Assembly (NCBI GenBank): GCA_963820525.1
Contig: CAWGAA010000001.1
Location: 2,784,001 to 2,848,000, forward strand
Length of the DNA stretch: 64,000 nt
Origin: an uncultured Spirochaetota bacterium
Lineage (GTDB): Bacteria > Spirochaetota > Spirochaetia > SZUA-6 > Fen-1364
Direction: 5' to 3'
Part shown: positions 1 to 64,000 of the stretch, in pieces
Numbering within the stretch: the stretch's first letter is position 1
How the letters are laid out: each line of letters opens with the position of its first letter
Program-made: the position numbers and the translations under genes
Notes under the pieces: generated by a model
Databases searched by the model: none
Told to the model about the DNA's origin: nothing
What the model saw: only the letters and a program-made list of their open reading frames with translations

Positions 1-76
1 TCCTGCGGCGCGTGGGATCCGCCAACGCGGCGAATGTGAGGCTGAGGCGATCCGGCTTTGTGTTTTTTTTTACCAT
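1..76 (-). CDS. ArsR/SmtB family transcriptional regulator, N-terminus (runs off window edge)
   Basis: Manual translation from ATG at 76 gives MVKKNTKPDRLSLTFAALADPTRRR, the typical ArsR 'F.ALADPTRR' start. Confidence 0.8.
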   Translation of the reverse strand, partial: MVKKNTKPDRLSLTFAALADPTRRR

Positions 77-150
77 AAGGTTAATTCACCTAATGGTAAA
101 ATAAGAATCTCGAGATGGAAGCGTCAAGAAAAAAACTTGCTTTACGCGGG

Positions 151-357
151 TCAGCCGACCCTCTCGAATCGGATGGGCAAGAGCTGAGTCAAGTCGAGGT
201 TTTTGGAGGCGTTCATGATTTCGATCCCAACGATCTTTTCTCCCTCCCCCACATCCAGGACAATGTCATCCGACACGCGCCGGTTCACGACCTGTTGTGA
301 GCGAGGATCTATGCGCAGGTACAGTAAATCCGCCCTCTCGTCATATTCGATCTTCAT
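151..357 (-). CDS. DUF2283 family small protein (putative antitoxin)
   Basis: MKIEYDERADLLYLRI...DIVLDVGEGEKIVGIEI matches the DUF2283 pattern; ATG at 357. Confidence 0.8.
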   Translation of the reverse strand: MKIEYDERADLLYLRIDPRSQQVVNRRVSDDIVLDVGEGEKIVGIEIMNASKNLDLTQLLPIRFERVG

Positions 358-358
358 A

Positions 359-415
359 TCAGGTCTCCCACGTCCCATAGAAAACATACACTGTAACTAC
401 TATTATGGCATCCCC
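359..415 (-). pseudogene. C-terminal remnant of DUF4258-like toxin gene
   Basis: GDAIIVVTVYVFYGTWET* ends just before the DUF2283 start and is preceded by an in-frame TAA; 'IVVTVY' is typical of DUF4258 C-termini. Confidence 0.5.
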
Positions 416-483
416 TTAAGACACAATCCACACCAACTCCGCGACATTGTCGCCGCCTGCCGTTTCTTCGTACCTTTCAGCCT

Positions 484-858
484 ATGAAAAGCGCAATCGA
501 ATGGTTCGACATACCGTCTTCAAACTTTGAACGGGCCCTGAAGTTCTGCTCTGATATCCTTGGCGAGCCGCTGAAGATCAATGAGTACGAGGGGCAGAAG
601 CTGGCCTTTTTCCCCATGGACCCGAAGGGTGACGTGGGTGGAGACCTTGTTCCCCCCAGCCCCGAGTTTGTGCCCTCCAACAAGGGAAGCCGCGTATATC
701 TGAATTGCGATGGCAAGCTGGATGAGGTGCTTAGCAGAGTGACACGGGCTGGCGGCAAGATTGTCAGGCCCAAGTTCTCCATCCCCGATGCCGACATCGC
801 GATTATCGAGGATACATAGGGCAACTACGTCGGGCTGTCGAGCTTGAAAGCAAAATAG
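484..858 (+). pseudogene. VOC/glyoxalase family protein with premature TAG at 817-819
   Basis: AIEWFDIP...FERALKF VOC start; after EDT* the frame continues GNYVGLSSLKAK*, i.e. the conserved D(T/P)EGN motif with GAG->TAG. Confidence 0.7.
625..703 (+). repeat. 79-bp direct repeat, copy 1 (inside VOC gene)
   Basis: Matches 2810-2888 with 3 mismatches. Confidence 0.95.
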
Positions 859-944
859 GGCGAAAGATCACAGAACCAGCGCGTGGGCGATACTACTCCG
901 CGAAGATTTCTGTGTGGGCAGCAGGCCATACTTTTGCGAGCTCC

Positions 945-1703
945 TTAACCAGCGCCATAGATACTCCCGAGCTGCTCCAGCACCTCGTCCAGTGAGCTTT
1001 GGATAATGCCCATGCTTTTCAGGTCGATCGGCTCGCTTCGTACTTCACTGAGAAACCTACGCATGTCGGCCCGGATATTCGGGGGAACGTCCGCGCGAGG
1101 GGCGGGATCGATAATTCGGTAGAGCCGGAACACATCATTGCGATGCTTGCTGATGTCGCTGCTGTGAATCTTGTGGCCGGCCTCCCTGCGCTCTCTGAGG
1201 TCGAGCCAGGCACGAGCTTTCAAAGGAACCAGGTGCTCGGGCCCAACCACGGAAACGCCTTCAACGATCCGAATGCCGTCCTTGAGAAAAGCGTAGTACT
1301 CGTCTTGGAGAAGAATCGCGGACAGGCTTGATATCCCGTCACCGAAGGGAATTGGGGTGAGATGTACGCCGTGTGCCGGTTCAAGTCGATCTGGCCGGAT
1401 GGAGAGTATCTCCAGCATGCTCGGAAACCCCGGCACCTGCGGCGAGACAAATCGATAATACGTGGGTCTGCCCTCGCCTGACTGCGCCACGCTGTACTGT
1501 CCTGCCCGGATGAAGTTCCAGAAGGACCTTGCGAACCCGGAGTCGAGCGCCTCAGCTATCAGCACGATGTCCAGGTCCCTGGTTGCTCGAAACGCCAACC
1601 CCACCTGCTCCATTAGGAGGTCACAGGCGGAGCCGCCGATCAGTGCGTACTGGTGAGTCCGCTCCCTGAAGTGGTCCCGAAACAGTTCCAAGCCGGCTAC
1701 CAC
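945..1703 (-). CDS. Nucleotidyltransferase-fold protein, AbiEii-like toxin (type IV TA-like)
   Basis: IGGSAC...RATRDLDIV (G-G..R.T.D.D) NTase motif, KARAW and KHRNDV C-terminal motifs; overlaps upstream gene. Confidence 0.7.
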   Translation of the reverse strand: MVAGLELFRDHFRERTHQYALIGGSACDLLMEQVGLAFRATRDLDIVLIAEALDSGFARSFWNFIRAGQYSVAQSGEGRPTYYRFVSPQVPGFPSMLEILSIRPDRLEPAHGVHLTPIPFGDGISSLSAILLQDEYYAFLKDGIRIVEGVSVVGPEHLVPLKARAWLDLRERREAGHKIHSSDISKHRNDVFRLYRIIDPAPRADVPPNIRADMRRFLSEVRSEPIDLKSMGIIQSSLDEVLEQLGSIYGAG

Positions 1704-2737
1704 TTCATTCCCTCCAGCAGTTCGTCAAGCGCCGATTCCACGCGCTCGTCAGAGGTACCGTTCAAGGACAGGAAGAGTGAGAGCCGATCCACAACCGGGC
1801 CGTCGGCAACCGCTCCTGGAGGATAGGCCCACACCTCCACCTCGACCCCGTGCCGTTCCACGGCGTCCGCGCCCACAACGGGAAACCTGGCCCGAAGAGC
1901 AGGCCAGGCGCCGCTCGACACGGCCACCACGGGGGTCGATGGTCCCGAAAGGTTGGTGTAGGCAGCAAGGGCGGTAAGTCCTGCCGTGTGCGCGCCCAGA
2001 TCCTTCCTGGACGCCGCCACTGCGACGCGTCGCAAGACCGGGCTTCGGAGCAGCGGTCGCGCCTTCTCCCACAGGTCGCGGCGCGATCCGGCCAGCTCCA
2101 TGAGTCGTCGCCTTCCCGCGCTGTAGTGGCGGCCAAGCCCGGCGCTCTCAAGCTCGTCGAAAACCCGGGACAGGGTCATATTGCTATAGCCAAGGGCGGC
2201 AGCCATTTCCTGCGGCGAGAATGTGTCCCGTTCCCTGCACTGAAGAGCATAGAGGAAGGCTGCCTGCGTGGCAGGGCTCAACCTTTCCGGCGCCCCCCTG
2301 ACGTTCCTGAAGTGCTCGCGCAGGTCGATGCCGAGCATGGGCAGGTAGACCTGGTTCCCCGGAACGACAAAGGCAACTCTCTGGTCGATAAGCTGCTTGC
2401 GCCGGGCGCTGTCGATTCCCGAGGCAACGTAGACCACCTCTCCTTCCCACCGCTTGCCGACCTCGAACATGTGCTTCCTGATTGCCGCAGGCGTATTCGG
2501 CTGGACGCCCCGATCCATCATGAAAAGGCAAGGCGCCCGCAGAACCCTCGCGGACAGGAACGCATATGCCTCCCGCAGGTACGCAGGAAGAGAACCTTCG
2601 CCCGACCATGGGCGCGTGTCTATTCCTATAGAAAGGACTTCACGCAAATGCCGCTTGAGCCGCTCTTGGAGATCGTTCTGGACTATAGATTTCATAACTT
2701 TCATCTGTACGATAACACTATCGGCGTTATCGTTCAA
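1697..2737 (-). CDS. wHTH/MarR-like regulator, putative AbiEi-like antitoxin (true start may be 2704 or 2695)
   Basis: HTH 'SPQEMAAALGYSNMTLSRVFDELE'; C-terminal VDRLSLFLSL...DERVE; coupled to the NTase gene. Confidence 0.65.
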   Translation of the reverse strand: MNDNADSVIVQMKVMKSIVQNDLQERLKRHLREVLSIGIDTRPWSGEGSLPAYLREAYAFLSARVLRAPCLFMMDRGVQPNTPAAIRKHMFEVGKRWEGEVVYVASGIDSARRKQLIDQRVAFVVPGNQVYLPMLGIDLREHFRNVRGAPERLSPATQAAFLYALQCRERDTFSPQEMAAALGYSNMTLSRVFDELESAGLGRHYSAGRRRLMELAGSRRDLWEKARPLLRSPVLRRVAVAASRKDLGAHTAGLTALAAYTNLSGPSTPVVAVSSGAWPALRARFPVVGADAVERHGVEVEVWAYPPGAVADGPVVDRLSLFLSLNGTSDERVESALDELLEGMKW

Positions 2738-2809
2738 GATGCTGTTACTTTTTTCGGGCGGATAGTTTCCGCGCGGGCTTCAGATGGTAGTCGTTCAGGC
2801 GTTCACACT

Positions 2810-2888
2810 AAGGGTGACGTGGGCGGAGACCTTGTTCCCTCCAGCCCCGAGTTTGTGCCCTCCAACAAGGGAAGCCGCGTGTATCTGA
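2810..2888 (+). repeat. 79-bp direct repeat, copy 2 (orphan VOC fragment)
   Basis: Matches 625-703. Confidence 0.95.
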
Positions 2889-2916
2889 GAGGTCGAAAGA
2901 TCGCCCGGCCGCGCTA

Positions 2917-5823
2917 TCAGCCGATTGTGTAGCTGAAGGTATAGCTCCCTGAACCCAGTACCGCCTCTGCTCCGTCTTTGCACTTCGTGAAACGGGCCGG
3001 GGCGCTCTTGTTGGCGGCCCCACGTAGATCGCCGGCGCCGCGGGCAGAAGCTCTACCGGGCCCGCGATCGGAGCTGCTGCCGAGCGCGGCGGCCCCCCCT
3101 TCTGTGAGGCCTGACGGTGTCGCTCCCGGCAGCACCACCCGGGCCGTCGTGTTGTGCGGCACCGTGATTTCCACGCTCATCCGGCCGCCCTTCAAAGACC
3201 AGGACACGGCGGCCTTGCCGAACTCCGTCATCCAATCCGCCTTGGCGTGGGTGATGCCGCCACCGGGCCGAGGTTTCATGAGAAGCCGGCGGCGGCCGGA
3301 GCCGTCTTCTTCCAGGTCCAGGCCAGCGACGGCGCCGTAGAGCCAGTCCCCGATGGCGCCGTACGCGTAATGGTTGAAGGAGTTCATGGACGGGCTCCAC
3401 ATGGAGCCGTCGGGCTTGATCCCGTCCCAGTGCTCCCAAATGGTGGTGGCGCCCTTGGTCACCTGGTACAGCCAGGACGGGTAATCCTCACGGGTAAGAA
3501 GAGAATAGGCGACATCCAGTCTCCCGTTGTCTGCGAGGACCCGGCAGAGGAACGGCGTTCCGAGAAATCCCGTTGTCAGATGCCAGCCGTTCTCCTCGAT
3601 AAGGCTGACCAGGGTGTCGACGGTCCGTTGTCTCTGTTTCTCGGGCGTCAGCCCGAAGGCGAGGGCAAGAACGTGCGCGGTCTGCGTCCTTGCGGCCAGG
3701 CGGCCGGAAGGCGTGTAGAACTCGTCCCGGAAGGCTTCAACGATTCTTCCGTACAGGCGTACGTACTCCCCGGCATCTTTCTTCCTGCCCAGGACTGCGG
3801 CCGCCTTGGCAAGGAGCAGGGTGGAGTGGGCATAAAAAGCGGTGGCGATAAGGTCTGTCGGCGTTGCCCCGAAGTAGCTTCCCTCTTTCGCGTCGAGGGC
3901 CACCCAGTCCCCGAAGTGGAAGCCCGAGTTCCAGAGAACCCCGCCCTGGGCATGAGCGCGCACGTACCCCACCCAGGCCTTCATGCTGTCGAACAGCTCG
4001 GCAAGGATTCGCGCATCTCCGCAGCGCTCGTAGAGCATCCAGGGGCAGATCACCACGGCATCTCCCCAGCCGGAGGATGAGTGCGACTGCTTGACGTTGG
4101 GATCGTTTTGGATAACGTCGGTGAGAACGTCGGGAGCCACAAAGGGGACGCCTCCCCCTTCCAATTGGTCCGCCTTCAGATCTCGAAGCCACTTGCGGTA
4201 GAAAGGGGCCGCGTGGACCAGGTAAAGGGCGGTGCAGATGAAGACCTGCGCGTCCCCGGTCCATCCGAGCCTTTCATCCCTCTGCGGGCAGTCCGTTGGA
4301 ATATCCACGAAGTTGCCCTTCAGGCTCCAGAGGATATTGTGGTGAAGCTTGTTGACCAGCTCGTTCGAGCAGCTGAAGCTTCCGGCGGGCTCGAGGTCCG
4401 AATGGATGACGACGGCCTGGAAATCATCCATGGCCGGCTGGCCCGGGTATTCTTCTATAATCACGTAGCGGAACCCGTGAAAGGTGAAATGCGGCTCGAA
4501 GCTTTCCGGAGATCCTCCCTTGAGGACATACTCCACGCGGGCCTTCGCGCTGCGCAGGTTTTCCGTGTAGAAGTTGCCCGCCGCATCCAGGACTTCCGCA
4601 TGCTTCAGCACCACGCGATCACCGGATTTACCTCGAACGGTGAAACGCACCCAACCCGTGAGATTCTGGCCGAAATCCAGCACCCGCTCGCCCTTGGGTG
4701 TCGTGAACAGGCGCAGGGGCGCTATCGTTTCCTGCCGCCTGACCAGCGGTCCATCCTGCGCCTGCAGGCGCCCTCGAATGCTATCGCCGCTATCCAATGG
4801 CCAGACCGGATGCCAGAGTGAATCGTCGAAGCCCGCTTGGTCGCAGCCGGCCTGCTCCAGGCGGGCGTCGTAGGTTTCCCCATGATAGATCTCGGAGAAA
4901 ACGATCGGGCCCGCGGAGGCCTTCCATGATTCGTCGGTAACGATCAGCTCCTCGCGTCCGTCGGTATATCTCACCAGGAGCTGGAGAAACAGGGCGGTTC
5001 GTGTGCCGTAGACATTTCGCCGGCCCAGCCAGCCGGCCAGGTCTCCCTTGTACCATCCGCATCCCAGCATCGCCGCAATTGCGTTGGCCCCCGGATGCAA
5101 CAGGCCCGTGACGTCCCAGGTCTGGTAGAGAAGCCGCTTGGAATAGGAGGTCCAGCCCGGCGTGAGAAGCGCATTTCCCACCCGCGCGCCGTTCAGCGAA
5201 AGCTGATACACGCCCAGCGCCGTGGTATAGATCCGGGCGAAAGAGACCTCACCCGCAAGGCTGAACTCCCGGCGCAAAAGCATTCCCGCGGATGAGGCGG
5301 CAGCCCCCTCGTCCTCCGGAGACACGAAGTGGGCCTTCCAAAAGGCAGGGTCGAGAAGTCCGGTCTCGAAGAAGGCGGCATCGCTCCAGGGGCTCTCCTC
5401 TCCATAATTGTCGCGCACCCGCACCCGGTAGAAGTAGCGCGTGGAGGAAAAAAGCGCGGGGCCCGAGTACTCCACCAGGACGGACTGCGCGGAGCGCACC
5501 TCGCCGGAGTCCCACAGAATGGCCGCGGGGGAGAAAGTATCGGCGCCTTGCTGGCCCGCGCCGCCGCCCAGGCTGCCGGCCCTCAGGTTGGCGGCCGGCT
5601 GCCCGCCCGCGCCTCGTGCGCCTTCTAGCTGGCCGGCGCCGCCCCGCTTACCCTCGCCGCCCCCCTGGTCGAAGCCCCCATCTGCCGCCACCTGCACCCG
5701 GAAGCTCTTCTGAACGACGTTCCTTCCATCGGATTCGAGGACCCAGGAGAACCGGGGCCGCGTCTCCCCGATTCCCACAGGGTTCTCCTGGTGCTCACAG
5801 CGCAGCCGCGTGGCTTTCAGCAT
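2917..5823 (-). CDS. Alpha-L-rhamnosidase (GH78)
   Basis: DFGQN, PTDCPQRDERLGWTGD, GATTIWEHWD, SFNHYAYG motifs. Confidence 0.95.
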   Translation of the reverse strand: MLKATRLRCEHQENPVGIGETRPRFSWVLESDGRNVVQKSFRVQVAADGGFDQGGGEGKRGGAGQLEGARGAGGQPAANLRAGSLGGGAGQQGADTFSPAAILWDSGEVRSAQSVLVEYSGPALFSSTRYFYRVRVRDNYGEESPWSDAAFFETGLLDPAFWKAHFVSPEDEGAAASSAGMLLRREFSLAGEVSFARIYTTALGVYQLSLNGARVGNALLTPGWTSYSKRLLYQTWDVTGLLHPGANAIAAMLGCGWYKGDLAGWLGRRNVYGTRTALFLQLLVRYTDGREELIVTDESWKASAGPIVFSEIYHGETYDARLEQAGCDQAGFDDSLWHPVWPLDSGDSIRGRLQAQDGPLVRRQETIAPLRLFTTPKGERVLDFGQNLTGWVRFTVRGKSGDRVVLKHAEVLDAAGNFYTENLRSAKARVEYVLKGGSPESFEPHFTFHGFRYVIIEEYPGQPAMDDFQAVVIHSDLEPAGSFSCSNELVNKLHHNILWSLKGNFVDIPTDCPQRDERLGWTGDAQVFICTALYLVHAAPFYRKWLRDLKADQLEGGGVPFVAPDVLTDVIQNDPNVKQSHSSSGWGDAVVICPWMLYERCGDARILAELFDSMKAWVGYVRAHAQGGVLWNSGFHFGDWVALDAKEGSYFGATPTDLIATAFYAHSTLLLAKAAAVLGRKKDAGEYVRLYGRIVEAFRDEFYTPSGRLAARTQTAHVLALAFGLTPEKQRQRTVDTLVSLIEENGWHLTTGFLGTPFLCRVLADNGRLDVAYSLLTREDYPSWLYQVTKGATTIWEHWDGIKPDGSMWSPSMNSFNHYAYGAIGDWLYGAVAGLDLEEDGSGRRRLLMKPRPGGGITHAKADWMTEFGKAAVSWSLKGGRMSVEITVPHNTTARVVLPGATPSGLTEGGAAALGSSSDRGPGRASARGAGDLRGAANKSAPARFTKCKDGAEAVLGSGSYTFSYTIG

Positions 5824-5889
5824 TTCATCCCCCTTGGCAAGCGGCCCAGCGCCCCCACTATCGTGAGCGCTATGCCCAGCCCCACCAGC

Positions 5890-6720
5890 TTACGCCTTAA
5901 GGGCACCCGCGGTCAGCCCCGCGACAATCCTCTTGTTGAAAAAGATGAAAAGGATGAGGGGCGGAATGGAGATCAAAACGACGTCTGAAAACAGGAGGTT
6001 CCACCGCGTCACGTACATGCTCATGAAGTTGTACAGGGTGAGCTGGACCGTCGCGTTTTTCGCACCGGGAAGGAAATACAACGGGTTCACGAAGTCATTG
6101 AAGATGTTCACCGCGGAAAGCACGATGATGGTGGAGGTGACGGGCTTGAGGAGCGGGAAAATGATCCTGAAAAACAACTGCCAGCCCTGGCAGCCGTCTA
6201 TCACGGCCGCCTCGTCTATTTCCCGAGGCACGGTAACCATGAACCCTCTGTAGAGCAGGGTTGCGAAGGGGAATCCGAGGGCCACCTCAATCAGGACGAG
6301 CCCGGGCAGCGTCTTGAACAGCCCAATACCCCGCAGGATCCAGATCGTGGGGACAATTGAAGGGGGGATCATCAGGCCGGCAAGCACGAGGAAGTTCACA
6401 AGCCCCAGGCCCTTGCCTGATCGGCGCTGCATCACGAAGCCCCCCATCGCGCAGACCACGACCAGCACCAGGATGGAGAACACGGTGAGAAGGAAGCTGT
6501 TCACGAAAGCGCGCACCACCAGTCCTCCATTGTCCGTGAGCACCGTGGAGTAGTTCTGAACGATCATGAAGGTCGATGGCCAGGAAATGCTGGCGTCGGC
6601 TGCATCAGAGATGGTCTTTGCCGAGTTGATGATGACGAAGTAATACGGTACGCCGAAGACCACGAGGGACACGAGGATGGCGATTCCCCCCACGATGAAG
6701 CCCCGCGCGCGAAACCTCAT
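5890..6720 (-). CDS. Carbohydrate ABC transporter permease (MalG-like)
   Basis: EIDEAAVIDG EAA loop; ends GLTAGALKA. Confidence 0.95.
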   Translation of the reverse strand: MRFRARGFIVGGIAILVSLVVFGVPYYFVIINSAKTISDAADASISWPSTFMIVQNYSTVLTDNGGLVVRAFVNSFLLTVFSILVLVVVCAMGGFVMQRRSGKGLGLVNFLVLAGLMIPPSIVPTIWILRGIGLFKTLPGLVLIEVALGFPFATLLYRGFMVTVPREIDEAAVIDGCQGWQLFFRIIFPLLKPVTSTIIVLSAVNIFNDFVNPLYFLPGAKNATVQLTLYNFMSMYVTRWNLLFSDVVLISIPPLILFIFFNKRIVAGLTAGALKA

Positions 6721-7583
6721 AGGTCCACCTCATGACGGGTCAGGTATCTGTAGAGCGGCACGGCCAGGGCGGAGACCACCACGAAGAGGATGACGTTGCC
6801 CGCCGTGGCAAGCCCGTAGAACCCGCCGGTGTACTGCTTGTAGATGATGGAGGCGATGAGGTCCGTGGTGAACCCCGGGCCCCCCTTGGTCATGGCCCAG
6901 ACAAGGTCGAAGGTGCGAAGCCCTCCAATGAAGGCAAGGATGATGACGGAGTTCATGGCAGGGCGGCAGAGGGGCAGGGTGATGAAGCGGAACTTGTCCC
7001 CCGCGTTCCCGCCGTCCAGCATGAGCGCCTCATAGTACTGCTGCGGGATAGAGGCGATGCCGGCAAGGTAGATCACCGTGGCCACCCCGACGCCCTTCCA
7101 CACGTCCACCATCGCCACGGAGAGTAAGGCGATGTGTACGTCTCCCAGCCAGTCGGGGCCCGCAATGCCGATGAGGGCGAGGGCCTTGTTGATAAGGCCA
7201 CGGGAAGGGTGCATGAGACTGCTGAAGGTGATGCCGACGGCGATGGTGCTGAGAAGGTTGGGAAAGAAGACCATGGAGCGCAGGTATCCCTTTGCCCGTA
7301 TGGAGGAGGAGAGAAACACGCCCAGAAAGAGGCCGAGCACCACCTTCAGCCCGCAGGTGACCACGGCATAGATTATGGTGTTTCGAAAGCCGATGCTCAG
7401 CGAGTATTCGGAGAAGAAGCTTTTGAAGTTGTCAAAGCCGATGAAGTACCAGTTGGTGAGCGTCCAGCGGGTCATGCTGAAGAACAGGGAGATGACGGTG
7501 GGAAGCAGGAAAAGCCCGCCGTAGATCAGTCCCGCGGGCAGAAGGAAAGCAAAGGAGTAGGACGTGCGGGATATGGACCTCAT
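6717..7583 (-). CDS. Carbohydrate ABC transporter permease (MalF-like)
   Basis: YYEALMLDGG, FRFITLP, TKGGPG motifs; hydrophobic helices. Confidence 0.95.
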   Translation of the reverse strand: MRSISRTSYSFAFLLPAGLIYGGLFLLPTVISLFFSMTRWTLTNWYFIGFDNFKSFFSEYSLSIGFRNTIIYAVVTCGLKVVLGLFLGVFLSSSIRAKGYLRSMVFFPNLLSTIAVGITFSSLMHPSRGLINKALALIGIAGPDWLGDVHIALLSVAMVDVWKGVGVATVIYLAGIASIPQQYYEALMLDGGNAGDKFRFITLPLCRPAMNSVIILAFIGGLRTFDLVWAMTKGGPGFTTDLIASIIYKQYTGGFYGLATAGNVILFVVVSALAVPLYRYLTRHEVDL

Positions 7584-7598
7584 GACGGCCTTTCACGG

Positions 7599-7630
7599 GC
7601 GGCGGTCCCGCGAGCTGGCGGGACCGCCGC
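7599..7630. terminator. Intergenic 13-bp stem hairpin after the solute-binding protein gene (mRNA stabiliser or partial terminator)
   Basis: GCGGCGGTCCCGC-gagctg-GCGGGACCGCCGC perfect inverted repeat; no strong U tract. Confidence 0.55.
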
Positions 7631-7655
7631 AGTCAAAAAGGGTGCCGGGGAGAGA

Positions 7656-8924
7656 TTACCAGCCGGGAAGACCGAGCTGCTTGGCCTGCTTTTCGACGTC
7701 CCTGTCGTATTCCTTCGCCGCATCTATCGGGGTTGCGATTCCGCTGCCGCATTCCACGCAGATCTGCGGAAGGTTGGGGCCCTTGATGGGAGAAAGGAAC
7801 TCCAGGGCCGGGGCGGTGTTGCCCGAGTCGAAATAGGGGAGCATGTCCTTTGCCGCGGGCACCACGTCCGCGGGCAGCTTCACGCCCTTGACGGCGAACG
7901 GCCCGTCGGGTTTCTGCCTTTCCATGTACGCGGCGATTCCCTCCTGTGAGACGTAGAACGCGGCCCACTTCTTGGCCGCATCCACGTTCTTGCCGTTCTT
8001 GTACAGGTAGATGCCCGCGGGCATCCAGACCGTCAGGCCGTTCTTGGCCGCCGTGTCTCCCGGCTGCGCGAAGAACCCGATGTCGTTCAGCTTGTCGGGC
8101 GCCGTGTTCTTGATATTGGCGAGGGCGAAGGTGAGCATGGGGTAGTGCGCTCCGGTCCCGTCTGCGAGCATCTTCAGCGCAACGTCATAGGTGGTGGCCA
8201 GGCTGTCCTTGTTCATGAACCCCATCTTGTAGATCTGCTGGAGCTTCTCGAATCCGCGGAGCGCGATCGGGGTGCCGGCGTAGGTTGCCTTGTGATTGGT
8301 GTAGTCTGCGGCAAAGCCGGGGTACTGCGCCTGCACGTTGTAGTAATCCGCCAGGAGGATGAGCTGGGAGGTCCAGTCGTCCTTGTAGGACCCGATCACC
8401 GCGATCTTTCCGGCCGCCTTGATCTTGGTGCAGTTTGCCAAAAGCTCGCTCCACGTCCGGGGCACCTTGAGGCCGAGCTGGGCGTACACCTTCTTGTTGT
8501 ACAGCCAACCGCCCCCCATGGCCGTCTGCGCGGGAATTCCGTACACGCGGCCACCCACGCTCACCGTCTGCTTGAATGAGTCCACGATGTTCTTCATGTA
8601 CGGCTCATTGGTCAGGTCCACGAAGTTCTGCGGCGGGTTGAGGGCCTGGAACAGGGAGCCCGAGTTGTAGAACGAGAGGTCGTCCATGTCCCCGGTTGCC
8701 AGGCGGGTCTTCACCACGTTGTCGCCCTCAGCGCCGCCGGGCCGCAGGTCTATGGTGACCGAGATGCCCAGCGCCTTCTGCGCGGCGTCGATGACCCCCT
8801 TGATCCCGTCCAGCGCGGTCTGGTTGTCGATCAGGAGCGTGAGGTTGGTCTGGGCGAACACGGTCCCGCCGGCCAGGAGCCCGGCGACGCAGAACACCAG
8901 TACGAGGAACGCTTTCGTACGCAT
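7656..8924 (-). CDS. Sugar ABC transporter substrate-binding protein
   Basis: ATG 8924 after AAGGAGG RBS; signal peptide; GRVYGIP, YNKKVY..LGLKVPRTW motifs. Confidence 0.93.
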   Translation of the reverse strand: MRTKAFLVLVFCVAGLLAGGTVFAQTNLTLLIDNQTALDGIKGVIDAAQKALGISVTIDLRPGGAEGDNVVKTRLATGDMDDLSFYNSGSLFQALNPPQNFVDLTNEPYMKNIVDSFKQTVSVGGRVYGIPAQTAMGGGWLYNKKVYAQLGLKVPRTWSELLANCTKIKAAGKIAVIGSYKDDWTSQLILLADYYNVQAQYPGFAADYTNHKATYAGTPIALRGFEKLQQIYKMGFMNKDSLATTYDVALKMLADGTGAHYPMLTFALANIKNTAPDKLNDIGFFAQPGDTAAKNGLTVWMPAGIYLYKNGKNVDAAKKWAAFYVSQEGIAAYMERQKPDGPFAVKGVKLPADVVPAAKDMLPYFDSGNTAPALEFLSPIKGPNLPQICVECGSGIATPIDAAKEYDRDVEKQAKQLGLPGW

Positions 8925-9029
8925 GGGAGGTAGCCTCCTTGGTTGGATGATGAGAACTCGCACGGGCAAAAAGTTATCATCGCGCATGCCAGCCGAACAT
9001 GGACTGTTCAGCACAATTCCATGGAGTTT

Positions 9030-10559
9030 TCAGCGCTCCGGGGCAGCCGGCTTTTTTCCCCATTCAGACGGCGGCACGCCCGTGACGGACTTGAAGACCC
9101 GGCTGAAGTAGAACTGGTCCTTGTATCCCACGTAGGCGGCGACGTCCTTCAGCGGCATGCCGGGGTTGTCCGTGATGAAACGCTTGGCCGTATCCACGCG
9201 GGTTTTCGTCAGGAAATCGATGAATGACATATGCTCGTTGCGCCGGAAGAGCCTGCTCAAGTAGGTCTGGGAGACGGAGAACTTCTGGCACACGGACTGC
9301 AGGGTCAACGGATCCGCGTAGTTCTGCTCAACGTAGCGCACTATGGCTCCATAAAGTGAAGGGACATCGGTTTCCCGCCGGACATCGCAGCCCGGCCCCG
9401 CGATGCGCTGCACGATCTCCCACGCGCCCCGCGCGAGGCCGCTGAAGGAGGAGGCGCGGGAGAGAAGATCGTCCAGCTGAAGCTCCGCATCCTCCGCCGT
9501 CATTTCCTTCGGGTTTCCGGATTTCCGAAGCACCCGCAACAATACCTGGCGAAGGATTCCCTCCACCCACACGAGCGGGCGCTGCTCCCGCTCCCAGGCC
9601 GCGGCAAGCTCGCCCAGCACGGCCTCCAGTTCATGCCAGGAGGCATTGGAGAGAAGGAAATCGATACGGGACTCCAGCTCCGCGTCCAGGGCGGCCTTCG
9701 CGTCCTGGCCCGGATGCGGGGAGGCGTCGTTCATCTGCGCCGTGCGGGAAATACCGGGCACGATCGTTCTGTCCAGACCGTGTCGAAGCTCCGCCGTGTA
9801 CTTTGCGCACTGGGAAAGCTCAAAGGTTCCCGCTCCGAACATGAGAGTCGAATACCCGCTGCCTGACTTCTCCCGCACGGCGAAGACACAGCGCCTGAAG
9901 GCGGCGGTCCGCGTCAGCTCCGGCGCATGGAAGAACACCAGCTCCCGGGTGTCCCGCCCGGAGAACGCCCAGACATTGTCGCTGATAAGCTCGTCCCACG
10001 GGGGAACCAGCGCCGCCTCCTCATCCTGACCGCCGGGCGCGGCGCGGAAGCGGGAAAGAAGGCCCCCCATTCGAAGCACCGCGCCCTCGAATTTCTGGAA
10101 GGGCAGGTACCTGGCCGCCATCCCCTCCTCCACCGGCAGGCCCAGCACCGCGTTTTCGAGGATCCGCACGCGGCGATCATAGGTGTCCCGGCGGACCTTG
10201 TCGGAAATGGCTTCCAGGGCGCGCTTCAGCTCAGATGCCCGCACGGGCTTCAGCAGGTACTCCACGACGCCGGAGCGCAGCGCGCCCCTGGCGTACTCGA
10301 AGTCCTGGTAGCCGCTGACGATGATGGAGGATACCTCGGGAAGCTCCTCCTTCAACCTGGCCACAAGCTCGATGCCGTCCATCAGCGGCATCCTGATGTC
10401 CGTGATGACGAGGTCCGGCCGCAGGAGCCGGGCCTGCTTCAATCCCTCCGCGCCGTTTTCCGCGGCGGCAATTATCCGCCATTCCTTGCAGTGAAGCTGG
10501 ATGGACGAGCGAAGGTAGCGAAGCGCGGAGGGCTCGTCTTCCACCAGGATGACGGTCAT
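9030..10559 (-). CDS. Response regulator, REC + AraC HTH (YesN-like)
   Basis: LVEDE...DIRMP...YLLKP receiver; YFSRVFK..TG..P AraC C-terminus. Confidence 0.93.
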   Translation of the reverse strand: MTVILVEDEPSALRYLRSSIQLHCKEWRIIAAAENGAEGLKQARLLRPDLVITDIRMPLMDGIELVARLKEELPEVSSIIVSGYQDFEYARGALRSGVVEYLLKPVRASELKRALEAISDKVRRDTYDRRVRILENAVLGLPVEEGMAARYLPFQKFEGAVLRMGGLLSRFRAAPGGQDEEAALVPPWDELISDNVWAFSGRDTRELVFFHAPELTRTAAFRRCVFAVREKSGSGYSTLMFGAGTFELSQCAKYTAELRHGLDRTIVPGISRTAQMNDASPHPGQDAKAALDAELESRIDFLLSNASWHELEAVLGELAAAWEREQRPLVWVEGILRQVLLRVLRKSGNPKEMTAEDAELQLDDLLSRASSFSGLARGAWEIVQRIAGPGCDVRRETDVPSLYGAIVRYVEQNYADPLTLQSVCQKFSVSQTYLSRLFRRNEHMSFIDFLTKTRVDTAKRFITDNPGMPLKDVAAYVGYKDQFYFSRVFKSVTGVPPSEWGKKPAAPER

Positions 10560-12406
10560 CGCGACCCGTCCTCCGGCACAGATCCCAAAGGCGCACCGAT
10601 GGTCACCCTGGCCCCGCCCTCCGGCGCATTCTCGAGCGTGAAGAGAAAGCCCGGTCCGTAGAACAGCGCAAGGCGCGCATACGTGTTGACCAGCCCCATG
10701 CCGCCGATGGCAAAGCCCTGCCGCGCGTCCGGCTGAGCCAGGCCCGCATCGATGGATCGAAACCGCTCGGCCAGGGAGGCGAGCGTCTCCGCGGAGAACC
10801 CCTGACCGTTATCGAGAACCTCAATGATCCAGCGGGAGCCCTGGATGAACCCGCGGACGGAAACGGACATGGCTCCTTGAGAGTTTTTGAAGCCGTGCGT
10901 CAGGGAGTTCTCCGTGATCTGCTGGAGAACGATCTTCGGGATGGCCTCCTCCAACATGGCGGGGTCCACCTCGACGCTATACTCCAGCCGATGCTCGAAG
11001 CGCGTCTTCATGAGGGAGAGGTAGGTGCGCACGTGCTCGATCTCCTCCGCGATGGTGGCGGAACGCCTGGTGGTGGAGGTGGAATAGCGGAGCATGGAGG
11101 CCAGGCCGTCGCAGATGGAGACGATCTCCTGGTCTCCCGTTTCCAGGCCCTTGTTGGCCAGCACCGTGAGGATATTGTAGATGAAGTGGGGATTCACCTG
11201 CGCCTGCAGGGAGTCCAGCCGCGCCTCCATCTGAAGCGAATGGGAGGTGATCTCGCGCTTCACGGCATCCGTGAGCCGCTGCCGCAGCCGCTGGAAGGAG
11301 AGATTGAGCGCCGCCACCTCGTCGTTGGCGCTCTCGAATACCAGCCTCTCGGGAAGATTCTCCAGCTCCGTGTTCTCCATCTTTTCCTTGAGCTGCATGA
11401 TGGGCCGGGTGAGCTGCCGGGAGGAGAGGATATTGTACGCCAGGGAGACCGCCACGATCAGGATCCCGATGAGGATGGTCATGTTGCGGTTGAACTGAAG
11501 CGGCCCCAGGAGGGCCGCCTTGTCCTGGGCCAGGACCACCCTGATCCCTGTGTAAGCGGAGACGCCGGCGGCCAGGATCTCATCCGCGCCCGAGACGGGG
11601 TTTCGAACGAGGGAGACCTCCCGCGTCGGTGACGGAAGGCGGCTGGAGTAGTATTTCACCAGCGCTGCGTTCATGGGCGTGTTGTTGTAGAAAACCTGCC
11701 CGGAGGATGTCACGGCAAGGACCGCCAGGCTTCGCTGCTCGGGGACGGAGAACAGCTTTTCGAGGTCTTCGAACGGGTTCTGCACCTCCAGGTAGCCCAT
11801 TCCTCCCGTGGGCCCCTGGACGGACCGCACCAGGCCGTATACCTGGACGCGCGGAACCGTGGACCACGGATCCGCATAGGGCGGGAGAATGAGCGCCCGG
11901 CCTCCGGCGCTGTCAGCTTCCGGGATCCACGGAAGCGAGCCAACGAGCCGCACCACATCACGAATGTCGCGATGCGTGCTGAAGTTGCTGGAGAGGAAGT
12001 CTCCGTTTCTATTGAAGACGTTGACGCTGTAGAAGTTCTTGCTGATGGAATAGCTCAAGAGCGTGCCGTTGATGATCTGCCAGCCCTCGTTGATATAGAT
12101 GAGGTTCCTGGAGTCGTTCCTGTCCAGGTTGGAAAGGCTTGCCATGGAGGACATGAAGCCGGCGTTGGACAGGAGATACGTCGTGATGAAATCCATGGGC
12201 CGGATGAGGTTGTCCAGCTGCTGCGACATCTTGTTGGCCAGAACGGAGAGATTGGCATAGGCGTCACGCTCGGACAGCCGGGCGGAATACGTATAGAACC
12301 CGATCCCGAGCGCCACGACGAGCAGGATGATTAAAAGCGAATAGGTGAGCAGAAGCCGAGTCCGAAATCTCAAACCGGTTCTCGCCTTTCTCTTCAGCGA
12401 ACCCAC
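10556..12406 (-). CDS. Sensor histidine kinase (YesM-like)
   Basis: LQAQVNPHFIYN, QITENSLTHG, DNGQG motifs; two TM helices and HAMP. Confidence 0.93.
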   Translation of the reverse strand: MGSLKRKARTGLRFRTRLLLTYSLLIILLVVALGIGFYTYSARLSERDAYANLSVLANKMSQQLDNLIRPMDFITTYLLSNAGFMSSMASLSNLDRNDSRNLIYINEGWQIINGTLLSYSISKNFYSVNVFNRNGDFLSSNFSTHRDIRDVVRLVGSLPWIPEADSAGGRALILPPYADPWSTVPRVQVYGLVRSVQGPTGGMGYLEVQNPFEDLEKLFSVPEQRSLAVLAVTSSGQVFYNNTPMNAALVKYYSSRLPSPTREVSLVRNPVSGADEILAAGVSAYTGIRVVLAQDKAALLGPLQFNRNMTILIGILIVAVSLAYNILSSRQLTRPIMQLKEKMENTELENLPERLVFESANDEVAALNLSFQRLRQRLTDAVKREITSHSLQMEARLDSLQAQVNPHFIYNILTVLANKGLETGDQEIVSICDGLASMLRYSTSTTRRSATIAEEIEHVRTYLSLMKTRFEHRLEYSVEVDPAMLEEAIPKIVLQQITENSLTHGFKNSQGAMSVSVRGFIQGSRWIIEVLDNGQGFSAETLASLAERFRSIDAGLAQPDARQGFAIGGMGLVNTYARLALFYGPGFLFTLENAPEGGARVTIGAPLGSVPEDGSR

Positions 12407-12611
12407 ATTTTACCAGATGCCGAAAGCACCCTCAATCGAGCGGGGGCTTGCTTGTTAAACGATTACAGCCTATTCCTTAATAAGAAAACTCGTAATTAAA
12501 GTTTGCTTATAGAAGTCGCGGCCGATCCTGATTACTATTTTTCCCGATCAATCGAGTTCACCATGAATATCCTTCTTGCAATGGATGATTTTCATGGTGT
12601 ATCATAGGGCC

Positions 12612-13772
12612 ATGGTAGAGCGCGCTTTTATACTCGATAAATTGAAGGTGGCCCTGTCGCGCAGTCGCGTCGTCGTACTGGCCGGGCCGCGCCAGTGCGG
12701 CAAGACGACGCTGGCACGGCAACTTCTCAGCGAGGATTCGGTCAACTACTTCGACCTGGAGGATCCTACCGGCCTTGCTCGACTGGATGAGCCAATGACC
12801 GCGCTCGGACATTTGCAGGGCCTGGTAGTGATCGACGAGGTGCAGCGGCGGCAGGATCTTTTCCCCGTTTTGCGGGTTCTGGCAGATCGTCGGGACAACC
12901 CCGCCCGTTTTCTGATTCTGGGCAGCGCTTCGGGCGACCTTCTGCGTCAGACTTCGGAGAGCCTGGCGGGGAGAATGGAGCGCGTGACAATCAGCGGCTT
13001 TTCGCTGCGGGAGTTGGGCGCAGAAGCGGAACAAACCTTATGGCTGCGCGGCGGTTTCCCGCTCTCCTACCTGGCAGGCAGCGAAGCCGATAGCGCGGAA
13101 TGGCGGAAGAGCTTTATCCAAACCCTGCTTGAACGTGATTTCCCGCAATGGGGCGTCCGCGTGCCTGCCGTGGCCTTGCAGCGCTTCTGGACAATGCTCG
13201 CGCACTATCATGGACAGACCTGGAACGCGGCCGAACCAGCCCGGGCGCTGGGTGTGAGCGAATCCACCGCCCGCCGCTATCTCGATCTGCTGACGGACGC
13301 CTTCCTTATCCGGCAGTTGCATCCCTATTATGCCAACATCAGCAAACGGCAGGTCAAGGCCCCAAAGGTCTCCGTGCGCGACAGCGGGCTTTTGCACCAG
13401 CTTCTCGGCATCAACACGCTGAAGGAACTGCTGAGCCATCCCAAAGTCGGCGCCTCATGGGAAGGGTTTGTTATCGAGCAGGTATTGATGACGGAGCCGC
13501 ATGACGAAGCCCTCTTCTGGGCCACGCATCAGGGAGCGGAGATCGACCTGATCCTGAGGCGTGGCAGCGAGCTTTTGGGCGTAGAGTGCAAGCGGACCGA
13601 CACTCCACGCATGACCCCGTCCATCCGCATCGCCCTTGAAAATCTTGGGCTTGCGCGGGTGGCCGTGCTCTACCCCGGGACGAAGCGTTTTCCAATTACG
13701 GAACGGGTGGAAGCCGTGCCTCTTCAGACGATGGTCAAAGGTATTTCGCTTTTCGAGGGGGGCGAGTCATGA
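12612..13772 (+). CDS. AAA+ ATPase with C-terminal DUF4143-type domain
   Basis: GPRQCGKT, IDEVQ, ILGSAS, ESLAGR, GGFP, EIDL..VECK motifs. Confidence 0.9.
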   Translation: MVERAFILDKLKVALSRSRVVVLAGPRQCGKTTLARQLLSEDSVNYFDLEDPTGLARLDEPMTALGHLQGLVVIDEVQRRQDLFPVLRVLADRRDNPARFLILGSASGDLLRQTSESLAGRMERVTISGFSLRELGAEAEQTLWLRGGFPLSYLAGSEADSAEWRKSFIQTLLERDFPQWGVRVPAVALQRFWTMLAHYHGQTWNAAEPARALGVSESTARRYLDLLTDAFLIRQLHPYYANISKRQVKAPKVSVRDSGLLHQLLGINTLKELLSHPKVGASWEGFVIEQVLMTEPHDEALFWATHQGAEIDLILRRGSELLGVECKRTDTPRMTPSIRIALENLGLARVAVLYPGTKRFPITERVEAVPLQTMVKGISLFEGGES

Positions 13773-13788
13773 GTTTGGGCTTTGAACG

Positions 13789-14406
13789 CTATCGCGGCGA
13801 TTGCTTGAAAAGCCCCTGAGCGAGCAGCCCTAGATAAAAAGAAGCCATCTGACGCGGCGTGAATGCCCGGGGGTGGTCCATCCACCAGAAGGCAAGGCCC
13901 ATGAGGATGGAGGTCAAGACGCGGGTTGCTAGGGGCAGGGGGATGGAGAGGTGCTCCTCTCCAACAACCCGCAACCTGCTCTCTTGGAGAAAGTCGTCAA
14001 CAAAAGCCTCCATCTGTTCCAGCAGTATCGGGCCTGCCGCTCCTGATATCAGGGGGCGGAAGATTTTCTCATGACGGTGGACCATCTCGAAGAAAGTGGA
14101 AACTCTCACGAGCACCCTGTCCGGGTTGGCAGAGCCGGGGGGAGCGGACGCGTCGATGCGGGCAAAGAAATCACCCAGGAGTGAGGCCAGACCTCTATCC
14201 AGAAGATCCGAGGTGCCCTCGAAATGTCGATAAAAAGTGGCGCGATTCACGCCCGCGCACCTCGCGATTTGAGCCACGCTCACCTTTTTCATCCCTTGCA
14301 CCGCGCAGATCTCGATGAACGCCTCGACAAGAGTATTTCTGGTCCTGCTGGAGCGATTGTCCAAGGCTTGGGGGCGGGCCGCGCCTGTCCGGCGTACCGG
14401 CTTCAC
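13789..14406 (-). CDS. TetR/AcrR family regulator
   Basis: SVAQIARCAGVNRATFYRHF HTH. Confidence 0.9.
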   Translation of the reverse strand: MKPVRRTGAARPQALDNRSSRTRNTLVEAFIEICAVQGMKKVSVAQIARCAGVNRATFYRHFEGTSDLLDRGLASLLGDFFARIDASAPPGSANPDRVLVRVSTFFEMVHRHEKIFRPLISGAAGPILLEQMEAFVDDFLQESRLRVVGEEHLSIPLPLATRVLTSILMGLAFWWMDHPRAFTPRQMASFYLGLLAQGLFKQSPR

Positions 14407-14451
14407 ATTTCCTCCATAAAGCGTTGCAGATGCGACAGTTTTTGCCGGATC

Positions 14452-14466
14452 TGTTGCCTGGCAACA
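14452..14466. promoter_or_regulatory. Palindrome TGTTGCC-T-GGCAACA, candidate TetR operator
   Basis: Perfect 7-1-7 inverted repeat between the divergent tetR and methyltransferase genes. Confidence 0.45.
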
Positions 14467-14556
14467 AGGCCTCTTTCGCTGACAGCGCGCATCTACCTCA
14501 CTATAGTCCTGCCATGAACGTCACACAACATGACGGCGCATAACCAGGGGGAAGGA

Positions 14557-15234
14557 ATGAAAGATCGCGGGAAAGTTCAAAAGAGGTTTCTTCAAGTAGC
14601 GTTCCAGATCGTTCTCTTCGCAGTGCTGCTGTTTGTTTCCGCCGGCAGGCTGGCATGGGTTTGGGCCTGGATATATATCGGATTGTATGTCCTCGTTGTT
14701 GCGGTGAACGCATTCGTCCTGCCACCCGACCTGATCGAGGAGCGCGGCAGATCCAAGGAAAACGTCAAGCCGTGGGACAGACTGATTATGACGCTGAATA
14801 TCCTTCCTGCTTTAAGCCTGTTGATCGTGGCCGGCCTGGACTTTCGCTTGGGATGGACTTTTCCTTTTGCGGCTTGGATTCGGGTGGCTGCAGCGGCCAT
14901 CATGATCCTGGGAAATGCTCTGTTTACTTGGGCCATGATATCAAACCACTACTTCTCAACCGCGGTGCGCCTTCAGCTCGATCGAAATCATCAGGTGGCG
15001 ACCGGAGGCCCGTATAGATACGTTCGCCACCCCGGGTACGTCGGGTTTATCGTCTTGAATCTGGCTACGCCTCTCATTCTGGGGTCCCTTTGGGCGCTGA
15101 TTCCGGCAGCCGTCATGATGGTGCTTTTCATCGTTCGCACCGCTTTAGAGGATGCAACGCTGAGGAAAGAGCTGGATGGCTATCAAGAGTATGCGATGAG
15201 GGTTCGCTACAAGCTAGTCCTGGGGATTTGGTGA
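14557..15234 (+). CDS. Isoprenylcysteine carboxyl methyltransferase family membrane protein
   Basis: GPYRYVRHPGY, EDATL..EL.GY..YA..VRY motifs. Confidence 0.9.
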   Translation: MKDRGKVQKRFLQVAFQIVLFAVLLFVSAGRLAWVWAWIYIGLYVLVVAVNAFVLPPDLIEERGRSKENVKPWDRLIMTLNILPALSLLIVAGLDFRLGWTFPFAAWIRVAAAAIMILGNALFTWAMISNHYFSTAVRLQLDRNHQVATGGPYRYVRHPGYVGFIVLNLATPLILGSLWALIPAAVMMVLFIVRTALEDATLRKELDGYQEYAMRVRYKLVLGIW

Positions 15235-15249
15235 GCTGAGCGGGCCAAG

Positions 15250-15639
15250 TCTCTTAAGGGGATCAGCTCTATTGAAGAGGGCAATCGGTTTCTTCGGGCT
15301 GTATTCACGGAGAAGCTCAACAAAAAGCTGGCTGTTCTTCCTGTTTCACAGACCAACTTTCACCACCTCGTGGACCACAGACTTGATCTGCGGAGGATGC
15401 TTTGCTGGGAAGAACTACACAGCGTTAGCCATGACCGGGTGGTAAGACACCGTAGCCTTTTGTATCAGATCCTTCGGGACAACCGCCCAAGGCCAAGACA
15501 CAAGGATCATGTGATTGTTCAGGGCTGGTTGGATGGCTCTTTGCATATCTATTTCAAGGGCAAGGAGCTGAAGGTACAGAAAGTGACGGACATTTCCAGG
15601 TAAGAGGTCTGATGGGGACATTTCTAATGAGTCTGGACA
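15250..15639 (+). mobile_element. ISNCY/IS1202-like transposase 3' remnant with right end
   Basis: GISSIEEGNRFL...LCWEELHSVSHDRVVRH...YQI...WLDGSLHI; end has two GGACATTTC repeats and terminates ...GGACA. Confidence 0.65.
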
Positions 15640-15652
15640 ATGCGTAGCACGC

Positions 15653-15685
15653 GCTCTTGACAAGAGCTATGCCTGCTGCTACTGT
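15653..15685 (+). promoter_or_regulatory. Sigma70-type promoter with overlapping palindrome, upstream of the island operon
   Basis: TTGACA (15657-15662), 17 nt spacer, TACTGT (15680-15685); GCTCTTG-A-CAAGAGC (15653-15667) covers the -35. Confidence 0.55.
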
Positions 15686-15845
15686 TTTATTTCGCAGGGG
15701 AAAGAGTTTATCTCGCCCAACAGTACTACCTTGATGAAGGGGGTAGTCTATCCTAAGGGCTAGCTATATCAGACTTTCGCAGCCAATCAGCCTTTCAAGG
15801 CTAAGAGAATGCTGAATTCAATAAAGTAGGCTACCTCGCACTGGA

Positions 15846-17822
15846 ATGGAGATGATGAGCGCAACCAAGAAAGCTACAACCTCAAAGTCGTCAAAGATTG
15901 CCTCGGGCTCATCTACAAAAGCTCGTAAGATCACTTTGAGGCCTTTGTCATCACCCCTAAAGGTCAAATCAACTTCCGTATCTGACTCCCATAGGTCCAT
16001 CATGGTGATTTCCGAGAACGGCAAGGAAGTCCGGCTACTTCTACACCGTTTTGCACTCGTCGGGCCCAGCGACAAGATCTTGTTGGACTCGGCACAAGCC
16101 TCCCGAATTTTTGTTGAGTCTGCGGATCCATCTAGAAAGGCCATACCCGTTTCGCCGCACTTTGAGAAAAGGTCAACTTTACGCTTGGGAGCAAGAGACT
16201 ATTCGATTCTCGTGAAGGAAATAACCACTCCAAGCGACCTCAAGGAATACGAGTATCTAGAGGGCTTTCACTATAAGACTTCCTCTGCCATCGTTACTGA
16301 CGAAGATGAGCCGAGCAAAAGCGGCCTCAATGTTGGTGGAAGAAAAGCCATACTTATCGCCTACATCCAAGTTGGCAAGCGCATGATACCTGCCGGGTAC
16401 ATAGATCTCCAAATGCCTTTGCTAATGGTAAAGCCAAGACACGAGCTCTTTAACAACGGCTTTTTCCACCCTGATCGCGATATCTCTTGGGATACATGGG
16501 ATATCAAGAGCATGAGGAAATACGTAAATCTGATTGTTAGGATTGCAAGAATAGTGACAAGCCCCGATCTTAGGGGCTTAGGTCTTGCACGCATAATAAT
16601 CGATGCTGCTAAAGACTATGCCAGAGAACGGTGGCATGTCTATGGCAAGTCTCCACTCTTCATGGAAATCTCAGCTGAAATGCTCAAGTACATGGACTTC
16701 GTGACATCTGCTGGAATGCATTTTGTCGGTAACACCGAAGGAAATCTTTCGAGAGTTCACAAAGATCTACTTCAAATGCAGAGAGGCCAGAAACTCACTT
16801 TTGGGATTATGACACTTCAGAAAAAGTATCTCACGAACTTAAGGCATCTATCGGAAAGTCTACACATCTCTTTTCCAGAGGTGCTCGATAGACTGAAGGC
16901 ACTTACTAAAAACTCTAGCGAAAAAGAGCTTCGATCAAAACTGAATAAATTGAGTGGTCAAGAATGGTTCCTATTCAAAAGAGTGCTCAGATTCCCTATT
17001 CCATATTTTATATGTGGCCTAGATGATGCGTCCGAATCATTTGTACAAAAACACTCACTAACCCCTCCAAGCAAGACTACCCAAAACAAGACATTTCAAT
17101 CTGCAAGGATTGGACTTAAGGATATTAGAGCTACCTCGACATACGAGATCCCAGACAGTGAGCAAGCTCGCGCGATACGTGACTGTTTTGGACTTGATGG
17201 GAATACTTTGAAGGTATCTCTCGTCGGACCTGTCACAATAGAGGCCTCGGGGGGAAACATCATTCTGATTACGGGTCCAAGCGGAAGCGGAAAAAGTGTA
17301 CTTTTGCGAGCAATCGCAGATGACAGTGAGACGAAACTAATTCATACCACATATATAAAAACCGTTGACAAACCATTCGTAGTTGGTTGGCTGACCGAAA
17401 TTAATAGTGATAAACCCATTATTGAATACTTCAGTGGTATTTGGGGAATGGAATCCTCTATTTCTGCATTAAATCAAGCAGGATTGTCCGAAGCATTTGT
17501 ATATCTGAGGCCATATAAACTCTTAAGTAGAGGACAACAATATCGTGCGCGTCTAGCTGCGCTTAGCCTTGGCTCGGCTAACGTTTGGCTTATGGATGAG
17601 TTCTGCGCAGACCTTGATCCCTTCACTGCCCGAATTGTATCAAATAATTTGCGGAAGCACGTTGTGAGAACTGGAAGGATCGCGATAGTTGCCGCAGCAA
17701 ACAACGCTCACTACATAGACGCGTTGATGCCCAACAGGATCATCTACCTTAGGCACAACGGCCGTTGCGAGGTATTTAAATATAAGGAATACATAGATGA
17801 GTTTCGTATCAACGCAAGCTGA
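15846..17822 (+). CDS. GNAT acetyltransferase fused to ABC-type ATPase (COG2401-like)
   Basis: RIARIVTSPDLRGLGLA (GNAT motif A); GPSGSGKS Walker A, LSRGQQYR signature, WLMDEF Walker B; no TM segments. Confidence 0.8.
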   Translation: MEMMSATKKATTSKSSKIASGSSTKARKITLRPLSSPLKVKSTSVSDSHRSIMVISENGKEVRLLLHRFALVGPSDKILLDSAQASRIFVESADPSRKAIPVSPHFEKRSTLRLGARDYSILVKEITTPSDLKEYEYLEGFHYKTSSAIVTDEDEPSKSGLNVGGRKAILIAYIQVGKRMIPAGYIDLQMPLLMVKPRHELFNNGFFHPDRDISWDTWDIKSMRKYVNLIVRIARIVTSPDLRGLGLARIIIDAAKDYARERWHVYGKSPLFMEISAEMLKYMDFVTSAGMHFVGNTEGNLSRVHKDLLQMQRGQKLTFGIMTLQKKYLTNLRHLSESLHISFPEVLDRLKALTKNSSEKELRSKLNKLSGQEWFLFKRVLRFPIPYFICGLDDASESFVQKHSLTPPSKTTQNKTFQSARIGLKDIRATSTYEIPDSEQARAIRDCFGLDGNTLKVSLVGPVTIEASGGNIILITGPSGSGKSVLLRAIADDSETKLIHTTYIKTVDKPFVVGWLTEINSDKPIIEYFSGIWGMESSISALNQAGLSEAFVYLRPYKLLSRGQQYRARLAALSLGSANVWLMDEFCADLDPFTARIVSNNLRKHVVRTGRIAIVAAANNAHYIDALMPNRIIYLRHNGRCEVFKYKEYIDEFRINAS

Positions 17823-19194
17823 AAAGTTTGCAGCGGTTTTCGATAGATCTCCTTATCAGTCCACTGATCCGATCGTTAAAATTCAGTACGTTCAAAAGGG
17901 CAATAATGTTGTTTTTGGTCGAACTCTATCAGGCGAGAACTATGACAAACTAATCTACCTCGGCAAGGTTTACGAGAATACCGCCGGGAAAAACTACCTT
18001 AGTTCAGACGCTTGGCTGGATGTTGGCTACCCGCACGTAATCTATATTACGGGAACGCGAGGAAGCGGGAAGAGCTTTGACTTAGGCGTCTTGATCGAAG
18101 GCATTTCCGAGCTATCTAATCCATCAACAGCGCAGAACAACGTCCAGCCTATCTGCTCGATAGTAATTGATACGCAGAGCCAATTCTGGACTCTAAACTA
18201 TACGCCAAACCCGGCTGTCAAGGAGAACAAGGAGCAACTAGCCGAACTTAAGAAATGGAATATTAGTCCCAATTCTCTGAAGCATTGCAGGCTTTATATT
18301 CCTCCCTCAACCGAGAGAATAACAAACACTGAAACCATATTCCAGATTCGAACATCCGACGTACGACATGAAGAATGGTGTGCTTTAATCGGTGAGCAAA
18401 TATACAGTCCTCAAGGGCATGTCCTTGGCCAAGCTCTTGAGGATCTTTCTGGAAAGGCCTATTCGCTTGAAGATCTGATCTCGTATGTTGCAAATGGAGA
18501 CAATTGGGATAATGTTCCTGAAGTCTCTCGAAATGCAATCGTCTATAAGCTTGAGGGTTACCGTCGAACAGGGCTTTTCAGTGCAAAAGGAATCGACATT
18601 TGCACGCTACTTTCACCTGGTCAGTGTTCAGTATTTCTTTTGCGGGATCTTAGGAACGAAGACAAAGCCCTAATCACTTCTCTGATAGCACGCCAACTTT
18701 CAAGCATCTTGGGTGCTCACCATAAAAAGCTCAAAGTCAGCAAATTCTTCGAAAGAAAGGAAGAGGACGACGGACTTCCAAATACAGTTTGGATGTTTAT
18801 AGATGAGGCTCATGTGGTTGCTCCAAACGGTTCAGTGTCTCCTGCCACCAATGCTCTTATAGATTATGTAAAGCGTGGTAGAGATGCAGGACTGTCCTTG
18901 GTAATGGCCACGCAACAACCCTCTGCTGTTGATGATAGAATATTGAGCCAAGTCAATATCACATTCTCGCATAGACTTACATTTCAAAATGACATAAGTG
19001 CTGCGATAAACCGAATACCTACTAAGCTTCTAAAGGACTTGAAATATGCAGGAAGAGATATAACAGATTTTGGCGACATGCTTCGGTATCTCGAGGCTGG
19101 TGAATGTTTCTTGGGCGATCACAACACTAGCAGAGCTGTCTTGGTTTCTATTAGGCCAAGGGTGACTCCTCATGGTGGTTATAACCCAAGCTAA
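17797..19194 (+). CDS. HerA/FtsK-family ATPase (DUF87/DUF853-like)
   Basis: GTRGSGKS, IVIDTQ, FIDEAH, KRGRDAGLSLVMATQQPS motifs. Confidence 0.88.
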   Translation: MSFVSTQAEKFAAVFDRSPYQSTDPIVKIQYVQKGNNVVFGRTLSGENYDKLIYLGKVYENTAGKNYLSSDAWLDVGYPHVIYITGTRGSGKSFDLGVLIEGISELSNPSTAQNNVQPICSIVIDTQSQFWTLNYTPNPAVKENKEQLAELKKWNISPNSLKHCRLYIPPSTERITNTETIFQIRTSDVRHEEWCALIGEQIYSPQGHVLGQALEDLSGKAYSLEDLISYVANGDNWDNVPEVSRNAIVYKLEGYRRTGLFSAKGIDICTLLSPGQCSVFLLRDLRNEDKALITSLIARQLSSILGAHHKKLKVSKFFERKEEDDGLPNTVWMFIDEAHVVAPNGSVSPATNALIDYVKRGRDAGLSLVMATQQPSAVDDRILSQVNITFSHRLTFQNDISAAINRIPTKLLKDLKYAGRDITDFGDMLRYLEAGECFLGDHNTSRAVLVSIRPRVTPHGGYNPS

Positions 19195-20374
19195 CCCATA
19201 TCTCACAATTAGTCGTAAAATTGGCTACTCTGTCGGCCTTGAATCACTCAACGAACGTGTCTTTGAGCTTGTAAAGCTCTACGATACTGAAAAAGGGCTT
19301 TCCTTTGCTTCATTTACCAATCTTGTAGAGAAGACATATGCTCGCAAGAATGCTGTGGAACATTTTGCCAATTTTTATGGTACACTTAATCTTGTTAGGC
19401 TTGTCGGAAGAGATATTGAGCCGCTTTTCAGATTAGACACTCTTGCTATTCTACGCAGACTCTTCCTTGATGACGAACCAAAATTCTTACTATGTCAACG
19501 AATCATTCTGACCCTGCTAATCATTGAGGCAGACGGGGATGTATTCCTTAATGGCCTCTTCGCTGATTTCAAGCCAAACGAGATGAAGACAAAGCTCGAA
19601 GCGATGTCCTTCACAAAAATCCAGCGTCTACAGACTGTATTTCCGACGAAAGCCTTGTTAGCGCAAATGGCTAGCATAATAAACATCAAAAACCAAACTC
19701 AGAAGAATGCAATTTCAGATGAAAAGCTTGGTCGCTTCGAAAAACGTAAAATGCCACTTGAGATGGGAAAAAGAACTACAAGCCTAGATACTTCAGTTTA
19801 TTTGACGCAAAACATCTCTGAAGACTACCTTGACAAGACCAGCAAGACAAGAAAGGGATGGGCACAAGACTTATTGCTGTTTAAAGGAGAGAAGCGAACG
19901 GCCATAGGGGACAAACTGTTGAGCTTTCTATTTGAGAATATAGTCTCCACCGACATTGAACGCAGTTGTATACTTTATTGGGGCTATAAATCTGATCTAG
20001 ACCGTATTCGAGTTGACCCCTCAAAAATCAGTGCTATTTCCTTCGAAGAATGGGATCTCATCTCTCAGATTTCAAAGGCCTATAAAGGGGAAACTTCCGT
20101 GGGGACACAGAAACTCTCCGATGATCAATTGTACAAGCTGTTCTTAAAAATGCATCAACTTTATAGAGAAGCGTCCTCTTCACGGGGATCTATTCGAAAC
20201 AGTTTACCCTTGTATATCGCTGAGCCAATTCTCGCTGCGTATTGCGTTGCAAAGAACATTCGGTTGCCCGACATAAACGCCTATCTAAAGAAAGAGTTCA
20301 CTCGACCAGTTCGACGTATCCAAAGAATGATAATCCGTGGTACCCTCGGAGCGCTTTACTTCATGAAGGAATAA
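19172..20374 (+). CDS. Uncharacterised 400-aa protein (possibly winged-helix rich)
   Basis: Long ORF overlapping or abutting both neighbours; no catalytic motif recognised. Confidence 0.75.
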   Translation: MVVITQANPYLTISRKIGYSVGLESLNERVFELVKLYDTEKGLSFASFTNLVEKTYARKNAVEHFANFYGTLNLVRLVGRDIEPLFRLDTLAILRRLFLDDEPKFLLCQRIILTLLIIEADGDVFLNGLFADFKPNEMKTKLEAMSFTKIQRLQTVFPTKALLAQMASIINIKNQTQKNAISDEKLGRFEKRKMPLEMGKRTTSLDTSVYLTQNISEDYLDKTSKTRKGWAQDLLLFKGEKRTAIGDKLLSFLFENIVSTDIERSCILYWGYKSDLDRIRVDPSKISAISFEEWDLISQISKAYKGETSVGTQKLSDDQLYKLFLKMHQLYREASSSRGSIRNSLPLYIAEPILAAYCVAKNIRLPDINAYLKKEFTRPVRRIQRMIIRGTLGALYFMKE

Positions 20375-20375
20375 T

Positions 20376-21260
20376 ATGGCTGTACACATCACCAAAGAGT
20401 TTCTCAACGATCTAAGAGAGGCCGATGATCTAAGGTTTGTCAGACAAGTATTGAATCACACGATAGACCGTGACGGTGATTTTGCAGACGACAAGGATGA
20501 TCATAGATATAAGGACATCGATGATGCTTGGATACGCTGCGTCAGTAAAGGCGCAACTGCTTTCCGGGTAATATTCATAAGAAAAGGTTCAGACATATAT
20601 CTCTATAGAGCTGGACATCATGACATTGAAGATCATTTGGCGCCTGCGCGCTCCTTTTCCTCGTCTATTACACTGGCAGAAGGCCCAATCAAACAGCCTC
20701 AAGAATATAAAGAGCAAGTTCCTCAGCAGATTTTTCTTAAGAACTCTGAACCTGCCTTCATAAACAAGTTCCTGATAAGCATGTATCACTTGAGGCATCA
20801 TGAGATCTACATTGTGTCTCCTTTTCTGGACTTGCCGATTCTATCTAGCAAGCATCACTTTGGTAGATTCCTTGACAAAGCAAAGGAAGAGGGAACCGAT
20901 GTTATTTTGATCACGCTACCTCCAAAAAATGACGATGAGATTACTGTTTTTAGAGACTTGGAGTTACGAGATATTCGAGTATTCTTTCTTCCTAGACTGC
21001 ACACAAAGCTATATATCTTTAATGTGGACCTTGAATCGAGAACTTTCTATCAGCGCGGTGTCTTCGGAACAGCTGTACTCGGATCCTCCAATTTGACATG
21101 CCCGGGTCTTGGTTTCGATGAACTGCAGCCTAATGAAGAGCTTTGTTCCACGTTTCACACCGATAGAATTGACGAATTGAAGGATTATGTTCTAAAGTTG
21201 ATGTTTCGCTCTCAGGACTTTACAGATTTTATGCAAAGAAGAAGGAGACAGCAACGATGA
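20376..21260 (+). CDS. RelE/ParE-like N-terminal domain fused to PLD (HKD) nuclease-like domain
   Basis: N-terminus VHITKEFLNDL...FRVIF...LYRAGHHD; C-terminus IVSPF, LHTKLYI, GSSNLT, NEE. Confidence 0.75.
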   Translation: MAVHITKEFLNDLREADDLRFVRQVLNHTIDRDGDFADDKDDHRYKDIDDAWIRCVSKGATAFRVIFIRKGSDIYLYRAGHHDIEDHLAPARSFSSSITLAEGPIKQPQEYKEQVPQQIFLKNSEPAFINKFLISMYHLRHHEIYIVSPFLDLPILSSKHHFGRFLDKAKEEGTDVILITLPPKNDDEITVFRDLELRDIRVFFLPRLHTKLYIFNVDLESRTFYQRGVFGTAVLGSSNLTCPGLGFDELQPNEELCSTFHTDRIDELKDYVLKLMFRSQDFTDFMQRRRRQQR

Positions 21261-22396
21261 TTGCTCCGGAGACATTTTATAAAGCTGCCAATCTGAGGGA
21301 CAATCCTTTTCGAACAAACCCTGCCGCCGAGGCAGATCCTCGAAGAGGCATCTGGATAGGGTATCTGAATGAAAGAAACACGTTGACGAAGTATCTCCAG
21401 CGTTCTTTGTCTGACAACGTTGGGAATATCAACTTTGTAATGATTTACGGCGAATTGGGTAATGGCAAATCGCACGCTCTGCTTTGGTCTCAGCATTTGG
21501 TGCTTGTTGCAGAAAACGAGAAATACAACAGTGTTGCATATTATATTCAAAGCCTAAAGCGCGACAAAGGCAAAATGTCATTTGTCTCAGCGTTCAATGA
21601 AGACATTGTTGGCAAGTCCAATCTTGCGGGAGATCTCCTAATCTATAAACAGTTTGTCTCTGAATGCATAATCGAGTATAAGCGAGATAACGCGCTCGGA
21701 CCTGATGTAAGCAATGATAAGGTGGCTGAGCGACTCATTCCATCAATGGATATGCGTAATACGCTTACAAAAATTCTGAAATGTGAAACCGAGGACAATA
21801 TAAGAGGCCTCTTAGGCACTGACACAGACTACTCTGCGATGCTGCTCTTCTGCCAAATTGTGAATCTGTTTGTTCACCCTTATGAACTTGCAGCAGGCAA
21901 GAAGAGATACAAGAAATGCGTCTATCTCTTCATTGACGAGATGGACGTTCTAGGTGAAGTCCCTCCCAAAGAAGCCAGAGATGTTAACGCCTTGTTACGA
22001 CATATCTATGACCTTTGCCCAAATTGCTTCTTCCTTGGGCTTGGCTTCACTGCAACTGCCGCTGAGCTTGGGGTTCTTTTCGATGAATTTGTTCTTTCTA
22101 GAGTTTCGAAGCAAATCACTCTGCAGTTCATGCAGCCTGTAGAAGCTCAGGACTTCATTCGCCAAATACTCAATACAGTTCGAATTGATAACAAGAAGCA
22201 CATTGATTATTTCCCATTCACGGAAGACGCGGTTGGGACAATAGTCTCACGAATGGTGTCAATAACTCCACGAAAAATCGTTAATCAAATGCTGCAGATA
22301 CTCGAAGAATGTCGCCTAGCAGATCTTGATCCGTCAAAGGCTCCGATCTCTACAACCCAACTCGATGAAAAGGAGATATGGGAGATGGTGGATTGA
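21257..22396 (+). CDS. P-loop AAA+ ATPase (Orc1/Cdc6- or STAND-like)
   Basis: NPF N-terminus, GELGNGKS, LFIDEMD, FPFTEDA, TPRKI motifs; ATGA overlap with upstream gene. Confidence 0.82.
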   Translation: MIAPETFYKAANLRDNPFRTNPAAEADPRRGIWIGYLNERNTLTKYLQRSLSDNVGNINFVMIYGELGNGKSHALLWSQHLVLVAENEKYNSVAYYIQSLKRDKGKMSFVSAFNEDIVGKSNLAGDLLIYKQFVSECIIEYKRDNALGPDVSNDKVAERLIPSMDMRNTLTKILKCETEDNIRGLLGTDTDYSAMLLFCQIVNLFVHPYELAAGKKRYKKCVYLFIDEMDVLGEVPPKEARDVNALLRHIYDLCPNCFFLGLGFTATAAELGVLFDEFVLSRVSKQITLQFMQPVEAQDFIRQILNTVRIDNKKHIDYFPFTEDAVGTIVSRMVSITPRKIVNQMLQILEECRLADLDPSKAPISTTQLDEKEIWEMVD

Positions 22397-23256
22397 GCAA
22401 GAAAATTGTCGGCGCAAAGACGAAGGCTCAGAAAGTCCTCGATGGCTTTGCGCAGTCAGAATGTCTCCCCATAGTGCAATCCATATCATCCATGCTAATT
22501 CGACTCCAAACAGCGTTTGACCTCCTTGGCAAATCGATTATGCACACTGACCAGAACTCTTCTCCTGTCATAGATCCTTCCACCATCCTTGAAGCAATTG
22601 AAAGCATGAAGCTTTCAGAGTTTTCTCTTGATAAAGATGCTGTAGATAATGCTCGCAAATGGGCAATTTTCCAACTTGCCACGACCTATAGCAACCTTGG
22701 AGAGTTGATTCGACAACACTGTGCCGAGCGAGCGATAAAGATAGACGGCGGCCCACGATCTTTCATTCTTGCTAATTTTCTGCATATTGTAATCGATTTT
22801 GAATCAAATGCCGTGTTTATAGAAGACAAAAAACTCGAGCGACTATCCACTTCCGCTATTCTTAAGTTGATCGATGCGGAAATTTCGAATGAAAACAAAA
22901 GAAGCCCGAGCTCGAGTGAATTCCTACTTGCTTGTTATCGGGCATATAGCTACCTCATAAAGGCTTCTGCTCAAGAGTATGGTACTCCTATGAGAGTTCG
23001 CGATGTTTACAAACAGATTATTATTGCGAGTCAGCCGGAGAAATTTTGGAAGAACCCCAATCGCGCAAACCTATTTGAATATGATGAACATCTCTTCAAG
23101 CGAGATCTTGTACGACTCTTTCTTGAGAACTCTTCGGCCCTTCCAACTGGTGAAAGTATTGAGCTATTGCCTACTGCCTTTCCTAAACAAGGGATTCCAA
23201 TCCCTTTGCCCGAAGGCACAAGATACATCGGTCATATTGCCTTCCGCAGAGCATAA
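22378..23256 (+). CDS. Uncharacterised 292-aa protein
   Basis: Long ORF coupled to both neighbours; helical, with a possible C-terminal wHTH. Confidence 0.75.
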   Translation: MGDGGLSKKIVGAKTKAQKVLDGFAQSECLPIVQSISSMLIRLQTAFDLLGKSIMHTDQNSSPVIDPSTILEAIESMKLSEFSLDKDAVDNARKWAIFQLATTYSNLGELIRQHCAERAIKIDGGPRSFILANFLHIVIDFESNAVFIEDKKLERLSTSAILKLIDAEISNENKRSPSSSEFLLACYRAYSYLIKASAQEYGTPMRVRDVYKQIIIASQPEKFWKNPNRANLFEYDEHLFKRDLVRLFLENSSALPTGESIELLPTAFPKQGIPIPLPEGTRYIGHIAFRRA

Positions 23257-23258
23257 CA

Positions 23259-24566
23259 ATGCTTGAGCTTTCTATTGAGACTGCTAGAAGGATCATAAGC
23301 CATCTAAAATCGGGAACTACTCCTATCGATTGTGTTCAACATCTCAACGTTGGCAACGAGAAGTGGTATTCTGCTGCAGAACGGCAACTTAAGGATATTT
23401 CAGTTGATGGGGATTCTTTGGTTAGATTCATAAACGGCTATTACGGCGACGGTAAGACGCACTTCCTTGGAATGCTAAGGGCGATAGCTTTTTCGAACAG
23501 GTGGGCGGTGTCTTATGTCTCAGCTGAGAACACTCCATTACACAAATTTGATGTCGTTTATTCTGAAATCATTCGGAACCTTAGCATTCCCCGTTCTTTG
23601 ACACTTCCAGAATGGATTGCCAAAGAAGATTGTAGAGGTGCACCAGCAATACTTGGAGCGCTTTTCTTTCGCTTTTACTTTGAGGCATACAGATTATCAG
23701 ACAACGCTGGCTTACGAAAAGAAAGAGTAATCGAAACTATTCGACATAGGGTAGCGACATTTTGTTCCCAACCGGATATCTCGGAGCCTCTCGGAGTCGC
23801 GATTAGGTACTATTTCGAGGCTATAATAAAGGGAGACTCCTCAACCGCTCATTCGCTTTGTGAATGGCTTGAAGGAATGGATGCCCGCGTTGACGGATTG
23901 CCTGTTCTGAAGAGGATCGATAAGCTTCGATCCAGAGACGCAAGTCGGGGACTATCGATAATCACCAAGGCCTCGGGCATCTCTGGAGTTCTTATACTGA
24001 TCGATGAGGCCGAGCGGATCATGGAACAGTCCCGATCTATACGCAACAAGAGCTACGGTGTTCTTAGAGATCTCTTAGATAATGCGGATGACCATGGCGG
24101 AATGACCTCAACCATCTATTATGTTGCTGCTACCCCGGAAATGTTTGAAACTGCAAGCGGTTTTGCTGAATACGACGCACTACGTTCGCGGCTTTCTAAC
24201 ATCGCTATCGCCTATGCCCCCGACTTAATAGATTGGCGCGGTACTCTTGTTAACCTAGTGAAGACCCCAATGAGTCCCGAGAACCTATCTTCTTTAGCGC
24301 GAAAAGTTATCGGAATCCACTCTATTGCCCGTCAATGGAATCCATCTTCTATCCTTTCTGAGGACTTGATCGATAAGATTATTGAAAAGGTAGTTGCTGG
24401 CGTCTTTTCATCTTCCAAGCCTCGTATAGTAACCTCTTTCTTCGCTAATCTGCTTGAGCTTCTGGAACAGAATAGAGAATATCCGCTAAACGATGGTATC
24501 GAAAGCGTATTGTCCTACATAGTGCCAATCCTCAAGACGAAGCCAAAAGCAAAGTCTTGGGAATAG
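23259..24566 (+). CDS. BrxD/DUF2791-like ATPase (copy 1)
   Basis: ARRIISHLKSGTTP...LNVG, GYYGDGKTHFL, LILIDEAE, ATPE, YDALRSRL motifs. Confidence 0.85.
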   Translation: MLELSIETARRIISHLKSGTTPIDCVQHLNVGNEKWYSAAERQLKDISVDGDSLVRFINGYYGDGKTHFLGMLRAIAFSNRWAVSYVSAENTPLHKFDVVYSEIIRNLSIPRSLTLPEWIAKEDCRGAPAILGALFFRFYFEAYRLSDNAGLRKERVIETIRHRVATFCSQPDISEPLGVAIRYYFEAIIKGDSSTAHSLCEWLEGMDARVDGLPVLKRIDKLRSRDASRGLSIITKASGISGVLILIDEAERIMEQSRSIRNKSYGVLRDLLDNADDHGGMTSTIYYVAATPEMFETASGFAEYDALRSRLSNIAIAYAPDLIDWRGTLVNLVKTPMSPENLSSLARKVIGIHSIARQWNPSSILSEDLIDKIIEKVVAGVFSSSKPRIVTSFFANLLELLEQNREYPLNDGIESVLSYIVPILKTKPKAKSWE

Positions 24567-25699
24567 ACCCAATGATTTCAAACCAACTAAAGCTCAGGCG
24601 GAACATTCGCTACCTCAAGAGAGGCGTATTCCCGCCTGAAGACATTGAACAATTTACTTTTGGTCGCGAGCGTGAATTGGCTGTCATTCAGAAAAAGCTA
24701 TCCGAAGTAAAGGATGGTTGCTGTAGATCTCTCTTTATTCAGGGCGTGTACGGACGAGGGAAATCACATTTATTAAAGTCAATTGAGGCCTCAGGTCTAC
24801 AGAGAGGATTTGCTGTGGCTTGGGTTACAATAGACGGATATGCGCATGCCTTCAATCACCCAACTAGGTATCTGCATTCCATTTCGGAAAGCATTCGCTT
24901 TCCATCCAGTCCTTATCGAGGTCTTGCGGCCAACGCTCGTGCTTGGTTATCGGGCGACAAACGTGAGACCCTTCTTTCATATCTCAGAAGCTCTCGCAAT
25001 ACTTGGATGTCTTTTGCACTTCAATCAATTGCAAGAGATCATCCTTCGTTTCTCGAAAACCATTACAACAGCATTATTGAGAGTCGAGACCTCTTGGGCA
25101 AGAACGGTAAACAATGGTTTGAGCTGGTCGTAGAACGGCTAGATGATATTAGCCGTTTATGTAAGCTTGTAGGACACGGCGGAGTCATTTACCTTTTTGA
25201 TGAGATTGAATCAATCGCCACCCAATTGTCCACGATTAGGCAGAGGCTATTGTCCTATGAGTTTTTAAATATGCTTATCGATGAACGTCGACATGCCCAT
25301 AGCTTTCTTGCATTCGCGGCTACCCCAGATTTTGGAAATAAGATATTGGAAGATGTAGCAGCTATTTCAAACTATGAAGCTGATTATGCTGATGCATGCA
25401 GATTCATTAGGAAATGGATTTCTAACAGCGTAGACTGCATAAATATCAACAGGTTATCAAAAGACTGTCTCTTCCTTCTCTGTGAGCATATTCGAACTAT
25501 TCATGAGAAGGCGTATGAATGGAAATCAAACGGGGCAGTATCCTCGGAGAGCATTAGGACGTTGGTTAGCGAGTGTTTCGCAAAAAACCTTGGAACGAGA
25601 GAGATTGTCAGAACAGTCGTTCATCTTCTTGAGGTCCATGAGCAGCTCTCTCATACGCATTCTTCCAGTCATAGCAGACTGAACGACGAAATCAAATGA
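24557..25699 (+). CDS. BrxD/DUF2791-like ATPase (copy 2; start may be ATG 24572)
   Basis: LKRGVFP...FTFGREREL, GVYGRGKSHLL, YLFDEIE, AATP motifs. Confidence 0.82.
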   Translation: MGIDPMISNQLKLRRNIRYLKRGVFPPEDIEQFTFGRERELAVIQKKLSEVKDGCCRSLFIQGVYGRGKSHLLKSIEASGLQRGFAVAWVTIDGYAHAFNHPTRYLHSISESIRFPSSPYRGLAANARAWLSGDKRETLLSYLRSSRNTWMSFALQSIARDHPSFLENHYNSIIESRDLLGKNGKQWFELVVERLDDISRLCKLVGHGGVIYLFDEIESIATQLSTIRQRLLSYEFLNMLIDERRHAHSFLAFAATPDFGNKILEDVAAISNYEADYADACRFIRKWISNSVDCININRLSKDCLFLLCEHIRTIHEKAYEWKSNGAVSSESIRTLVSECFAKNLGTREIVRTVVHLLEVHEQLSHTHSSSHSRLNDEIK

Positions 25700-25741
25700 A
25701 AGTTTGACCATTGTCTCAAGAAGTCTATTAAGATATTTGTG

Positions 25742-25960
25742 TCACTTATTGCTATCCGCATGCTCTTCGCTCAACTCCGCTTCGGCATCAGAAATTGTCA
25801 AGATAGACAAAGCTGCCGCTTTGCTTATGCTTCTGAGACTGACCTATATAAGAACCGTTTGAATCTTGATGGTTTCTCAATCCCGAGGCATCCTCCTGGC
25901 TCCTTTTTCTGCCAGCCATACCTCTCAAACTCGCGCATGAGAGCACTGTAGCTGCATCGG
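25742..25960 (-). pseudogene. Degraded C-terminus of an XRE/ImmA-IrrE-like regulator
   Basis: MREFERYGWQKKEPG...EKPSRFKRFLYRSVSE, then shifted frame ISKAAAL, resembling ImmA/IrrE family tails. Confidence 0.5.
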
Positions 25961-26038
25961 AAAGAAGCGCGTGCGCATATGCCCGAAATGGAATTGCCTG
26001 AATTGAGATGCCGTATTTAGACTCGTTTATATGTCCCC

Positions 26039-27701
26039 TTACCCCTTCACCTCCAGTATCTCCTCAGGTATATGTGTAATAAGCTTCACCAGTTCCTCGA
26101 ATCTAAAGTCAATGTCCATCACGGCATACATCTCCTTCTTGGAGTTGTAGATCGGCATCGCCGCCGTCATGATCAGCTTGTCCGTGTACTTGGAGAAAAA
26201 GAGATCCGAGTAATACGGCTCTCCGGTCTTCAGGACCGCGACAAACCAGTCATGCTTCCTGAAGTCCTTGTTCATGAGGTTTCTGAAAAGACTCTTCTCC
26301 CCGCGCTGGGTGTGCGCCTGGGAGATGCGCAGGCCCTCCAGGTTTGTCACGGCAAGAAGCTGGATGGAGGCCTCCCGCGTCACCACGTCATGGAGGTAGC
26401 TCTCCATGCGCTCTGCATCCAGGGAGCGCACCTCCTCTGAGACGGAGATGTGCTGGGCGATGTGGCGGGCCTTTTCAATCGCGGCCTCTTTAGCTTTCTG
26501 GAAGTCGGAGACGAAAAGCGAGGGCAGGAAATGCTTTGCCTGCGCCACAAGCTCATCAGCGGAAATGCTTGTGGTTCGGCCTTGGGCATACTGCTCAGTG
26601 ACCCAGGCGTTGATGTGCTTGATGCCGGGGTGGCGCTTGACCACCGGCTCCATGGCCCTGCCCGTGAGCTGCGGGATGTTTTTGTTTATCCATTGCGCAA
26701 TTCCCGCCATGCCGGATTTGTCCGTCACCATCACGCGGATGGGCCTGTTCAGAAGAGCCTCAGTATCAAAAATGTTATAGATCTCCGGGTTCTTGAGGAT
26801 GCCGTCCGCGTGGATGCCCGCGCGGGTCACGTTGAACTCGACCCCACAAAGGGATAGTTGGGTGCAACGGGAGCCTGGATCTCCGTCCGGAAATAGTCAG
26901 CAATCTCCGTGATGACACGGGTGTTCATGCCATCCGGCGTTCCCTTAAGCCCTATGTACTCCACCACCGCGGCTTCAAGCGGCGGGTTTCCCGTGCGCTC
27001 GCCAAAGCCCAGCACCGTGGCGTTTAGCGCGGAACATCCGTACAGCCAGGCGGATGTGGCGTTCACGTGCACCTTGTGAAAATCGTTGTGGCCGTGCCAC
27101 TCCAGAAGCAGAAGCCGTAGATGTCCGCGCGCGTAATATCTTCAAAGTGACAGCGCGGCCGTATGCCCTCCTCAAGCGCTGATTTCACAATGGCAAGGTA
27201 GTCTTCCATGACCTTGGCGCGGTTTGACTTGAACTTGAGAAACACGTGGTAGTCTGAGACAGAGGTGAGGATGCCCGTCTCCTTGAGGCCTAACCCCTTT
27301 ACTATAGACAGATCCTTTGCGTCAGCGCAAATCCATCCCGTCACCTCGGGGAACGGGTGTCCCAGGGCAAGGCAGGCCTCTACCGCCTGCGCGTCCCGCT
27401 TGGAGTACAGGAAGAACTCGCTTTATCTGATCACGCCCTTGGGGCCGCCCAGCTTGTGGAGAAGCCCAAAGATGAGGGCAATCTGCTCCGGGGCATACGG
27501 CGGCCGGGCCTGCTGGCCGTACCGGAAAGTGGTGTCCGTTATCCAGATGTCCTTGGGAGGGTTCAAAGGCACTTCCAGGCCGTCAAAGAGGATGCGCGGG
27601 ATATCGGAATAGGGGAATTGCTCCCGGTAGAGGTTGGGTTCCGCGGGAGATTCAAGGGGGAACGTGCGCCTGACAGGCAAAGGAGAGAAGGTGCTTTGCA
27701 T
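26039..27701 (-). pseudogene. HMGL-like (Re-citrate synthase / isopropylmalate synthase-type) enzyme with C-terminal Cache-like domain, disrupted
   Basis: DTTFR.GQQ, EWHGHNDF, GFGERTGN, TRAGIHADG spread over four frames; TAA at 27423-27425, internal deletion near 27108, frameshift near 26843. Confidence 0.8.
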
Positions 27702-27846
27702 ACAGCCTCCAGCAAAGTTGAGATTTGTTAGCAGAAAATATGATTTATATCAATTTCGCAGACATGAAAGTGACAAAAAATAGTTTTTATGTAAGTTTTA
27801 AGTAAGGGAAGTTGAAGGTTTTGCTAACCCTGATAGCGTTTGTTCT

Positions 27847-28278
27847 TCATGCTAGACCGCAAAAGCCTATCACTTTTTCAGCCAGCTCGCCCAAATCCTT
27901 CCGCGCCTCAGAAAGCGCATAGTCAAGGAACTCTGCCAGCGGATCTGTATCCCTCTCCCAGTATGGCTCAACAAAAGAGATGCCATATTTCTTTACCAAT
28001 CGGTCGAGAGCAACGGCGCAGACGAATACATCATCAATGTATCCCGCTGGGCCGTAGATCTTTTCCGGAAGCAGGTCGTTCGGTACAATCAAATAGCCCA
28101 GGACGCAGAGAATAGTCATTCTGTCTTCCGCTTGTAATTCCGGCCGGTCAAGGACGCCGGACAAAGCCTTGAAGATCGCGGGGAGGTAATAAATGTATTC
28201 CTTGATAGAACCGTGATAGGCGTTGATCTCCGTTTCCAGAAAATCGTGATAATCCTCAGGCATTTGTGCTTTTGCCAT
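27847..28278 (-). CDS. YkvA/DUF1232 family protein
   Basis: LGYLIVPNDLLPE..YGPAGYIDD motif; overlaps the helicase stop. Confidence 0.85.
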   Translation of the reverse strand: MAKAQMPEDYHDFLETEINAYHGSIKEYIYYLPAIFKALSGVLDRPELQAEDRMTILCVLGYLIVPNDLLPEKIYGPAGYIDDVFVCAVALDRLVKKYGISFVEPYWERDTDPLAEFLDYALSEARKDLGELAEKVIGFCGLA

Positions 28279-31054
28279 CGCCAAGCTCCTTGCAGATGAA
28301 TTGATAATGGCATGCAGGACAGCGGGAGGGGTCTTTATTCAGTGGAAAAGATTTGGCTTTAAGACCATCAGAGACTGAAGAGAGAAGACTTTTTGCTGTT
28401 CCATCATCATAATCGAAATCAATGCATTGACTGTCAAAAAAGGTGTATGTGGCCATTCGTTGGATGGCGGTATCCACAAGACAGTGGCGGTAAATGCCAA
28501 GCTGGTCTTTGACGCCCGTTTCCTCAATGCCTTCACGTGTACGTGCCTTGAAATCAACCAGCGTGTTTTTGCCGGTATTATCCCGAGCCACCAGATCAAC
28601 CTTCCCTCGGACAATCGTGGTGCCGTCGATGTGTACAAACGGCTTTTCGAAAGAGTGAATCTCGCGGAACTCTTTTACTGCAAAGGCAAGGTATTTAAGG
28701 GTGAGGCCAAGGTAGCTCTTCTTGAGCTTTTCATCAGATTCTTCGTCATAGATGGGGATCCATGATCCGTTTATGAATCCCTGGATATCGCCCTTGGTCA
28801 CTTTTTTACCATTTTTCAAGGCCCAGTTCACTTTCTGCAGAACATTGTGAATGATAACTCCTTGTCGCTGCATCGGTTCCGCAGAGGAAGCGAATCCATA
28901 GAAGTAATTGATCTTGTAGCGGAACGGGCAATCCCGGTAGGTATGGACGGCGCTGTAGCTCAGGGATGTCACGGAAAGCGGAGAAATGTAGGAGTTGTCC
29001 ATCCGTATATCAGTGTCGATTTCCTCCGTGACATATCCCTTGATCATTTCGATAAAACGGGAGGGCCGCGCTTTTCTGACATTAATTTTCTCAGGAACTG
29101 TGATCATTAGGAGATCCTGGGCTCGAGTGATTGCCACATACAACAGCCTGAGTTCCTCCTCGAAATGCCTTTTCTCATCAGCCGTTTTTATCTTCATGAG
29201 ATTATCTGGGATCGGGATGCCGCAGACTGGTTCTTTTTCCCGATAGCGGAGAGGAAAATCTCCCTCGATCAACGAGCAGACGACCACGGCTGGGAACTCC
29301 AGGCCCTTTGCCTTGTGCACCGTCATGCATTTGGCCGCTTCCGTGCTTTCAACAAAGACCTGGTCCATTCCCTTGTCCATTGTCTTGTTGTAGAGCAGCC
29401 ATAAAAGGTCTTTCGCGGACGGCCGTGAGAAACGCCGTTGGTAACCGTCAACAATCCTGGTAAGCTGGGCCAGGTTTAAAAGCTTCTCCTCATTTTCTGG
29501 GCAGGGATGATCGAAGAGCAGCGACAGATATCCGGAGAGCTTGAAGATTTCATACAGAGCGTCGAGCAAGCCGATCTCATTTTCTTCTATTCTTTTCTTG
29601 GCTAGATTCAGCTCTACCAGGACTCGGCTATCCTTGCGATTTCTGATGCCGAGCGCTGAAGCCTTTTTGTCTGAATTGATTGCGTTGAGGCTGGAGTTTC
29701 GCGGAAGGTTGCGGAGCACGTCCAGGGTCGTGCGCGAGAAAGAAATCACCTCATTGTCAAAAAGATCGGGCCGCCACCAATCGCTCCAATCCTTGAATCG
29801 TGTTTCAGCTATCAAGCTTTGATGCAGATAGCTGAAGATGTTGATAACGTCCCGGATCTCCTTCCGCTCCAGAAAGCGGCCGTCGCTATCCGTGGCGAAT
29901 GCCAGACCGTGTTCCTGCAAAGCCGCGGTAACATCGGTTGCCAGGCTTCTTTTTCGATAGAGAAAGGCGCAGTCGCCTATGGAAAGCTTTCCCTGTGCAA
30001 TCTTTTTTTTCAAAAACAGAACAGCATTTTGAGCCACGGCTCTCCTGTTTTCCCCGTTGATGAGGATAATCTCATTTCCCTTGGAGCGATGGGCCTCAAG
30101 TTTTTCCTTGATTTTAGCTTCCAAGAGCTTGTTGGCAGTGTCAACGATGTTTTTTGTAGAACGAAAATTGGTGTTCAAAGTAAAAGACTTTGTCTCTGGA
30201 TACCGGCAGGAGAATTGCGTGAAGCTTTCCCGCACTGCTCCCCGAAAACCGTAGATGCTCTGGTTTTCATCCCCAACGACAAAGATGTTTTTATGGTCCG
30301 AAACGATATGCCTGATGATTTCATTCTGTATGGGGTTGGTGTCCTGATATTCGTCCACGAGCACAAAGCGGAACCGCTCCTGGACAGGCGTGCGGACGGC
30401 CCGAATATCTGAAAGCATTTTCAATGCGATGCTTTCAAGATGTGCAAAATCAACGAGTTTTTCCGCGCGTAATAATGCCACATACCTCTTATAGCTTTCG
30501 ATAAGTGCCCTGCCATCCTCGGTTTCCACGCCCATCTTTTCTATCACAGCGGCTAATGCCTTTGGTTTAATGTCGTTTTCTGTGATGGTGTTATAGAGAA
30601 GGCATACCTGATCTTCTGGATTGCCTGCGAATCCTGCCGCTTTGCTGATGAGATTACGCCAGCCGTGTGGACCATTGAGACCCAGCCGGTATCTGTTTGC
30701 GATGATAAAAAGCTTCTGGTTCTCACTGTCAAGAATGTTGAAGGAGGCGCCAAAATCTTGAAAGACGAAATGGTCTTCCATGATCGTCTTGCAGAGAGAG
30801 TGGATGGTTGAAACGTGAACTGCCTTCGCGTTTTCTCCTATTGAGAGAAAAAGGCGAGTGCTCATCTCCTCCGCGGCCTTTTCCGTAAAGGTCACAGCCA
30901 GGATACTATTCGGTTGGGTTTTTTTCTCTTCTATGAGAAACTTTATCCGCTCAATCAGGACCCGGGTCTTGCCGGAACCCGGTCCGGCAATGACTATTGC
31001 GGGTCCCAAATAGTGGTGCGCTGCATCTCTTTGGCGGTCGGTGAGCTGGACCAT
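28256..31054 (-). CDS. UvrD/PcrA-like SF1 helicase fused to PD-(D/E)XK nuclease with 4-Cys cluster
   Basis: AGPGSGKT, DEYQD, VGDENQSIYGFRGA, TVHKAKGLEF, YVAITRA; C-terminal CPFRY, GKVDL, VDFK, CPAC...C. Confidence 0.9.
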   Translation of the reverse strand: MVQLTDRQRDAAHHYLGPAIVIAGPGSGKTRVLIERIKFLIEEKKTQPNSILAVTFTEKAAEEMSTRLFLSIGENAKAVHVSTIHSLCKTIMEDHFVFQDFGASFNILDSENQKLFIIANRYRLGLNGPHGWRNLISKAAGFAGNPEDQVCLLYNTITENDIKPKALAAVIEKMGVETEDGRALIESYKRYVALLRAEKLVDFAHLESIALKMLSDIRAVRTPVQERFRFVLVDEYQDTNPIQNEIIRHIVSDHKNIFVVGDENQSIYGFRGAVRESFTQFSCRYPETKSFTLNTNFRSTKNIVDTANKLLEAKIKEKLEAHRSKGNEIILINGENRRAVAQNAVLFLKKKIAQGKLSIGDCAFLYRKRSLATDVTAALQEHGLAFATDSDGRFLERKEIRDVINIFSYLHQSLIAETRFKDWSDWWRPDLFDNEVISFSRTTLDVLRNLPRNSSLNAINSDKKASALGIRNRKDSRVLVELNLAKKRIEENEIGLLDALYEIFKLSGYLSLLFDHPCPENEEKLLNLAQLTRIVDGYQRRFSRPSAKDLLWLLYNKTMDKGMDQVFVESTEAAKCMTVHKAKGLEFPAVVVCSLIEGDFPLRYREKEPVCGIPIPDNLMKIKTADEKRHFEEELRLLYVAITRAQDLLMITVPEKINVRKARPSRFIEMIKGYVTEEIDTDIRMDNSYISPLSVTSLSYSAVHTYRDCPFRYKINYFYGFASSAEPMQRQGVIIHNVLQKVNWALKNGKKVTKGDIQGFINGSWIPIYDEESDEKLKKSYLGLTLKYLAFAVKEFREIHSFEKPFVHIDGTTIVRGKVDLVARDNTGKNTLVDFKARTREGIEETGVKDQLGIYRHCLVDTAIQRMATYTFFDSQCIDFDYDDGTAKSLLSSVSDGLKAKSFPLNKDPSRCPACHYQFICKELGDGKSTNA

Positions 31055-31311
31055 TTTTTATTTAGAACTCAATCAGATTATAGGACTCAGGGATTGTTAT
31101 TGCAAATGCCCTGGCTTGATTTCTGGCAAGCGGATGCCCTACAATCGGATCACTTTCCATCATGGGCGGCGCACTCCGTATCCCAATGCCAGACGATGCC
31201 TTTCAATCCAAATGCCCAGGCGAAGAGACCTGGGATCATTTTCGTTTTCCGGAGCCGGGCGGACAACTATCTTTGAGAGGAAGCAGGTGTCGCGGGAGGA
31301 GGAGTGACGGC

Positions 31312-32550
31312 GTGAAGCGGAAAACGTGCGGCAAGTCCCATCTCCAAGGACGGTCTGTCGGAACGCCGTGGGAGGTTCTGGGTGTCGCAGCCCGCCTTGG
31401 GATTACCTCATTCGGCGGACCCATCGCACACCTTGGATATTTCCATGAAGAATACGTTGTTCGAAGAAAGTGGATCGACGAGAAAAGCTACGCTGACCTT
31501 GTCGCTTTATGCCAGATGATCCCTGGCCCCGCCAGCAGCCAACTTGGCATTGCCATCGGAATCGAGCGCGCAGGCCTCTTGGGGGGCGTTGCGGCCTGGA
31601 TTGGTTTCACCCTGCCGTCTGCTATTGCGCTGACCGGATTTGCGCTTCTGGTGCACGGATCGGTCGTCGGAACCGCCGGGTGGCTGCACGGCCTCCTTGT
31701 GGTTGCCGTGGCGGTTGTGGCCCAGGCCGTGTGGTCCATGTCCCGCACTTTGACTCCTGACGCGCCGCGGGCGTCAATCGCCTTCTCCGCCGCGATAGCG
31801 AGCATTCTTCTGCCTTCCTCTCTCACCCAGATTCTTCTGATTGTCGCGGGCGCAATTGTCGGGTTGATCCTCCTGAGAACGAACGCTGAAGACAAGCCCA
31901 ACCTGCCGACAAGCATTGAGACGACCGGCCGCGTCGTTGCCATCGCGTGCCTGGCACTGTTTGTTCTCCTCCTGATCGGTCTCCCGGTCCTTCGCGCCGC
32001 AATACACTCGCAGTGGATCGCGCTTATCGACAGCTTCTATCGCAGCGGTTCGCTTGTCTTTGGTGGGGGACATGTGGTTCTGCCGCTTCTCCAGCGCGAA
32101 GTAGTGCCCACAGGATGGATTTCGAATGAAAGCTTCCTTGCAGGATATGGGGCAGCCCAAGCTGTGCCTGGTCCACTTTTTACTTTCTCGGCATACCTTG
32201 GGGTGCTTATGGCAACCGCGCCGAACGGCGTCCTTGGGGCTGTAGTGGCGTTGGCGGCCATCTATCTGCCTTCTTTTTTGCTCATCAATGGACTGCTTCC
32301 ATTCTGGAATACCCTCCGGAATCAGGGGGTTGTGCGGTCAGCTCTCTCCGGGGTGAATGCCGCCGTAGTTGGGATTCTTCTCGCTGCGCTTTATACCCCG
32401 ATGTGGACCAGCGCAATCTTACGTCCTGCTGATTTTGCCATCGGTCTGGCAGCCTTCCTGCTCCTGACGATATGGAAAGTGCGACCCTGGATCATTGTTG
32501 TCGCAGGAGCCGTGGCGGGCGAAGCTCTTGAGCTTGCCCTGAAACTATAG
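31312..32550 (+). CDS. chrA: Chromate efflux transporter
   Basis: SFGGPIAH, QMIPGPASSQ, VFGGGHVVLP, AQAVPGPLF; GTG start after GGAGG. Confidence 0.93.
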   Translation: MKRKTCGKSHLQGRSVGTPWEVLGVAARLGITSFGGPIAHLGYFHEEYVVRRKWIDEKSYADLVALCQMIPGPASSQLGIAIGIERAGLLGGVAAWIGFTLPSAIALTGFALLVHGSVVGTAGWLHGLLVVAVAVVAQAVWSMSRTLTPDAPRASIAFSAAIASILLPSSLTQILLIVAGAIVGLILLRTNAEDKPNLPTSIETTGRVVAIACLALFVLLLIGLPVLRAAIHSQWIALIDSFYRSGSLVFGGGHVVLPLLQREVVPTGWISNESFLAGYGAAQAVPGPLFTFSAYLGVLMATAPNGVLGAVVALAAIYLPSFLLINGLLPFWNTLRNQGVVRSALSGVNAAVVGILLAALYTPMWTSAILRPADFAIGLAAFLLLTIWKVRPWIIVVAGAVAGEALELALKL

Positions 32551-32622
32551 CGGCGGCCGCGAATATGGACCTGCCAATCAGTCGTGCCGAGGATTAAACT
32601 ATTGATAAGGGGAAGGTTCTCC

Positions 32623-33804
32623 ATGAAAAAGCCGATCTTGATTTGTTTTGTTTCCCTATTGATTGCGTATTCTGCGAGCAAGGACAATCAATCATCCGCG
32701 TCCGGGAATGGTCTGATTCCATTTCGCAAGGGCGATAAATGGGGTTACTGTGACGCAAGAAAAAAAGTGCTTGTTGCGCTGAAATATGACTTTGCAGCGC
32801 CATTCAGTGAAGGCTTGGCAGGGGTTGAGCTGGGCGGCAAGTGGGGATACATCGACAAGACCGGCATGGAAGTAGTCCCGCTGAAATACGACGCTGCAGC
32901 GTTCTTCAGCGAAGGCTTGTCGCGGGTTGAGCTGAGCGGCAAGTGGGGATACATCGACAGAATCGGCATGGAAATAGTCCCGCTGAAATATGACTTTGCA
33001 GCACCCTTCCGCGAAGGCTTGTCGCGGGTTGAGCTGGGCGGCAAGTGGGGATACATCGACAGAATCGGCATGGAAGTAGTTCCGCCGGAATATGAAAGCG
33101 CATCGCCTTTCAGCGAAACTCTGGCACGGGTTGAGCTGGTGGGCAAGTGTGGATACATCGATAAGACCGGCACGGAAGTAATCCTGCTGAAATATGACAG
33201 TGCATCGCCTTTCAGCGAAGGTCTGGCAGGGGTTGAGCTGGGCGGCAAGTGGGGATACATCGACAAAACTGGCATGGAAGTAGTCTCGCTAAAATATCAC
33301 AGTGCATCGCCTTTCAGCGAAGGTCTGGCGCTTGTTGAGCTGGGCGGCAAGTGCGGATACATCGACAAAACTGGCACGGAAGTAGTTCCGCTGAAATATG
33401 ACGATGCATTGGCTTTTAGCGACGGCTTGGCGCTAGTTGAGCTGGGAGGCAAGTTTGGATACATCGACAAAACCGGCACGGAAGTAGTCCCGCTGAAATA
33501 TGATATTGCATACAATTTCATCGACGGCCTGGCGCCTGCAAATCTGGGCGACAAGTGGGGATACATCGACAAAACCGGCGCGGAAGCAGTCCCGCTGAAA
33601 TATGACGATGTATTGGCTTTCAGTGACGGCCTGGCGCTTATTGAGCTGGGAGGCAAGTGGGGATACATCGACAAAACCGGCATGGAAGTAGTCCCGGCAA
33701 AATATCACAGTGCATCGCCTTTCAGCCAAGGTCTCGCGCTTGTTGAGCTGGGAGGCAAGTGGGGATACATCGACAAAACAGGTACTGAATATTGGGAGAA
33801 TTAA
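32623..33804 (+). CDS. Exported WG-repeat (KWG) protein
   Basis: About ten 35-aa repeats FSEGLA.VELGGKWGYIDKTG.EVVP.KY; N-terminal signal peptide. Confidence 0.92.
   Translation: MKKPILICFVSLLIAYSASKDNQSSASGNGLIPFRKGDKWGYCDARKKVLVALKYDFAAPFSEGLAGVELGGKWGYIDKTGMEVVPLKYDAAAFFSEGLSRVELSGKWGYIDRIGMEIVPLKYDFAAPFREGLSRVELGGKWGYIDRIGMEVVPPEYESASPFSETLARVELVGKCGYIDKTGTEVILLKYDSASPFSEGLAGVELGGKWGYIDKTGMEVVSLKYHSASPFSEGLALVELGGKCGYIDKTGTEVVPLKYDDALAFSDGLALVELGGKFGYIDKTGTEVVPLKYDIAYNFIDGLAPANLGDKWGYIDKTGAEAVPLKYDDVLAFSDGLALIELGGKWGYIDKTGMEVVPAKYHSASPFSQGLALVELGGKWGYIDKTGTEYWEN
32780..33790 (+). repeat. 105-bp coding tandem repeat array
   Basis: GGCAAGTGGGGATACATCGAC-like unit recurs every 105 bp. Confidence 0.9.
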
Positions 33805-34020
33805 AATAGGTCTGGACCTTGGGAAACGCTCCGAGAGTGGCCGTAGTGCGTATTGTGGTGAAGAAGCCACTTTTTCACTTATGTCATCTCTCACACTTAA
33901 CTGCGTAGACCGCTCGAAAAAAGCCACATCTGAAAGCGCCGCGTTGTCAACCTTCATTGTGCAGGCGATCAGGCATGGGTATCCCGTCATGATTCATCAG
34001 TCCGCGGGCGCGTTTGGGGG

Positions 34021-34866
34021 TCAGGTGCGCGCGCCCATCCTGTTTCCGGACTCATAGACGCGAAGCCCCAGCCTGAACACGGCAACGGAGACTGCCGCAA
34101 TGAGGGCGTCTGCCGCCGTGACCATGAGGAGGGTGGCCGCATCAAAGGAGCGGAAAAGCCGCGCGGGTATGTAGGCCACAAGCGCCGCGGGGATGATGGT
34201 GTGAAGCACCCAGGATGCGGGTCCGTCAAAGATGCTTCCCGGGTACAGCATGAAGTTGAGCACAAGGTCTGATGCCGTGGAGGCGAACTCCTCGGCGTTT
34301 CCCAGGAAGAAAGACAGGCTGTGGTACAGGATCCGCATGCTCACAAGGACTACCGCGCCCAGGATGCTGAAAACGGCGAACAGGCCCAGGCGGGGGAGGG
34401 TGATCTGCTGGGTGAGGGCGAAAAGCACAAGGCCGAAAAGCAGGTCCCCCCAGCCGGAAATGCTCATGCGGGAGGACAGGAAATTGAACAGCACGGGCCT
34501 GGGCTGAAGCAGGTACACATCAAGCTCTCCCGTGGTTATGGCGCGGGACAGGTAGCGCGCGTTTTCCAGGAACACGGCGGCCAATCCGAAAGCAACGGAG
34601 GACAACGCCCAGAGGAACATGACGTCAGAAAACGCGTAGCCTTTGATGTCCTGGAGCCTGCCGTAGAGGATCCACCAAAAGACTATGAACGATGCGTTGT
34701 TCAGCACCATGCCGACAACCTGCATGAGGAACGATGCGCGGTATTCCATGCCGGCGCTCAGGTTGAAGCGCACGTAGTGTCCAAACAGGCCCAAAGAGCG
34801 GCCCGCCCGGCGCGCCGCCCTTTGGGCCATGAGCCTTGCGGAACTGCCGCCTGCGTCAGCCGCCAT
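34021..34866 (-). CDS. ABC-2 type permease (DUF990-like)
   Basis: MEYRASF, GELDVYLLQP, YP..IF, GLRVYESG motifs. Confidence 0.88.
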   Translation of the reverse strand: MAADAGGSSARLMAQRAARRAGRSLGLFGHYVRFNLSAGMEYRASFLMQVVGMVLNNASFIVFWWILYGRLQDIKGYAFSDVMFLWALSSVAFGLAAVFLENARYLSRAITTGELDVYLLQPRPVLFNFLSSRMSISGWGDLLFGLVLFALTQQITLPRLGLFAVFSILGAVVLVSMRILYHSLSFFLGNAEEFASTASDLVLNFMLYPGSIFDGPASWVLHTIIPAALVAYIPARLFRSFDAATLLMVTAADALIAAVSVAVFRLGLRVYESGNRMGART

Positions 34867-35638
34867 TGGCGTGGATCCTCCGCTTGCCCAGACTGAAGAG
34901 CCCCACGGCCGCCGCGCCCAAAACAAAAATGTAGATGAAGGCGCCGGAAAGGCCGGTCAGGAACGTCTGGGTGCTGAACCTGACCATGGTGGCAGCCGGC
35001 CAATACGCTGAAAACGCAAAGGGCAGGAAACGCGCCACAGCGGCCAGCCCTTTGGGGAAGAGATCAATGGGGATGAACATCCCGCCCAGGATGAACACCA
35101 GCTTCTGCATTATCCAGAACATGGGGGAAACCTCCTCCGTCCAGAACGCCAGGAGGCCGATGGCCAGGACCCACAGGTTTCCGACAATGAGCCCGCACAG
35201 AATGAGGAGCAGGCCAAAGGGCAGGCTGTGGAAATATCCGGGCAGAGGTCCCACAAAGATCAGGGCCAGGATGAAGCCCAAGAGCATGATGGGGACCATC
35301 TTCACGGCGCTTTCCCCCATGGAGCGGAACAGGTGGAACGCCACGTAGGAATAGGGACGGCAGAGGTTTACGCTCACCGTCCCGTCCTTGACCTCCTCCT
35401 GGATCTGGATGTGCAGGCGGCTGCGGGAAAGCTCCACGGTCTCCGTGAAGGTCAGGTACCAGAGCGTCTGCGTGAGCGTGAACCCCTCCAGCGCTGCCCG
35501 GCCGGAGAAGATGACGCGCCACAGGGAGTAGAACGTGAACATGATGAAGACGAAAAGGACATTGCGCGCCAGGAAGGCGGGCATGTAGATGAGCTGGTCC
35601 CGCGCGGCATAGGCGAAGATGCGCAGGTATTTCTTCAC
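34856..35638 (-). CDS. ABC-2 type permease (DUF990-like)
   Basis: EEVKDGTV...LCRP, GGMFIPIDLFP, ends ANGG. Confidence 0.88.
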   Translation of the reverse strand: MKKYLRIFAYAARDQLIYMPAFLARNVLFVFIMFTFYSLWRVIFSGRAALEGFTLTQTLWYLTFTETVELSRSRLHIQIQEEVKDGTVSVNLCRPYSYVAFHLFRSMGESAVKMVPIMLLGFILALIFVGPLPGYFHSLPFGLLLILCGLIVGNLWVLAIGLLAFWTEEVSPMFWIMQKLVFILGGMFIPIDLFPKGLAAVARFLPFAFSAYWPAATMVRFSTQTFLTGLSGAFIYIFVLGAAAVGLFSLGKRRIHANGG

Positions 35639-36343
35639 CGCCCGGCTCCATAGATCATGGTGATGATCTCTTCCATGGGGGGATTGGAAATGGTCATGTC
35701 TACGACCTTGTTGTCGCGCATGATGCGAGAAATGACCTCCTCCATGTCCGCCCGCTCCTGGTCCACCTCGAGCTTCGCGGAATACTCCCTGTTTTTCAGG
35801 ATCTACACGCCGGGGATGTCCAGGGAGAGGGGGGATTCCAGCTTCAGGTCTATGATCTTCCGCTTCAGGAACGAGTACTTCATGTTCTTGATGGAATCAT
35901 CCCAGACCACGCGGCCGTGGTTGATGACAATGGCGCGCCTGCAGATCTTTTCTATGTCTCCCGCGTCGTGGGAGGTGAGAAAGATCGTGGTCTTTTTTTC
36001 TTCATTGATGCGCCTGATCAGGTCCCGGATGGTCTGCCTGACCACAATGTCAAGGCCGATGGTGGGCTCGTCCAGGAACAGGATCTGAGGCTCGTGCAGA
36101 AGGGAGGCGGCAATCTCGCATCGCATGCGCTCCCCCAGGGAAAGCCTTCGAACAGGGGTTTTCAGATACTCCCGGATCCCGAAAAGCTCCGTCAGCTCCT
36201 CTATCCGTTTGCTCGCCTGCCGTGGGTCAACCTCGTAGATGTCCGCCAGGAGCTTCAGCGAATCAAGCGGCGGAAGGTGGAACCAGAGCTGTGACCTCTG
36301 GCCAAAGACGGTGCCGATCCTGTACGCCAGCGCGCGCCGCTTC

Positions 36344-37962
36344 GGGATATAACCGAATCTTGTGGGTGGACAGGGAATAAAAAGAGCGTATCCTTCGGTG
36401 AAACCAAGCACAACCAAGGAATCACCGATTGGAGGACACGCTCATGGACGAAACTATCACATCCGGGCTGAAAATCGAAGGGGGCAATTCCCAGGAATTG
36501 TTGGAGCAGTTGGTCCGCTCTGGCGCGCGCAGTGCCCTGCAGGCGGCGCTGGAGGAAGAAGTCAATCAGTTCCTGCAAAAGTTCACGCACTTGCGAGACG
36601 AGAAAGGGCACCGGAAGGCGGTGCGCAACGGCTACATGCCCCCGCGGACCATCCTCAGCGGGGTCGGGCCACTGCCGATCCGTCAACCGCGCGTGGACGA
36701 TCGCGGGCTTCGCGATATCGAAGGGGGCGAACGATTCTCCAGCAGGATCCTGCCGCGCTTCATGCGCAAGATGCCGAGCCTGGAGGGGTTGATCCCGGTG
36801 CTGTACCTGAAGGGCATCTCCACGGGGGACTTCAGCGAAGCTTTGGCTGCGATCCTGGGCGAAGGGGCCAAGGGGCTGTCGGCCTCGACGATCACGCGGC
36901 TGAAGGAGGGGTGGCTGGAGGAGCACACGCAGTGGAGCAGCCGGGGCCTGGAGGACAAGGAGTACGTGTACCTGTGGGCGGACGGCATCTACGTCAACGT
37001 GCGTCTGGATGACGAACGCAGTTGTCTGCTGGTGCTCATCGGGGCCACACGGGAGGGCAAGAAGGAGCTGGTGGCCGTCAGCGACGGCTATCGCGAGAGT
37101 AAGGCCAGCTGGCGGGAGATGCTGCTGGACCTGAAGGCCCGGGGGCTGAGAATGGCAGGAAAACTGGTCATTGGGGATGGGGCGCTGGGATTCTGGGCAG
37201 CGGCCGAGGAGGTGTTCCCGGGGATGAAGCACCAACGCTGCTGGGTGCACAAGACCGCCAACGTTCTGGACAAGCTGCCCAAGGGGGTTCAGTCGAAGGC
37301 CAAGGCGATGCTTCACGCCATGTATCAGGCCGAGACGAAGGAGGCGGCACTGAAGGCGTATCGTTTGTTCATCGGCTGCTTTAGGGACAAGTACCCCAAG
37401 GCCGTGGAATGCCTGGAGAAGGACGAGCAGGCCCTTTTCACGTTCTACGAGTTTCCCGCGGCGCACTGGCTTCACATACGAACGACCAACCCCATCGAGT
37501 CCACGTTCGCGACGGTGAGGCTTCGCACGGCGAAGACCAAGGGGTGCGGATCGCGGGCGGCCACCCTGTCGATGGTGTTCAAGCTCTGCCGGGAGGCGGA
37601 GAAGAGCTGGCGGGGTCTGGACGGGGCAAAGTGGATCCCGATGGTGCTGGAGGGCAAGCGTTTCATCGACGGAGAGCTCAAGGAGGACGTCGCGTAGCGG
37701 CATCCGTCAGCCACCCGGGGCTGGGAAGATCGGCGGCGAACAGGATGGCTGCAAATCGTCGTGAGGATGTTCGACGAGTCATCGACTGAAAAATCGTGCG
37801 TCGTGGTGGGCCTACAACGCATTTGCGAAGGCCAGTTGGTATCTGTACACCCCCTCTACGGCGCCCGGTCTCGAGGAAAGGAGGGCATAGGGGTCAACAG
37901 CAGTTTCGAAATCATCGTTGGATACGCTCGCAATCCTGATCCACAAGAATTGACAATATCCC
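36344..37962 (+). mobile_element. IS256-family element with 9-bp target site duplication CGCCGCTTC
   Basis: Imperfect terminal IRs GGGATAT...TCTTGTGG at both ends; duplication at 36335-36343 and 37963-37971. Confidence 0.93.
36444..37697 (+). CDS. IS256 family transposase
   Basis: RNGY, YLKGISTGD, WADGIY, GDGALGFW, QRCWVHK, RTTNPIES motifs. Confidence 0.95.
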   Translation: MDETITSGLKIEGGNSQELLEQLVRSGARSALQAALEEEVNQFLQKFTHLRDEKGHRKAVRNGYMPPRTILSGVGPLPIRQPRVDDRGLRDIEGGERFSSRILPRFMRKMPSLEGLIPVLYLKGISTGDFSEALAAILGEGAKGLSASTITRLKEGWLEEHTQWSSRGLEDKEYVYLWADGIYVNVRLDDERSCLLVLIGATREGKKELVAVSDGYRESKASWREMLLDLKARGLRMAGKLVIGDGALGFWAAAEEVFPGMKHQRCWVHKTANVLDKLPKGVQSKAKAMLHAMYQAETKEAALKAYRLFIGCFRDKYPKAVECLEKDEQALFTFYEFPAAHWLHIRTTNPIESTFATVRLRTAKTKGCGSRAATLSMVFKLCREAEKSWRGLDGAKWIPMVLEGKRFIDGELKEDVA

Positions 37963-38416
37963 CGCCGCTTCCTGTGCGGGTCCAACCCCAGCACCTCTAT
38001 TGACCCCGAGGTGGGGTAAAGAATCCCCGTGATGAGCTTGATGGTTGTGGATTTGCCCGCTCCGTTCGGCCCAATGAACGCAAGGATCTCTCCGGGCTCT
38101 ACGGAGAAGCTGATTCCGTCCACGGCGCGCACGGTCCGGTATGAGGGGGAGAAGATTGACTTTATGGAGCCTGATAATCCGGGCAGTTTTTCCTTGACGC
38201 GGAAGACCTTGGTCAGATCCCTGACTTTCAGCGCTGGTTCCATAGCGGATGATACAAGAGAAGAAAGGGGGGATCAAGCAGCTTGTGGAAGGGGCCTTTG
38301 CAATAGCTCTATAGCGGGCCTGGGTTTTACATATCTCTTGACAGACAGGGATTCTTATTATACTTTTCTCCTAAAAAGTATAATAAGCAATGTTGATTGA
38401 TAATAAGGTATAACAA

Positions 38417-39571
38417 ATGCAGCCAAATGACTTTGCTCGTAGCACCAGCGGAAGGCTCATTCATTTGCCGCAGGATTATTGGGCATTCATTCCCAATCCA
38501 CTGGAACCTCAAATAACATTCAGCCTGCCGTTTGCGCAGGAGCTTTCTGAAGCCAATAGGGTGCTGGGTGAACTGGCAGGTATTGCCAGGACTCTTCCAA
38601 ATCTTCATTTATTGATTGGCCCTTTCATCCGCAGGGAAGCCGTGCTTTCAAGCAGAATTGAAGGGACGCAGGCTTCCTTGTCTGATCTTCTTTTCTTTGA
38701 AGCGGCAAACCTCAGGTTGAAAGAAGTACCGGATGTCAAAGAAGTCTCCAACTATGTCCAGGCTTTGACCTATGGCCTTGACCGTTTGAAAGACCTTCCC
38801 ATTTCCCTCCGCCTGATCCGGGAGCTTCATGAGCGCTTGATGCGGGATGTCCGGGGAGAGACGCAGACTCCCGGCGAGTTTCGACGCTCTCAGAACTGGA
38901 TTGGCCCGGCAGGGTGCCCGCTTTCAGATGCGGCTTTCGTACCGCCTCCAGTGGAAGAAATGAACGCGGCGCTTGATCTTTTTGAAAAGTATCTCCCTGC
39001 GTCCTCCGATATGCCTGAGCTTGTCAGGCTTTCCCTGATCCATTATCAGTTTGAGGCAATTCATCCATTTTTTGACGGAAATGGCCGGATTGGCAGATTG
39101 CTGATCACTCTCCTTATGTGCTCCTACAACCTGCTTTCGAAGCCCCTGTTGTACCTCAGCCCCTATTTTGAACAGCAGAGGGACGAGTATTACTCTCTTT
39201 TGCTTGCAGTAAGCCAGAAGGGCTCATGGGAAGATTGGATCAGGTTCTTTATTCATGCGGTTGCCGTGCAATCTCGAGACGCCATCAAAAGGTCGGATCT
39301 GCTTCTTCACCTCAGGCAAGAGTACCATTCGCGCATGCAGAAAGCCCGTGCTTCCGCATTGCTCCTCAGAATGGTGGACAAGCTGTTTGTCAGCCCCGCT
39401 TTGACGAATCCCGGCGTAGCGCGGGAGATGAAAATAACCCCCAGATCAGCCCAGCTGAATTTGGACAAGCTTGTTCGTGAAGGAATCATACGTGAGGCAA
39501 CAGGGCAAATGCGAAAACGTGTGTACGTTGCGCCACGGATCATTGAAATCCTTGAGAAGTTGGATGTGTAG
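38417..39571 (+). CDS. Fic family protein with C-terminal wHTH
   Basis: SSRIEGT; catalytic HPFFDGNGRIGR. Confidence 0.93.
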   Translation: MQPNDFARSTSGRLIHLPQDYWAFIPNPLEPQITFSLPFAQELSEANRVLGELAGIARTLPNLHLLIGPFIRREAVLSSRIEGTQASLSDLLFFEAANLRLKEVPDVKEVSNYVQALTYGLDRLKDLPISLRLIRELHERLMRDVRGETQTPGEFRRSQNWIGPAGCPLSDAAFVPPPVEEMNAALDLFEKYLPASSDMPELVRLSLIHYQFEAIHPFFDGNGRIGRLLITLLMCSYNLLSKPLLYLSPYFEQQRDEYYSLLLAVSQKGSWEDWIRFFIHAVAVQSRDAIKRSDLLLHLRQEYHSRMQKARASALLLRMVDKLFVSPALTNPGVAREMKITPRSAQLNLDKLVREGIIREATGQMRKRVYVAPRIIEILEKLDV

Positions 39572-39599
39572 CCGCTGGTCAACGTGAGGAATGTGCCCA

Positions 39600-39770
39600 T
39601 CCAGGGGCGTTGCGGGGGCGGAGCCCCCGCAGAGGGGGTAGTGGAGGACGCAAGCCGGGGAGGTGCAAGGAGGGAGCTACCCTTCCGCTGCGGCCGCACT
39701 GCTGTGAAAGCTGCCCCCCCTGGCTTGCGGCCGGAGCGAGGGGGAGACTTCCCCCTCCTGCCCCCTGTCA
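39600..39770. other. GC-rich multi-hairpin intergenic element (REP-like or structured RNA candidate)
   Basis: TGCGGGGGC-ggaGCCCCCGCA; GCAAGCCGGGG...CCCCTGGCTTGC; GAGGGGGA-gact-TCCCCCTC; AGGGGGTAG...CTGCCCCCT. Confidence 0.45.
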
Positions 39771-39861
39771 CAAACCGGTCCCACCATTCGTTATTACATT
39801 GGAGACGGCCCCTTGGGCAGCCAGATCATCTGGAGTGCGCCGGTTGGCAAGGAGAATGCGC

Positions 39862-40425
39862 ATGACAAGATTGAGTGTCTTCAACAGCATCACCTTGGAT
39901 GGATATTTCTGCGGCCCGGATGGCGATTTGAGCTGGGGTTATAGCCCGGATGCGGAATGGCAGAGCTTTGTGGAGGGGAACGCCAGGGGCGGAGGGGCTC
40001 TGCTCTTTGGCAGGGTGACCTAAGATCACATGGCAAGCTTCTGGCCGACGCCGGCCGCGGCCAAGTCATATCCGGTTGTCGCGGAGCGGATGAACAGCAT
40101 GCGGAAGTTCGTGTTCTCAAAAACCCTGGACAAGGCAACGTGGAGCAACACGACGCTTTTGAAGGGGAACATTTCCGCGGAAGTGCAGAAGATGAAAAAG
40201 GAATTTAAGGAAGATATTGCCATCCTGGGAAGCGGGAGCATTGTTTCCCAGTTGGCGCAGGAAGGGTTGATAGACGAGCTCCAGTTTGCCCTGTTCCCCA
40301 TTGTCCTTGGCAAGGGACGGTCGATGTTTGAAGGCGTCAAAGGGAAGCTTTCTCTAAAGCTGGTGCGGACCCGCACATTCAAGAACGGGAATGTCCTTCT
40401 AACCTACGAGCCGGTGAGGGCGTGA
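39862..40425 (+). pseudogene. Dihydrofolate reductase/RibD C-terminal family protein with in-frame TAA at 40021-40023
   Basis: SITLDGY, LLFGRVT*DHMAS (Tyr expected at the stop), GSGSIV, LIDE, PIVLGKG. Confidence 0.82.
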
Positions 40426-40430
40426 TCGAC

Positions 40431-40913
40431 CTAGAACCTTTTACGTATGAGAGCCGCCAGCTGCCCGGCCCGCTCTTCCACGCGGTCGTTTCTGGAGGCG
40501 GAGCTGACCGCGTCCACCTTGATGTCCGGCTTGGACCATTCAGGCATTGGATCTTCCGTGCCCCGCGTGAAGAAGACGATCACCTTCGCGTTCATGGGAT
40601 CTTTTCCCAAGAACCTGCTCACCCGTGCATCGATCCGGCCCGCCTTGAATGCGGTCACCAGGAGGACGGCCCCGTATTGCCCGGTTTCCTGCCCCTCCAA
40701 GCGATCCAGGCCGACGACTCTGAAATACCAATCCGTGGTCCCCAGCGTCCCGATCAGCTTTGCGACGACTTCTTCCTTGAATGCGCTGCTCTCTCCGGCT
40801 ATGAGCACTTTTTTCTGCGCGTCGCTATTGCCGCTTTCACGCGGCGTCATGTTTGACGTGCAGCCAAGAATCAGGAACAACCCGAAGAGACCCAAAGCCG
40901 CTACTTTCAGCAT
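40431..40913 (-). CDS. Hypothetical lipoprotein
   Basis: Lipobox-like LILGC after a hydrophobic signal; RBS AGGAGG. Confidence 0.65.
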   Translation of the reverse strand: MLKVAALGLFGLFLILGCTSNMTPRESGNSDAQKKVLIAGESSAFKEEVVAKLIGTLGTTDWYFRVVGLDRLEGQETGQYGAVLLVTAFKAGRIDARVSRFLGKDPMNAKVIVFFTRGTEDPMPEWSKPDIKVDAVSSASRNDRVEERAGQLAALIRKRF

Positions 40914-41021
40914 GAGAACGCCTCCTTCCCGCCGGCCCTGCGAGGTACAATCCTACAGCATGTCTCCGGCGCGGACAACCGGACGCTTGACTGTCCTGAA
41001 AAGGGGCGGGTATGGTGACGC

Positions 41022-41819
41022 ATGTTCCCGCCAGATTACCACATGCACACCCGCTTCTCTGGAGACAACACTTCAGAGATGGAGGAGATGTGTCGTGCCG
41101 CGATTGCCGCCGGGATTGCGGAGATCGCTTTCACCGAGCATTTCGACGTAAACCCCAAGGAGCCCCTTCACGGACGGTTTCCCCTGGAAGCATGGGCCGC
41201 TGAATTGAAACGGTGCCGCAGGCTTTTTGCCGGCAGGCTCGTCATACGCGCGGGCCTTGAAGCGGGAGAGCCGCATACCGCGCCGGAGGAAGTGGCCGCA
41301 CTCGTCGCGCGGTATCCCTTTGACTTCGTGATGGGGTCCGTGCATTGGGTCCGAGATCAGATTGTCTTCGATACCGGCTTCTTTCAAAGGCCCGCGGATG
41401 AAGCGTTTCGCGAGTACTTCCAGGAGACGGAGCGCATGGCGCGCACGGCAGATATCCAGGTCCTTGGCCACCTGGATGTCGCGGCCCGCGTTGGATATGA
41501 GGTGTACGGGGTGTATGATCCCCGCGCCTATGAAGAGCTGATCCGCTCCATCCTTCGCGCCTGCATCCAACGCGGCATTGTACCTGAAATCAATGCGGGC
41601 GCCGTGCGGCGCAGCCTTGGCCGTCTCATGCCCGGGCTGGAAACGCTCCAGTGGTATGTCGAGCTTGGCGGGGATCGGGTTGTCGTGGGCTCCGACGCCC
41701 ATAGACCCGAGCAGGTCGGGATGAGCCTGGACAAGGCCATGGAGGCGGCCCGGGCCGCGGGTGTGAGGTACCTTGTCAGGTTTGAAGGGCAACAGGCAAC
41801 CACGTTTCCCCTGAAGTGA
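41022..41819 (+). CDS. Histidinol-phosphatase HisJ-like PHP hydrolase
   Basis: DYHMHT, FTEH, GSVH, GHLD, EIN, GSDAH motifs. Confidence 0.9.
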   Translation: MFPPDYHMHTRFSGDNTSEMEEMCRAAIAAGIAEIAFTEHFDVNPKEPLHGRFPLEAWAAELKRCRRLFAGRLVIRAGLEAGEPHTAPEEVAALVARYPFDFVMGSVHWVRDQIVFDTGFFQRPADEAFREYFQETERMARTADIQVLGHLDVAARVGYEVYGVYDPRAYEELIRSILRACIQRGIVPEINAGAVRRSLGRLMPGLETLQWYVELGGDRVVVGSDAHRPEQVGMSLDKAMEAARAAGVRYLVRFEGQQATTFPLK

Positions 41820-42104
41820 AAAGCGGGGACCTGCAGCCGCGACCGCGGCACTTACGGCGGGGCAAAGGCGCGGCGGGCATTGCTGCCCGCCGCCACCTGC
41901 TTACAGTGATCCATGCATCGACTTGATGAGGTCCACTACGCTGACGTGATTCACCACCATGTGGATGGTCAGAAGAATCACGCAAGGCCGCGCCGTGCTT
42001 GTGCTTTTGCCAAAAAAGAGTCCCTCATCGATATTCTACTTGCGGGCAAGTATTGGCCATGAAGCCGCGCGCTTCATTCATGGCCACACCGATCGGAGGG
42101 AGTA

Positions 42105-42683
42105 ATGAGAAAACTCGTTGTGACCATGTGGATCACCTTGGATGGTCGCATTGCAGGCCCGAATAACGACATGGGTTATGTGGGGGAGCTCTACGACGAC
42201 GCAATGGGCAAGTATGAGTATGACCTGGTAAGCCACGCGGACACCCTTGTTCTGGGGCGTTTGACGTATGAAAGCTTTGCCGGCTCCTGGCCAAAAGTCC
42301 CGGACAACCCTGCCGTATCAGATGGGGAGAAGGCCTATGCGCGCATCCTCAATGGCATGAAGAAGATCGTGTTTTCCAAAACGCTGCAGAAAGCCGATTG
42401 GGAACACTCGACCCTGGTGCGCGAGATTGTGGCCGCTGATGTAAAGAAGTGGAAACAGCAATCGGGCAAGGACATGGTCATCTATGGAAGCGCCAGCATC
42501 GTGCAGCAGATGACGAACCTTGGTTTGATTGATGAATACCAGCTGCTGCTCCATCCCTTTGTCTTGGGCGGCGGGAAAACTCTGTTTGAAAATATCATGG
42601 AGAAGGTCAAGCTTCGGCTGGCTGGTGTCAAAACGCATCCTTCAGGAGTCGTTTTGCTCACATACCAACCAGCCAATCCATAG
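42105..42683 (+). CDS. Dihydrofolate reductase/RibD C-terminal family protein
   Basis: MRKLVV..ITLDG, LGRLTY, GSASIV, LIDEY, GVVLLTY. Confidence 0.9.
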   Translation: MRKLVVTMWITLDGRIAGPNNDMGYVGELYDDAMGKYEYDLVSHADTLVLGRLTYESFAGSWPKVPDNPAVSDGEKAYARILNGMKKIVFSKTLQKADWEHSTLVREIVAADVKKWKQQSGKDMVIYGSASIVQQMTNLGLIDEYQLLLHPFVLGGGKTLFENIMEKVKLRLAGVKTHPSGVVLLTYQPANP

Positions 42684-42698
42684 AGGGTGATGTCTGCC

Positions 42699-42734
42699 AA
42701 AAAAAGAAGGGGCAGCTCGGCTCGCTGCCCCTTC
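42699..42734 (-). terminator. Rho-independent terminator
   Basis: GAAGGGGCAGC/GCTGCCCCTTC 11-bp stem with a 7-U tail on the minus strand, between convergent genes. Confidence 0.8.
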
Positions 42735-42754
42735 AATCGTGGATGACCAGCAAG

Positions 42755-43168
42755 TTATGGATTCGGCTTCATGTGGGTGAGCATCCAGGTGAATCCGTAC
42801 CTGTCCGTCAAATCCCCGTAGTATCCGAAGAACTCCTCTTTCGGGGCGTGCAGTATCTTCCCTCCAGAGGCAAGCTTTTCAAAAATGGCGTCCGTTTCTT
42901 TATTGCTGCTGCACTCGACTGCAATGGTGAAATTGGTTCCCTTTTTGGCGGGTTCAGGGCCCATCATGTCGGCAGCCATGATCTGGAAGCTTCCACCCTT
43001 CAAAGAGGAGTGCATGATATTTTTCTTTTGCTCGGGCGGCACCTGGCTTGCCATTGGAGACTCTTCCATGCTCATCAAGGTAAGCTCTCCGCCAAAGCAT
43101 CCTTTATAGAATGTCATAGCCTCACGGCAGTTGCCGTTGAAGTGCAGGTAGGGACTGATTTGCGCCAT
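42755..43168 (-). CDS. VOC family protein (PhnB-like)
   Basis: ISPYLHFNGNCREAMTFY, IMHS, DRYGFTW motifs. Confidence 0.9.
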   Translation of the reverse strand: MAQISPYLHFNGNCREAMTFYKGCFGGELTLMSMEESPMASQVPPEQKKNIMHSSLKGGSFQIMAADMMGPEPAKKGTNFTIAVECSSNKETDAIFEKLASGGKILHAPKEEFFGYYGDLTDRYGFTWMLTHMKPNP

Positions 43169-43287
43169 ACGGTTCTTTCCTCCTGCGCTAAAAGCTAATC
43201 CTCAGGTCTCATCGGGGTCAAACTTTCGCCGGCGGCTCCTGCACTGTGGACAAATTTTGTAGTAATTTTGATTCGTTGAGTACAAAA

Positions 43288-44169
43288 ATGAGATTTGCTG
43301 CAGTTTCTGTAGTGGTTGCCAACAGGCCCTCAAGCGCATCCGCGTCTTCAGAGGAGCAGTTTCTTCGGTCACCGAGAACCCGTTACCTCACTACCGACGA
43401 GGGGACCTTGGCTTATGACGATACCGGAGGCCAGGGGCCTGTCGTCATCTGCATGCCTGGCATGGGAGATCTTCGGTCGCAGTATCGGTTCCTGGCGCCT
43501 CTATTGGCCGCGGCAGGATATCGCGTCATCACCATGGATGTCCGGGGGCATGGTGACTCCTCGGTAAATTGGATGGGATGGGACGCCCGGGCAGTGGGCG
43601 GCGACATCCTATCCCTGATGAGCTTCATCGGAGTGGAGAGGGCCCATCTTGTCGGCAACTCTTTTGCGGCGGGGAGCGTCTATTGGGTGGCCGTTCATGC
43701 GCCCGAGCGCGCGATAAGCCTGACGCTTCTCGGCCCGGCCATGCGCGACAGCAAGGCCAACCCTCTGGTGAGCTTCGTTCTGAATGCGGGGCTCACGGGC
43801 TTTTGGGGCCCCGGTTTCTGGCTTGCATACTGGAATGGGCTCTTTCCCGTCAAGAAGCCCAAGGACTTCGCCGCTTATCGGGCCGCTCTCCGGTCCAACC
43901 TCGCGGAACAGGGGAGGCTCGCGGCGCTGAAGAAGATGGTCTTTGCGAGCAAGACGCCGATCCAGGAGATCCTGGGCAAGGCGAAGGTTCCCATCCTGTT
44001 GATCATGGGATCCAAGGACAAGGACTTCCCGAATCCGGCCTCGGAGGCGGCCATGCTCGGCGCCAGGACCGGCGCGCGCGTCGAAATGCTGGAGTCAGGT
44101 CACTATCCCCATGTCGAGCTGCCCGAGCAGACTGCCGCGCTGATGCTGCCCTTCTTGGGCTCCCCGTAG
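43288..44169 (+). CDS. Alpha/beta hydrolase
   Basis: DVRGHGDS, GNSFA nucleophile elbow, GHYPHVE; start uncertain. Confidence 0.88.
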   Translation: MRFAAVSVVVANRPSSASASSEEQFLRSPRTRYLTTDEGTLAYDDTGGQGPVVICMPGMGDLRSQYRFLAPLLAAAGYRVITMDVRGHGDSSVNWMGWDARAVGGDILSLMSFIGVERAHLVGNSFAAGSVYWVAVHAPERAISLTLLGPAMRDSKANPLVSFVLNAGLTGFWGPGFWLAYWNGLFPVKKPKDFAAYRAALRSNLAEQGRLAALKKMVFASKTPIQEILGKAKVPILLIMGSKDKDFPNPASEAAMLGARTGARVEMLESGHYPHVELPEQTAALMLPFLGSP

Positions 44170-44304
44170 CGCATAGAGGGCCGAACGGCCAGCCAGGCAA
44201 TCTCCCGGGTACTCAATTAGCGCAGCCAGCGTTTCGCCAGCGTTTGACCGAGTCGAAGGAGTGGCCAACACCGAGTAGGGCTCTTTTTTGCAGCTTTTAG
44301 AATA

Positions 44305-44493
44305 TCATCCAACTTCAGGAATAGACAAAGAACGGCATATTTTGCGTGCAAGCAAGTTCGCGATCTCAGTATGTCTGGGGACTGCCTCCATGACGCCGGT
44401 TCGCGGGTTTACCCAAAGAGAGTGAGAGCGACCTTCCCGTTTGAGGACGCAACCATGAAAGCGTAGATGCCTGAGGAACTCAGTCCTCTTCAC
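44305..44493 (-). CDS. hicA: HicA toxin
   Basis: REGRSHSLW.NP...VPRH.EI...LARKIC. Confidence 0.88.
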   Translation of the reverse strand: MKRTEFLRHLRFHGCVLKREGRSHSLWVNPRTGVMEAVPRHTEIANLLARKICRSLSIPEVG

Positions 44494-44726
44494 GAGAGAC
44501 TGACAACATCCTGAATGGCATCGGCAGGCAACCCCCGGTGGGCATCCTCCCGCCTATCCTGCAAGATGAGGGCAATCGCCTCGGATAGGTTCTTCTTGCA
44601 TTCCTCAAGGGTTTCACCTTGGCCGTTCGCGCCGGGGATCTCCGGGCAATACCCGATGTACCACTTTCCGTCGCGCTCGATTATCGCGGTGAACTCGTTA
44701 TGCAGCGAATGCTTTGACATGATCAT
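44490..44726 (-). CDS. hicB: HicB antitoxin
   Basis: FTAIIE...YCPEIPGANGQGETLEE...NL.EAI. Confidence 0.88.
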   Translation of the reverse strand: MIMSKHSLHNEFTAIIERDGKWYIGYCPEIPGANGQGETLEECKKNLSEAIALILQDRREDAHRGLPADAIQDVVSLS

Positions 44727-45081
44727 ATACTACTGCGTGCCTCGAATGCGAACAAGAGGACAGCGAGCGCAGGTTCCGCCTATTCGGGGAGATTCCAGAA
44801 CATCGTCTGGGCGCAGGCGGTCTGGGATGTGTCGCGGGCGTTGGCCCTGAGCGCAGGTGCCAAGTACGTGAACAATCCGGGTCCCACGAGCGTCACCGAC
44901 AATGCGTCGAGGAGCAGTTTTTCCCTGCTGATGAGCCTCGGGTACAAAACGGGTATCGTCTGACGGTCAGGTCCCTGCAAGCTTTCCAAAGGCCGCGTCG
45001 AGGTCCCGGCATAACGAAAGCGCGGCTCGTAGAGTGAGGGCTCTCAGCCGGTATCACCCGGACGACGAACCCGGGGTCCGC

Positions 45082-46824
45082 TCACATCGGCTTCTTCCCG
45101 GCCAGCCAGAGGGTCTGGTACGGATCCATGGAGACGGATGTCCCGTTGATCGGCGGCGCGCCGAGAAGATCCTGGAGCGGACCGTGCAGGATCGTGGGCA
45201 GTGCCGCCTTTTCCAATACCAGCGTGCTTCTCTTGGGGCCCGTGTTGTGGATGCAGAGGACCGAATCGCGTTTGTCAGGGGAGGTTCGAAGCAGACAAAA
45301 CAGGGGTCCGTCCGTCGGCAGTACCTCCTGGCTCCCCTGGGGATGGAAGGCGGGGCGTGAGCTGCGTGCCCGCATACAGCTTGCAAGCCCGCCGTACACA
45401 CGGACCTGCAACCCTCCTTCCGATGCAAGGCTTTTCTCCACCTCCTCCAGGGAAAACTTCCGCCTGTTCACCGCCCGCTTGTTGCCTGTCTGCAAAGCTC
45501 TCCCGGGGTCTGCCGGCGCGCCGATGAGGCTGTTGGCCCATACGGCCGGCACCCCCGCGAGGCTCAGCATGATGCAATGCGAGGTGATGTATTTCCTGAG
45601 CCGAAGCCCTTCCTCCTCCCCGGGATCCGAGATCGCGTCCAACCACGTTGCATTCAACTCGTACGGGCTTTCCTTTTCAGCGCATGCCGCGGCATCGAAG
45701 CGATACGAGACCATGCCACCCCGCTCCCTCGTCATCCTGACGAGCCCCTCCACCTGCTCTTCCGTCAGGAAGTCTTTGGCCGGGACCAGCCCTATCCCGT
45801 CGTGGGATGAGAGGAAGTTCAGGAAGGCCGTGGCGCCCGGAGGCTGCTTCAGTGAGCTGGCCCACGCCCGCAGGGGTCCGGCGTCGCCGCGGCGAAAGGC
45901 GTCCAGGATGAGGGGCGGCAGGGTGAAGTTGTAGACCATGTGCGCCTCGTTTGAGCCATTTCCCAGGTAGGATATGTTCTGCTCATGAGGCACGTTCGTC
46001 TCCGTGACGATCATCACCCAGGGGCACAGCGCGTCCATGATGGCTCGTAGAAGCCGGACCACGGCATGGGTCCGCGGAAGGTGGACACAGCTCGTTCCGC
46101 TTTCCTTCCATAGGAATGCAACCGCGTCGAGACGGAGCACCTGCGCTCCCTGCACTATATAGCCCAAGAGCACATCCACCATCTCCAGAAGGACGGAGGG
46201 GTTTGCATAATCCAGGTCTGCCTGGTCCGCGCTGAAAGTGGTCCAGACGCGAATCTCCCCGCGGGAAGAATGAAAAGGCGTCAGCAGGGGATGGGTGCGG
46301 GGCCGGAATACCCGAGACAGGTCGGCGTTCTCCTCAGGCGTGATGAAGTAGCCGGCATATCTTGGGCTGCCCTTCAGGAACCCCCTGAACCAACGCCCCT
46401 GCGTGGAGGCGTGGTTGAGTACCAGATCCACCATAAGCCGGAAGTCCCCAGCAATGCGGCTCACATCCCGCCAGGTTCCCAGACGGGGATCCACACTGCG
46501 GTAATCCATGACGGAGAATCCCTCGTCGGAAGAGGAGGGAAAGAAGGGAAGAATGTGGACTCCTGAAAACGCCCCCGCCGCGAACCGCGTGAGGAAACGA
46601 TGGAGGCAGGACAACGGTACTGCCCCCCGGTTGCTGAAATGGTCTCCATACGCGATAAGGAACGCGTCTTTCTGGGAGAGCACCGCCGAGAAGCCGCCTA
46701 CAGCTCCGCGGGGGCGTCGTATGCGTTTCTCATACCGGCGCATTATCCTGGAGAGCCTCAGGGATGCCGTTTTTCCCTTTTCCCCGCCGTAGATGAAGCT
46801 CAGAAGCGCGCCGATTGTATCCAT
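45082..46824 (-). CDS. Sucrose phosphorylase-like sugar phosphorylase (GH13_18)
   Basis: VHILPFFP.SSDEGF, DLVLNH, WTTFS.DQ.D, RLDAVAFLWK, TETNVPH, SHDGIG. Confidence 0.92.
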   Translation of the reverse strand: MDTIGALLSFIYGGEKGKTASLRLSRIMRRYEKRIRRPRGAVGGFSAVLSQKDAFLIAYGDHFSNRGAVPLSCLHRFLTRFAAGAFSGVHILPFFPSSSDEGFSVMDYRSVDPRLGTWRDVSRIAGDFRLMVDLVLNHASTQGRWFRGFLKGSPRYAGYFITPEENADLSRVFRPRTHPLLTPFHSSRGEIRVWTTFSADQADLDYANPSVLLEMVDVLLGYIVQGAQVLRLDAVAFLWKESGTSCVHLPRTHAVVRLLRAIMDALCPWVMIVTETNVPHEQNISYLGNGSNEAHMVYNFTLPPLILDAFRRGDAGPLRAWASSLKQPPGATAFLNFLSSHDGIGLVPAKDFLTEEQVEGLVRMTRERGGMVSYRFDAAACAEKESPYELNATWLDAISDPGEEEGLRLRKYITSHCIMLSLAGVPAVWANSLIGAPADPGRALQTGNKRAVNRRKFSLEEVEKSLASEGGLQVRVYGGLASCMRARSSRPAFHPQGSQEVLPTDGPLFCLLRTSPDKRDSVLCIHNTGPKRSTLVLEKAALPTILHGPLQDLLGAPPINGTSVSMDPYQTLWLAGKKPM

Positions 46825-47015
46825 GGAGCCTTTTCGAAAGTACTATATATCGGTGCGGCCAAGGCTGTCATGCCGCTGGTCCGCATGGATTCTGTCGGAG
46901 AGAAAGCCACCTTTGCCGCGGGAGCATCGGCTACTTTCAAGCCGATTTGTCACCCGGGGATAGGCCTTGAGGCCGGACAGGCAGCTATGGGCTCCAAGGC
47001 TGCCAGTCTCCTCCG

Positions 47016-47154
47016 CTACCGGCTTGAAGGGGCTGGAATCCCAAGAATCCTGCAAATCCCTCTGGCGGTCGCCCTCTTGATATTCGTGTGTCTTGGAACA
47101 GGTGCGTGTGATTGGGTACGAGCGGAGGTGCCTTTCAAGCGCCCTCCGATTCAT
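47016..47154 (-). pseudogene. HicA toxin with internal deletion
   Basis: MNRRALERHLRS then, in another frame, APVPRHTNIKRATARGICRILGIP; the central GxH segment is missing. Confidence 0.65.
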
Positions 47155-47363
47155 GCTTTGATGCCGGCCAGTTTCTTGATCAGCTTTCGTCTGGATGCAG
47201 CAAGGGCAGACAGAGCGTCCCGCGCATTTTCGAAGGCTTCCTTGACGGTATCAGCCTCGGTGATGAGTTGGGGGTCAAGGGGAGACGTCACAACGTAGCA
47301 GCCCTCTTCGGCTTCCTGAAGAGTGAGAACGATCTTTCCATCGCTCACAGTGTATTGCTTCAT
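47151..47363 (-). CDS. HicB-like antitoxin
   Basis: EEGCYVVTSP...LITEADTVKEAFENARDA. Confidence 0.75.
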   Translation of the reverse strand: MKQYTVSDGKIVLTLQEAEEGCYVVTSPLDPQLITEADTVKEAFENARDALSALAASRRKLIKKLAGIKA

Positions 47364-47422
47364 CGCAACTAGGATATGCCTCAGTGGGCTTTTGCGTCAA
47401 TCACTCTCCTCGAACAGAGCCC

Positions 47423-47496
47423 GGCCAACACCGAGTAGGCCGGGCAATGCCCCATGTACCACTTCCCGTCGCGCTCGAAGATCGCGGTGGACTCGT
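47423..47496 (-). repeat. Collapsed copy of the 44263-44698 hicAB cassette
   Basis: 17-nt GGCCAACACCGAGTAGG (same as 44263-44279) joined directly to a 57-nt match of 44642-44698. Confidence 0.75.
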
Positions 47497-47532
47497 AGGC
47501 CTCGAATCGCTATCAGTCCTGCCACCCTCCCG

Positions 47533-48204
47533 CTAGAACCGATACGCCGTACAGAAGTTGAAGTAAAACGGCACTGTCACAGGGTTGAACCCCTCTGTCA
47601 GGGTATAGCCTCCCCGCAGGTTGATCGAGAGACCTCCAAAAAGGCTGATTCCCCCCTGGATGCCGAACTTGAATCTGCCCGCAGTGCTCGCATACCAGCC
47701 GTCCTTCGCATCGGGATAGATGGCCTTATACAGGTCGCTGTTGGCGATATATGTGAAGAGATCCTTGTCGTATTCCGCTTCCAGGAACACATGGAAGCGC
47801 TCGCCCATATGCCCGATGAGGATGGTTTCCTTGAAGCCACTGGTAATGCCGGAGTACAAATCATTGTCCGTCGTCATCATGAAAAGACCCAGCCGGTTCA
47901 TAACCGATAGGAAGCCGATATCGAAGAGACGGACCCTCCCCGCGGCGTTGAGCTCCCAGTGTTTGAGGTCCATCAAAAACATGGGCACTGATGCATCTGC
48001 GGTGAAAAGGACATCCCGATCGATGAAATCCAGACGGAAGCTTTTTGCCATCCCTACGCCAAACGCAAACATGGGGTCTACGTCGAAGTTGAAATAGAGA
48101 CCGAAGGCCTCAGGCGCCACGCTGTTCAGCACCTCTTCCGCCCAAAGCGCGCCTGCTGCACATGCAAGGAACAGAACGAGCGCCAGTACTATCGTCTTTC
48201 TCAT
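47533..48204 (-). CDS. Hypothetical exported protein, possible beta-barrel
   Basis: Signal peptide; alternating beta-strand pattern; C-terminal YRF. Confidence 0.65.
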   Translation of the reverse strand: MRKTIVLALVLFLACAAGALWAEEVLNSVAPEAFGLYFNFDVDPMFAFGVGMAKSFRLDFIDRDVLFTADASVPMFLMDLKHWELNAAGRVRLFDIGFLSVMNRLGLFMMTTDNDLYSGITSGFKETILIGHMGERFHVFLEAEYDKDLFTYIANSDLYKAIYPDAKDGWYASTAGRFKFGIQGGISLFGGLSINLRGGYTLTEGFNPVTVPFYFNFCTAYRF

Positions 48205-48217
48205 GTGATCCTCCTCA

Positions 48218-49213
48218 TTATTGTAGAAAGTTCCTTATGGCCGCCTGAGTCTCGGCCGCTTTTACCCATACCTGGTCATGTCCGGCATCCGGGATGGTTA
48301 TGTACGTATTTGTGACGTGGGAGAAATAGCTTTCCATCACATGCCGCATGTAGGCGTCCGTCATGACACCGTTCAAGCCTCCCCGGACAAAAAGCACATC
48401 GCCACTGAACGCTCCAAAACCTGCGGTGAAGTCCCACGACGGCGAATTACCCTTGATCCCTTCCTCGGTCAACGTTTTATGAGCCACCGCCCCGTTTCTC
48501 CAGAACGGCATTCTGTCGGTTGTGCTCTCATGGTAATCCGGACAGAAGTTGAATGCTCCCAGCGCCCTTTCGTAATCAAGCCGTGCGTGGCCGTCCGGAG
48601 AGATGAAGTCCTCACCCCATACCCAATCGTTTACCCAGGGCTGAGAGAGATCGGTATCGAAAAAAGGCTTGAAGTAGGTTGTGAAATCTCCGCCTGTCAG
48701 GGGACCCGGATCAATGAGGATCATCCTCGACACTTTGGCCGGGTGCCTGGCGGCATACAGGACTGCGAACTGACACCCCCATGAATGGCCGAGCAGGATG
48801 ACCGTCCCCGTTCCCCTATAGGAGTCGACGATTTGATCCAGGTCGCGGCAATAGATCTCGACACTTATTTCATCAGGATTATGACGCTGGGAGAGGCCGC
48901 TTCCCCGCTGGTCGAACATGACCAGAAAATAGTCGTCCGAAAGCCCCTGCAATCTGGTCAAACCGCGGTAGTCGAATCCCGGTCCGCCGTGCAGGAAGAT
49001 AACGACTGGATTTGAAGGATTGCCAAAGGTCTCCAGGTGGAGTCTGGTCCCGTTGATGTCTTGGCTGGGAAGGGCAGAGTCCTCCATGACTGTCTTGGGG
49101 ACCAGGTTCCCCGGTTCATCCGGGTTCAAGATGCTGCACGCGGAGCAAAGAGCAGCCAATGCGCCGAGCAGCAGCCTCGCCGTGGTCTGTGTTGCCTTTA
49201 ATTTTCTTTTCAT
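48218..49213 (-). CDS. Alpha/beta hydrolase lipoprotein (proline iminopeptidase-like)
   Basis: HGGPG, DQRGSGLS, GHSWG, AGH; lipobox-like LCSAC. Confidence 0.88.
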   Translation of the reverse strand: MKRKLKATQTTARLLLGALAALCSACSILNPDEPGNLVPKTVMEDSALPSQDINGTRLHLETFGNPSNPVVIFLHGGPGFDYRGLTRLQGLSDDYFLVMFDQRGSGLSQRHNPDEISVEIYCRDLDQIVDSYRGTGTVILLGHSWGCQFAVLYAARHPAKVSRMILIDPGPLTGGDFTTYFKPFFDTDLSQPWVNDWVWGEDFISPDGHARLDYERALGAFNFCPDYHESTTDRMPFWRNGAVAHKTLTEEGIKGNSPSWDFTAGFGAFSGDVLFVRGGLNGVMTDAYMRHVMESYFSHVTNTYITIPDAGHDQVWVKAAETQAAIRNFLQ

Positions 49214-49367
49214 TTCCACTCCTCCGTTTGAGGATTCAACACGGCGGAGCAGAATATTTCGTATCGAACTTTGGATTGATTCTGAATATTTCTTCTACGC
49301 CTTTGGATTGAGAGCGGATCTTCAGTCGCTCGCCGGTCCGTGGTTCCTGTGATACAGTCTCATTCGA

Positions 49368-50297
49368 ATGGGGCACCTTCTGATCGCATACGATCTCTTC
49401 GTCCTCATGATCGGATTCGCGGCACTCACCTTCGCCCTGCTCCACGCTTTTCGTTCCCGCACGCCGGGGGCTCTGTATTTCAGCCTCCTGTATTTCCTGT
49501 TCACGGCCATTGTGGTCCTTACGGTCGTGGACAGGTATCTCCTCTTGAACGTGCGAGGCGTCTCCCTCCGTGCTATCTTCATCCTGCGCGGGGTCAAGGA
49601 AGTGCTCCACTTCGCGTTGGTGTACTCCGCCATTCTCTATCTGCAGGATGATCTGGCCTTGATATGGCGCTCCCACATCGCCCTCGGGCTGCTATTCCCA
49701 ACGGTTTTGAGCGCCGCGCTCGTGCTTCTGCCGGGCGGCGTTGTCTTCCGGGAGGAGGAGAGGCGCATCCTCTTCGGTACGGGGTATTTCCTCGCTTCGG
49801 GATGTTCCCTGCTCTTGTTCACCTACGCGATTTCGCTGGGAATCGCGAGCGTCCTGAAGGCAGCAAACGTGAAAACCCGCGGCTTCCGGCTGGGTTTGAT
49901 TCTCTTCGCCGGGGTCGGCTACTTCGAGACCATTGCGGGATTCGTGGCGAACATTATCCGCACCTACGACGTTCTTTCCATGGAACACGGAGGGTTCCTC
50001 TTGAGCTCGGTGCCGTACGCGCTCTATGGCGTTTTCCTGATCGGCTTTTTCGCCCGTTCGGGAGCGATGTCCGACTCGGAAGCGCAAAAACTGTCCGAAG
50101 CCTTCAGCGAGCGCTCAGGGATTACGGCCCGTGAGGAAGAAATTGTCCTGCTGGTCGTCCTCGGAAAAACGAATGGCGAGATCGCCGACGCCCTTAGCAT
50201 ATCCCTCGCCACCGTGAAAACGCATCTCCATAACGTCTTCCGAAAAGCCGGCGTCCGAAGCCGCTACGGCCTCATCCACAAGGCTCGCGGGCGTTGA
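49368..50297 (+). CDS. Membrane-anchored LuxR-type regulator
   Basis: Multiple TM helices; ITAREEEIV...G.TN.EIA..L.IS..TVKTHL..VFRK. Confidence 0.9.
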   Translation: MGHLLIAYDLFVLMIGFAALTFALLHAFRSRTPGALYFSLLYFLFTAIVVLTVVDRYLLLNVRGVSLRAIFILRGVKEVLHFALVYSAILYLQDDLALIWRSHIALGLLFPTVLSAALVLLPGGVVFREEERRILFGTGYFLASGCSLLLFTYAISLGIASVLKAANVKTRGFRLGLILFAGVGYFETIAGFVANIIRTYDVLSMEHGGFLLSSVPYALYGVFLIGFFARSGAMSDSEAQKLSEAFSERSGITAREEEIVLLVVLGKTNGEIADALSISLATVKTHLHNVFRKAGVRSRYGLIHKARGR

Positions 50298-50305
50298 TTT
50301 TGGCT

Positions 50306-51451
50306 CTAGAAATGGTACTGCAGGGAGAAGCCGAACGGCGAGAATGCGCTTCCGTCCAGCTTTGTCATGTTCAGCGCCCAGCTCATGTATGCCGAAAGGT
50401 GCAGCTTGTTGAAGACGGCCGCCACAATTCCCGCGCCCGTTGTACATACGACCCCCTGGCTGCCTGAGTCCGTGTACCGGTAGTAGCCCGAATCGAGAAA
50501 GGCGAAAATCCCGGGAATGAGGTCCGGGTGAACGAGGGATGGGAAGAGCATGCGCAGCTCCAGGTTGTCCACCGCTTTCAGCTCCGCGTCGAAACGCCCC
50601 TTCTCGAGGCCCCTCACCCATCCGCCCAACCCGGGACGCTGCTGAAAACCCCCGATGCTCTGCCGGGCCAGGATGGGTATGTATGAGCCATACAGGTAAT
50701 CCACGATGAGATTGTTGCCCGCCGTGAGGCTCGCCCACGTGTATTCTGCGTCCTTCGGCACGACGAACAGAGGCAGGAAATAATCCACCCGAAGGGTGAG
50801 TCTCGAGAAATCGCTTTTCCCGACAACGGTATTGAAGAAAAACTCCGGGCTCCACTCCAGGGACGTTTCGACGAACAATCCGGATTTGCTCCCGCTCCTT
50901 TCATTTTCCTGGGCTACGTTGAGCGCAAGCTCCAGGAAAAGCGAGTTCTGAAGTATCCCGTAAGCATCGGGCGGTCTGCCCGATTGCCGGAGGAGCAGCG
51001 AGGCTCCGCCCGGGTTGTTGCTCGTGAGGATGCCGCGGTAGTAAAGCGTCGACTCCAGAATGTTGCGCGTGCGTTCAATGTCCCGGAGGAGCCCCTGGCT
51101 TATCCCGAGCCCCCAGCTCATTCCCGTAGTATAGAAGGAAAGAGCGTCGGAAGGCTCCGAATCCTGGCTTGTGACCTGCGTGCCGTCCGGTTTCCTCAGG
51201 TAGAAAGTCGGCTCATACGCGCCGCCGATGCCGATCCAGAGTGTGGTGTCCAGGCCGGGAACGAGGCGAAGCTCCCGATTCCCTATCCTTGCATCGACTC
51301 CGAACATCTTTGGCTGCGGCCTGATCACCCATGCAGGTCCCCCATCCGCCGCCGTGCCCAGCTCAATGCCCTGAAACTCCTGACCATGAAGGGTAAGGCT
51401 CGGGAAGACCGATACGATGGCCGCGAGGATCAGGCTTTTCATGCGCATCAC
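50306..51451 (-). CDS. Outer-membrane beta-barrel protein (Omp85/BamA barrel-like)
   Basis: Signal peptide; GG..VRG, NLELR, FLDSG motifs; C-terminal YHF. Confidence 0.65.
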   Translation of the reverse strand: MMRMKSLILAAIVSVFPSLTLHGQEFQGIELGTAADGGPAWVIRPQPKMFGVDARIGNRELRLVPGLDTTLWIGIGGAYEPTFYLRKPDGTQVTSQDSEPSDALSFYTTGMSWGLGISQGLLRDIERTRNILESTLYYRGILTSNNPGGASLLLRQSGRPPDAYGILQNSLFLELALNVAQENERSGSKSGLFVETSLEWSPEFFFNTVVGKSDFSRLTLRVDYFLPLFVVPKDAEYTWASLTAGNNLIVDYLYGSYIPILARQSIGGFQQRPGLGGWVRGLEKGRFDAELKAVDNLELRMLFPSLVHPDLIPGIFAFLDSGYYRYTDSGSQGVVCTTGAGIVAAVFNKLHLSAYMSWALNMTKLDGSAFSPFGFSLQYHF

Positions 51452-51891
51452 TTCAGCTCGACGAGGATGTCGTCCACGTCGCGGTCTACGGGAAACGCGA
51501 TGTCGGTGAATCGCGGTTTCCCGATCGCGGCAGCTCTTTTCCTGTAGGTGCTCATGGGCTCCGTCGGACCGAAAAGGCCCTTGTCCAGCACGCCGTTTCC
51601 GTTCGTGTCCAGGAAGCAGATGATGCAGTACATGCCCTCCGCCACTTCCTCCACCGTGAACGGGATGCGTACGGAGCCGGAGCCGCTCCCCCGCGCTGCC
51701 AGGGTCACGGTGTATGGCGCGCCGCGGCCCTCGTCCCGGCCGAAGGTCTCCTCGGTGTAGAGCATGAGCCGCACGGTGCCCTCGCGGCCCACCGAGATCG
51801 TTCCGCCTACGCTGTGCGTCCGGGTTTCAGCGCAGAGCGGAATCGTGGAGAGGAGAAGCAAGGCACAGGCAAGTGCATGCATGTATTTCAT
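51448..51891 (-). CDS. DUF2141 family protein
   Basis: G.Y.I..F.D.NGNG.LD.GLFGP.EP motif. Confidence 0.82.
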   Translation of the reverse strand: MKYMHALACALLLLSTIPLCAETRTHSVGGTISVGREGTVRLMLYTEETFGRDEGRGAPYTVTLAARGSGSGSVRIPFTVEEVAEGMYCIICFLDTNGNGVLDKGLFGPTEPMSTYRKRAAAIGKPRFTDIAFPVDRDVDDILVELK

Positions 51892-51903
51892 TTCATTCCT
51901 CCA

Positions 51904-53154
51904 TCAGTAATGGAAATAAAGATCGAGCTCCGCCTGGAAGGGATTCGGCTTGGAGCCCATTTCGGAGCCGGCCGCTCCGTACTGGATCCGTGAGGTCAGG
52001 ACGGCCTCGAAGTTGTCGAACGGCGCGTAGGAGAAGGACGCGCTGCACGATAAGCTCAGGTCATCCAGGTTCCACAGCACCGAGAGCGATGGGGTGAAGT
52101 AGAGCAGGTCGAACGGCTCGGGCTGGGTTATTTTCACATTGATGTAATCCCGCATGACGGCCGGTTTTTCGAGCAGGGGCATGGACTGCCGGCGCGCCGT
52201 GCCGATGAGCTGCTGGTTACCCGAGCGCAGGATGTTTTCGTTGTACGCAAGGAAAGCCCCGTATTCCGAGGTTGAATAGCCGGCGCCGTTGTAGAAGTAT
52301 TCGACGACGGCGGTCGTATTCCAGGGGCTCAGGAACCGCATCCCCACAAGCGCCCGCTCTGAATCCTCCTGGAGGGTTGCGGGGAGGGGGCCGTCGAACG
52401 CGGTCTTCGGGGTTTGAAGACAGTACGCCGCTTCGCCGTGAAATTCGAGGTTCTCAAGAAGGTTGAAGGACACGTCCGCGCCCACCTTGTGCTGCCCGGC
52501 GGAGCTGTACAGGCCCATGACGTCCGCATCCACGCCTCCAATGAGAAATGTGAGTTTCAACGCCATGTCCGTGTCCTCGATGTCGAACGAATTGTCCCCC
52601 GCTATCGGACCGGGTATGACAAGCAGGCTTGCCGACGCGGTCTGGAAGAAATCGGATGGGAGGCTCACCAGGAACTCCGCGTCCAGCGAGACGATGCCCT
52701 GAGCGCGCTTCTCAGGGGTTCTCGGATCCTTCTCCGGGTTGACGAACCCGACGGCCGAGAAGGCGTACCCCTTGCCCCAACCGTAGATGATACGTCCGAC
52801 TCCGAGAGAGATGTTGTTCGATACATTGACCGTCCCCCGCAGCTCGTCGATGGTGAGCGAAACGAAATCGCCCGCGGTGTCGACCGTGCTCTTCAGGGAA
52901 AACGCCAGGTAGGGATTGCTATACTCCGCGTCGGCAGCAAGGAGGAATTCGAGCGCATTGGCGTAATGCGAAGAGGCGTATTGGTAGAGGTCGAGCAGGT
53001 ACTGGGGCGTGGACGGGGACACGTAGTATCCCTGGTACGCGCCTTGAAGGAAGCCGTTGATTGAGAGGCCGTCCCTCTCGGGAAGCGCGTCTTCCGGGAA
53101 AAGCGGCAACGCGATAGAGAGGACCAGGAGCGCGGGCATGAGCGTCGTTTTCAT
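51904..53154 (-). CDS. Putative outer-membrane beta-barrel protein
   Basis: Signal peptide; GR....WG, EY.YNG.G motifs; C-terminal aromatic residue. Confidence 0.65.
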   Translation of the reverse strand: MKTTLMPALLVLSIALPLFPEDALPERDGLSINGFLQGAYQGYYVSPSTPQYLLDLYQYASSHYANALEFLLAADAEYSNPYLAFSLKSTVDTAGDFVSLTIDELRGTVNVSNNISLGVGRIIYGWGKGYAFSAVGFVNPEKDPRTPEKRAQGIVSLDAEFLVSLPSDFFQTASASLLVIPGPIAGDNSFDIEDTDMALKLTFLIGGVDADVMGLYSSAGQHKVGADVSFNLLENLEFHGEAAYCLQTPKTAFDGPLPATLQEDSERALVGMRFLSPWNTTAVVEYFYNGAGYSTSEYGAFLAYNENILRSGNQQLIGTARRQSMPLLEKPAVMRDYINVKITQPEPFDLLYFTPSLSVLWNLDDLSLSCSASFSYAPFDNFEAVLTSRIQYGAAGSEMGSKPNPFQAELDLYFHY

Positions 53155-53900
53155 TTGGCGAGCCCCTTCAATTTCGACATGTATGCCAGCGTGAAAAATT
53201 CGTCGGGAAACTCCTTTGCCTGTATGCGCGTGAAGACCATCTTCGACGTGTAGCCTTCATGGAGCGAGCTTGTCGTGGTCATGACGGCAGGCCGTACGAT
53301 GCCGTTTCCGAAATCTTTCGTGTCCGAGAACTCGATTGTCTTCAGGAGCATTCTGCCCGCCGTGTGGCATTCGATTTTTTCCACGATCAGGCCCTTCTTC
53401 TGGACGTACATCCTGACGTACGCGTACGCGACGCTGTTCGAGCGGGCGCGCAGGTCGAGGACGAAGCGCCCTTCATCCTGCGAGGCGATGGACGGGGCGT
53501 ATTCGACCGAAAAGTCGAGGGCAAGGATGTCCGCGTTGTCGAATATCCCCCCTGTGACGGATTGGAGGCTCGTCTGGCGGATGGGGCGTCCCACGCTCGG
53601 AATGTAGAGCCACAGGTTGTCGCCCACCCTGAGCATGGAGCGATCCTTTTCGCTCGACGGCGCCAGGAAAAGAAGCGCTATCCTGTCCGTCCCTTTCTTG
53701 ATCATGTACACGTCGTGGGTTTTCTGCGTGCCGTTCGGTTCGATGTCGATGATCCTCCGAAACGCACCGTAGGAAGAGGGCATGAGATTCCGGTCAACCT
53801 GCCGGAGCAGGTCATCGGCATCCTGCCCGAAGGCGGCGGAGCAGAGGGAGACGAGAATGGCCGTGAGAACGGGCGTCAGACCACATGAAGCTGATTTCAT
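53151..53900 (-). CDS. Outer membrane lipoprotein-sorting (LolA-like) protein
   Basis: F.AP...K....L....NLWLYIP, AY......V, LLK motifs. Confidence 0.82.
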   Translation of the reverse strand: MKSASCGLTPVLTAILVSLCSAAFGQDADDLLRQVDRNLMPSSYGAFRRIIDIEPNGTQKTHDVYMIKKGTDRIALLFLAPSSEKDRSMLRVGDNLWLYIPSVGRPIRQTSLQSVTGGIFDNADILALDFSVEYAPSIASQDEGRFVLDLRARSNSVAYAYVRMYVQKKGLIVEKIECHTAGRMLLKTIEFSDTKDFGNGIVRPAVMTTTSSLHEGYTSKMVFTRIQAKEFPDEFFTLAYMSKLKGLAK

Positions 53901-53927
53901 ATTTGCGCAACCTCCATGGATTTCTTC

Positions 53928-55172
53928 CTACACGTGGCCAAGGGCGTCCACCGGGTCGAGTCGCGAGGCTTTGTGGGCCGGCTGCAGACTGGCCAGGATG
54001 GAAACCAGGATAACCATGACGGAAACGGAAGCGATGTCCGCCGGCGTGAGCCGCGTGATGAGCTGTAGGGTGAAGGGGCCCGCCTTGAAGTGGATGGCGG
54101 CCGCGTCGAGGATGACCAGAACGAGCCCCCCGACTGCAAGCCCGACGACGAGGCTCATGGCCCCCAGCGTGACCCCCTCCAGGAGAAAGAGCCTTCGGAT
54201 GCGGCGCGCCGGGGTGCCCATTGCCGATATGGTCCCGATCTCCTTGGTGCGCTCGTACACCGCCATCATCATGATGTTGAGAACGCTGATGAGGACGATG
54301 GCGATGAGCACGAACTTCACCACGTAGGTGACGATGCTGACGAGCATGAGGATGCTGGTGAACGGGCTCAAGCTTTCCCACGTGTCGACCTCGTAGACCG
54401 CCCCATCCAAAGCCCGTCCGCCGGGTCCCCCGGACAGAAGCGCCCCGTACACGCTCTTGAGGCGGTCGATGTCGCGCAGGCGGATCGCCACCTCCGATAT
54501 TTCAGGCTCATCCATTTGCAGCAGCGCCTCGGCGTCCGAGATGTGGATGTAGCCGTTTCTCAGGAACTCTCCGGCTGCGAAGCCTTCCAGGATTCCCGCG
54601 ACCGTGAAGACGGCGCCGTTCATGGAGCCGTGCCTGTTGGTGCAGACCAGAACGACGGAGTCGCCGATGGAGAGGTGGAATGCGGTCGCTATCAGGCCGG
54701 GAATGATGATTTCGCCGGGCTTGAGGAAGCGCTCCGTATCCTTGACCTCCGTGAGGCGGTCCGGAAGCGCCGGGCAGGTCCTCGATTCCCTTTCGGGATC
54801 AACGGCCGTAAGCTTCATCGTCGTCGTTTCTGTGTATATGCTGGCCATGGCCATGAAGTTGATCCGCGGGCTGTACGCCTCCACGTCGGCGTTGTTGTCC
54901 AGCGCCTCCCGAAGGTGTTCCATCTCCTTGCCGTCCAGATAGAGGTTGAGGGGGCTGGCATTGATGATTTTCGTGTATCCCTTCTTGTGGACCTGCACGT
55001 GGGAGAGCATCGTGTCCGTCAGGATGCTCGTGACCGAGTACCTGAATCCGCCGACGAACCCCGATGTGACGACGACGAGCATGACCCCGATGACGATGAG
55101 CATCGAGGTGAGGAGCGTCCTCCGCCTGTAGCGGAACAGGTTCCTGAGAGCGATCTTAGCGAGATTGCGCAT
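53928..55172 (-). CDS. FtsX/LolCE-like ABC permease
   Basis: IALRNL.R..RRT.LT, ERTKEIGT..A.G, PA.KASRLDPVDAL. Confidence 0.9.
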   Translation of the reverse strand: MRNLAKIALRNLFRYRRRTLLTSMLIVIGVMLVVVTSGFVGGFRYSVTSILTDTMLSHVQVHKKGYTKIINASPLNLYLDGKEMEHLREALDNNADVEAYSPRINFMAMASIYTETTTMKLTAVDPERESRTCPALPDRLTEVKDTERFLKPGEIIIPGLIATAFHLSIGDSVVLVCTNRHGSMNGAVFTVAGILEGFAAGEFLRNGYIHISDAEALLQMDEPEISEVAIRLRDIDRLKSVYGALLSGGPGGRALDGAVYEVDTWESLSPFTSILMLVSIVTYVVKFVLIAIVLISVLNIMMMAVYERTKEIGTISAMGTPARRIRRLFLLEGVTLGAMSLVVGLAVGGLVLVILDAAAIHFKAGPFTLQLITRLTPADIASVSVMVILVSILASLQPAHKASRLDPVDALGHV

Positions 55173-55865
55173 TGCCGTTGCCTCCCTGCCTGCGGTCGAC
55201 GAGCCGGCCGTCCTCCAGGACGTATATCCACTCGGCTTCTCCTACGATCTTCTGATCGTGCGTAGAGAAGATGAAGGTCGTGCCGAGGCTTTCCTTCATC
55301 GCCTTCATGACCGCGATCACCTTCAGGGCCGTTTGGTGATCGAGGTTGGCAGTCGGCTCATCCGCCAGAACCACCTTCGGGTTCGTCACCAGGGCGCGGG
55401 CCACCGCAACGCGCTGTTTCTGCCCCCCGAAATTTGGGACGGGAGCTTATCCTTCTGGTCGGACATCCCTACACGGCTCAGGAAATCCATTACGCGCGCG
55501 GCGCGCTCCTTCTTCCTGACATTGCTCACCATGATCAACGGGTATTCGACGTTTTCGAAAACGGTGAGAACCGGGATGAGGTTGAAGTCCTGGAATATGA
55601 ACCCGAGGTGCTCGCTTCGAAAGCGTACGGTCGCCTCGCGGCAGAGCGATTGGATCTGCTGTCCCGCGATCGTGATGCTGCCTGCAGTCGGCCGGGCCAG
55701 GCAGCCGAGAAGGTTCAGCAGAGTGGTCTTTCCGCTCCCCGACGGTCCTATGAAGCTGACGAACGATCCCGTGTCGATGCCCAAGGTCACGCCCCTGAGG
55801 GCATGCACTTCGATGTCTCCATTTTTGTATACCTTGCTTACCTCTCTCATCTCGATCACTTTCAT
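55156..55865 (-). CDS. LolD-like ABC ATP-binding protein with a 1-bp frameshift in a G run (~55423-55428)
   Basis: GPSGSGKTT; ISGG|QKQRVAVARAL..DEPTANLD is restored by adding one G. Confidence 0.82.
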
Positions 55866-55901
55866 CAAAACATCTCCTCCATGCACGCGGTGTCATAGAA
55901 C

Positions 55902-55919
55902 AATCAAGAAGCGTGCCAA
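55902..55919 (-). promoter_or_regulatory. Candidate sigma54 (-24/-12) promoter
   Basis: TTGGCACG-CTTC-TTGAT on the minus strand; -12 is GA rather than GC; NtrC-family gene adjacent. Confidence 0.55.
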
Positions 55920-56008
55920 GACGGGAGTTGGCGGTGGGATGAAAAGCCGGGAAAACTGTGAATATTTGCCTTTTTTCGATGTCCGATCCCGGCCTTCGGC
56001 GGACCCGG

Positions 56009-56025
56009 TGCGTAATGATTACGCA
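56009..56025. promoter_or_regulatory. Perfect palindrome TGCGTAAT-G-ATTACGCA, candidate enhancer (UAS)
   Basis: 8-1-8 inverted repeat about 90-105 bp upstream of the sigma54-like site. Confidence 0.55.
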
Positions 56026-56123
56026 ATGCCCGAATCTGATTCCTTTTTATGCATCGCCGCCGGTGGCTTGACACTTGGCCCACTCCGGCAAATAAAATGG
56101 CTTTGGGGTGCGGTGAGGCACGA

Positions 56124-57341
56124 ATGAAAATCTTCAGGGAAGAGGCCCTGTTCGTCCTGGCGCTGATAGTCCTTTTTCTATTTACGATCGGGCTGGTCGT
56201 TTTTTACTCCACCATCTTCAGCAACACCAACCTTGGCATGGTGAAAAAGGGAATAGGTATCGTCGCCGGCGACCTGATCCTCCGCTATAGGGAGAGGAAG
56301 GAGCTGGTCCCCGACGGCTTCGGGGAGTTGTTGGGCGCCGGCATCTATGGGGAGAACGGCCTGCTCCTGGCCGGGTTCGGAAGCGCCCCTTCTCGCCTGG
56401 AAAAAGCCGCGGGGGAATCGATGGTCGTCGATAATCGACGCCAGAGCATCAGGGCGATCCTTTTCAGGAGCGTGCAGCTCTCCGACGGGCGGACGGATGG
56501 GCCGTATCGTGTTTTCGCGGAGGTGGATATCCACGAACAGCTCCGGAGATTCACCTTCATCAAATACACGAGCCTCATGGGCCCCATTCTCCTTGCCGTC
56601 GTCATGGTCACCATGGTCGCGCTATACACCCGCAACGTGAAGTACCGCAGAAAGATATCGCTCCAGGAGCAAATGGTGCACCTGGGGGAGGCGGCCCGGA
56701 CGCTGTCCCACGAGATCAAGAACCCCTTGAGCGCGATCAGGCTCCAGACGGCGTACCTCAGGCGGGTCTCCCCCGACGTGAACCTCACGTCGATAGGCAT
56801 CATCGAAGAGGAGGTGGATCGGCTGGCCAACCTGAGCAAACAGGTGGCCAACTTCATACGGGATCCCCGGGGTACTCCCGAGGACATCGATCTGTGCGAC
56901 TTCATCGAGAAGCTGTGCTCCCGGTTCCATCATCCCGTCGTCTTCGACGGCTTGCGGAAGGGCTCCCTGTATATTTCTGCGGACAGGGAAAGGCTCAGGT
57001 CCGTCTTCGAGAACATGCTACGGAATGCGGACGAGAGCATGCTCCCCGAAACCGAGGGGGGCGCGGAGGCGTCAGGTCTTCAGGCGCCTATTGAGATCCG
57101 TTTCCGCACCGAAAGGGAGAACGTCGTGGTGGAAGTCCTCGACAGGGGCTGCGGCGTCGCGGGCGGGAAGTCCGAAAGGCTCTTTGATCCCTTCGTCACG
57201 ACAAAAGTGAAGGGCTCGGGCCTGGGGTTGTTCATCGCTCGAAGTTTTGCCGAAGCGGCGTCGGGTTCCATCCGGCTGGGAAACCGCTCGGGCGGCGGCA
57301 CCGCGGTAGCCGTCTCCTTTCCCCTGAGGAAGAAGAAATGA
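56124..57341 (+). CDS. Sensor histidine kinase
   Basis: SHEIKNPL, NMLRNA, DRGCG, FDPFVTTK, GSGLGL motifs. Confidence 0.92.
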   Translation: MKIFREEALFVLALIVLFLFTIGLVVFYSTIFSNTNLGMVKKGIGIVAGDLILRYRERKELVPDGFGELLGAGIYGENGLLLAGFGSAPSRLEKAAGESMVVDNRRQSIRAILFRSVQLSDGRTDGPYRVFAEVDIHEQLRRFTFIKYTSLMGPILLAVVMVTMVALYTRNVKYRRKISLQEQMVHLGEAARTLSHEIKNPLSAIRLQTAYLRRVSPDVNLTSIGIIEEEVDRLANLSKQVANFIRDPRGTPEDIDLCDFIEKLCSRFHHPVVFDGLRKGSLYISADRERLRSVFENMLRNADESMLPETEGGAEASGLQAPIEIRFRTERENVVVEVLDRGCGVAGGKSERLFDPFVTTKVKGSGLGLFIARSFAEAASGSIRLGNRSGGGTAVAVSFPLRKKK

Positions 57342-58657
57342 AAGTGCTCGTGGCGGACGACGAACGCAACATCCGCAACACGATAGCAGACTTCCTGAAG
57401 CTTGAGGAAATCGAGTCCATGAGCGCGGAGAACGGGCTCTCCGCACGGCGCCTCCTGGAGAGCCAGTTCTTCGACGCGGCCGTCGTCGACCTCCGCATGC
57501 CGGGGATGGACGGCCTGTCGCTCCTCCATTGGATACGGGAAGAGGGACCCGAGATTCCCGTGATCATCATATCGGCGTATGGCGAAATAAAAGATGCCGT
57601 GCAGGCGATGAAGCTCGGGGCGGCGGACTACATCGTGAAACCCTTTGATCCTGAAGAGCTGGTGATGCGCCTGAGGAAGATCCTCCAGCTCCGTTGGCTG
57701 CAAGAGGAATGCGAGACGGGGCGCCGCGCGTTCGACGGTGAATCTGAGGTCATCGGAGTGACGAAAGCCATGGGGGACATCAAGGAGCTCGTCAAGAAGG
57801 TGGCCTCCACGAGCTCGACGGTCCTCATTACCGGAGAGAGCGGCACGGGCAAGGAGGTCATTGCGAGGCTCCTCCACCGGGAGGGCCGGGGTCCGCAGAC
57901 TCCTTTCGTTGCGCTGAACGTCGGCGCCATCCCCGAAAGCCTTCTGGAGAGCGAGCTCTTCGGGCACGAGAAAGGGGCTTTCACCGGGGCGGAGGCGCGC
58001 AAGCTGGGGATGTTCGAGCTGGCTTCCTCGGGGACACTCCTTCTGGACGAGATAGGGGAAATGCCTCTTCACCTGCAGGTGAAACTGCTTCGCGTGGTCC
58101 AGGAGAACAGGATCCAGCGCCTCGGCGGGACCCAGCAGATTCCCATCAACGCGCGTCTTCTGGCGGCCACCAACAGGAACCTTCACGCGATGGTGGAGGA
58201 GGGCGGCTTCAGGCAGGACCTCTATTACAGGCTCAACGTCATACACATCCACCTTCCTCCGCTGAGAGAGCGGCGGGAAGACATTCCCCTTCTCGCCGGG
58301 AGCCTGCTGAAGAAACTGGGCAGGAAACTGGAAAGGCCCGTCGCGGACCTGAGCCCCGAAGCCCTTCAGGCCCTCCAGTGCTATGACTTTCCCGGGAACA
58401 TACGCGAGCTGGAAAATATGATCGAACGCGCCCTCATTCTCTGCGAAGGGAGCGTTATCACGTGCTCGGATCTGGGCATGAAGCCGGCCGCAACACCGTA
58501 CCGCGAGGCTCCGCGCGGGACCCTACGGGACATCGAAAAATGGGCCGTTCGGCAGGCCCTGCAGAGATGGGAGGGAAACCGGACGCGGGCTGCCGAGGAG
58601 CTTGGCTGCAGCCGGAAGACTCTTCAGAACAAGATCAAGGAATACGGGCTGGAATGA
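57338..58657 (+). CDS. Sigma54-dependent response regulator (NtrC/AtoC/ZraR family)
   Basis: REC domain; GESGTGKE, ESELFGHEKGAFTGA, FRQDLYYRLNV, GNIREL; Fis-type HTH. Confidence 0.95.
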   Translation: MKVLVADDERNIRNTIADFLKLEEIESMSAENGLSARRLLESQFFDAAVVDLRMPGMDGLSLLHWIREEGPEIPVIIISAYGEIKDAVQAMKLGAADYIVKPFDPEELVMRLRKILQLRWLQEECETGRRAFDGESEVIGVTKAMGDIKELVKKVASTSSTVLITGESGTGKEVIARLLHREGRGPQTPFVALNVGAIPESLLESELFGHEKGAFTGAEARKLGMFELASSGTLLLDEIGEMPLHLQVKLLRVVQENRIQRLGGTQQIPINARLLAATNRNLHAMVEEGGFRQDLYYRLNVIHIHLPPLRERREDIPLLAGSLLKKLGRKLERPVADLSPEALQALQCYDFPGNIRELENMIERALILCEGSVITCSDLGMKPAATPYREAPRGTLRDIEKWAVRQALQRWEGNRTRAAEELGCSRKTLQNKIKEYGLE

Positions 58658-58689
58658 CGCCCGGGAGGCGCCCTATGCGGTGCGGCCTC

Positions 58690-59332
58690 CCGAGAGCCGG
58701 ATAATCTTGTAGAATTCGACCCTGGAGAGGAGCCGGGCCTAATCGGTCTGGCTGAAATGGAAGCTGAGCTGTCAACCTTGCTCGATGGGCGTCCTGTTGA
58801 TATGCGCACGCCTAAAGATCTTAGCCGCTACTTCCTGGGGCTGCTTTTCCCGCTGGCCGTAGCGATACTTCCCCTCTACCTGCAGGTGCACGCAACGGGT
58901 CTCCTGGACACCTACATGGGGGTGGTCCTTCCCCAGGTGGCGTTCCAGATTCCCCTGCAAGTGCTCCTTTTGCGCGGGTTCTTCAAGGCGGTTCCGATGG
59001 AATTGCAGGACGCCTGCGAGATCGACGGCTACGGCCCCCTGGGTTTTCTCTGGTTCATAGTGGTGCCGCTTTCCACCCCCATTCTCGCCACCTCGGGAAT
59101 TCTTACCCTTGTGGCAAGCTGGAACAATTTCTTCCTGCCGCTCCTGGTGTTCAACAACCCCGCCAGGTTTACCCTTCCACTGGGCGTCATGGCCTTCCAG
59201 GGCCAGCATGCCTCGGACTGGAATCTCATCCTCGGCTACTTGACTCTCGCCATGCTCCCCGCCATCGCGCTTTTCATCCTGGCTCAAAAATATATAGTCG
59301 CGGGACTGACGGGGGGCGCGGTTAAAGGCTGA
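58690..59332 (+). pseudogene. Chimeric remnant: MNT nucleotidyltransferase fragment fused in frame to the 3' half of a sugar ABC permease
   Basis: [15 protein letters not shown]...[13 protein letters not shown], then LGLLFP...[10 protein letters not shown]...WNNF...GLTGGAVKG. Confidence 0.7.
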
Positions 59333-59364
59333 AACATCGGCTGCCGTGCGGCCGATTCACCCCC
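59255..59364 (+). repeat. 110-bp direct repeat, copy 1 (permease 3' end)
   Basis: Matches 60020-60129 with about 8 mismatches. Confidence 0.93.
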
Positions 59365-59365
59365 C

Positions 59366-59478
59366 AGGGCTCCGCGTATTTTGCAGCAATAGACAAAGAA
59401 CGGGAAATCTTCCGTGCAAGCTGATTCGAGATTTCGGTATGCCTGAGATATGCTTCCATGGCGCCAGTTCGGGGGTGT
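59366..59478 (-). pseudogene. HicA 3' remnant related to 44305-44493
   Basis: PRTGAMEAYLRHTEISNQLARKISRSLSI versus PRTGVMEAVPRHTEIANLLARKICRSLSI. Confidence 0.7.
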
Positions 59479-59511
59479 GCTGGTGACGGTAGGCATTTGT
59501 AGAGCATCACA

Positions 59512-59751
59512 CTAGAATAGCGATATGACCTCATCCTTTTCGACATGCTTGTGCGACGCAACAGCACTGAAAATGGCGTTTAGCGTTCCCAAACGAAGGC
59601 TCTTATGATCTGGAATAGCGATTCTCTGATGGGAGGGCTCGTCGGTTTCGAGCACGATATGACTTCCCATTTCGTGAACTAACTGGTAATTGAGCTTTCT
59701 TACAAGAGTAGCCGCGACTTCGCGTCCGCTTAAGCCCCGGGGAATCCTCAT
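59512..59751 (-). CDS. hicA: HicA toxin
   Basis: SGRE...L...Y......GSHI.L...IPDH..L..GTL.AI. Confidence 0.85.
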   Translation of the reverse strand: MRIPRGLSGREVAATLVRKLNYQLVHEMGSHIVLETDEPSHQRIAIPDHKSLRLGTLNAIFSAVASHKHVEKDEVISLF

Positions 59752-59969
59752 GCCACAGTGAAGACTTCATCACGAACCAGATGGAGTCGAACTCGTGCCG
59801 GCGGTGTATTGTCAAAAAAGAAAGCCGACACCGCTTCAGTCACGTTCTTTCGGAGTTCCTCCCAGCTATCTGCTTCGGTGATGATGCTTTCACTTAGACA
59901 TTCTGCGACAAATCCGCCATCCTGCTCTTGAAGTACTTCGAAAACGAGTTCAGTGTTTCGGGTCTCCAT
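59748..59969 (-). CDS. HicB-like antitoxin
   Basis: ELVFEV....DGGFVA......I.TEAD.WEEL..NV.EAV. Confidence 0.8.
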   Translation of the reverse strand: METRNTELVFEVLQEQDGGFVAECLSESIITEADSWEELRKNVTEAVSAFFFDNTPPARVRLHLVRDEVFTVA

Positions 59970-60019
59970 ACGCTAATCTTACTGGACTACTGCCCCGTTT
60001 TCAAGTCGAACGTCCGAAT

Positions 60020-60129
60020 CTCCCCGCCATCGCGCTTTTCATCCTGGCTCAAAAATATATCGTTGCGGGACTGACGGGGGGCGCGGTCAAAGGTTGAAGC
60101 ATCGGCTGCTGTGCGACCGATTCGCCCCC
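60020..60129 (+). repeat. 110-bp direct repeat, copy 2
   Basis: Matches 59255-59364. Confidence 0.93.
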
Positions 60130-60198
60130 TGCGGCGAGGCTTGGGACAAAAAGAAGGCCGCCCCTGCGGGCGGCCGCCAATCATTCGCTCCGGAACCG

Positions 60199-60888
60199 TT
60201 ACATCTTCTTCAGGCGGAGCGCCTGGACGCCCTTCTCCTTGAGGGCTGCGATAAAGGTGTCCGCGTCCTTCTCGGTTCCCTCGTACATGGCGTAATGGAC
60301 GGGGATTGCGATCTTCGCCTTTACATCCAGGGCGGACTGGACCGCGTCGTCCACCGAGTTCATCGTGTAGGTCTGGCCCAGGGGCAGGAGCGCGATGTCG
60401 CAGGAGATGTCCTTCATCTCGGGGATCCGCTCCGTGTCTCCCGAGTCGTAGATCCGCACCCCCTCCGCGGAGAGGATGAAGCCGCAGAAGCCGGCGGACT
60501 TGGGATGGAACTGGGTCTTTTTAATGTTGTACGCGGGCACCGCCTCTATGGTGAGCTCGTCCATCTTTTTCACGTCTCCCGGCTTGATCCGCGCCAGGAC
60601 CGCGCTGTCAAAGGCGGCCAGGACCACGGTGGCGGGACCGGAGAGCTTCTTGATGTCAGGCATGGAGTAGTGGTCGCCGTGGTTGTGGGTTATTAGGATG
60701 ATGTCCGCCTTCTCGGTGGCCTTTACCCCCACGGGATCTATCCAGATCAGCTCTCCTCCCAGCTCGATGCGCAGGGAGTTCTGCCCGTACCAGGTAATCT
60801 TCTGCACAGCCTCCTGGGGCGTGAGCGTGAAGCCCCCCACCGCGGCTCCCAGAAGAAGAGTAGCCAATAAGACCTCGATCTTTTTCAT
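60199..60888 (-). CDS. MBL-fold metallo-hydrolase with signal peptide
   Basis: IDP, THNHGDH, VPAYN, SGDT, IPVHY; ATG after GAGGAGG. Confidence 0.9.
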   Translation of the reverse strand: MKKIEVLLATLLLGAAVGGFTLTPQEAVQKITWYGQNSLRIELGGELIWIDPVGVKATEKADIILITHNHGDHYSMPDIKKLSGPATVVLAAFDSAVLARIKPGDVKKMDELTIEAVPAYNIKKTQFHPKSAGFCGFILSAEGVRIYDSGDTERIPEMKDISCDIALLPLGQTYTMNSVDDAVQSALDVKAKIAIPVHYAMYEGTEKDADTFIAALKEKGVQALRLKKM

Positions 60889-61076
60889 GAAACACCTCCT
60901 CTTGAAATGATCACTGAGAGTAGCCAGGGGACGGCCCGGCAAGAAGAGCAGGGATGCAGGAACAACTGGCTTTAGTGGATGCCGGCCCCAAGCGGTAGTT
61001 CTCCTTCGACTGATAGGAGTTTATTGATAGGAATTTGCTGATTCAAGTCCGATTGAGCCAGCTAAAGAATGCCACG

Positions 61077-62483
61077 CTACCCGGGATGCTTTAGCATCTC
61101 CGCCAGCCTCTTGATGGCGTTTCGAACGCCGAGGTTCCAGCTTCCGGCGTTGATCCGCATGCAGTTTGAGAATCCACCCTTGCGGCTGAAGAGGCATCCC
61201 GGGGCGATAAGGATGTTCTCCTCCAGGGCCCGGAAGTAGAGGTCCATGGTGTCGTATCCCTCGGGAAGGGTCACCCAGAGGAGAAACCCACCCTGGGGGT
61301 TTGAGACCGTGGTTCCCGCCGGAAAGCTTTCTAGAATCTCGCGCCGTGTCGCCTCAACCGTTTCCTTGAGACCCTGTCGGATCTTCCGCAGGTGCCGCTC
61401 GTAGCCGCCTTCTTGGAGAAAAATCGAGATGGCGATCTGGTTAACCGAAGGACATCCGATATCCAGTATGCGCTTGAAGCCGATCACATCGTCGTAGTAG
61501 CGCCCCGGCGCCACCCAACCCAGGCGAAGCCCCGGAGAGATGGTCTTGGAGAAAGAGGAGCAGAGCACCACGCGGCCGTCCGTGTCGTAGGCCTTGCAGG
61601 TGTCGGGCCTGCTTCCATGGGCGAGATCCCCATAGACGTCATCATCCACGAGCGGAACGTCGAAGCGCCGCAGGAGCTCGAGGAGCCTTTTTTTCTTCTG
61701 TGTCGGCATCACGGTTCCCGTGGGGTTGGTGAAGTTGGAGATGACGAAGACCGCCTTGATGGAATTATGCTCCAGCGCAAACTCAAGCACTTCGAGGTTG
61801 ATTCCTTCCCCCTCCACGCTGGGGATCTCGATGGGTGTGATTTGAAGCCGATCCAGGAGGGAGAGGAAATTGAAATACACTGGGCTCTCGATGGCCACTG
61901 CATCCCCCGGCTTGCAGATGGCCATGAGGCTGAGGAACACCGCCTCCTGGCAGCCATTGGTCACGATGAGGTCGTCCGGCGATAGCTGAAGGCCCGAGTG
62001 CAGCCCCAGCAGGGCAATCTGTTCACGCAGGGGAGGGTAGCCCGGGGGCATTATGTAGTCGAACGCCTCCGCGGGGTGACGCTGGATCGCCTCCTTGAAG
62101 AAGTGGGATATCTTCTGCTTTGGCCAGTAGTCACGATTCAACAGGGCCACGCCGAGCTGAACGATTTTCTGGCCGGCCTCCGCCGCCTTCAATGCGCTAT
62201 AGACCTGGCAGATGCTCACCTCCCTCGGGTCAAGATCCGCGGGCTGGACTTCCTTGGCGCGCTCGGCGGGGGCGGGCAGGGGCCGGACGTAGTAGCCGGA
62301 TTGGGGCACCGCCTCGATGTAGTTCTTGTTCTCCAGCTTCCAGTACGCCTCGCGGACCGTGTTCATGCTCACGTTGAGCTGCTCGCTCAAGCTTCGAAGC
62401 GGCGGGATCTTCTGTCCTTTCTTGAGCACACCGCTCTCGATCAGGGACATTATCCTCTGGGCAACCTGCTCGTTGGCCGTCAT
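61077..62483 (-). CDS. MocR/GabR-family regulator (GntR HTH + PLP aminotransferase domain)
   Basis: PPLRSLS..LNVS..TV..AY, VTNGCQEA, NPTG, DDVY, SFSKT..PGLRLG. Confidence 0.92.
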   Translation of the reverse strand: MTANEQVAQRIMSLIESGVLKKGQKIPPLRSLSEQLNVSMNTVREAYWKLENKNYIEAVPQSGYYVRPLPAPAERAKEVQPADLDPREVSICQVYSALKAAEAGQKIVQLGVALLNRDYWPKQKISHFFKEAIQRHPAEAFDYIMPPGYPPLREQIALLGLHSGLQLSPDDLIVTNGCQEAVFLSLMAICKPGDAVAIESPVYFNFLSLLDRLQITPIEIPSVEGEGINLEVLEFALEHNSIKAVFVISNFTNPTGTVMPTQKKKRLLELLRRFDVPLVDDDVYGDLAHGSRPDTCKAYDTDGRVVLCSSFSKTISPGLRLGWVAPGRYYDDVIGFKRILDIGCPSVNQIAISIFLQEGGYERHLRKIRQGLKETVEATRREILESFPAGTTVSNPQGGFLLWVTLPEGYDTMDLYFRALEENILIAPGCLFSRKGGFSNCMRINAGSWNLGVRNAIKRLAEMLKHPG

Positions 62484-62653
62484 GGACGGAATTTCAACCA
62501 TTTTAAGGGTTTTGGGCAAGACACAGATGTGCCGCGCGGAAGGGGCACAGTGCCGCCTCATTCATGTTCTGTGCGGCCGACTTTCCGCTTTCCTAGTCCT
62601 TACCCGCCCGCCCTGCATTATGGAAGCTTAAGGAACATCAGGAGGATTGAGAC

Positions 62654-62935
62654 GTGGGAAAAGGGTTGTTGATGAAAAAGGCCGTGCGATACCTGAGGGT
62701 AAGCTGCCTGAGCGGGGCATGCTGGATAACGTGGCAGGGAAGCGAGGACATAATCCTCCAGGCCGGAGAGAGCCTGGAGGTTCGCGACGTGAAGAGGTTC
62801 TGCCTGGAGTTCCTGAAGGAAGGCGAAGCGTGCCTGCAGGAGGGCGGGGAAAAAACCAGGACCGTTTCGCGCTTCTTTAGCTCGGGGAGGGCCGCGTCGT
62901 TTGCAATTGCGCCCCCTGTTGGGGCACGGTCCTGA
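62654..62935 (+). CDS. DUF2917 family small protein
   Basis: V.CLSG..WIT....EDIIL.AGE; divergent from the MocR gene. Confidence 0.7.
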   Translation: MGKGLLMKKAVRYLRVSCLSGACWITWQGSEDIILQAGESLEVRDVKRFCLEFLKEGEACLQEGGEKTRTVSRFFSSGRAASFAIAPPVGARS

Positions 62936-63097
62936 TGTTGGCCGCGTCCGCCGTCGGAGCGTCGAGCACGATGTCGGGCGCGGCACCCATCGGAGCGCTG
63001 CTTTGACGTTCGGCTGCGCCGAGCGCCTCCACGGAGAAGGATCGAGGCTCTTCGCCTCCGTTGACCGGAGGGAGGCTTTTGGAGAGAATCCATCGCA

Positions 63098-64000
63098 ATG
63101 GACGTGCTTGGCTTGGGCGCCGTGGCCGTGGACGACCTCGTCTACGTGGAGGAGTTTCCCCAGCCGGATTCCAAGGTGATCGTCTCCGGCAGGGAACGGC
63201 AGAGTGGAGGGCTTGCGGGGACCGCCCTTGTCGCGGCAAGCCGCCTGGGGTGCTCGTGCGCTTATGCAGGCACCCTTGGGGACGACGAGCTTTCCCGCTT
63301 CGTCATCGAAGGGCTAAAGGCAGAAGGCGTCTCCGCGGAGTGGATAGTCCACCGTGATGAAGCGCGTCCCTTTCACGGAACCATAATCGTAGACACGAAG
63401 GCAATGACTCGGACCATCCTTGTGGACTCCAGGGGAGCCATCGGTGCCGACAGCTCGCTGCCCGAGGCGTCGCTTATCCGGTCTGCCCGGGTGCTCCTTG
63501 TGGATGCTCACGGCCTCCCCGGAATGCTTCGGGCAGCCCGAATCGCGCGTGAAGCCGGGATTCCCGTTGTGGGCGATTTCGAGAAACCCAAGCCCCCGCC
63601 CTTCGAGGAGCTTCTTTCTCTTGTGGACCACCTCATCATTCCCCGGGAGCTGGCCCGGGAAGCTCAGCGGCAAGAGCGGCGAATCCGAAATAGTTCGAGC
63701 TCTCTTGCATCCATCGCGTTCCGTCGTGGTTGTGACCGCCGGGGAAGAGGGCTCGTGGTATGCGTCCGCGGAAACGGGGCAGAGCGTGTTCCATCAGCCC
63801 GCCTTCGGTATTGATACCGTGGACACAACGGGGTGTGGAGACGTTTTCCACGGCGCCTACGCGGCGGGCCTCGTCTGGGGAACCGCCGTTTCGGTAAGGG
63901 TTCGATTCGCCTCCGCCGTGGCGGCGCTCAAGGCCACCTCTCAGGGCGGGCAGAAAGGAATTCCCACCAGGGAGCAAACGCAGGAGTTTCTCCAGCGCCG
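63098..64000 (+). CDS. PfkB family carbohydrate kinase, frameshifted near 63655 and running off the window end
   Basis: GG...TA..A..RLG; in the shifted frame VVTAGEEG, VDTTGCGDVFHGAY. Confidence 0.85.

Follow-up and report, generated by a model that had tools for sequence, protein, structure and literature searches.

A mobile, conserved five-gene HerA/FtsK and GNAT-ABC cassette with a clade-specific BrxD-like add-on as a candidate defence system

The window (the whole stretch of 64,000 nucleotides analysed here) contains a run of exactly eight open reading frames on the + strand between positions 15846 and 25699, named g1 to g8 (Table 1). In agreement with the original prediction, the eight ORFs are intact, co-oriented and overlap or sit at most 2 nt apart: at five junctions the neighbours overlap, by 26, 23, 4, 19 and 10 nt, and at the other two they are separated by 1 or 2 nt. 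The AT-richness claimed for the run was also found: its GC content is 0.439 against 0.590 across the remaining window, with values of 0.417-0.460 in each 1-kb segment from 16001 to 26000 and mostly 0.50-0.65 outside. Both the anatomy of the cassette and its low-GC signature are shown by these data. Since all eight ORFs have homologues and their order is repeated in other genomes, they are real genes and not chance ORFs.

Table 1. Genes of the cassette in the window.
Gene	Position	Strand	Length	Features
g1	15846-17822	+	658 aa	unknown N-terminal domain (~aa 1-125), GNAT (~125-310), helical linker, transporter-type ABC ATPase (~450-658)
g2	17797-19194	+	465 aa	HerA/FtsK-type P-loop translocase
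g3	19172-20374	+	400 aa	multi-winged-helix protein; proposed DNA-recognition/specificity subunit
g4	20376-21260	+	294 aa	RelE/ParE-like N-domain (~aa 1-90), linker, HKD/PLD nuclease-type domain (~aa 140-265)
g5	21257-22396	+	379 aa	AAA+ P-loop ATPase; closes the conserved five-gene core
g6	22378-23256	+	292 aa	opens the add-on; N-terminal part helical, followed by an alpha/beta domain and a winged helix at the C terminus
g7	23259-24566	+	435 aa	BrxD/DUF2791-family AAA+ ATPase
g8	24557-25699	+	380 aa, TTG start	second, more divergent BrxD/DUF2791-like AAA+ ATPase

The domain labels first given to these proteins stood for the ATPases and the GNAT domain and were weaker for g4. Pfam assigns ABC_tran to residues 463-586 of g1 (E 8e-10); its match to Acetyltransf_1 is below cut-off (E 2e-3) and the g1 family profile aligned by hhalign with a bona fide GNAT at a probability of 92.8% (E 3.8e-7). 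PDB sequence matches of g1 are restricted to the ABC domain, and source names of its homologues include “ABC-type ATPase with predicted acetyltransferase domain”. The motor g2 matches DUF87 (E 5.5e-7) together with 11 HerA models of PADLOC, and with a median identity of 59.8% to the loci it is better conserved than any other gene of the set; its Walker A (G86/R88/G91/K92/S93), Walker B (D336/E337) and residues A371-S376 (ATQQPS) are invariant in 12 sequences. The nuclease label of g4 rests on a PLDc_2 match under the Pfam cut-off in the window protein (E 5.7e-4), on the PF13091 domain carried by many of its homologues and on the presence of the H-x-K and GSxN motifs, while the RelE-like label of its N-domain should be taken as a lead only. 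As judged from their conservation, the catalytic motifs of g1, g2 and g4 are under selection.

For the two BrxD-like ATPases the Pfam family BrxC_BrxD was found at E 2e-50 in g7 (profile 5-411 of 414) and at E 2.9e-28 in two stretches of g8, which also matches AAA_16 (3.5e-8) and whose translation shows a Walker A (G-R-G-K-S) and a D-E Walker B. PADLOC gave BrxD (3.7e-38) and SngB (4.9e-29) for g7, and SngB (3.5e-16) and BrxD (6.5e-16) for g8. With 128 bits for g7 and 61 bits for g8, both fall far under the equivalog cut-off of 350 bits of NCBIfam BREX_BrxD. A Pfam search with g5 returned no match; it carries a conserved N-terminal motif (N-L-x-x-N-P-F), and 17 sequences all keep its Walker A (G65/G68/G70/K71) and Walker B (D227/E228) residues. 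A single language-model search suggests BrxC/D-like neighbours for g5, the nearest ESM Atlas clusters scoring 0.98 with PF10923 BrxC_BrxD in 20-74% of their members; hhalign of g5 with g7, however, gave a probability of only 13%.

Comparison across genomes showed that the conserved unit is made of five genes, g1 to g5, and not of the eight that had been predicted as a single system. The first four keep the same order and strand in 19/19 genome loci and g5 does likewise in 18 of the 19, in hosts from the Alpha-, Beta- and Gammaproteobacteria, Acidithiobacillia, Planctomycetota and Binatia, and the trees of g1 and g2 have their main clades in common. The co-occurrence of g1-g5 extends over several phyla; g6-g8 are a clade-specific add-on that was seen at 3 places only: the window, L001 and L027, the last of which holds the full g1-g8 set.

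The cassette is mobile and horizontally acquired. Its GC content is lower than that of the flanks in 19/19 loci with flanks, near-identical copies span classes and phyla, and it was found in none of 40 genomes of the host's relatives. A flank survey covering 148 of 179 flank ORFs placed integrase, conjugation, transposase or toxin-antitoxin genes within ~6 kb of the cassette in at least 9 of 19 loci. Defence genes lie beside it at L003 (Avs3a, 7e-191) and L014 (DrmD, 1e-164), and the window itself carries PDC-S01 (3e-90), a GajB-like UvrD-nuclease (3e-75) and SoFic (9e-117). Many loci have housekeeping genes as their only neighbours.

No complete system match for the cassette was obtained among PADLOC, NCBIfam or Pfam profiles, in line with the expectation that its composition is unlike any named system. 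Pfam detected no REase domain in the cassette, and the operon contains no methyltransferase or other known self-marking enzyme. PglX, PglZ, TerB and a helicase were, as anticipated, not recognisable in the operon, and PglZ was not found in the whole genome (96.7% complete). Without PglZ in the genome and without a match to TerB, mad6 or mad7, the cassette is neither BREX nor Shango nor MADS. Through g7 and g8 it has the BrxC_BrxD/DUF2791 family in common with BREX types 2 and 6 and Shango, but the operon lacks PglZ, PglX, BrxHI, TerB and a helicase, and the BrxD-like genes join a different machine as an optional extra. Its BREX-related parts are the two BrxD-like ATPases, the BrxA-like fold of g3 and the BrxC/D-like neighbours suggested for g5; the BrxD signal that had prompted the label “BREX-related” sits in the g6-g8 add-on. 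MADS is described as an experimentally validated eight-gene methylation-associated defence operon of Pseudomonas aeruginosa, defined by MAD6, MAD7 and MAD8 and using an N6-methyltransferase, a specificity subunit and a kinase (10.1101/2023.03.30.534895). It shares with the cassette the number of genes, a mad8 profile running almost end to end on g2 (E 4.1e-19, profile 13-308 of 314) and a mad3 profile matching the g1 ATPase (5.8e-12); mad1, 2, 4, 5, 6 and 7 are all without a PADLOC match.

The closest published kinds are the HerA/FtsK capture systems (PMC10853773) and the BREX-Related Capture (BRC) system (PMC12839542), and the g1-g5 cassette was not found in the text covered of either. The former are described there as coupled to Orc/Cdc6 AAA+ ATPases, with a proposed logic of localising, pumping and cutting. 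Common to them and the cassette are a HerA/FtsK motor, one or more AAA+ ATPases, an endonuclease, winged-helix domains, a separate fast-evolving multi-winged-helix protein of FokI/SspB/DndG type, mobility and a patchy distribution (main text of PMC10853773). Capture systems are described with an active REase and with a second, inactive one lying within the Orc/Cdc6 protein, whereas in the cassette the nuclease is an HKD domain joined to a RelE-like domain and all loci encode a GNAT-ABC ATPase; the main text of PMC10853773 mentions neither PLD nor BrxD, and GNAT solely for DndF. With BRC, as presented in the main text of PMC12839542, the cassette shares HerA/FtsK, GNAT, a BrxA-like tripartite DNA-binding protein and an AAA+ ATPase of BrxC/Orc-Cdc6 kind, but it is without PglZ, a STAND NTPase, TGT and a BrxC of DUF6079 size, its GNAT is fused to an ABC ATPase and its putative effector is RelE-like plus HKD. 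The closest plasmid relative of g2 (28% identity) belongs to a BRC-like locus, where the adjacent gene encodes a GNAT alignable with the one in g1. To the protein at the corresponding position of the Haloplanus locus, g3 has no sequence similarity. A simpler operon, with the order AAA+ / PLD / AAA+ / HerA, was seen in genome G413, where a g5-like ATPase stands beside a g2-like HerA and a PLD protein.

The five-gene cassette is conserved but unnamed and resembles the recently proposed “HerA capture” systems. The predicted multi-ATPase set has the content and the context of a defence system, from which we infer a role in defence. Our preferred reading, given slightly better than even confidence, is a mobile, horizontally acquired anti-plasmid or anti-phage cassette of the “HerA/FtsK capture” kind with a conserved five-gene core. 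In such a machine g3, together with the AAA+ ATPase g5, would recognise target DNA and load onto it, g2 would pump or hold the DNA and the HKD domain of g4 would cut what has been captured; the strictly conserved RelE/ParE-like domain of g4 may be a second, RNA-directed effector or a docking domain. The g1 protein would couple ATP-driven dimerisation to the control of acetyl transfer, which could either mark self or switch the machine. The g6-g8 module would have been gained once in the clade of the window, with g6 as a winged-helix adaptor to the ATPases g7 and g8, and probably adds a further layer of sensing or loading. Counting against this reading are the failed profile test of RelE-likeness, the single search behind the BrxC/D likeness of g5, the loss of the HKD histidine in 7 of 106 g4 relatives, the loci with housekeeping neighbours only and the lack of a known self-marking enzyme in the operon.

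Conservation within g4 bears on a different outcome, abortive infection, in which the ATPases and g3 (g2, g3, g5, with or without g6-g8) would sense invader DNA and trigger effectors aimed at translation. Either g4, through its RelE-like RNase domain, or the GNAT of g1, or both, would play this part, the GNAT in the manner of GNAT toxins that acetylate charged tRNA. Among 106 family members D42, H43, R54 and R64 are kept in all, E85 in 105 and R78 and H82 in 103, a stricter conservation than that of the HKD histidine, with H209-x-K211 intact in 99. The PLD nuclease can therefore not be the only activity for which g4 is needed, and not all g4 proteins would cut DNA. Among named ESM Atlas clusters, those closest to residues 1-95 are RelE/ParE/YafQ toxins (0.89-0.90), the ABC domain of g1 is of transporter/ABC-F rather than SMC type, and Aravind-type papers suggest GNATs and RNases as back-up suicide effectors. 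Yet alignment with two ParE-family toxins of the same genome, in which the matching motif was aligned, reached hhalign probabilities of 1.8% and 0.3% and so lends the RelE-likeness no statistical support, the operon has no antitoxin-like gene, and an HKD motif intact in 93% of members points to a DNA target. We regard abortive infection as unlikely, if the best placed of the alternatives.

Somewhat more doubtful is the idea of the original prediction, an immunity similar to restriction-modification: at sites that g3 reads, g1 would acetylate the host's DNA or a protein bound to it, HerA would capture unmarked DNA and HKD would cut it. Motif A of the GNAT (R243/G244 in 114/114 family members, G246 in 110) and the ABC residues K483 of Walker A, S561/G563/Q564 of the signature, D584/E585 of Walker B and H622 of the H-loop (each 114/114) are consistent with an active, ATP-coupled enzyme. 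TmcA and NAT10 are ATP-dependent GNAT enzymes that acetylate cytosine in RNA. The fold of g3, of BrxA/FokI/SspB type, resembles the recognition modules of FokI, BpuJI and SspB, and g3 is the fastest-evolving core gene, as specificity subunits are. DNA modification by GNAT with TGT is proposed by the BRC authors (PMC12839542), but a DNA acetyltransferase in a defence system was not found in the literature searched, the Pfam search recognised no DNA-binding domain in g1, and g1 is retained in the 7/106 cases where g4 has lost the HKD histidine.

A comparably low probability is given to two independent systems lying side by side, in which a BrxD-pair system of three genes (g6-g8) would merely have landed next to the HerA cassette of five. 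It would account for the absence of g6-g8 from 17/20 related loci and of any g6 relative from 4 genomes carrying the five-gene form; the fast-evolving g6 belongs to a family with 105 cluster representatives that may occur in other contexts, and paired Orc/Cdc6 ATPases make modules of their own (main text of PMC10853773). Against it stand the 19-nt overlap of g5 and g6, the g5-g6-g7-g8 order kept at all 3 places despite an identity of only 27-54%, the near-equal GC of the two parts (0.436 for g1-g5, 0.444 for g6-g8) and the single clade formed by the window, L001 and L027 in the g1 tree (support 100/100), and no g6 loci outside the cassette were obtained.

Very unlikely is a non-defensive module with which a mobile element would handle DNA on its own behalf, whether to partition, to transfer or to exclude rivals: HerA/FtsK motors do act in conjugation and segregation, and Trb/VirB genes adjoin the cassette in L009 and L010 and Tn7-like TniQ genes in L019, but genes for a relaxase, replication or partition do not accompany it consistently, the flanks change from nearly one locus to the next and in several cases consist of ordinary chromosomal genes, it was not found on viral contigs, plasmid records gave no close, cassette-level match, and the combination of a nuclease with a RelE-like domain and BrxD-like parts is typical of conflict systems.

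The cassette consists of eight open reading frames on the forward strand (g1 to g8, of 658, 465, 400, 294, 379, 292, 435 and 380 aa) joined by overlaps of 4-26 nt or gaps of 1-2 nt. Its GC content is 0.439 against 0.590 for the remainder of the window; each 1-kb window from 16001 to 26000 lies between 0.417 and 0.460, and elsewhere in the window values are mostly 0.50-0.65. The ORF list and the GC scan thus bear out the original prediction of co-oriented, tightly packed genes in AT-richer DNA. Simple scans for promoter-like and terminator-like sites gave chance-level results only, no convincing flanking repeats were found at the island borders and there are no tRNA genes in the window.

The same prediction had treated the eight genes as one system, a claim that the comparison with other genomes did not support. 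A locus scan limited to a single genome of each species yielded 19 loci, every one of which carries g1-g4 in the order and strand of the window, with g5 next after g4 in 18 of them (the exception being locus L014). The genes g6-g8 are present in just one of the 19 (L001, from a betaproteobacterial MAG) and in a metagenome contig, L027, which carries g1-g8 up to the contig end. Judged by gene content, the core is the five genes g1-g5 and the module with the BrxD pair is optional. Since the g1 tree groups the window with L027 and L001 in a single clade of 100/100 support, the g6-g8 add-on was probably gained once. No g6 relative was found anywhere in four genomes with the five-gene form or in 400 other sampled genomes of the phylum of genome G001, and a g6 locus search with a five-row alignment found L027 alone.

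The five-gene cassette is conserved and under strong selection, and horizontal transfer has carried it across phyla. Relatives of g3 number 61 in 5.8 billion clusters, all at 49% identity or less. The N-terminal region of g1 has at least 332 relatives at E <= 1e-10, and the cassette is therefore probably commoner than the g3 count implies. The median identity of the core genes to those of the window is highest in g2 (59.8%), followed by g5 (44.0%), g1 (42.7%) and g4 (35.2%), and falls to its lowest value, 27.2%, for g3, against 35-60% in the remaining core genes. The L027 proteins are 27.5% (g6), 52% (g7) and 49% (g8) identical to those of the window. From these lowest identities the two winged-helix proteins, g3 and g6, are therefore the fast-evolving parts.

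The C-terminus of g1 is a transporter-type ABC ATPase domain (Pfam ABC_tran, E 8e-10) and its sequence matches in the PDB are only nucleotide-binding domains of transporters and ABC-F proteins. Its GNAT domain is weakly matched in Pfam (E 2e-3), and the family profile aligned to a bona fide GNAT with 92.8% probability. None of the 114 family members departs from the acetyl-CoA motif R243/G244 or from any ABC catalytic motif, and relatives in public sources are named "ABC-type ATPase with predicted acetyltransferase domain". The N-terminal domain (aa 1-125) has invariant residues of its own (H67, R68, F69, A70, G73 and D76) and gave no match in any library used; in the window its first ~35 residues form a Ser/Thr/Lys-rich extension that is absent from most relatives. 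g2 is matched by DUF87 and HerA profiles and is a HerA/FtsK ATPase whose Walker A, Walker B and ATQQPS motifs do not vary. The fold of g3 resembles FokI, BpuJI, N.BspD6I, SspB and BrxA; Foldseek returned no match at E <= 0.001 for g3 or g6, and no PDB sequence relatives were found for g3, g4 or g5.

g4 combines an HKD/PLD-type C-terminal domain with an N-terminal domain of ~90 residues and RelE/ParE-like appearance. We aligned 106 relatives (89 database proteins and the 17 rows of a g4 alignment, not de-duplicated). The H-x-K is intact in 99 of these and the HKD histidine is lost in 7, and residues D42, H43, R54 and R64 of the N-domain are kept in all 106. The closest named Atlas clusters for the N-domain are RelE/ParE/YafQ (0.89-0.90); Pfam gave no RelE/ParE match, and hhalign against two ParE-family proteins encoded by the host genome gave probabilities of 1.8% and 0.3%. 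We treat the RelE-likeness as a lead only.

The AAA+ ATPase g5 has conserved Walker motifs and, in its N-terminal part, an N-L-x-x-N-P-F motif. Part of its closest Atlas clusters (0.98) carry BrxC_BrxD; a close paralogy with g7 was rejected (hhalign, only 13% probability). The family of g6, with proteins of about 280 aa and 105 clusters, is absent from Pfam; the predicted model of g6 (pLDDT 92) has a C-terminal winged helix, a fold also found in g3. g7 and g8 are BrxD/DUF2791-family ATPases, matched by BrxD profiles of Pfam (2e-50 for g7) and PADLOC (3.7e-38 for g7); with the NCBIfam BrxD equivalog they score 128 and 61 bits, respectively, far under its 350-bit cut-off.

For the cassette as a whole PADLOC-DB 2.0.0, NCBIfam 20.0 and Pfam-A give generic domains only, in agreement with the earlier view that no known system has this composition. 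g3 and g6 have no match in these libraries, and g4 (Pfam PLDc_2) and g5 (PADLOC IetA) have weak matches under the cut-off. The label "BREX-related" survives in part: g7 and g8 are of the BrxD family, but PglZ and a methyltransferase are missing from the operon and the BrxD genes sit in the optional add-on. PglZ (PF08665) had no match in the operon or in the whole host genome (96.7% complete), and searches of Pfam, PADLOC and NCBIfam at E <= 0.01 matched none of the eight proteins to a methyltransferase family, PglX/BrxX included; membership of BREX types 2/6 was rejected on these grounds. Shango shares an SngB-like match with the cassette (4.9e-29) but also has SngA, with a TerB domain, and the helicase SngC. 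The operon gave no TerB or helicase match and Shango membership was rejected; the only helicase near the cassette is a UvrD-nuclease on the opposite strand, 2.5 kb away. The validated MADS system comes close in two genes, its mad8 profile matching g2 (4.1e-19) and the accessory mad3 matching g1 (5.8e-12). In the part of its description available to us, the detection model makes MAD6, MAD7 and MAD8 mandatory (10.1101/2023.03.30.534895); mad6 and mad7 had no match in the operon at E <= 0.01 (PADLOC) and MADS membership was likewise rejected.

The cassette is best filed as a HerA/FtsK capture variant whose core of five genes is joined in some loci by a BrxD-pair module. In the portions of the literature available to us the relevant papers are PMC10853773 and PMC12839542 only. 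No description of the cassette was found in the literature searched, whose scope did not extend to the supplements of these two papers, which might list it; the text portions available do not describe GNAT + ABC ATPase or RelE-like + HKD fusions. According to these portions, capture systems combine HerA/FtsK, an Orc/Cdc6-type AAA+ protein and winged helices in a mobile operon, all of which the cassette has, and the BrxC_BrxD family of g7 and g8 is classed as Orc/Cdc6 AAA+ (PMC12839542). A subset carries a separate fast-evolving multi-winged-helix protein of the FokI/SspB/DndG type, a description that g3 fits. Capture systems are also described there as having an active REase and, within the Orc/Cdc6 protein, an inserted inactive one (PMC10853773). 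REase families had no Pfam match in the cassette, where the nuclease-type domain found is HKD, but g5, g7 or g8 may contain an inserted inactive REase. 

In BRC (BREX-Related Capture) a HerA/FtsK translocase is universal, and the parts include a PglZ effector, DUF6079/BrxC, a STAND NTPase and a BrxA-like tripartite DNA-binding protein (DUF4007), as far as the available text of PMC12839542 goes. BRC and the cassette have four part-types in common, among them the HerA/FtsK translocase (g2). The PglZ, STAND and TGT of BRC are all missing from the cassette, PglZ from the entire genome as well, and neither a DUF6079-size BrxC nor a STAND family above cut-off was found in the operon.

The plasmid matches of g2 are archaeal only, the better one being the HerA (28% identity) of a BRC-like locus, L028, on plasmid NZ_CP098519.1 of Haloplanus sp. 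HW8-1. The composition of this locus (TGT, BrxC-like, HerA, GNAT, QueF) is that of published BRC in the available text of PMC12839542. Its genes are a QueD-family gene, TGT, a small AAA, a 1363-aa BrxC-like protein, a 380-aa protein, HerA, GNAT and QueF, with a PD-(D/E)XK nuclease and a DNA helicase past QueF. In G413, a genome of the host's family, a HerA 31% identical to g2 is the sole gene of its operon (L035) with a PADLOC match; this operon is possibly a simpler relative of the cassette. A DNA methylase lies near it on the opposite strand. The Haloplanus locus, the G413 operon and the mad8/mad3 matches indicate that HerA + AAA+ + HKD, with or without GNAT, recurs in several forms.

The gene set is real, conserved and mobile. 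The GC content of the cassette is below that of its flanks in 19/19 loci having flanks, and the cassette is absent from all 40 relatives of the host genome examined, one of which encodes a HerA of 31% identity as part of another operon. Nine very similar cassettes of one clade are found in Acidithiobacillus, Halieaceae, Stappia, Pseudomonas and Binatia. A scan of the flanks, covering 148 of 179 candidate ORFs (the 31 farthest were left out), placed integrase, conjugation, transposase or toxin-antitoxin genes within about 6 kb at at least 9 of the 19 loci; several other loci have housekeeping neighbours only. Defence genes adjoin the cassette at L003 (Avs3a) and at L014, where the genes directly upstream encode a DISARM-type DrmD helicase (1e-164) and a mad2-like methyltransferase. 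A phage origin was rejected, as g3 and g6 have no relatives on viral contigs and g2 has no match in phage records; g3 and g6 gave no match in plasmid records either.

In the window the cassette is accompanied by further candidate defence genes (see table), among them a homologue of PDC-S01, which is a candidate single-gene system in PADLOC. The UvrD-nuclease lies in DNA of 0.47-0.50 GC, suggesting that the foreign island may reach about 31 kb. Short ORFs downstream of the cassette look like remnants of disrupted genes, lying where the low-GC block ends on its downstream side.

Coordinates of the cassette, its neighbours in the window and loci compared with it
Feature	Location	Strand	Remarks
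Cassette g1-g8	window 15846-25699	+	
N-terminal domain of g1	window 15846-16220	+	
PDC-S01-like AAA_14 + DUF4143 ATPase	window 12576-13772	+	PADLOC E 3e-90; 2 kb upstream of cassette
Short ORFs	window 26039-27344	-	HMGL-like/homocitrate-synthase-like and dCache sensor fragments
UvrD-type helicase fused to PD-(D/E)XK nuclease	window 28256-31054	-	932 aa; PADLOC GajB-like, 3e-75
Fic_N + Fic protein	window 38417-39571	+	SoFic match nearly end to end, E 9e-117
G413 operon	L035:334-4857		g5-like AAA+ (386 aa), NgoFVII-type PLD (250), AAA_16 ATPase (381), g2-like HerA (477)
BRC-like Haloplanus locus	L028, NZ_CP098519.1:107074-124451		
Decayed cassette	L014:11193-12086 and flanks		
Cassette with split genes	L001:6610-16603		

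Seen from its gene content and context, a defence function of the cassette is likely. Following the capture model, as set out in the available portions of PMC10853773 and PMC12839542, g3 together with g5 would locate target DNA, g2 would hold or pump it and the HKD domain of g4 would cut it. The GNAT-ABC protein g1 could be either the writer of a self mark or an ATP-gated switch or effector, and g6-g8 would probably add an extra layer of sensing or loading. The RelE-like domain is invariant and 7 of the 106 relatives have lost the HKD histidine, which suggests that g4 has a second activity besides DNA cutting. This activity would possibly be directed at RNA; alternatively the RelE-like domain may have an essential docking role. 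Rival explanations for the gene set are restriction-modification through an acetyl mark, abortive infection, two adjacent systems and element maintenance.

We are led to speculate further that the core works as an immunity machine whose decisive signal, be it a mark or an effector switch, is written by the ATP-gated acetyltransferase, an idea that we think is probably wrong. As a mark, acetyl would be placed on host DNA or a DNA-bound protein at sites read by g3, amounting to restriction-modification by acetylation, not methylation. As a switch, acetylation would fire or disarm the RelE-like/HKD effector. If true, this would be a chemistry of self/non-self recognition or of switching without shown precedent in defence systems. 

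The cassette joins two unusual fusions, GNAT with an ABC ATPase and RelE-like with HKD, to a HerA motor and a FokI/BrxA-like reader. The "HerA capture" model is purely computational so far, and the cassette would offer a compact system for testing it. It would also probe the role of GNAT in BREX-related systems, and cassettes with and without the BrxD-pair module provide a natural comparison for the role of BrxD-type ATPases.

Several loci depart from the intact form. At L014 the cassette is decayed: g5 is missing and g4 ends in a stretch resembling the g5 C-terminus, pointing to a deletion that fused the two genes. Nearly all cassette genes of L001 are split into two or more ORFs, and these may reflect assembly frameshifts or real decay. 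In the clade of L015-L018 the second glycine of the g1 GNAT motif A is replaced by S or A, and the g4 HKD histidine is lost in L015, L017 and L018 (L016 was outside that alignment). The GNAT domain of g1 and the HKD domain of g4 may be relaxing together in this clade.

Follow-up and report, generated by a model that had tools for sequence, protein, structure and literature searches.

What does an acetyltransferase of the GNAT fold act on when it is joined, in a single chain, to an ABC ATPase at the head of an operon? We took up this question for a 64,000-nucleotide stretch of the genome of an uncultured Spirochaetota bacterium (contig CAWGAA010000001.1 of assembly GCA_963820525.1; hereafter the window), in which a preliminary description had noted such a fusion standing where a methyltransferase would be expected, and had proposed that it acylates DNA as a self mark or acetylates a partner protein or RNA. 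The fusion gene, gene 1, heads eight abutting or overlapping genes between positions 15846 and 25699 (Table 1).

Table 1. Features of the gene 1 operon and its surroundings (positions in nucleotides of the window)
Feature	Position	Strand	Basis or remark
Gene 1, GNAT-ABC fusion, 658 aa	15846..17822	+	start uncertain; conserved part from near nt 15957
Gene 1, N-terminal all-beta domain, residues 38-117	15957..16196	+	secondary structure of model
Gene 1, GNAT domain, residues 118-392	16197..17021	+	homologue alignment, AlphaFold, fold comparison
Gene 1, GNAT motif A, R243-G-L-G246-L-A248	16572-16589	+	alignment
Gene 1, ABC ATPase domain	17106..17795	+	Pfam, alignment, fold comparison
Gene 1, Walker A	17274-17297	+	alignment
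Gene 1, ABC signature	17523-17537	+	alignment
Gene 1, Walker B	17586-17600	+	alignment
Gene 1, H622 (ABC switch His)	17709-17711	+	alignment
Gene 2, HerA/FtsK-type ATPase, 465 aa, overlapping gene 1	17797..19194	+	family scans, plasmid relative
Gene 3, 400 aa, fast-evolving, FokI recognition-domain-like (lead)	19172..20374	+	language-model features, 0.88
Gene 4, N-terminal RelE/YafQ-like (about 1-90) plus PLD-fold domain	20376..21260	+	family scans, alignment
Gene 5, stand-alone AAA+ ATPase, 379 aa, weakly BrxC/BrxD-like	21257..22396	+	family scans
Gene 6, 292 aa, accessory	22378..23256	+	2/21 related loci
Gene 7, BrxD-like ATPase, accessory	23259..24566	+	family scans, 2/21 loci
Gene 8, second, divergent BrxD-like ATPase, accessory	24557..25699	+	family scans, 2/21 loci
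Low-GC island	15800..25800	.	genes 42-45% GC, GC3 41-46%, genome 60%

The GNAT-ABC fusion is real and far beyond chance, as the preliminary description had it: both sets of motifs lie in one open reading frame and are near-invariant in an alignment of 61 homologues. The RxxGxA motif reported earlier is contained in a full GNAT motif A, in which R232, R235, V237, P240, R243 and G244 are present in all 61 homologues, G246 in 59 and A248 in only 35. Elsewhere in the GNAT domain, H142-Y143 is invariant in the homologue alignment. The ABC ATPase had been called complete, and this stands for Walker A (G477, G480, G482, K483), the signature (S561, G563, Q564), Walker B with the residues that follow it (D584/E585, D589/L590/D591) and the switch histidine H622, all of them kept in 61 of 61 homologues, but not for the Q-loop glutamine, which was not found on reading the alignment; the histidine, moreover, is embedded in A-A-A-N-x-x-H at a slightly shifted position. 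Pfam ABC_tran matched residues 463-586 over its cut-off (E 8e-10) and Pfam GNAT matched residues 232-262 below threshold. AlphaFold models the protein in four parts, namely a beta domain, a GNAT core, a helical insertion and the ABC domain, with a pLDDT of 85.5 for the whole protein and 92.1 for residues 112-410. The latter region aligned with GNAT structures at Z scores of up to 12.8, and the ABC fold with MetN at 20.4; fold searches with the whole protein were dominated by ABC matches and uninformative on the N-terminal domain. Two of the parts had been missed earlier: the N-terminal beta domain (residues 38-117), which is the least conserved portion of the protein (48% mean column conservation), and the helical insertion (residues 301-385), which lies N-terminal to the final strand of the GNAT domain. 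Residues 1-28 have a pLDDT below 50 and the database copy of the protein (P0001, 606 aa) begins 52 residues downstream of the start of the reading frame, so the start position of gene 1 is uncertain. A protein search identified 304 relatives among 8000 scored candidates, and the best 120 of these, the window's own protein excepted, are 43-69% identical to gene 1 and mostly near full length. No longer fused form was seen among proteins of 1153-3290 aa, which is weak evidence.

Gene 1 belongs to a unit of five genes. We counted gene order in 49 loci carrying a gene 1 relative of the cassette type (L001, L003-L050), all of which were found through gene 1, so that copies of genes 2-5 without it would be invisible here. 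Where a locus has room, the HerA gene always follows gene 1 (41 of 41 loci), and genes 4 and 5 are likewise always present (27 of 27 and 25 of 25), while gene 3 is missing once (34 of 35). The full five-gene order is kept in every one of the 25 loci that extend as far as gene 5. The sole exception for gene 3 (L048) has a HerA that is divergent past residue 341. Of 21 related loci with room, 2 carry genes 6-8 and 19 lack them, and the idea that all eight form a fixed system was therefore rejected. The pairwise divergences of the five genes correlate across 17 complete cassettes (rho 0.69-0.89; two near-duplicate pairs are included), in which HerA is the best conserved (58%) and gene 3 the least (31%), as would be expected if gene 3 were a specificity subunit. 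The GC content of the cassette is lower than that of its flanks in 15 of 15 loci checked. Further, a scan of 300 genomes of the phylum found no full-length gene 1; the best of the other matches had an E value of 1e-24, and those listed cover the ABC part alone. Gene 3 was sought in 40 related genomes without a match. Given its order, co-divergence, low GC and patchy occurrence, the cassette is a rare, horizontally moved unit of five genes. Compared with shuffles, the island has no excess of flanking repeats, tRNA genes or promoters.

This gene order bears on another account, in which gene 1 would have no functional tie to the genes downstream and would combine an orphan transporter ATPase with a detoxifying acetyltransferase. 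The best family and fold matches of the ABC domain are indeed transporter ATPases. However, the family matches all fall far under the curated cut-offs, the domain groups with phage and ASCH-fused relatives that are described below, and HerA comes next wherever there is room. The earlier observation that the operon has no permease also agrees with the family scans, in that none of its eight proteins matches a permease family in Pfam or NCBIfam, and the four conserved followers of gene 1 are not permeases. Gene 1 as a transporter subunit was rejected, and we regard the orphan-transporter account as very improbable indeed.

What the partners of gene 1 might do has to be read from more distant resemblances. 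Gene 3 resembles FokI recognition domains with a score of 0.88 by language-model features, a lead only and one without Pfam support. Of 22 gene 4 members, 3 match Pfam ParE in the first 90 residues or so, with E 3e-4 at best, and against the PDB this RelE-like domain retrieved three entries of the HP0894 toxin alone (E 0.27-0.4). Both the FokI-like assignment of gene 3 and the RelE-like assignment of gene 4 are weak. Within gene 4, the RelE-like domain keeps D42, H43, R54, R64 and R78 in all 22 homologues, whereas the HxK motif of the PLD domain is intact in 13 of 22, the window copy included, and replaced in the other 9. The constant part of this effector is therefore probably an RNase. An RNase-type effector would suit abortive defence, and gene 1 could then also act on RNA or a partner protein. 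Gene 5 matches AAA_22 weakly in 20 of 20 members. Of the accessory proteins, gene 7 passed Pfam BrxC_BrxD (172 bits) and missed NCBIfam BrxD (128 against a cut-off of 350). No full-length model for genes 1-6 was found in PADLOC 2023, and PDB profile searches with genes 3, 4 and 5 returned nothing significant.

We next consider the proposal that gene 1 occupies the place of a methyltransferase. Family scans found no methyltransferase among the eight operon proteins, and no PADLOC methyltransferase model matched at E 1e-8 among 140 flanking ORFs (at least 140 aa long and within 6 kb, from 26 related loci). This much of the proposal stands, but that a methyltransferase should be expected in the slot is an analogy, since no locus with the same cassette was seen to carry one there, all loci having been found through gene 1. 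The analogy may be drawn from plasmids. A search seeded with HerA gave two plasmid records, and the closer HerA (28% identity over 90%) belongs to a Haloplanus locus with a TGT, QueD/E/F, a BrxC/D-type ATPase, a PglZ-like protein (by motif reading) and a small GNAT, matching the BRC type of PMC12839542. In that locus the position analogous to that of gene 1 is taken by base-modifying enzymes.

Compared with known systems, the cassette resembles BRC (Rakesh and Krishnan 2026, PMC12839542) in combining HerA, an AAA+ ATPase, a putative DNA binder of the winged-helix type, a nuclease and a candidate base modifier; a GNAT self mark has been put forward for BRC as well. It differs in having no PglZ, TGT or BrxC-sized ATPase and in its RelE-like plus PLD effector. 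PglZ had no match in the eight operon proteins or the 140 flanking ORFs, and TGT had none in the eight operon proteins. Gene 5, a stand-alone AAA+ protein of 379 aa, reached only E 0.086 by profile against the 1363-aa BRC ATPase (BrxC-like DUF6079); the BRC GNAT examined is a stand-alone protein of 165 aa that is similar to gene 1 at motif A alone; and gene 3, for all its FokI-like score, did not match the BrxA-like winged-helix protein of BRC (DUF4007). Neither the PglX methyltransferase of BREX nor PglZ nor the BrxHI helicase was found in the operon or the flanking ORFs scanned. With no PglX, PglZ or TGT found, membership in BREX or BRC was rejected. The HerA/FtsK-capture systems with Orc/Cdc6 (Rakesh, Aravind and Krishnan 2024, PMC10853773) likewise have a HerA, an AAA+ ATPase, a fast-evolving FokI-like winged-helix protein and a mobile neighbourhood; in the available part of that paper, however, they are described without a modification enzyme and with no mention of a GNAT-ABC protein. 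Family scans of the cassette found no restriction-endonuclease-fold domain, whether active or inserted in an AAA+ protein. A link to Druantia type I is seen in distant gene 1 relatives of 780-860 aa, of which 8 among 42 match DruA (PF14236), 2 of them over the cut-off, whereas gene 1 itself has no DruA match and the cassette no DruE helicase. Our search of the literature found neither the five-gene cassette nor experiments on the enzyme family, and the main text of the YprA preprint has no occurrence of GNAT, acetyltransferase or ABC; Krishnan 2020, Iyer 2013 or the BRC supplement may list the cassette. To judge from its genes, the cassette would be an unnamed candidate defence system of the HerA/BRC kind, built around an enzyme family that was predicted earlier.

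The substrate of gene 1 can also be approached through its relatives outside the cassette. The ABC half matched 69 phage records and 936 plasmid records, typically adjoining ParB-like genes. In the phages Cyrano and Nican01 the order is ParB, ParB, ABC, GNAT, and in Jace a ParB gene is followed by an ABC-GNAT fusion. The GNAT half of gene 1 matched CYRAN_122 of Cyrano with a probability of 96% (E 3e-9) and the ABC half matched gp86 of Jace with a probability of 99%; PHROG 886 and 11143 were matched as well. With gene 1 the phage-type GNATs have in common the HY motif and motif A, and also the helical insertion and the final strand. In 19 distant metagenome loci the ABC protein is separate and a GNAT of the same family comes after it in 17, the other two being at a contig edge. 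Neighbouring ORFs were scanned in 13 such loci (62 of 94 ORFs): a ParB-like gene directly followed the GNAT in 10, with a small terminase gene nearby in 5 and a large one in 2. The same GNAT and ABC pair exists in phages in the absence of genes 2-5. Gene 1 and the phage pair have in common that GNAT and ABC form one unit, with both halves homologous; they differ in that gene 1 runs from GNAT to ABC, has the extra N-terminal beta domain and is chromosomal, and in that its cassette has HerA, a recognition-type protein, a nuclease and an AAA+ ATPase as partners, and no ParB.

A second group of relatives carries ASCH domains. A profile search with gene 1 gave 258 cluster representatives at E 1e-30 or better, and in 42 longer relatives scanned, 3 have a C-terminal Pfam ASCH match in addition to the 8 with DruA. 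Twelve C-terminal tails align as ASCH-like, of which just 3 keep K-x-x-T-x-R, so many of the fused ASCH tails may be readers. In a tree of the ABC domain (52 hand-picked rows), the cassette rows form one side of a branch with support of 100/99, the ASCH-fused rows form another (97/94), and both belong to a group (96/86) that excludes the phage rows. YqfB-type ASCH proteins hydrolyse N4-acylcytosines, including N4-acetyl-2'-deoxycytidine (PMC6972931), and other ASCH proteins are described as erasing ac4C from tRNA (10.64898/2026.02.27.708502). The ASCH fusions of the sister clade therefore point to an N4-acylcytosine while being silent on DNA versus RNA. The cassette itself has neither ParB nor ASCH, which makes these relatives indirect evidence. 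The JGI label for such proteins, 'ABC-type ATPase with predicted acetyltransferase domain', corresponds to COG2401. According to Iyer et al. 2021 (PMC7824862), who cite Iyer et al. 2013, an ABC-coupled GNAT was predicted to put an uncharacterised acyl modification on a base of DNA, the named example being pT24 (QAX98348.1); the main idea of the preliminary description was thus already in print.

The preliminary description had also invoked Mom of phage Mu. At the level of the fold the comparison holds, with the gene 1 GNAT aligning to Mom (PDB 8BV8) at Z 12.4 (rmsd 3.4 over 162 residues), a value tied with the top rows among 226 chains at Z of at least 8, which are mostly protein and small-molecule acetyltransferases. 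By position alone, H142-Y143 and the insertion of gene 1 mirror H58/Y59 of Mom and its DNA-binding insertion, in that both have HY at the end of the first helix and an insertion ahead of the last strand. The comparison fails in sequence. Gene 1 matched Mu Mom by profile with a probability of only 0.1, and against a phage-GNAT profile Mom reached only E 1.4, Mom being used here as a single sequence; the 44 Mom loci retrieved are 85-100% identical and too alike for a useful profile. Mom also has no ATPase and no R-G-x-G loop, whereas in gene 1 R243 and G244 are invariant and G246 nearly so. As described in PMC13219725, Mom has an essential helix-turn-helix-like insertion and takes its donor group from Gly-tRNA, not acetyl-CoA. 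Without a sequence match, and with an acetyl-CoA loop that Mom does not have, gene 1 was rejected as a member of the Mom family, although by analogy it may grip DNA as Mom does.

Another parallel, this time in architecture, leads towards RNA. TmcA and NAT10 are ATP-dependent RNA cytidine N4-acetyltransferases that use ATP and acetyl-CoA. They share with gene 1 an ATPase and a GNAT in a single chain, the acetyl-CoA loop, a base-acylation logic and a fold match (TmcA at Foldseek rank 3, E 8e-4; NAT10 at Z 11.9). Gene 1 could then acetylate RNA in their manner, forming N4-acetylcytidine, and either shield host tRNA or rRNA from the RelE-like RNase or serve as a translation-blocking effector released on infection. 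The ASCH fusions would fit such a product, ASCH proteins being erasers of tRNA ac4C, and so would the RNase-like character of the invariant part of gene 4. Against this, the ATPase of gene 1 is of the ABC type and theirs is helicase-like, no tRNA-binding domain was identified in gene 1, and TmcA and NAT10 are no better than other GNATs by fold. Gene 1 stands in a defence-type operon in which genes 2, 3 and 5 are of DNA-handling types, and the phage pair lies beside ParB and terminase genes, which is a DNA context. We consider RNA acetylation unlikely, if far from negligible.

The reading that we prefer is that gene 1 is a DNA self-mark enzyme in a BRC-like defence cassette, for which we put the chances a little short of even. 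Gene 1 would be the modification enzyme of the mobile five-gene unit. Its ABC domain would dimerise on ATP and by hydrolysis engage or remodel duplex DNA, which the helical insertion probably grips in the way of the Mom insertion, and its GNAT domain would move an acyl group, most likely acetyl from acetyl-CoA, onto an exocyclic amino group of a host DNA base, with N4 of cytosine as the best guess. Gene 3 would read a DNA site, and the AAA+ ATPase of gene 5 and HerA would load onto unmarked DNA and move along it. Gene 4 would be the effector, its RelE-like RNase stopping translation and its PLD DNase being active in some lineages alone. What is observed are the domains and motifs, the gene order, the horizontal spread and the relationship to the phage pair and to the ASCH-fused clade; every step of the sensing chain is inferred from there. 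A role of the cassette in defence seems to us highly probable; given that role, DNA is favoured by somewhat more than half as the substrate of gene 1; and given DNA, the proposed base and acyl group (N4 of cytosine, acetyl) are an even call. The DNA mark is supported by the conserved order, co-divergence and low GC and patchy occurrence of the cassette, its defence-type neighbours in some loci and the lack of a methyltransferase in the flanking ORFs scanned, the phage pair near ParB and terminase genes, the ASCH clade, the positions of HY and the insertion, and the placing of the closest plasmid HerA in a locus with TGT/QueDEF base-modification genes. Several points speak against it. Mom is undetectable by sequence, and by fold it ties with GNATs that act on proteins and small molecules; the effector is RNase-like in its invariant part, and an RNase itself needs no DNA self mark; ASCH proteins act on tRNA too (10.64898/2026.02.27.708502).

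The toxin-like gene also invites an account in which gene 1 is a sensor-antitoxin, the ABC domain detecting an infection cue and the GNAT domain acetylating gene 4 or HerA so that the nuclease is held off until infection. Gene 1 is strictly coupled to that gene, and protein acetyltransferases are among its top fold matches. AriA restrains AriB in PARIS, a loose parallel. PARIS is described in PMC12839542, where sensor pairs of an ABC ATPase and a nuclease are presented as common in defence. However, the GNAT and ABC pair of phages without genes 2-5 ties the ABC domain to the GNAT and not to the cassette nuclease, and the domain has a compact transporter-like fold that is not OLD/SMC-like. A sensor-antitoxin role is, in our estimate, unlikely to about the same degree as RNA acetylation.

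The preferred reading of a DNA self mark would matter for its chemistry. Bacterial DNA defence is known to mark self with methyl groups, phosphorothioate or 7-deazaguanine. That an ABC-coupled GNAT adds an acyl mark is a prediction already in print; the literature searched contained no test of it and no bacterial defence system with a base-acetyl self mark. In its most specific form, the cassette would be restriction-modification-like, with ATP-dependent base acetylation, probably to N4-acetyl-deoxycytidine, as its self mark; phages and phage-plasmids would mark their own DNA with the same pair beside their packaging genes, and unmarked DNA would be met mainly by the RelE-like RNase. We rate this whole combination as unlikely, something to be entertained more than expected. 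If true, it would bring new DNA chemistry and a programmable base-acylating enzyme, and would explain a gene pair of hundreds of phage-plasmids. The cassette also offers a built-in genetic readout, being a compact five-gene unit whose nuclease should behave differently with and without the mark. Were gene 1 to act on RNA or protein instead, the cassette would still be an unnamed defence system.

The mobility of the cassette admits one further account, a selfish addiction or maintenance module in which the mark or acetylation silences a toxin, cells that lose the island die and phages are not really fended off. The cassette is patchy and low in GC, relaxase, resolvase and transposase genes adjoin it in some loci, and no whole cassette was found in the viral contigs or plasmids searched: profiles of genes 1, 4 and 5 detected no relative in viral contigs, and gene 5 had no plasmid match. 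Yet an addiction module has no need of as many as five large co-diverging genes, three of them for ATPases, and the architecture parallels that of BRC and the HerA-capture systems. Defence-type neighbours occur in 7 of 26 loci, a raw count without a background rate (WYL, PDC-S01/S11/S15/S21/S41/S69, SoFic, AbiEi, PD-T7-1 and a type II endonuclease); ordinary ABC subunits, relaxase, transposase, control protein and RmuC were left out of it. We therefore judge a pure addiction module quite improbable. A scan of a genome collection with the single gene 1 sequence as query gave only 2 loci. No RNA data set was listed as carrying this sequence. Contigs from three freshwater-sediment DNA runs, all of one study, match the window almost exactly and may be its source.

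The left edge of the island, the low-GC region that carries the eight-gene operon, is marked by a transposase-like open stretch of ~121 codons. This stretch resembles the C-terminus of an ISNCY/IS1202-type transposase, after which comes a sequence resembling an IS end. It is present as a single copy in the genome and had no Pfam match at 1e-4. On the right side of the island lies a gene broken into several short frames, the last of which encodes a weak homocitrate-synthase-type domain together with a Cache domain; the gene is either a pseudogene or the product of assembly frameshifts. The UvrD-like helicase/DUF1232 pair beyond it, with ~49% GC, is close to the island.

Features around the island, in related loci and in a haloarchaeal plasmid
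Feature	Location	Strand	Remark
AAA_14 + DUF4143 ATPase	window 12576-13772	+	upstream of island
Open stretch, ~121 codons	window 15238-15640	+	resembles transposase C-terminus, then IS end
Broken gene, several short frames	window 26039-27701	-	
UvrD-like helicase with C-terminal PD-(D/E)XK nuclease (932 aa), then DUF1232 gene	window 27847-31054	-	
WYL regulator	L005:1204-2199		upstream of cassette; PADLOC
WYL regulator	L016:4983-5954		upstream of cassette; PADLOC
WYL regulator	L001:834-1802		upstream of cassette; clustering
Near-complete eight-gene copy	L001:9917-19913		
530-aa gene	L008:15099-16691		directly after gene 5
530-aa gene	L042:6886-8490		directly after gene 5
L226	NZ_CP098519.1, 106074-124451		haloarchaeal plasmid

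Among the loci with a gene 1 relative, L001 is the one genome record besides the window in which the eight genes are nearly all present; the many frameshifts in this copy are probably assembly errors. WYL-domain regulators stand upstream of the five-gene cassette in three loci. The 530-aa gene common to L008 and L042, which had no Pfam match at 1e-4, is a different accessory module.

The plasmid locus L226, reached via HerA, is a BREX-Related Capture (BRC)-type system encoding TGT, QueD, QueE and QueF, a complete-looking deazaguanine pathway, along with a BrxC/D-type ATPase, a PglZ-like protein, HerA and a small GNAT.

On the phage-like contigs L051-L068, genes for ABC, GNAT, ParB and terminase proteins follow one another. 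In several of these contigs an esterase-like gene, possibly a deacylase, lies upstream in the opposite orientation (PHROG 3341: L054, L059, L060, L063). Distant GNAT-ABC relatives of gene 1 (P0224-P0265; 780-900 aa) contain a long insertion and are extended at the C-terminus by a helical region; several match the Druantia type I protein DruA.
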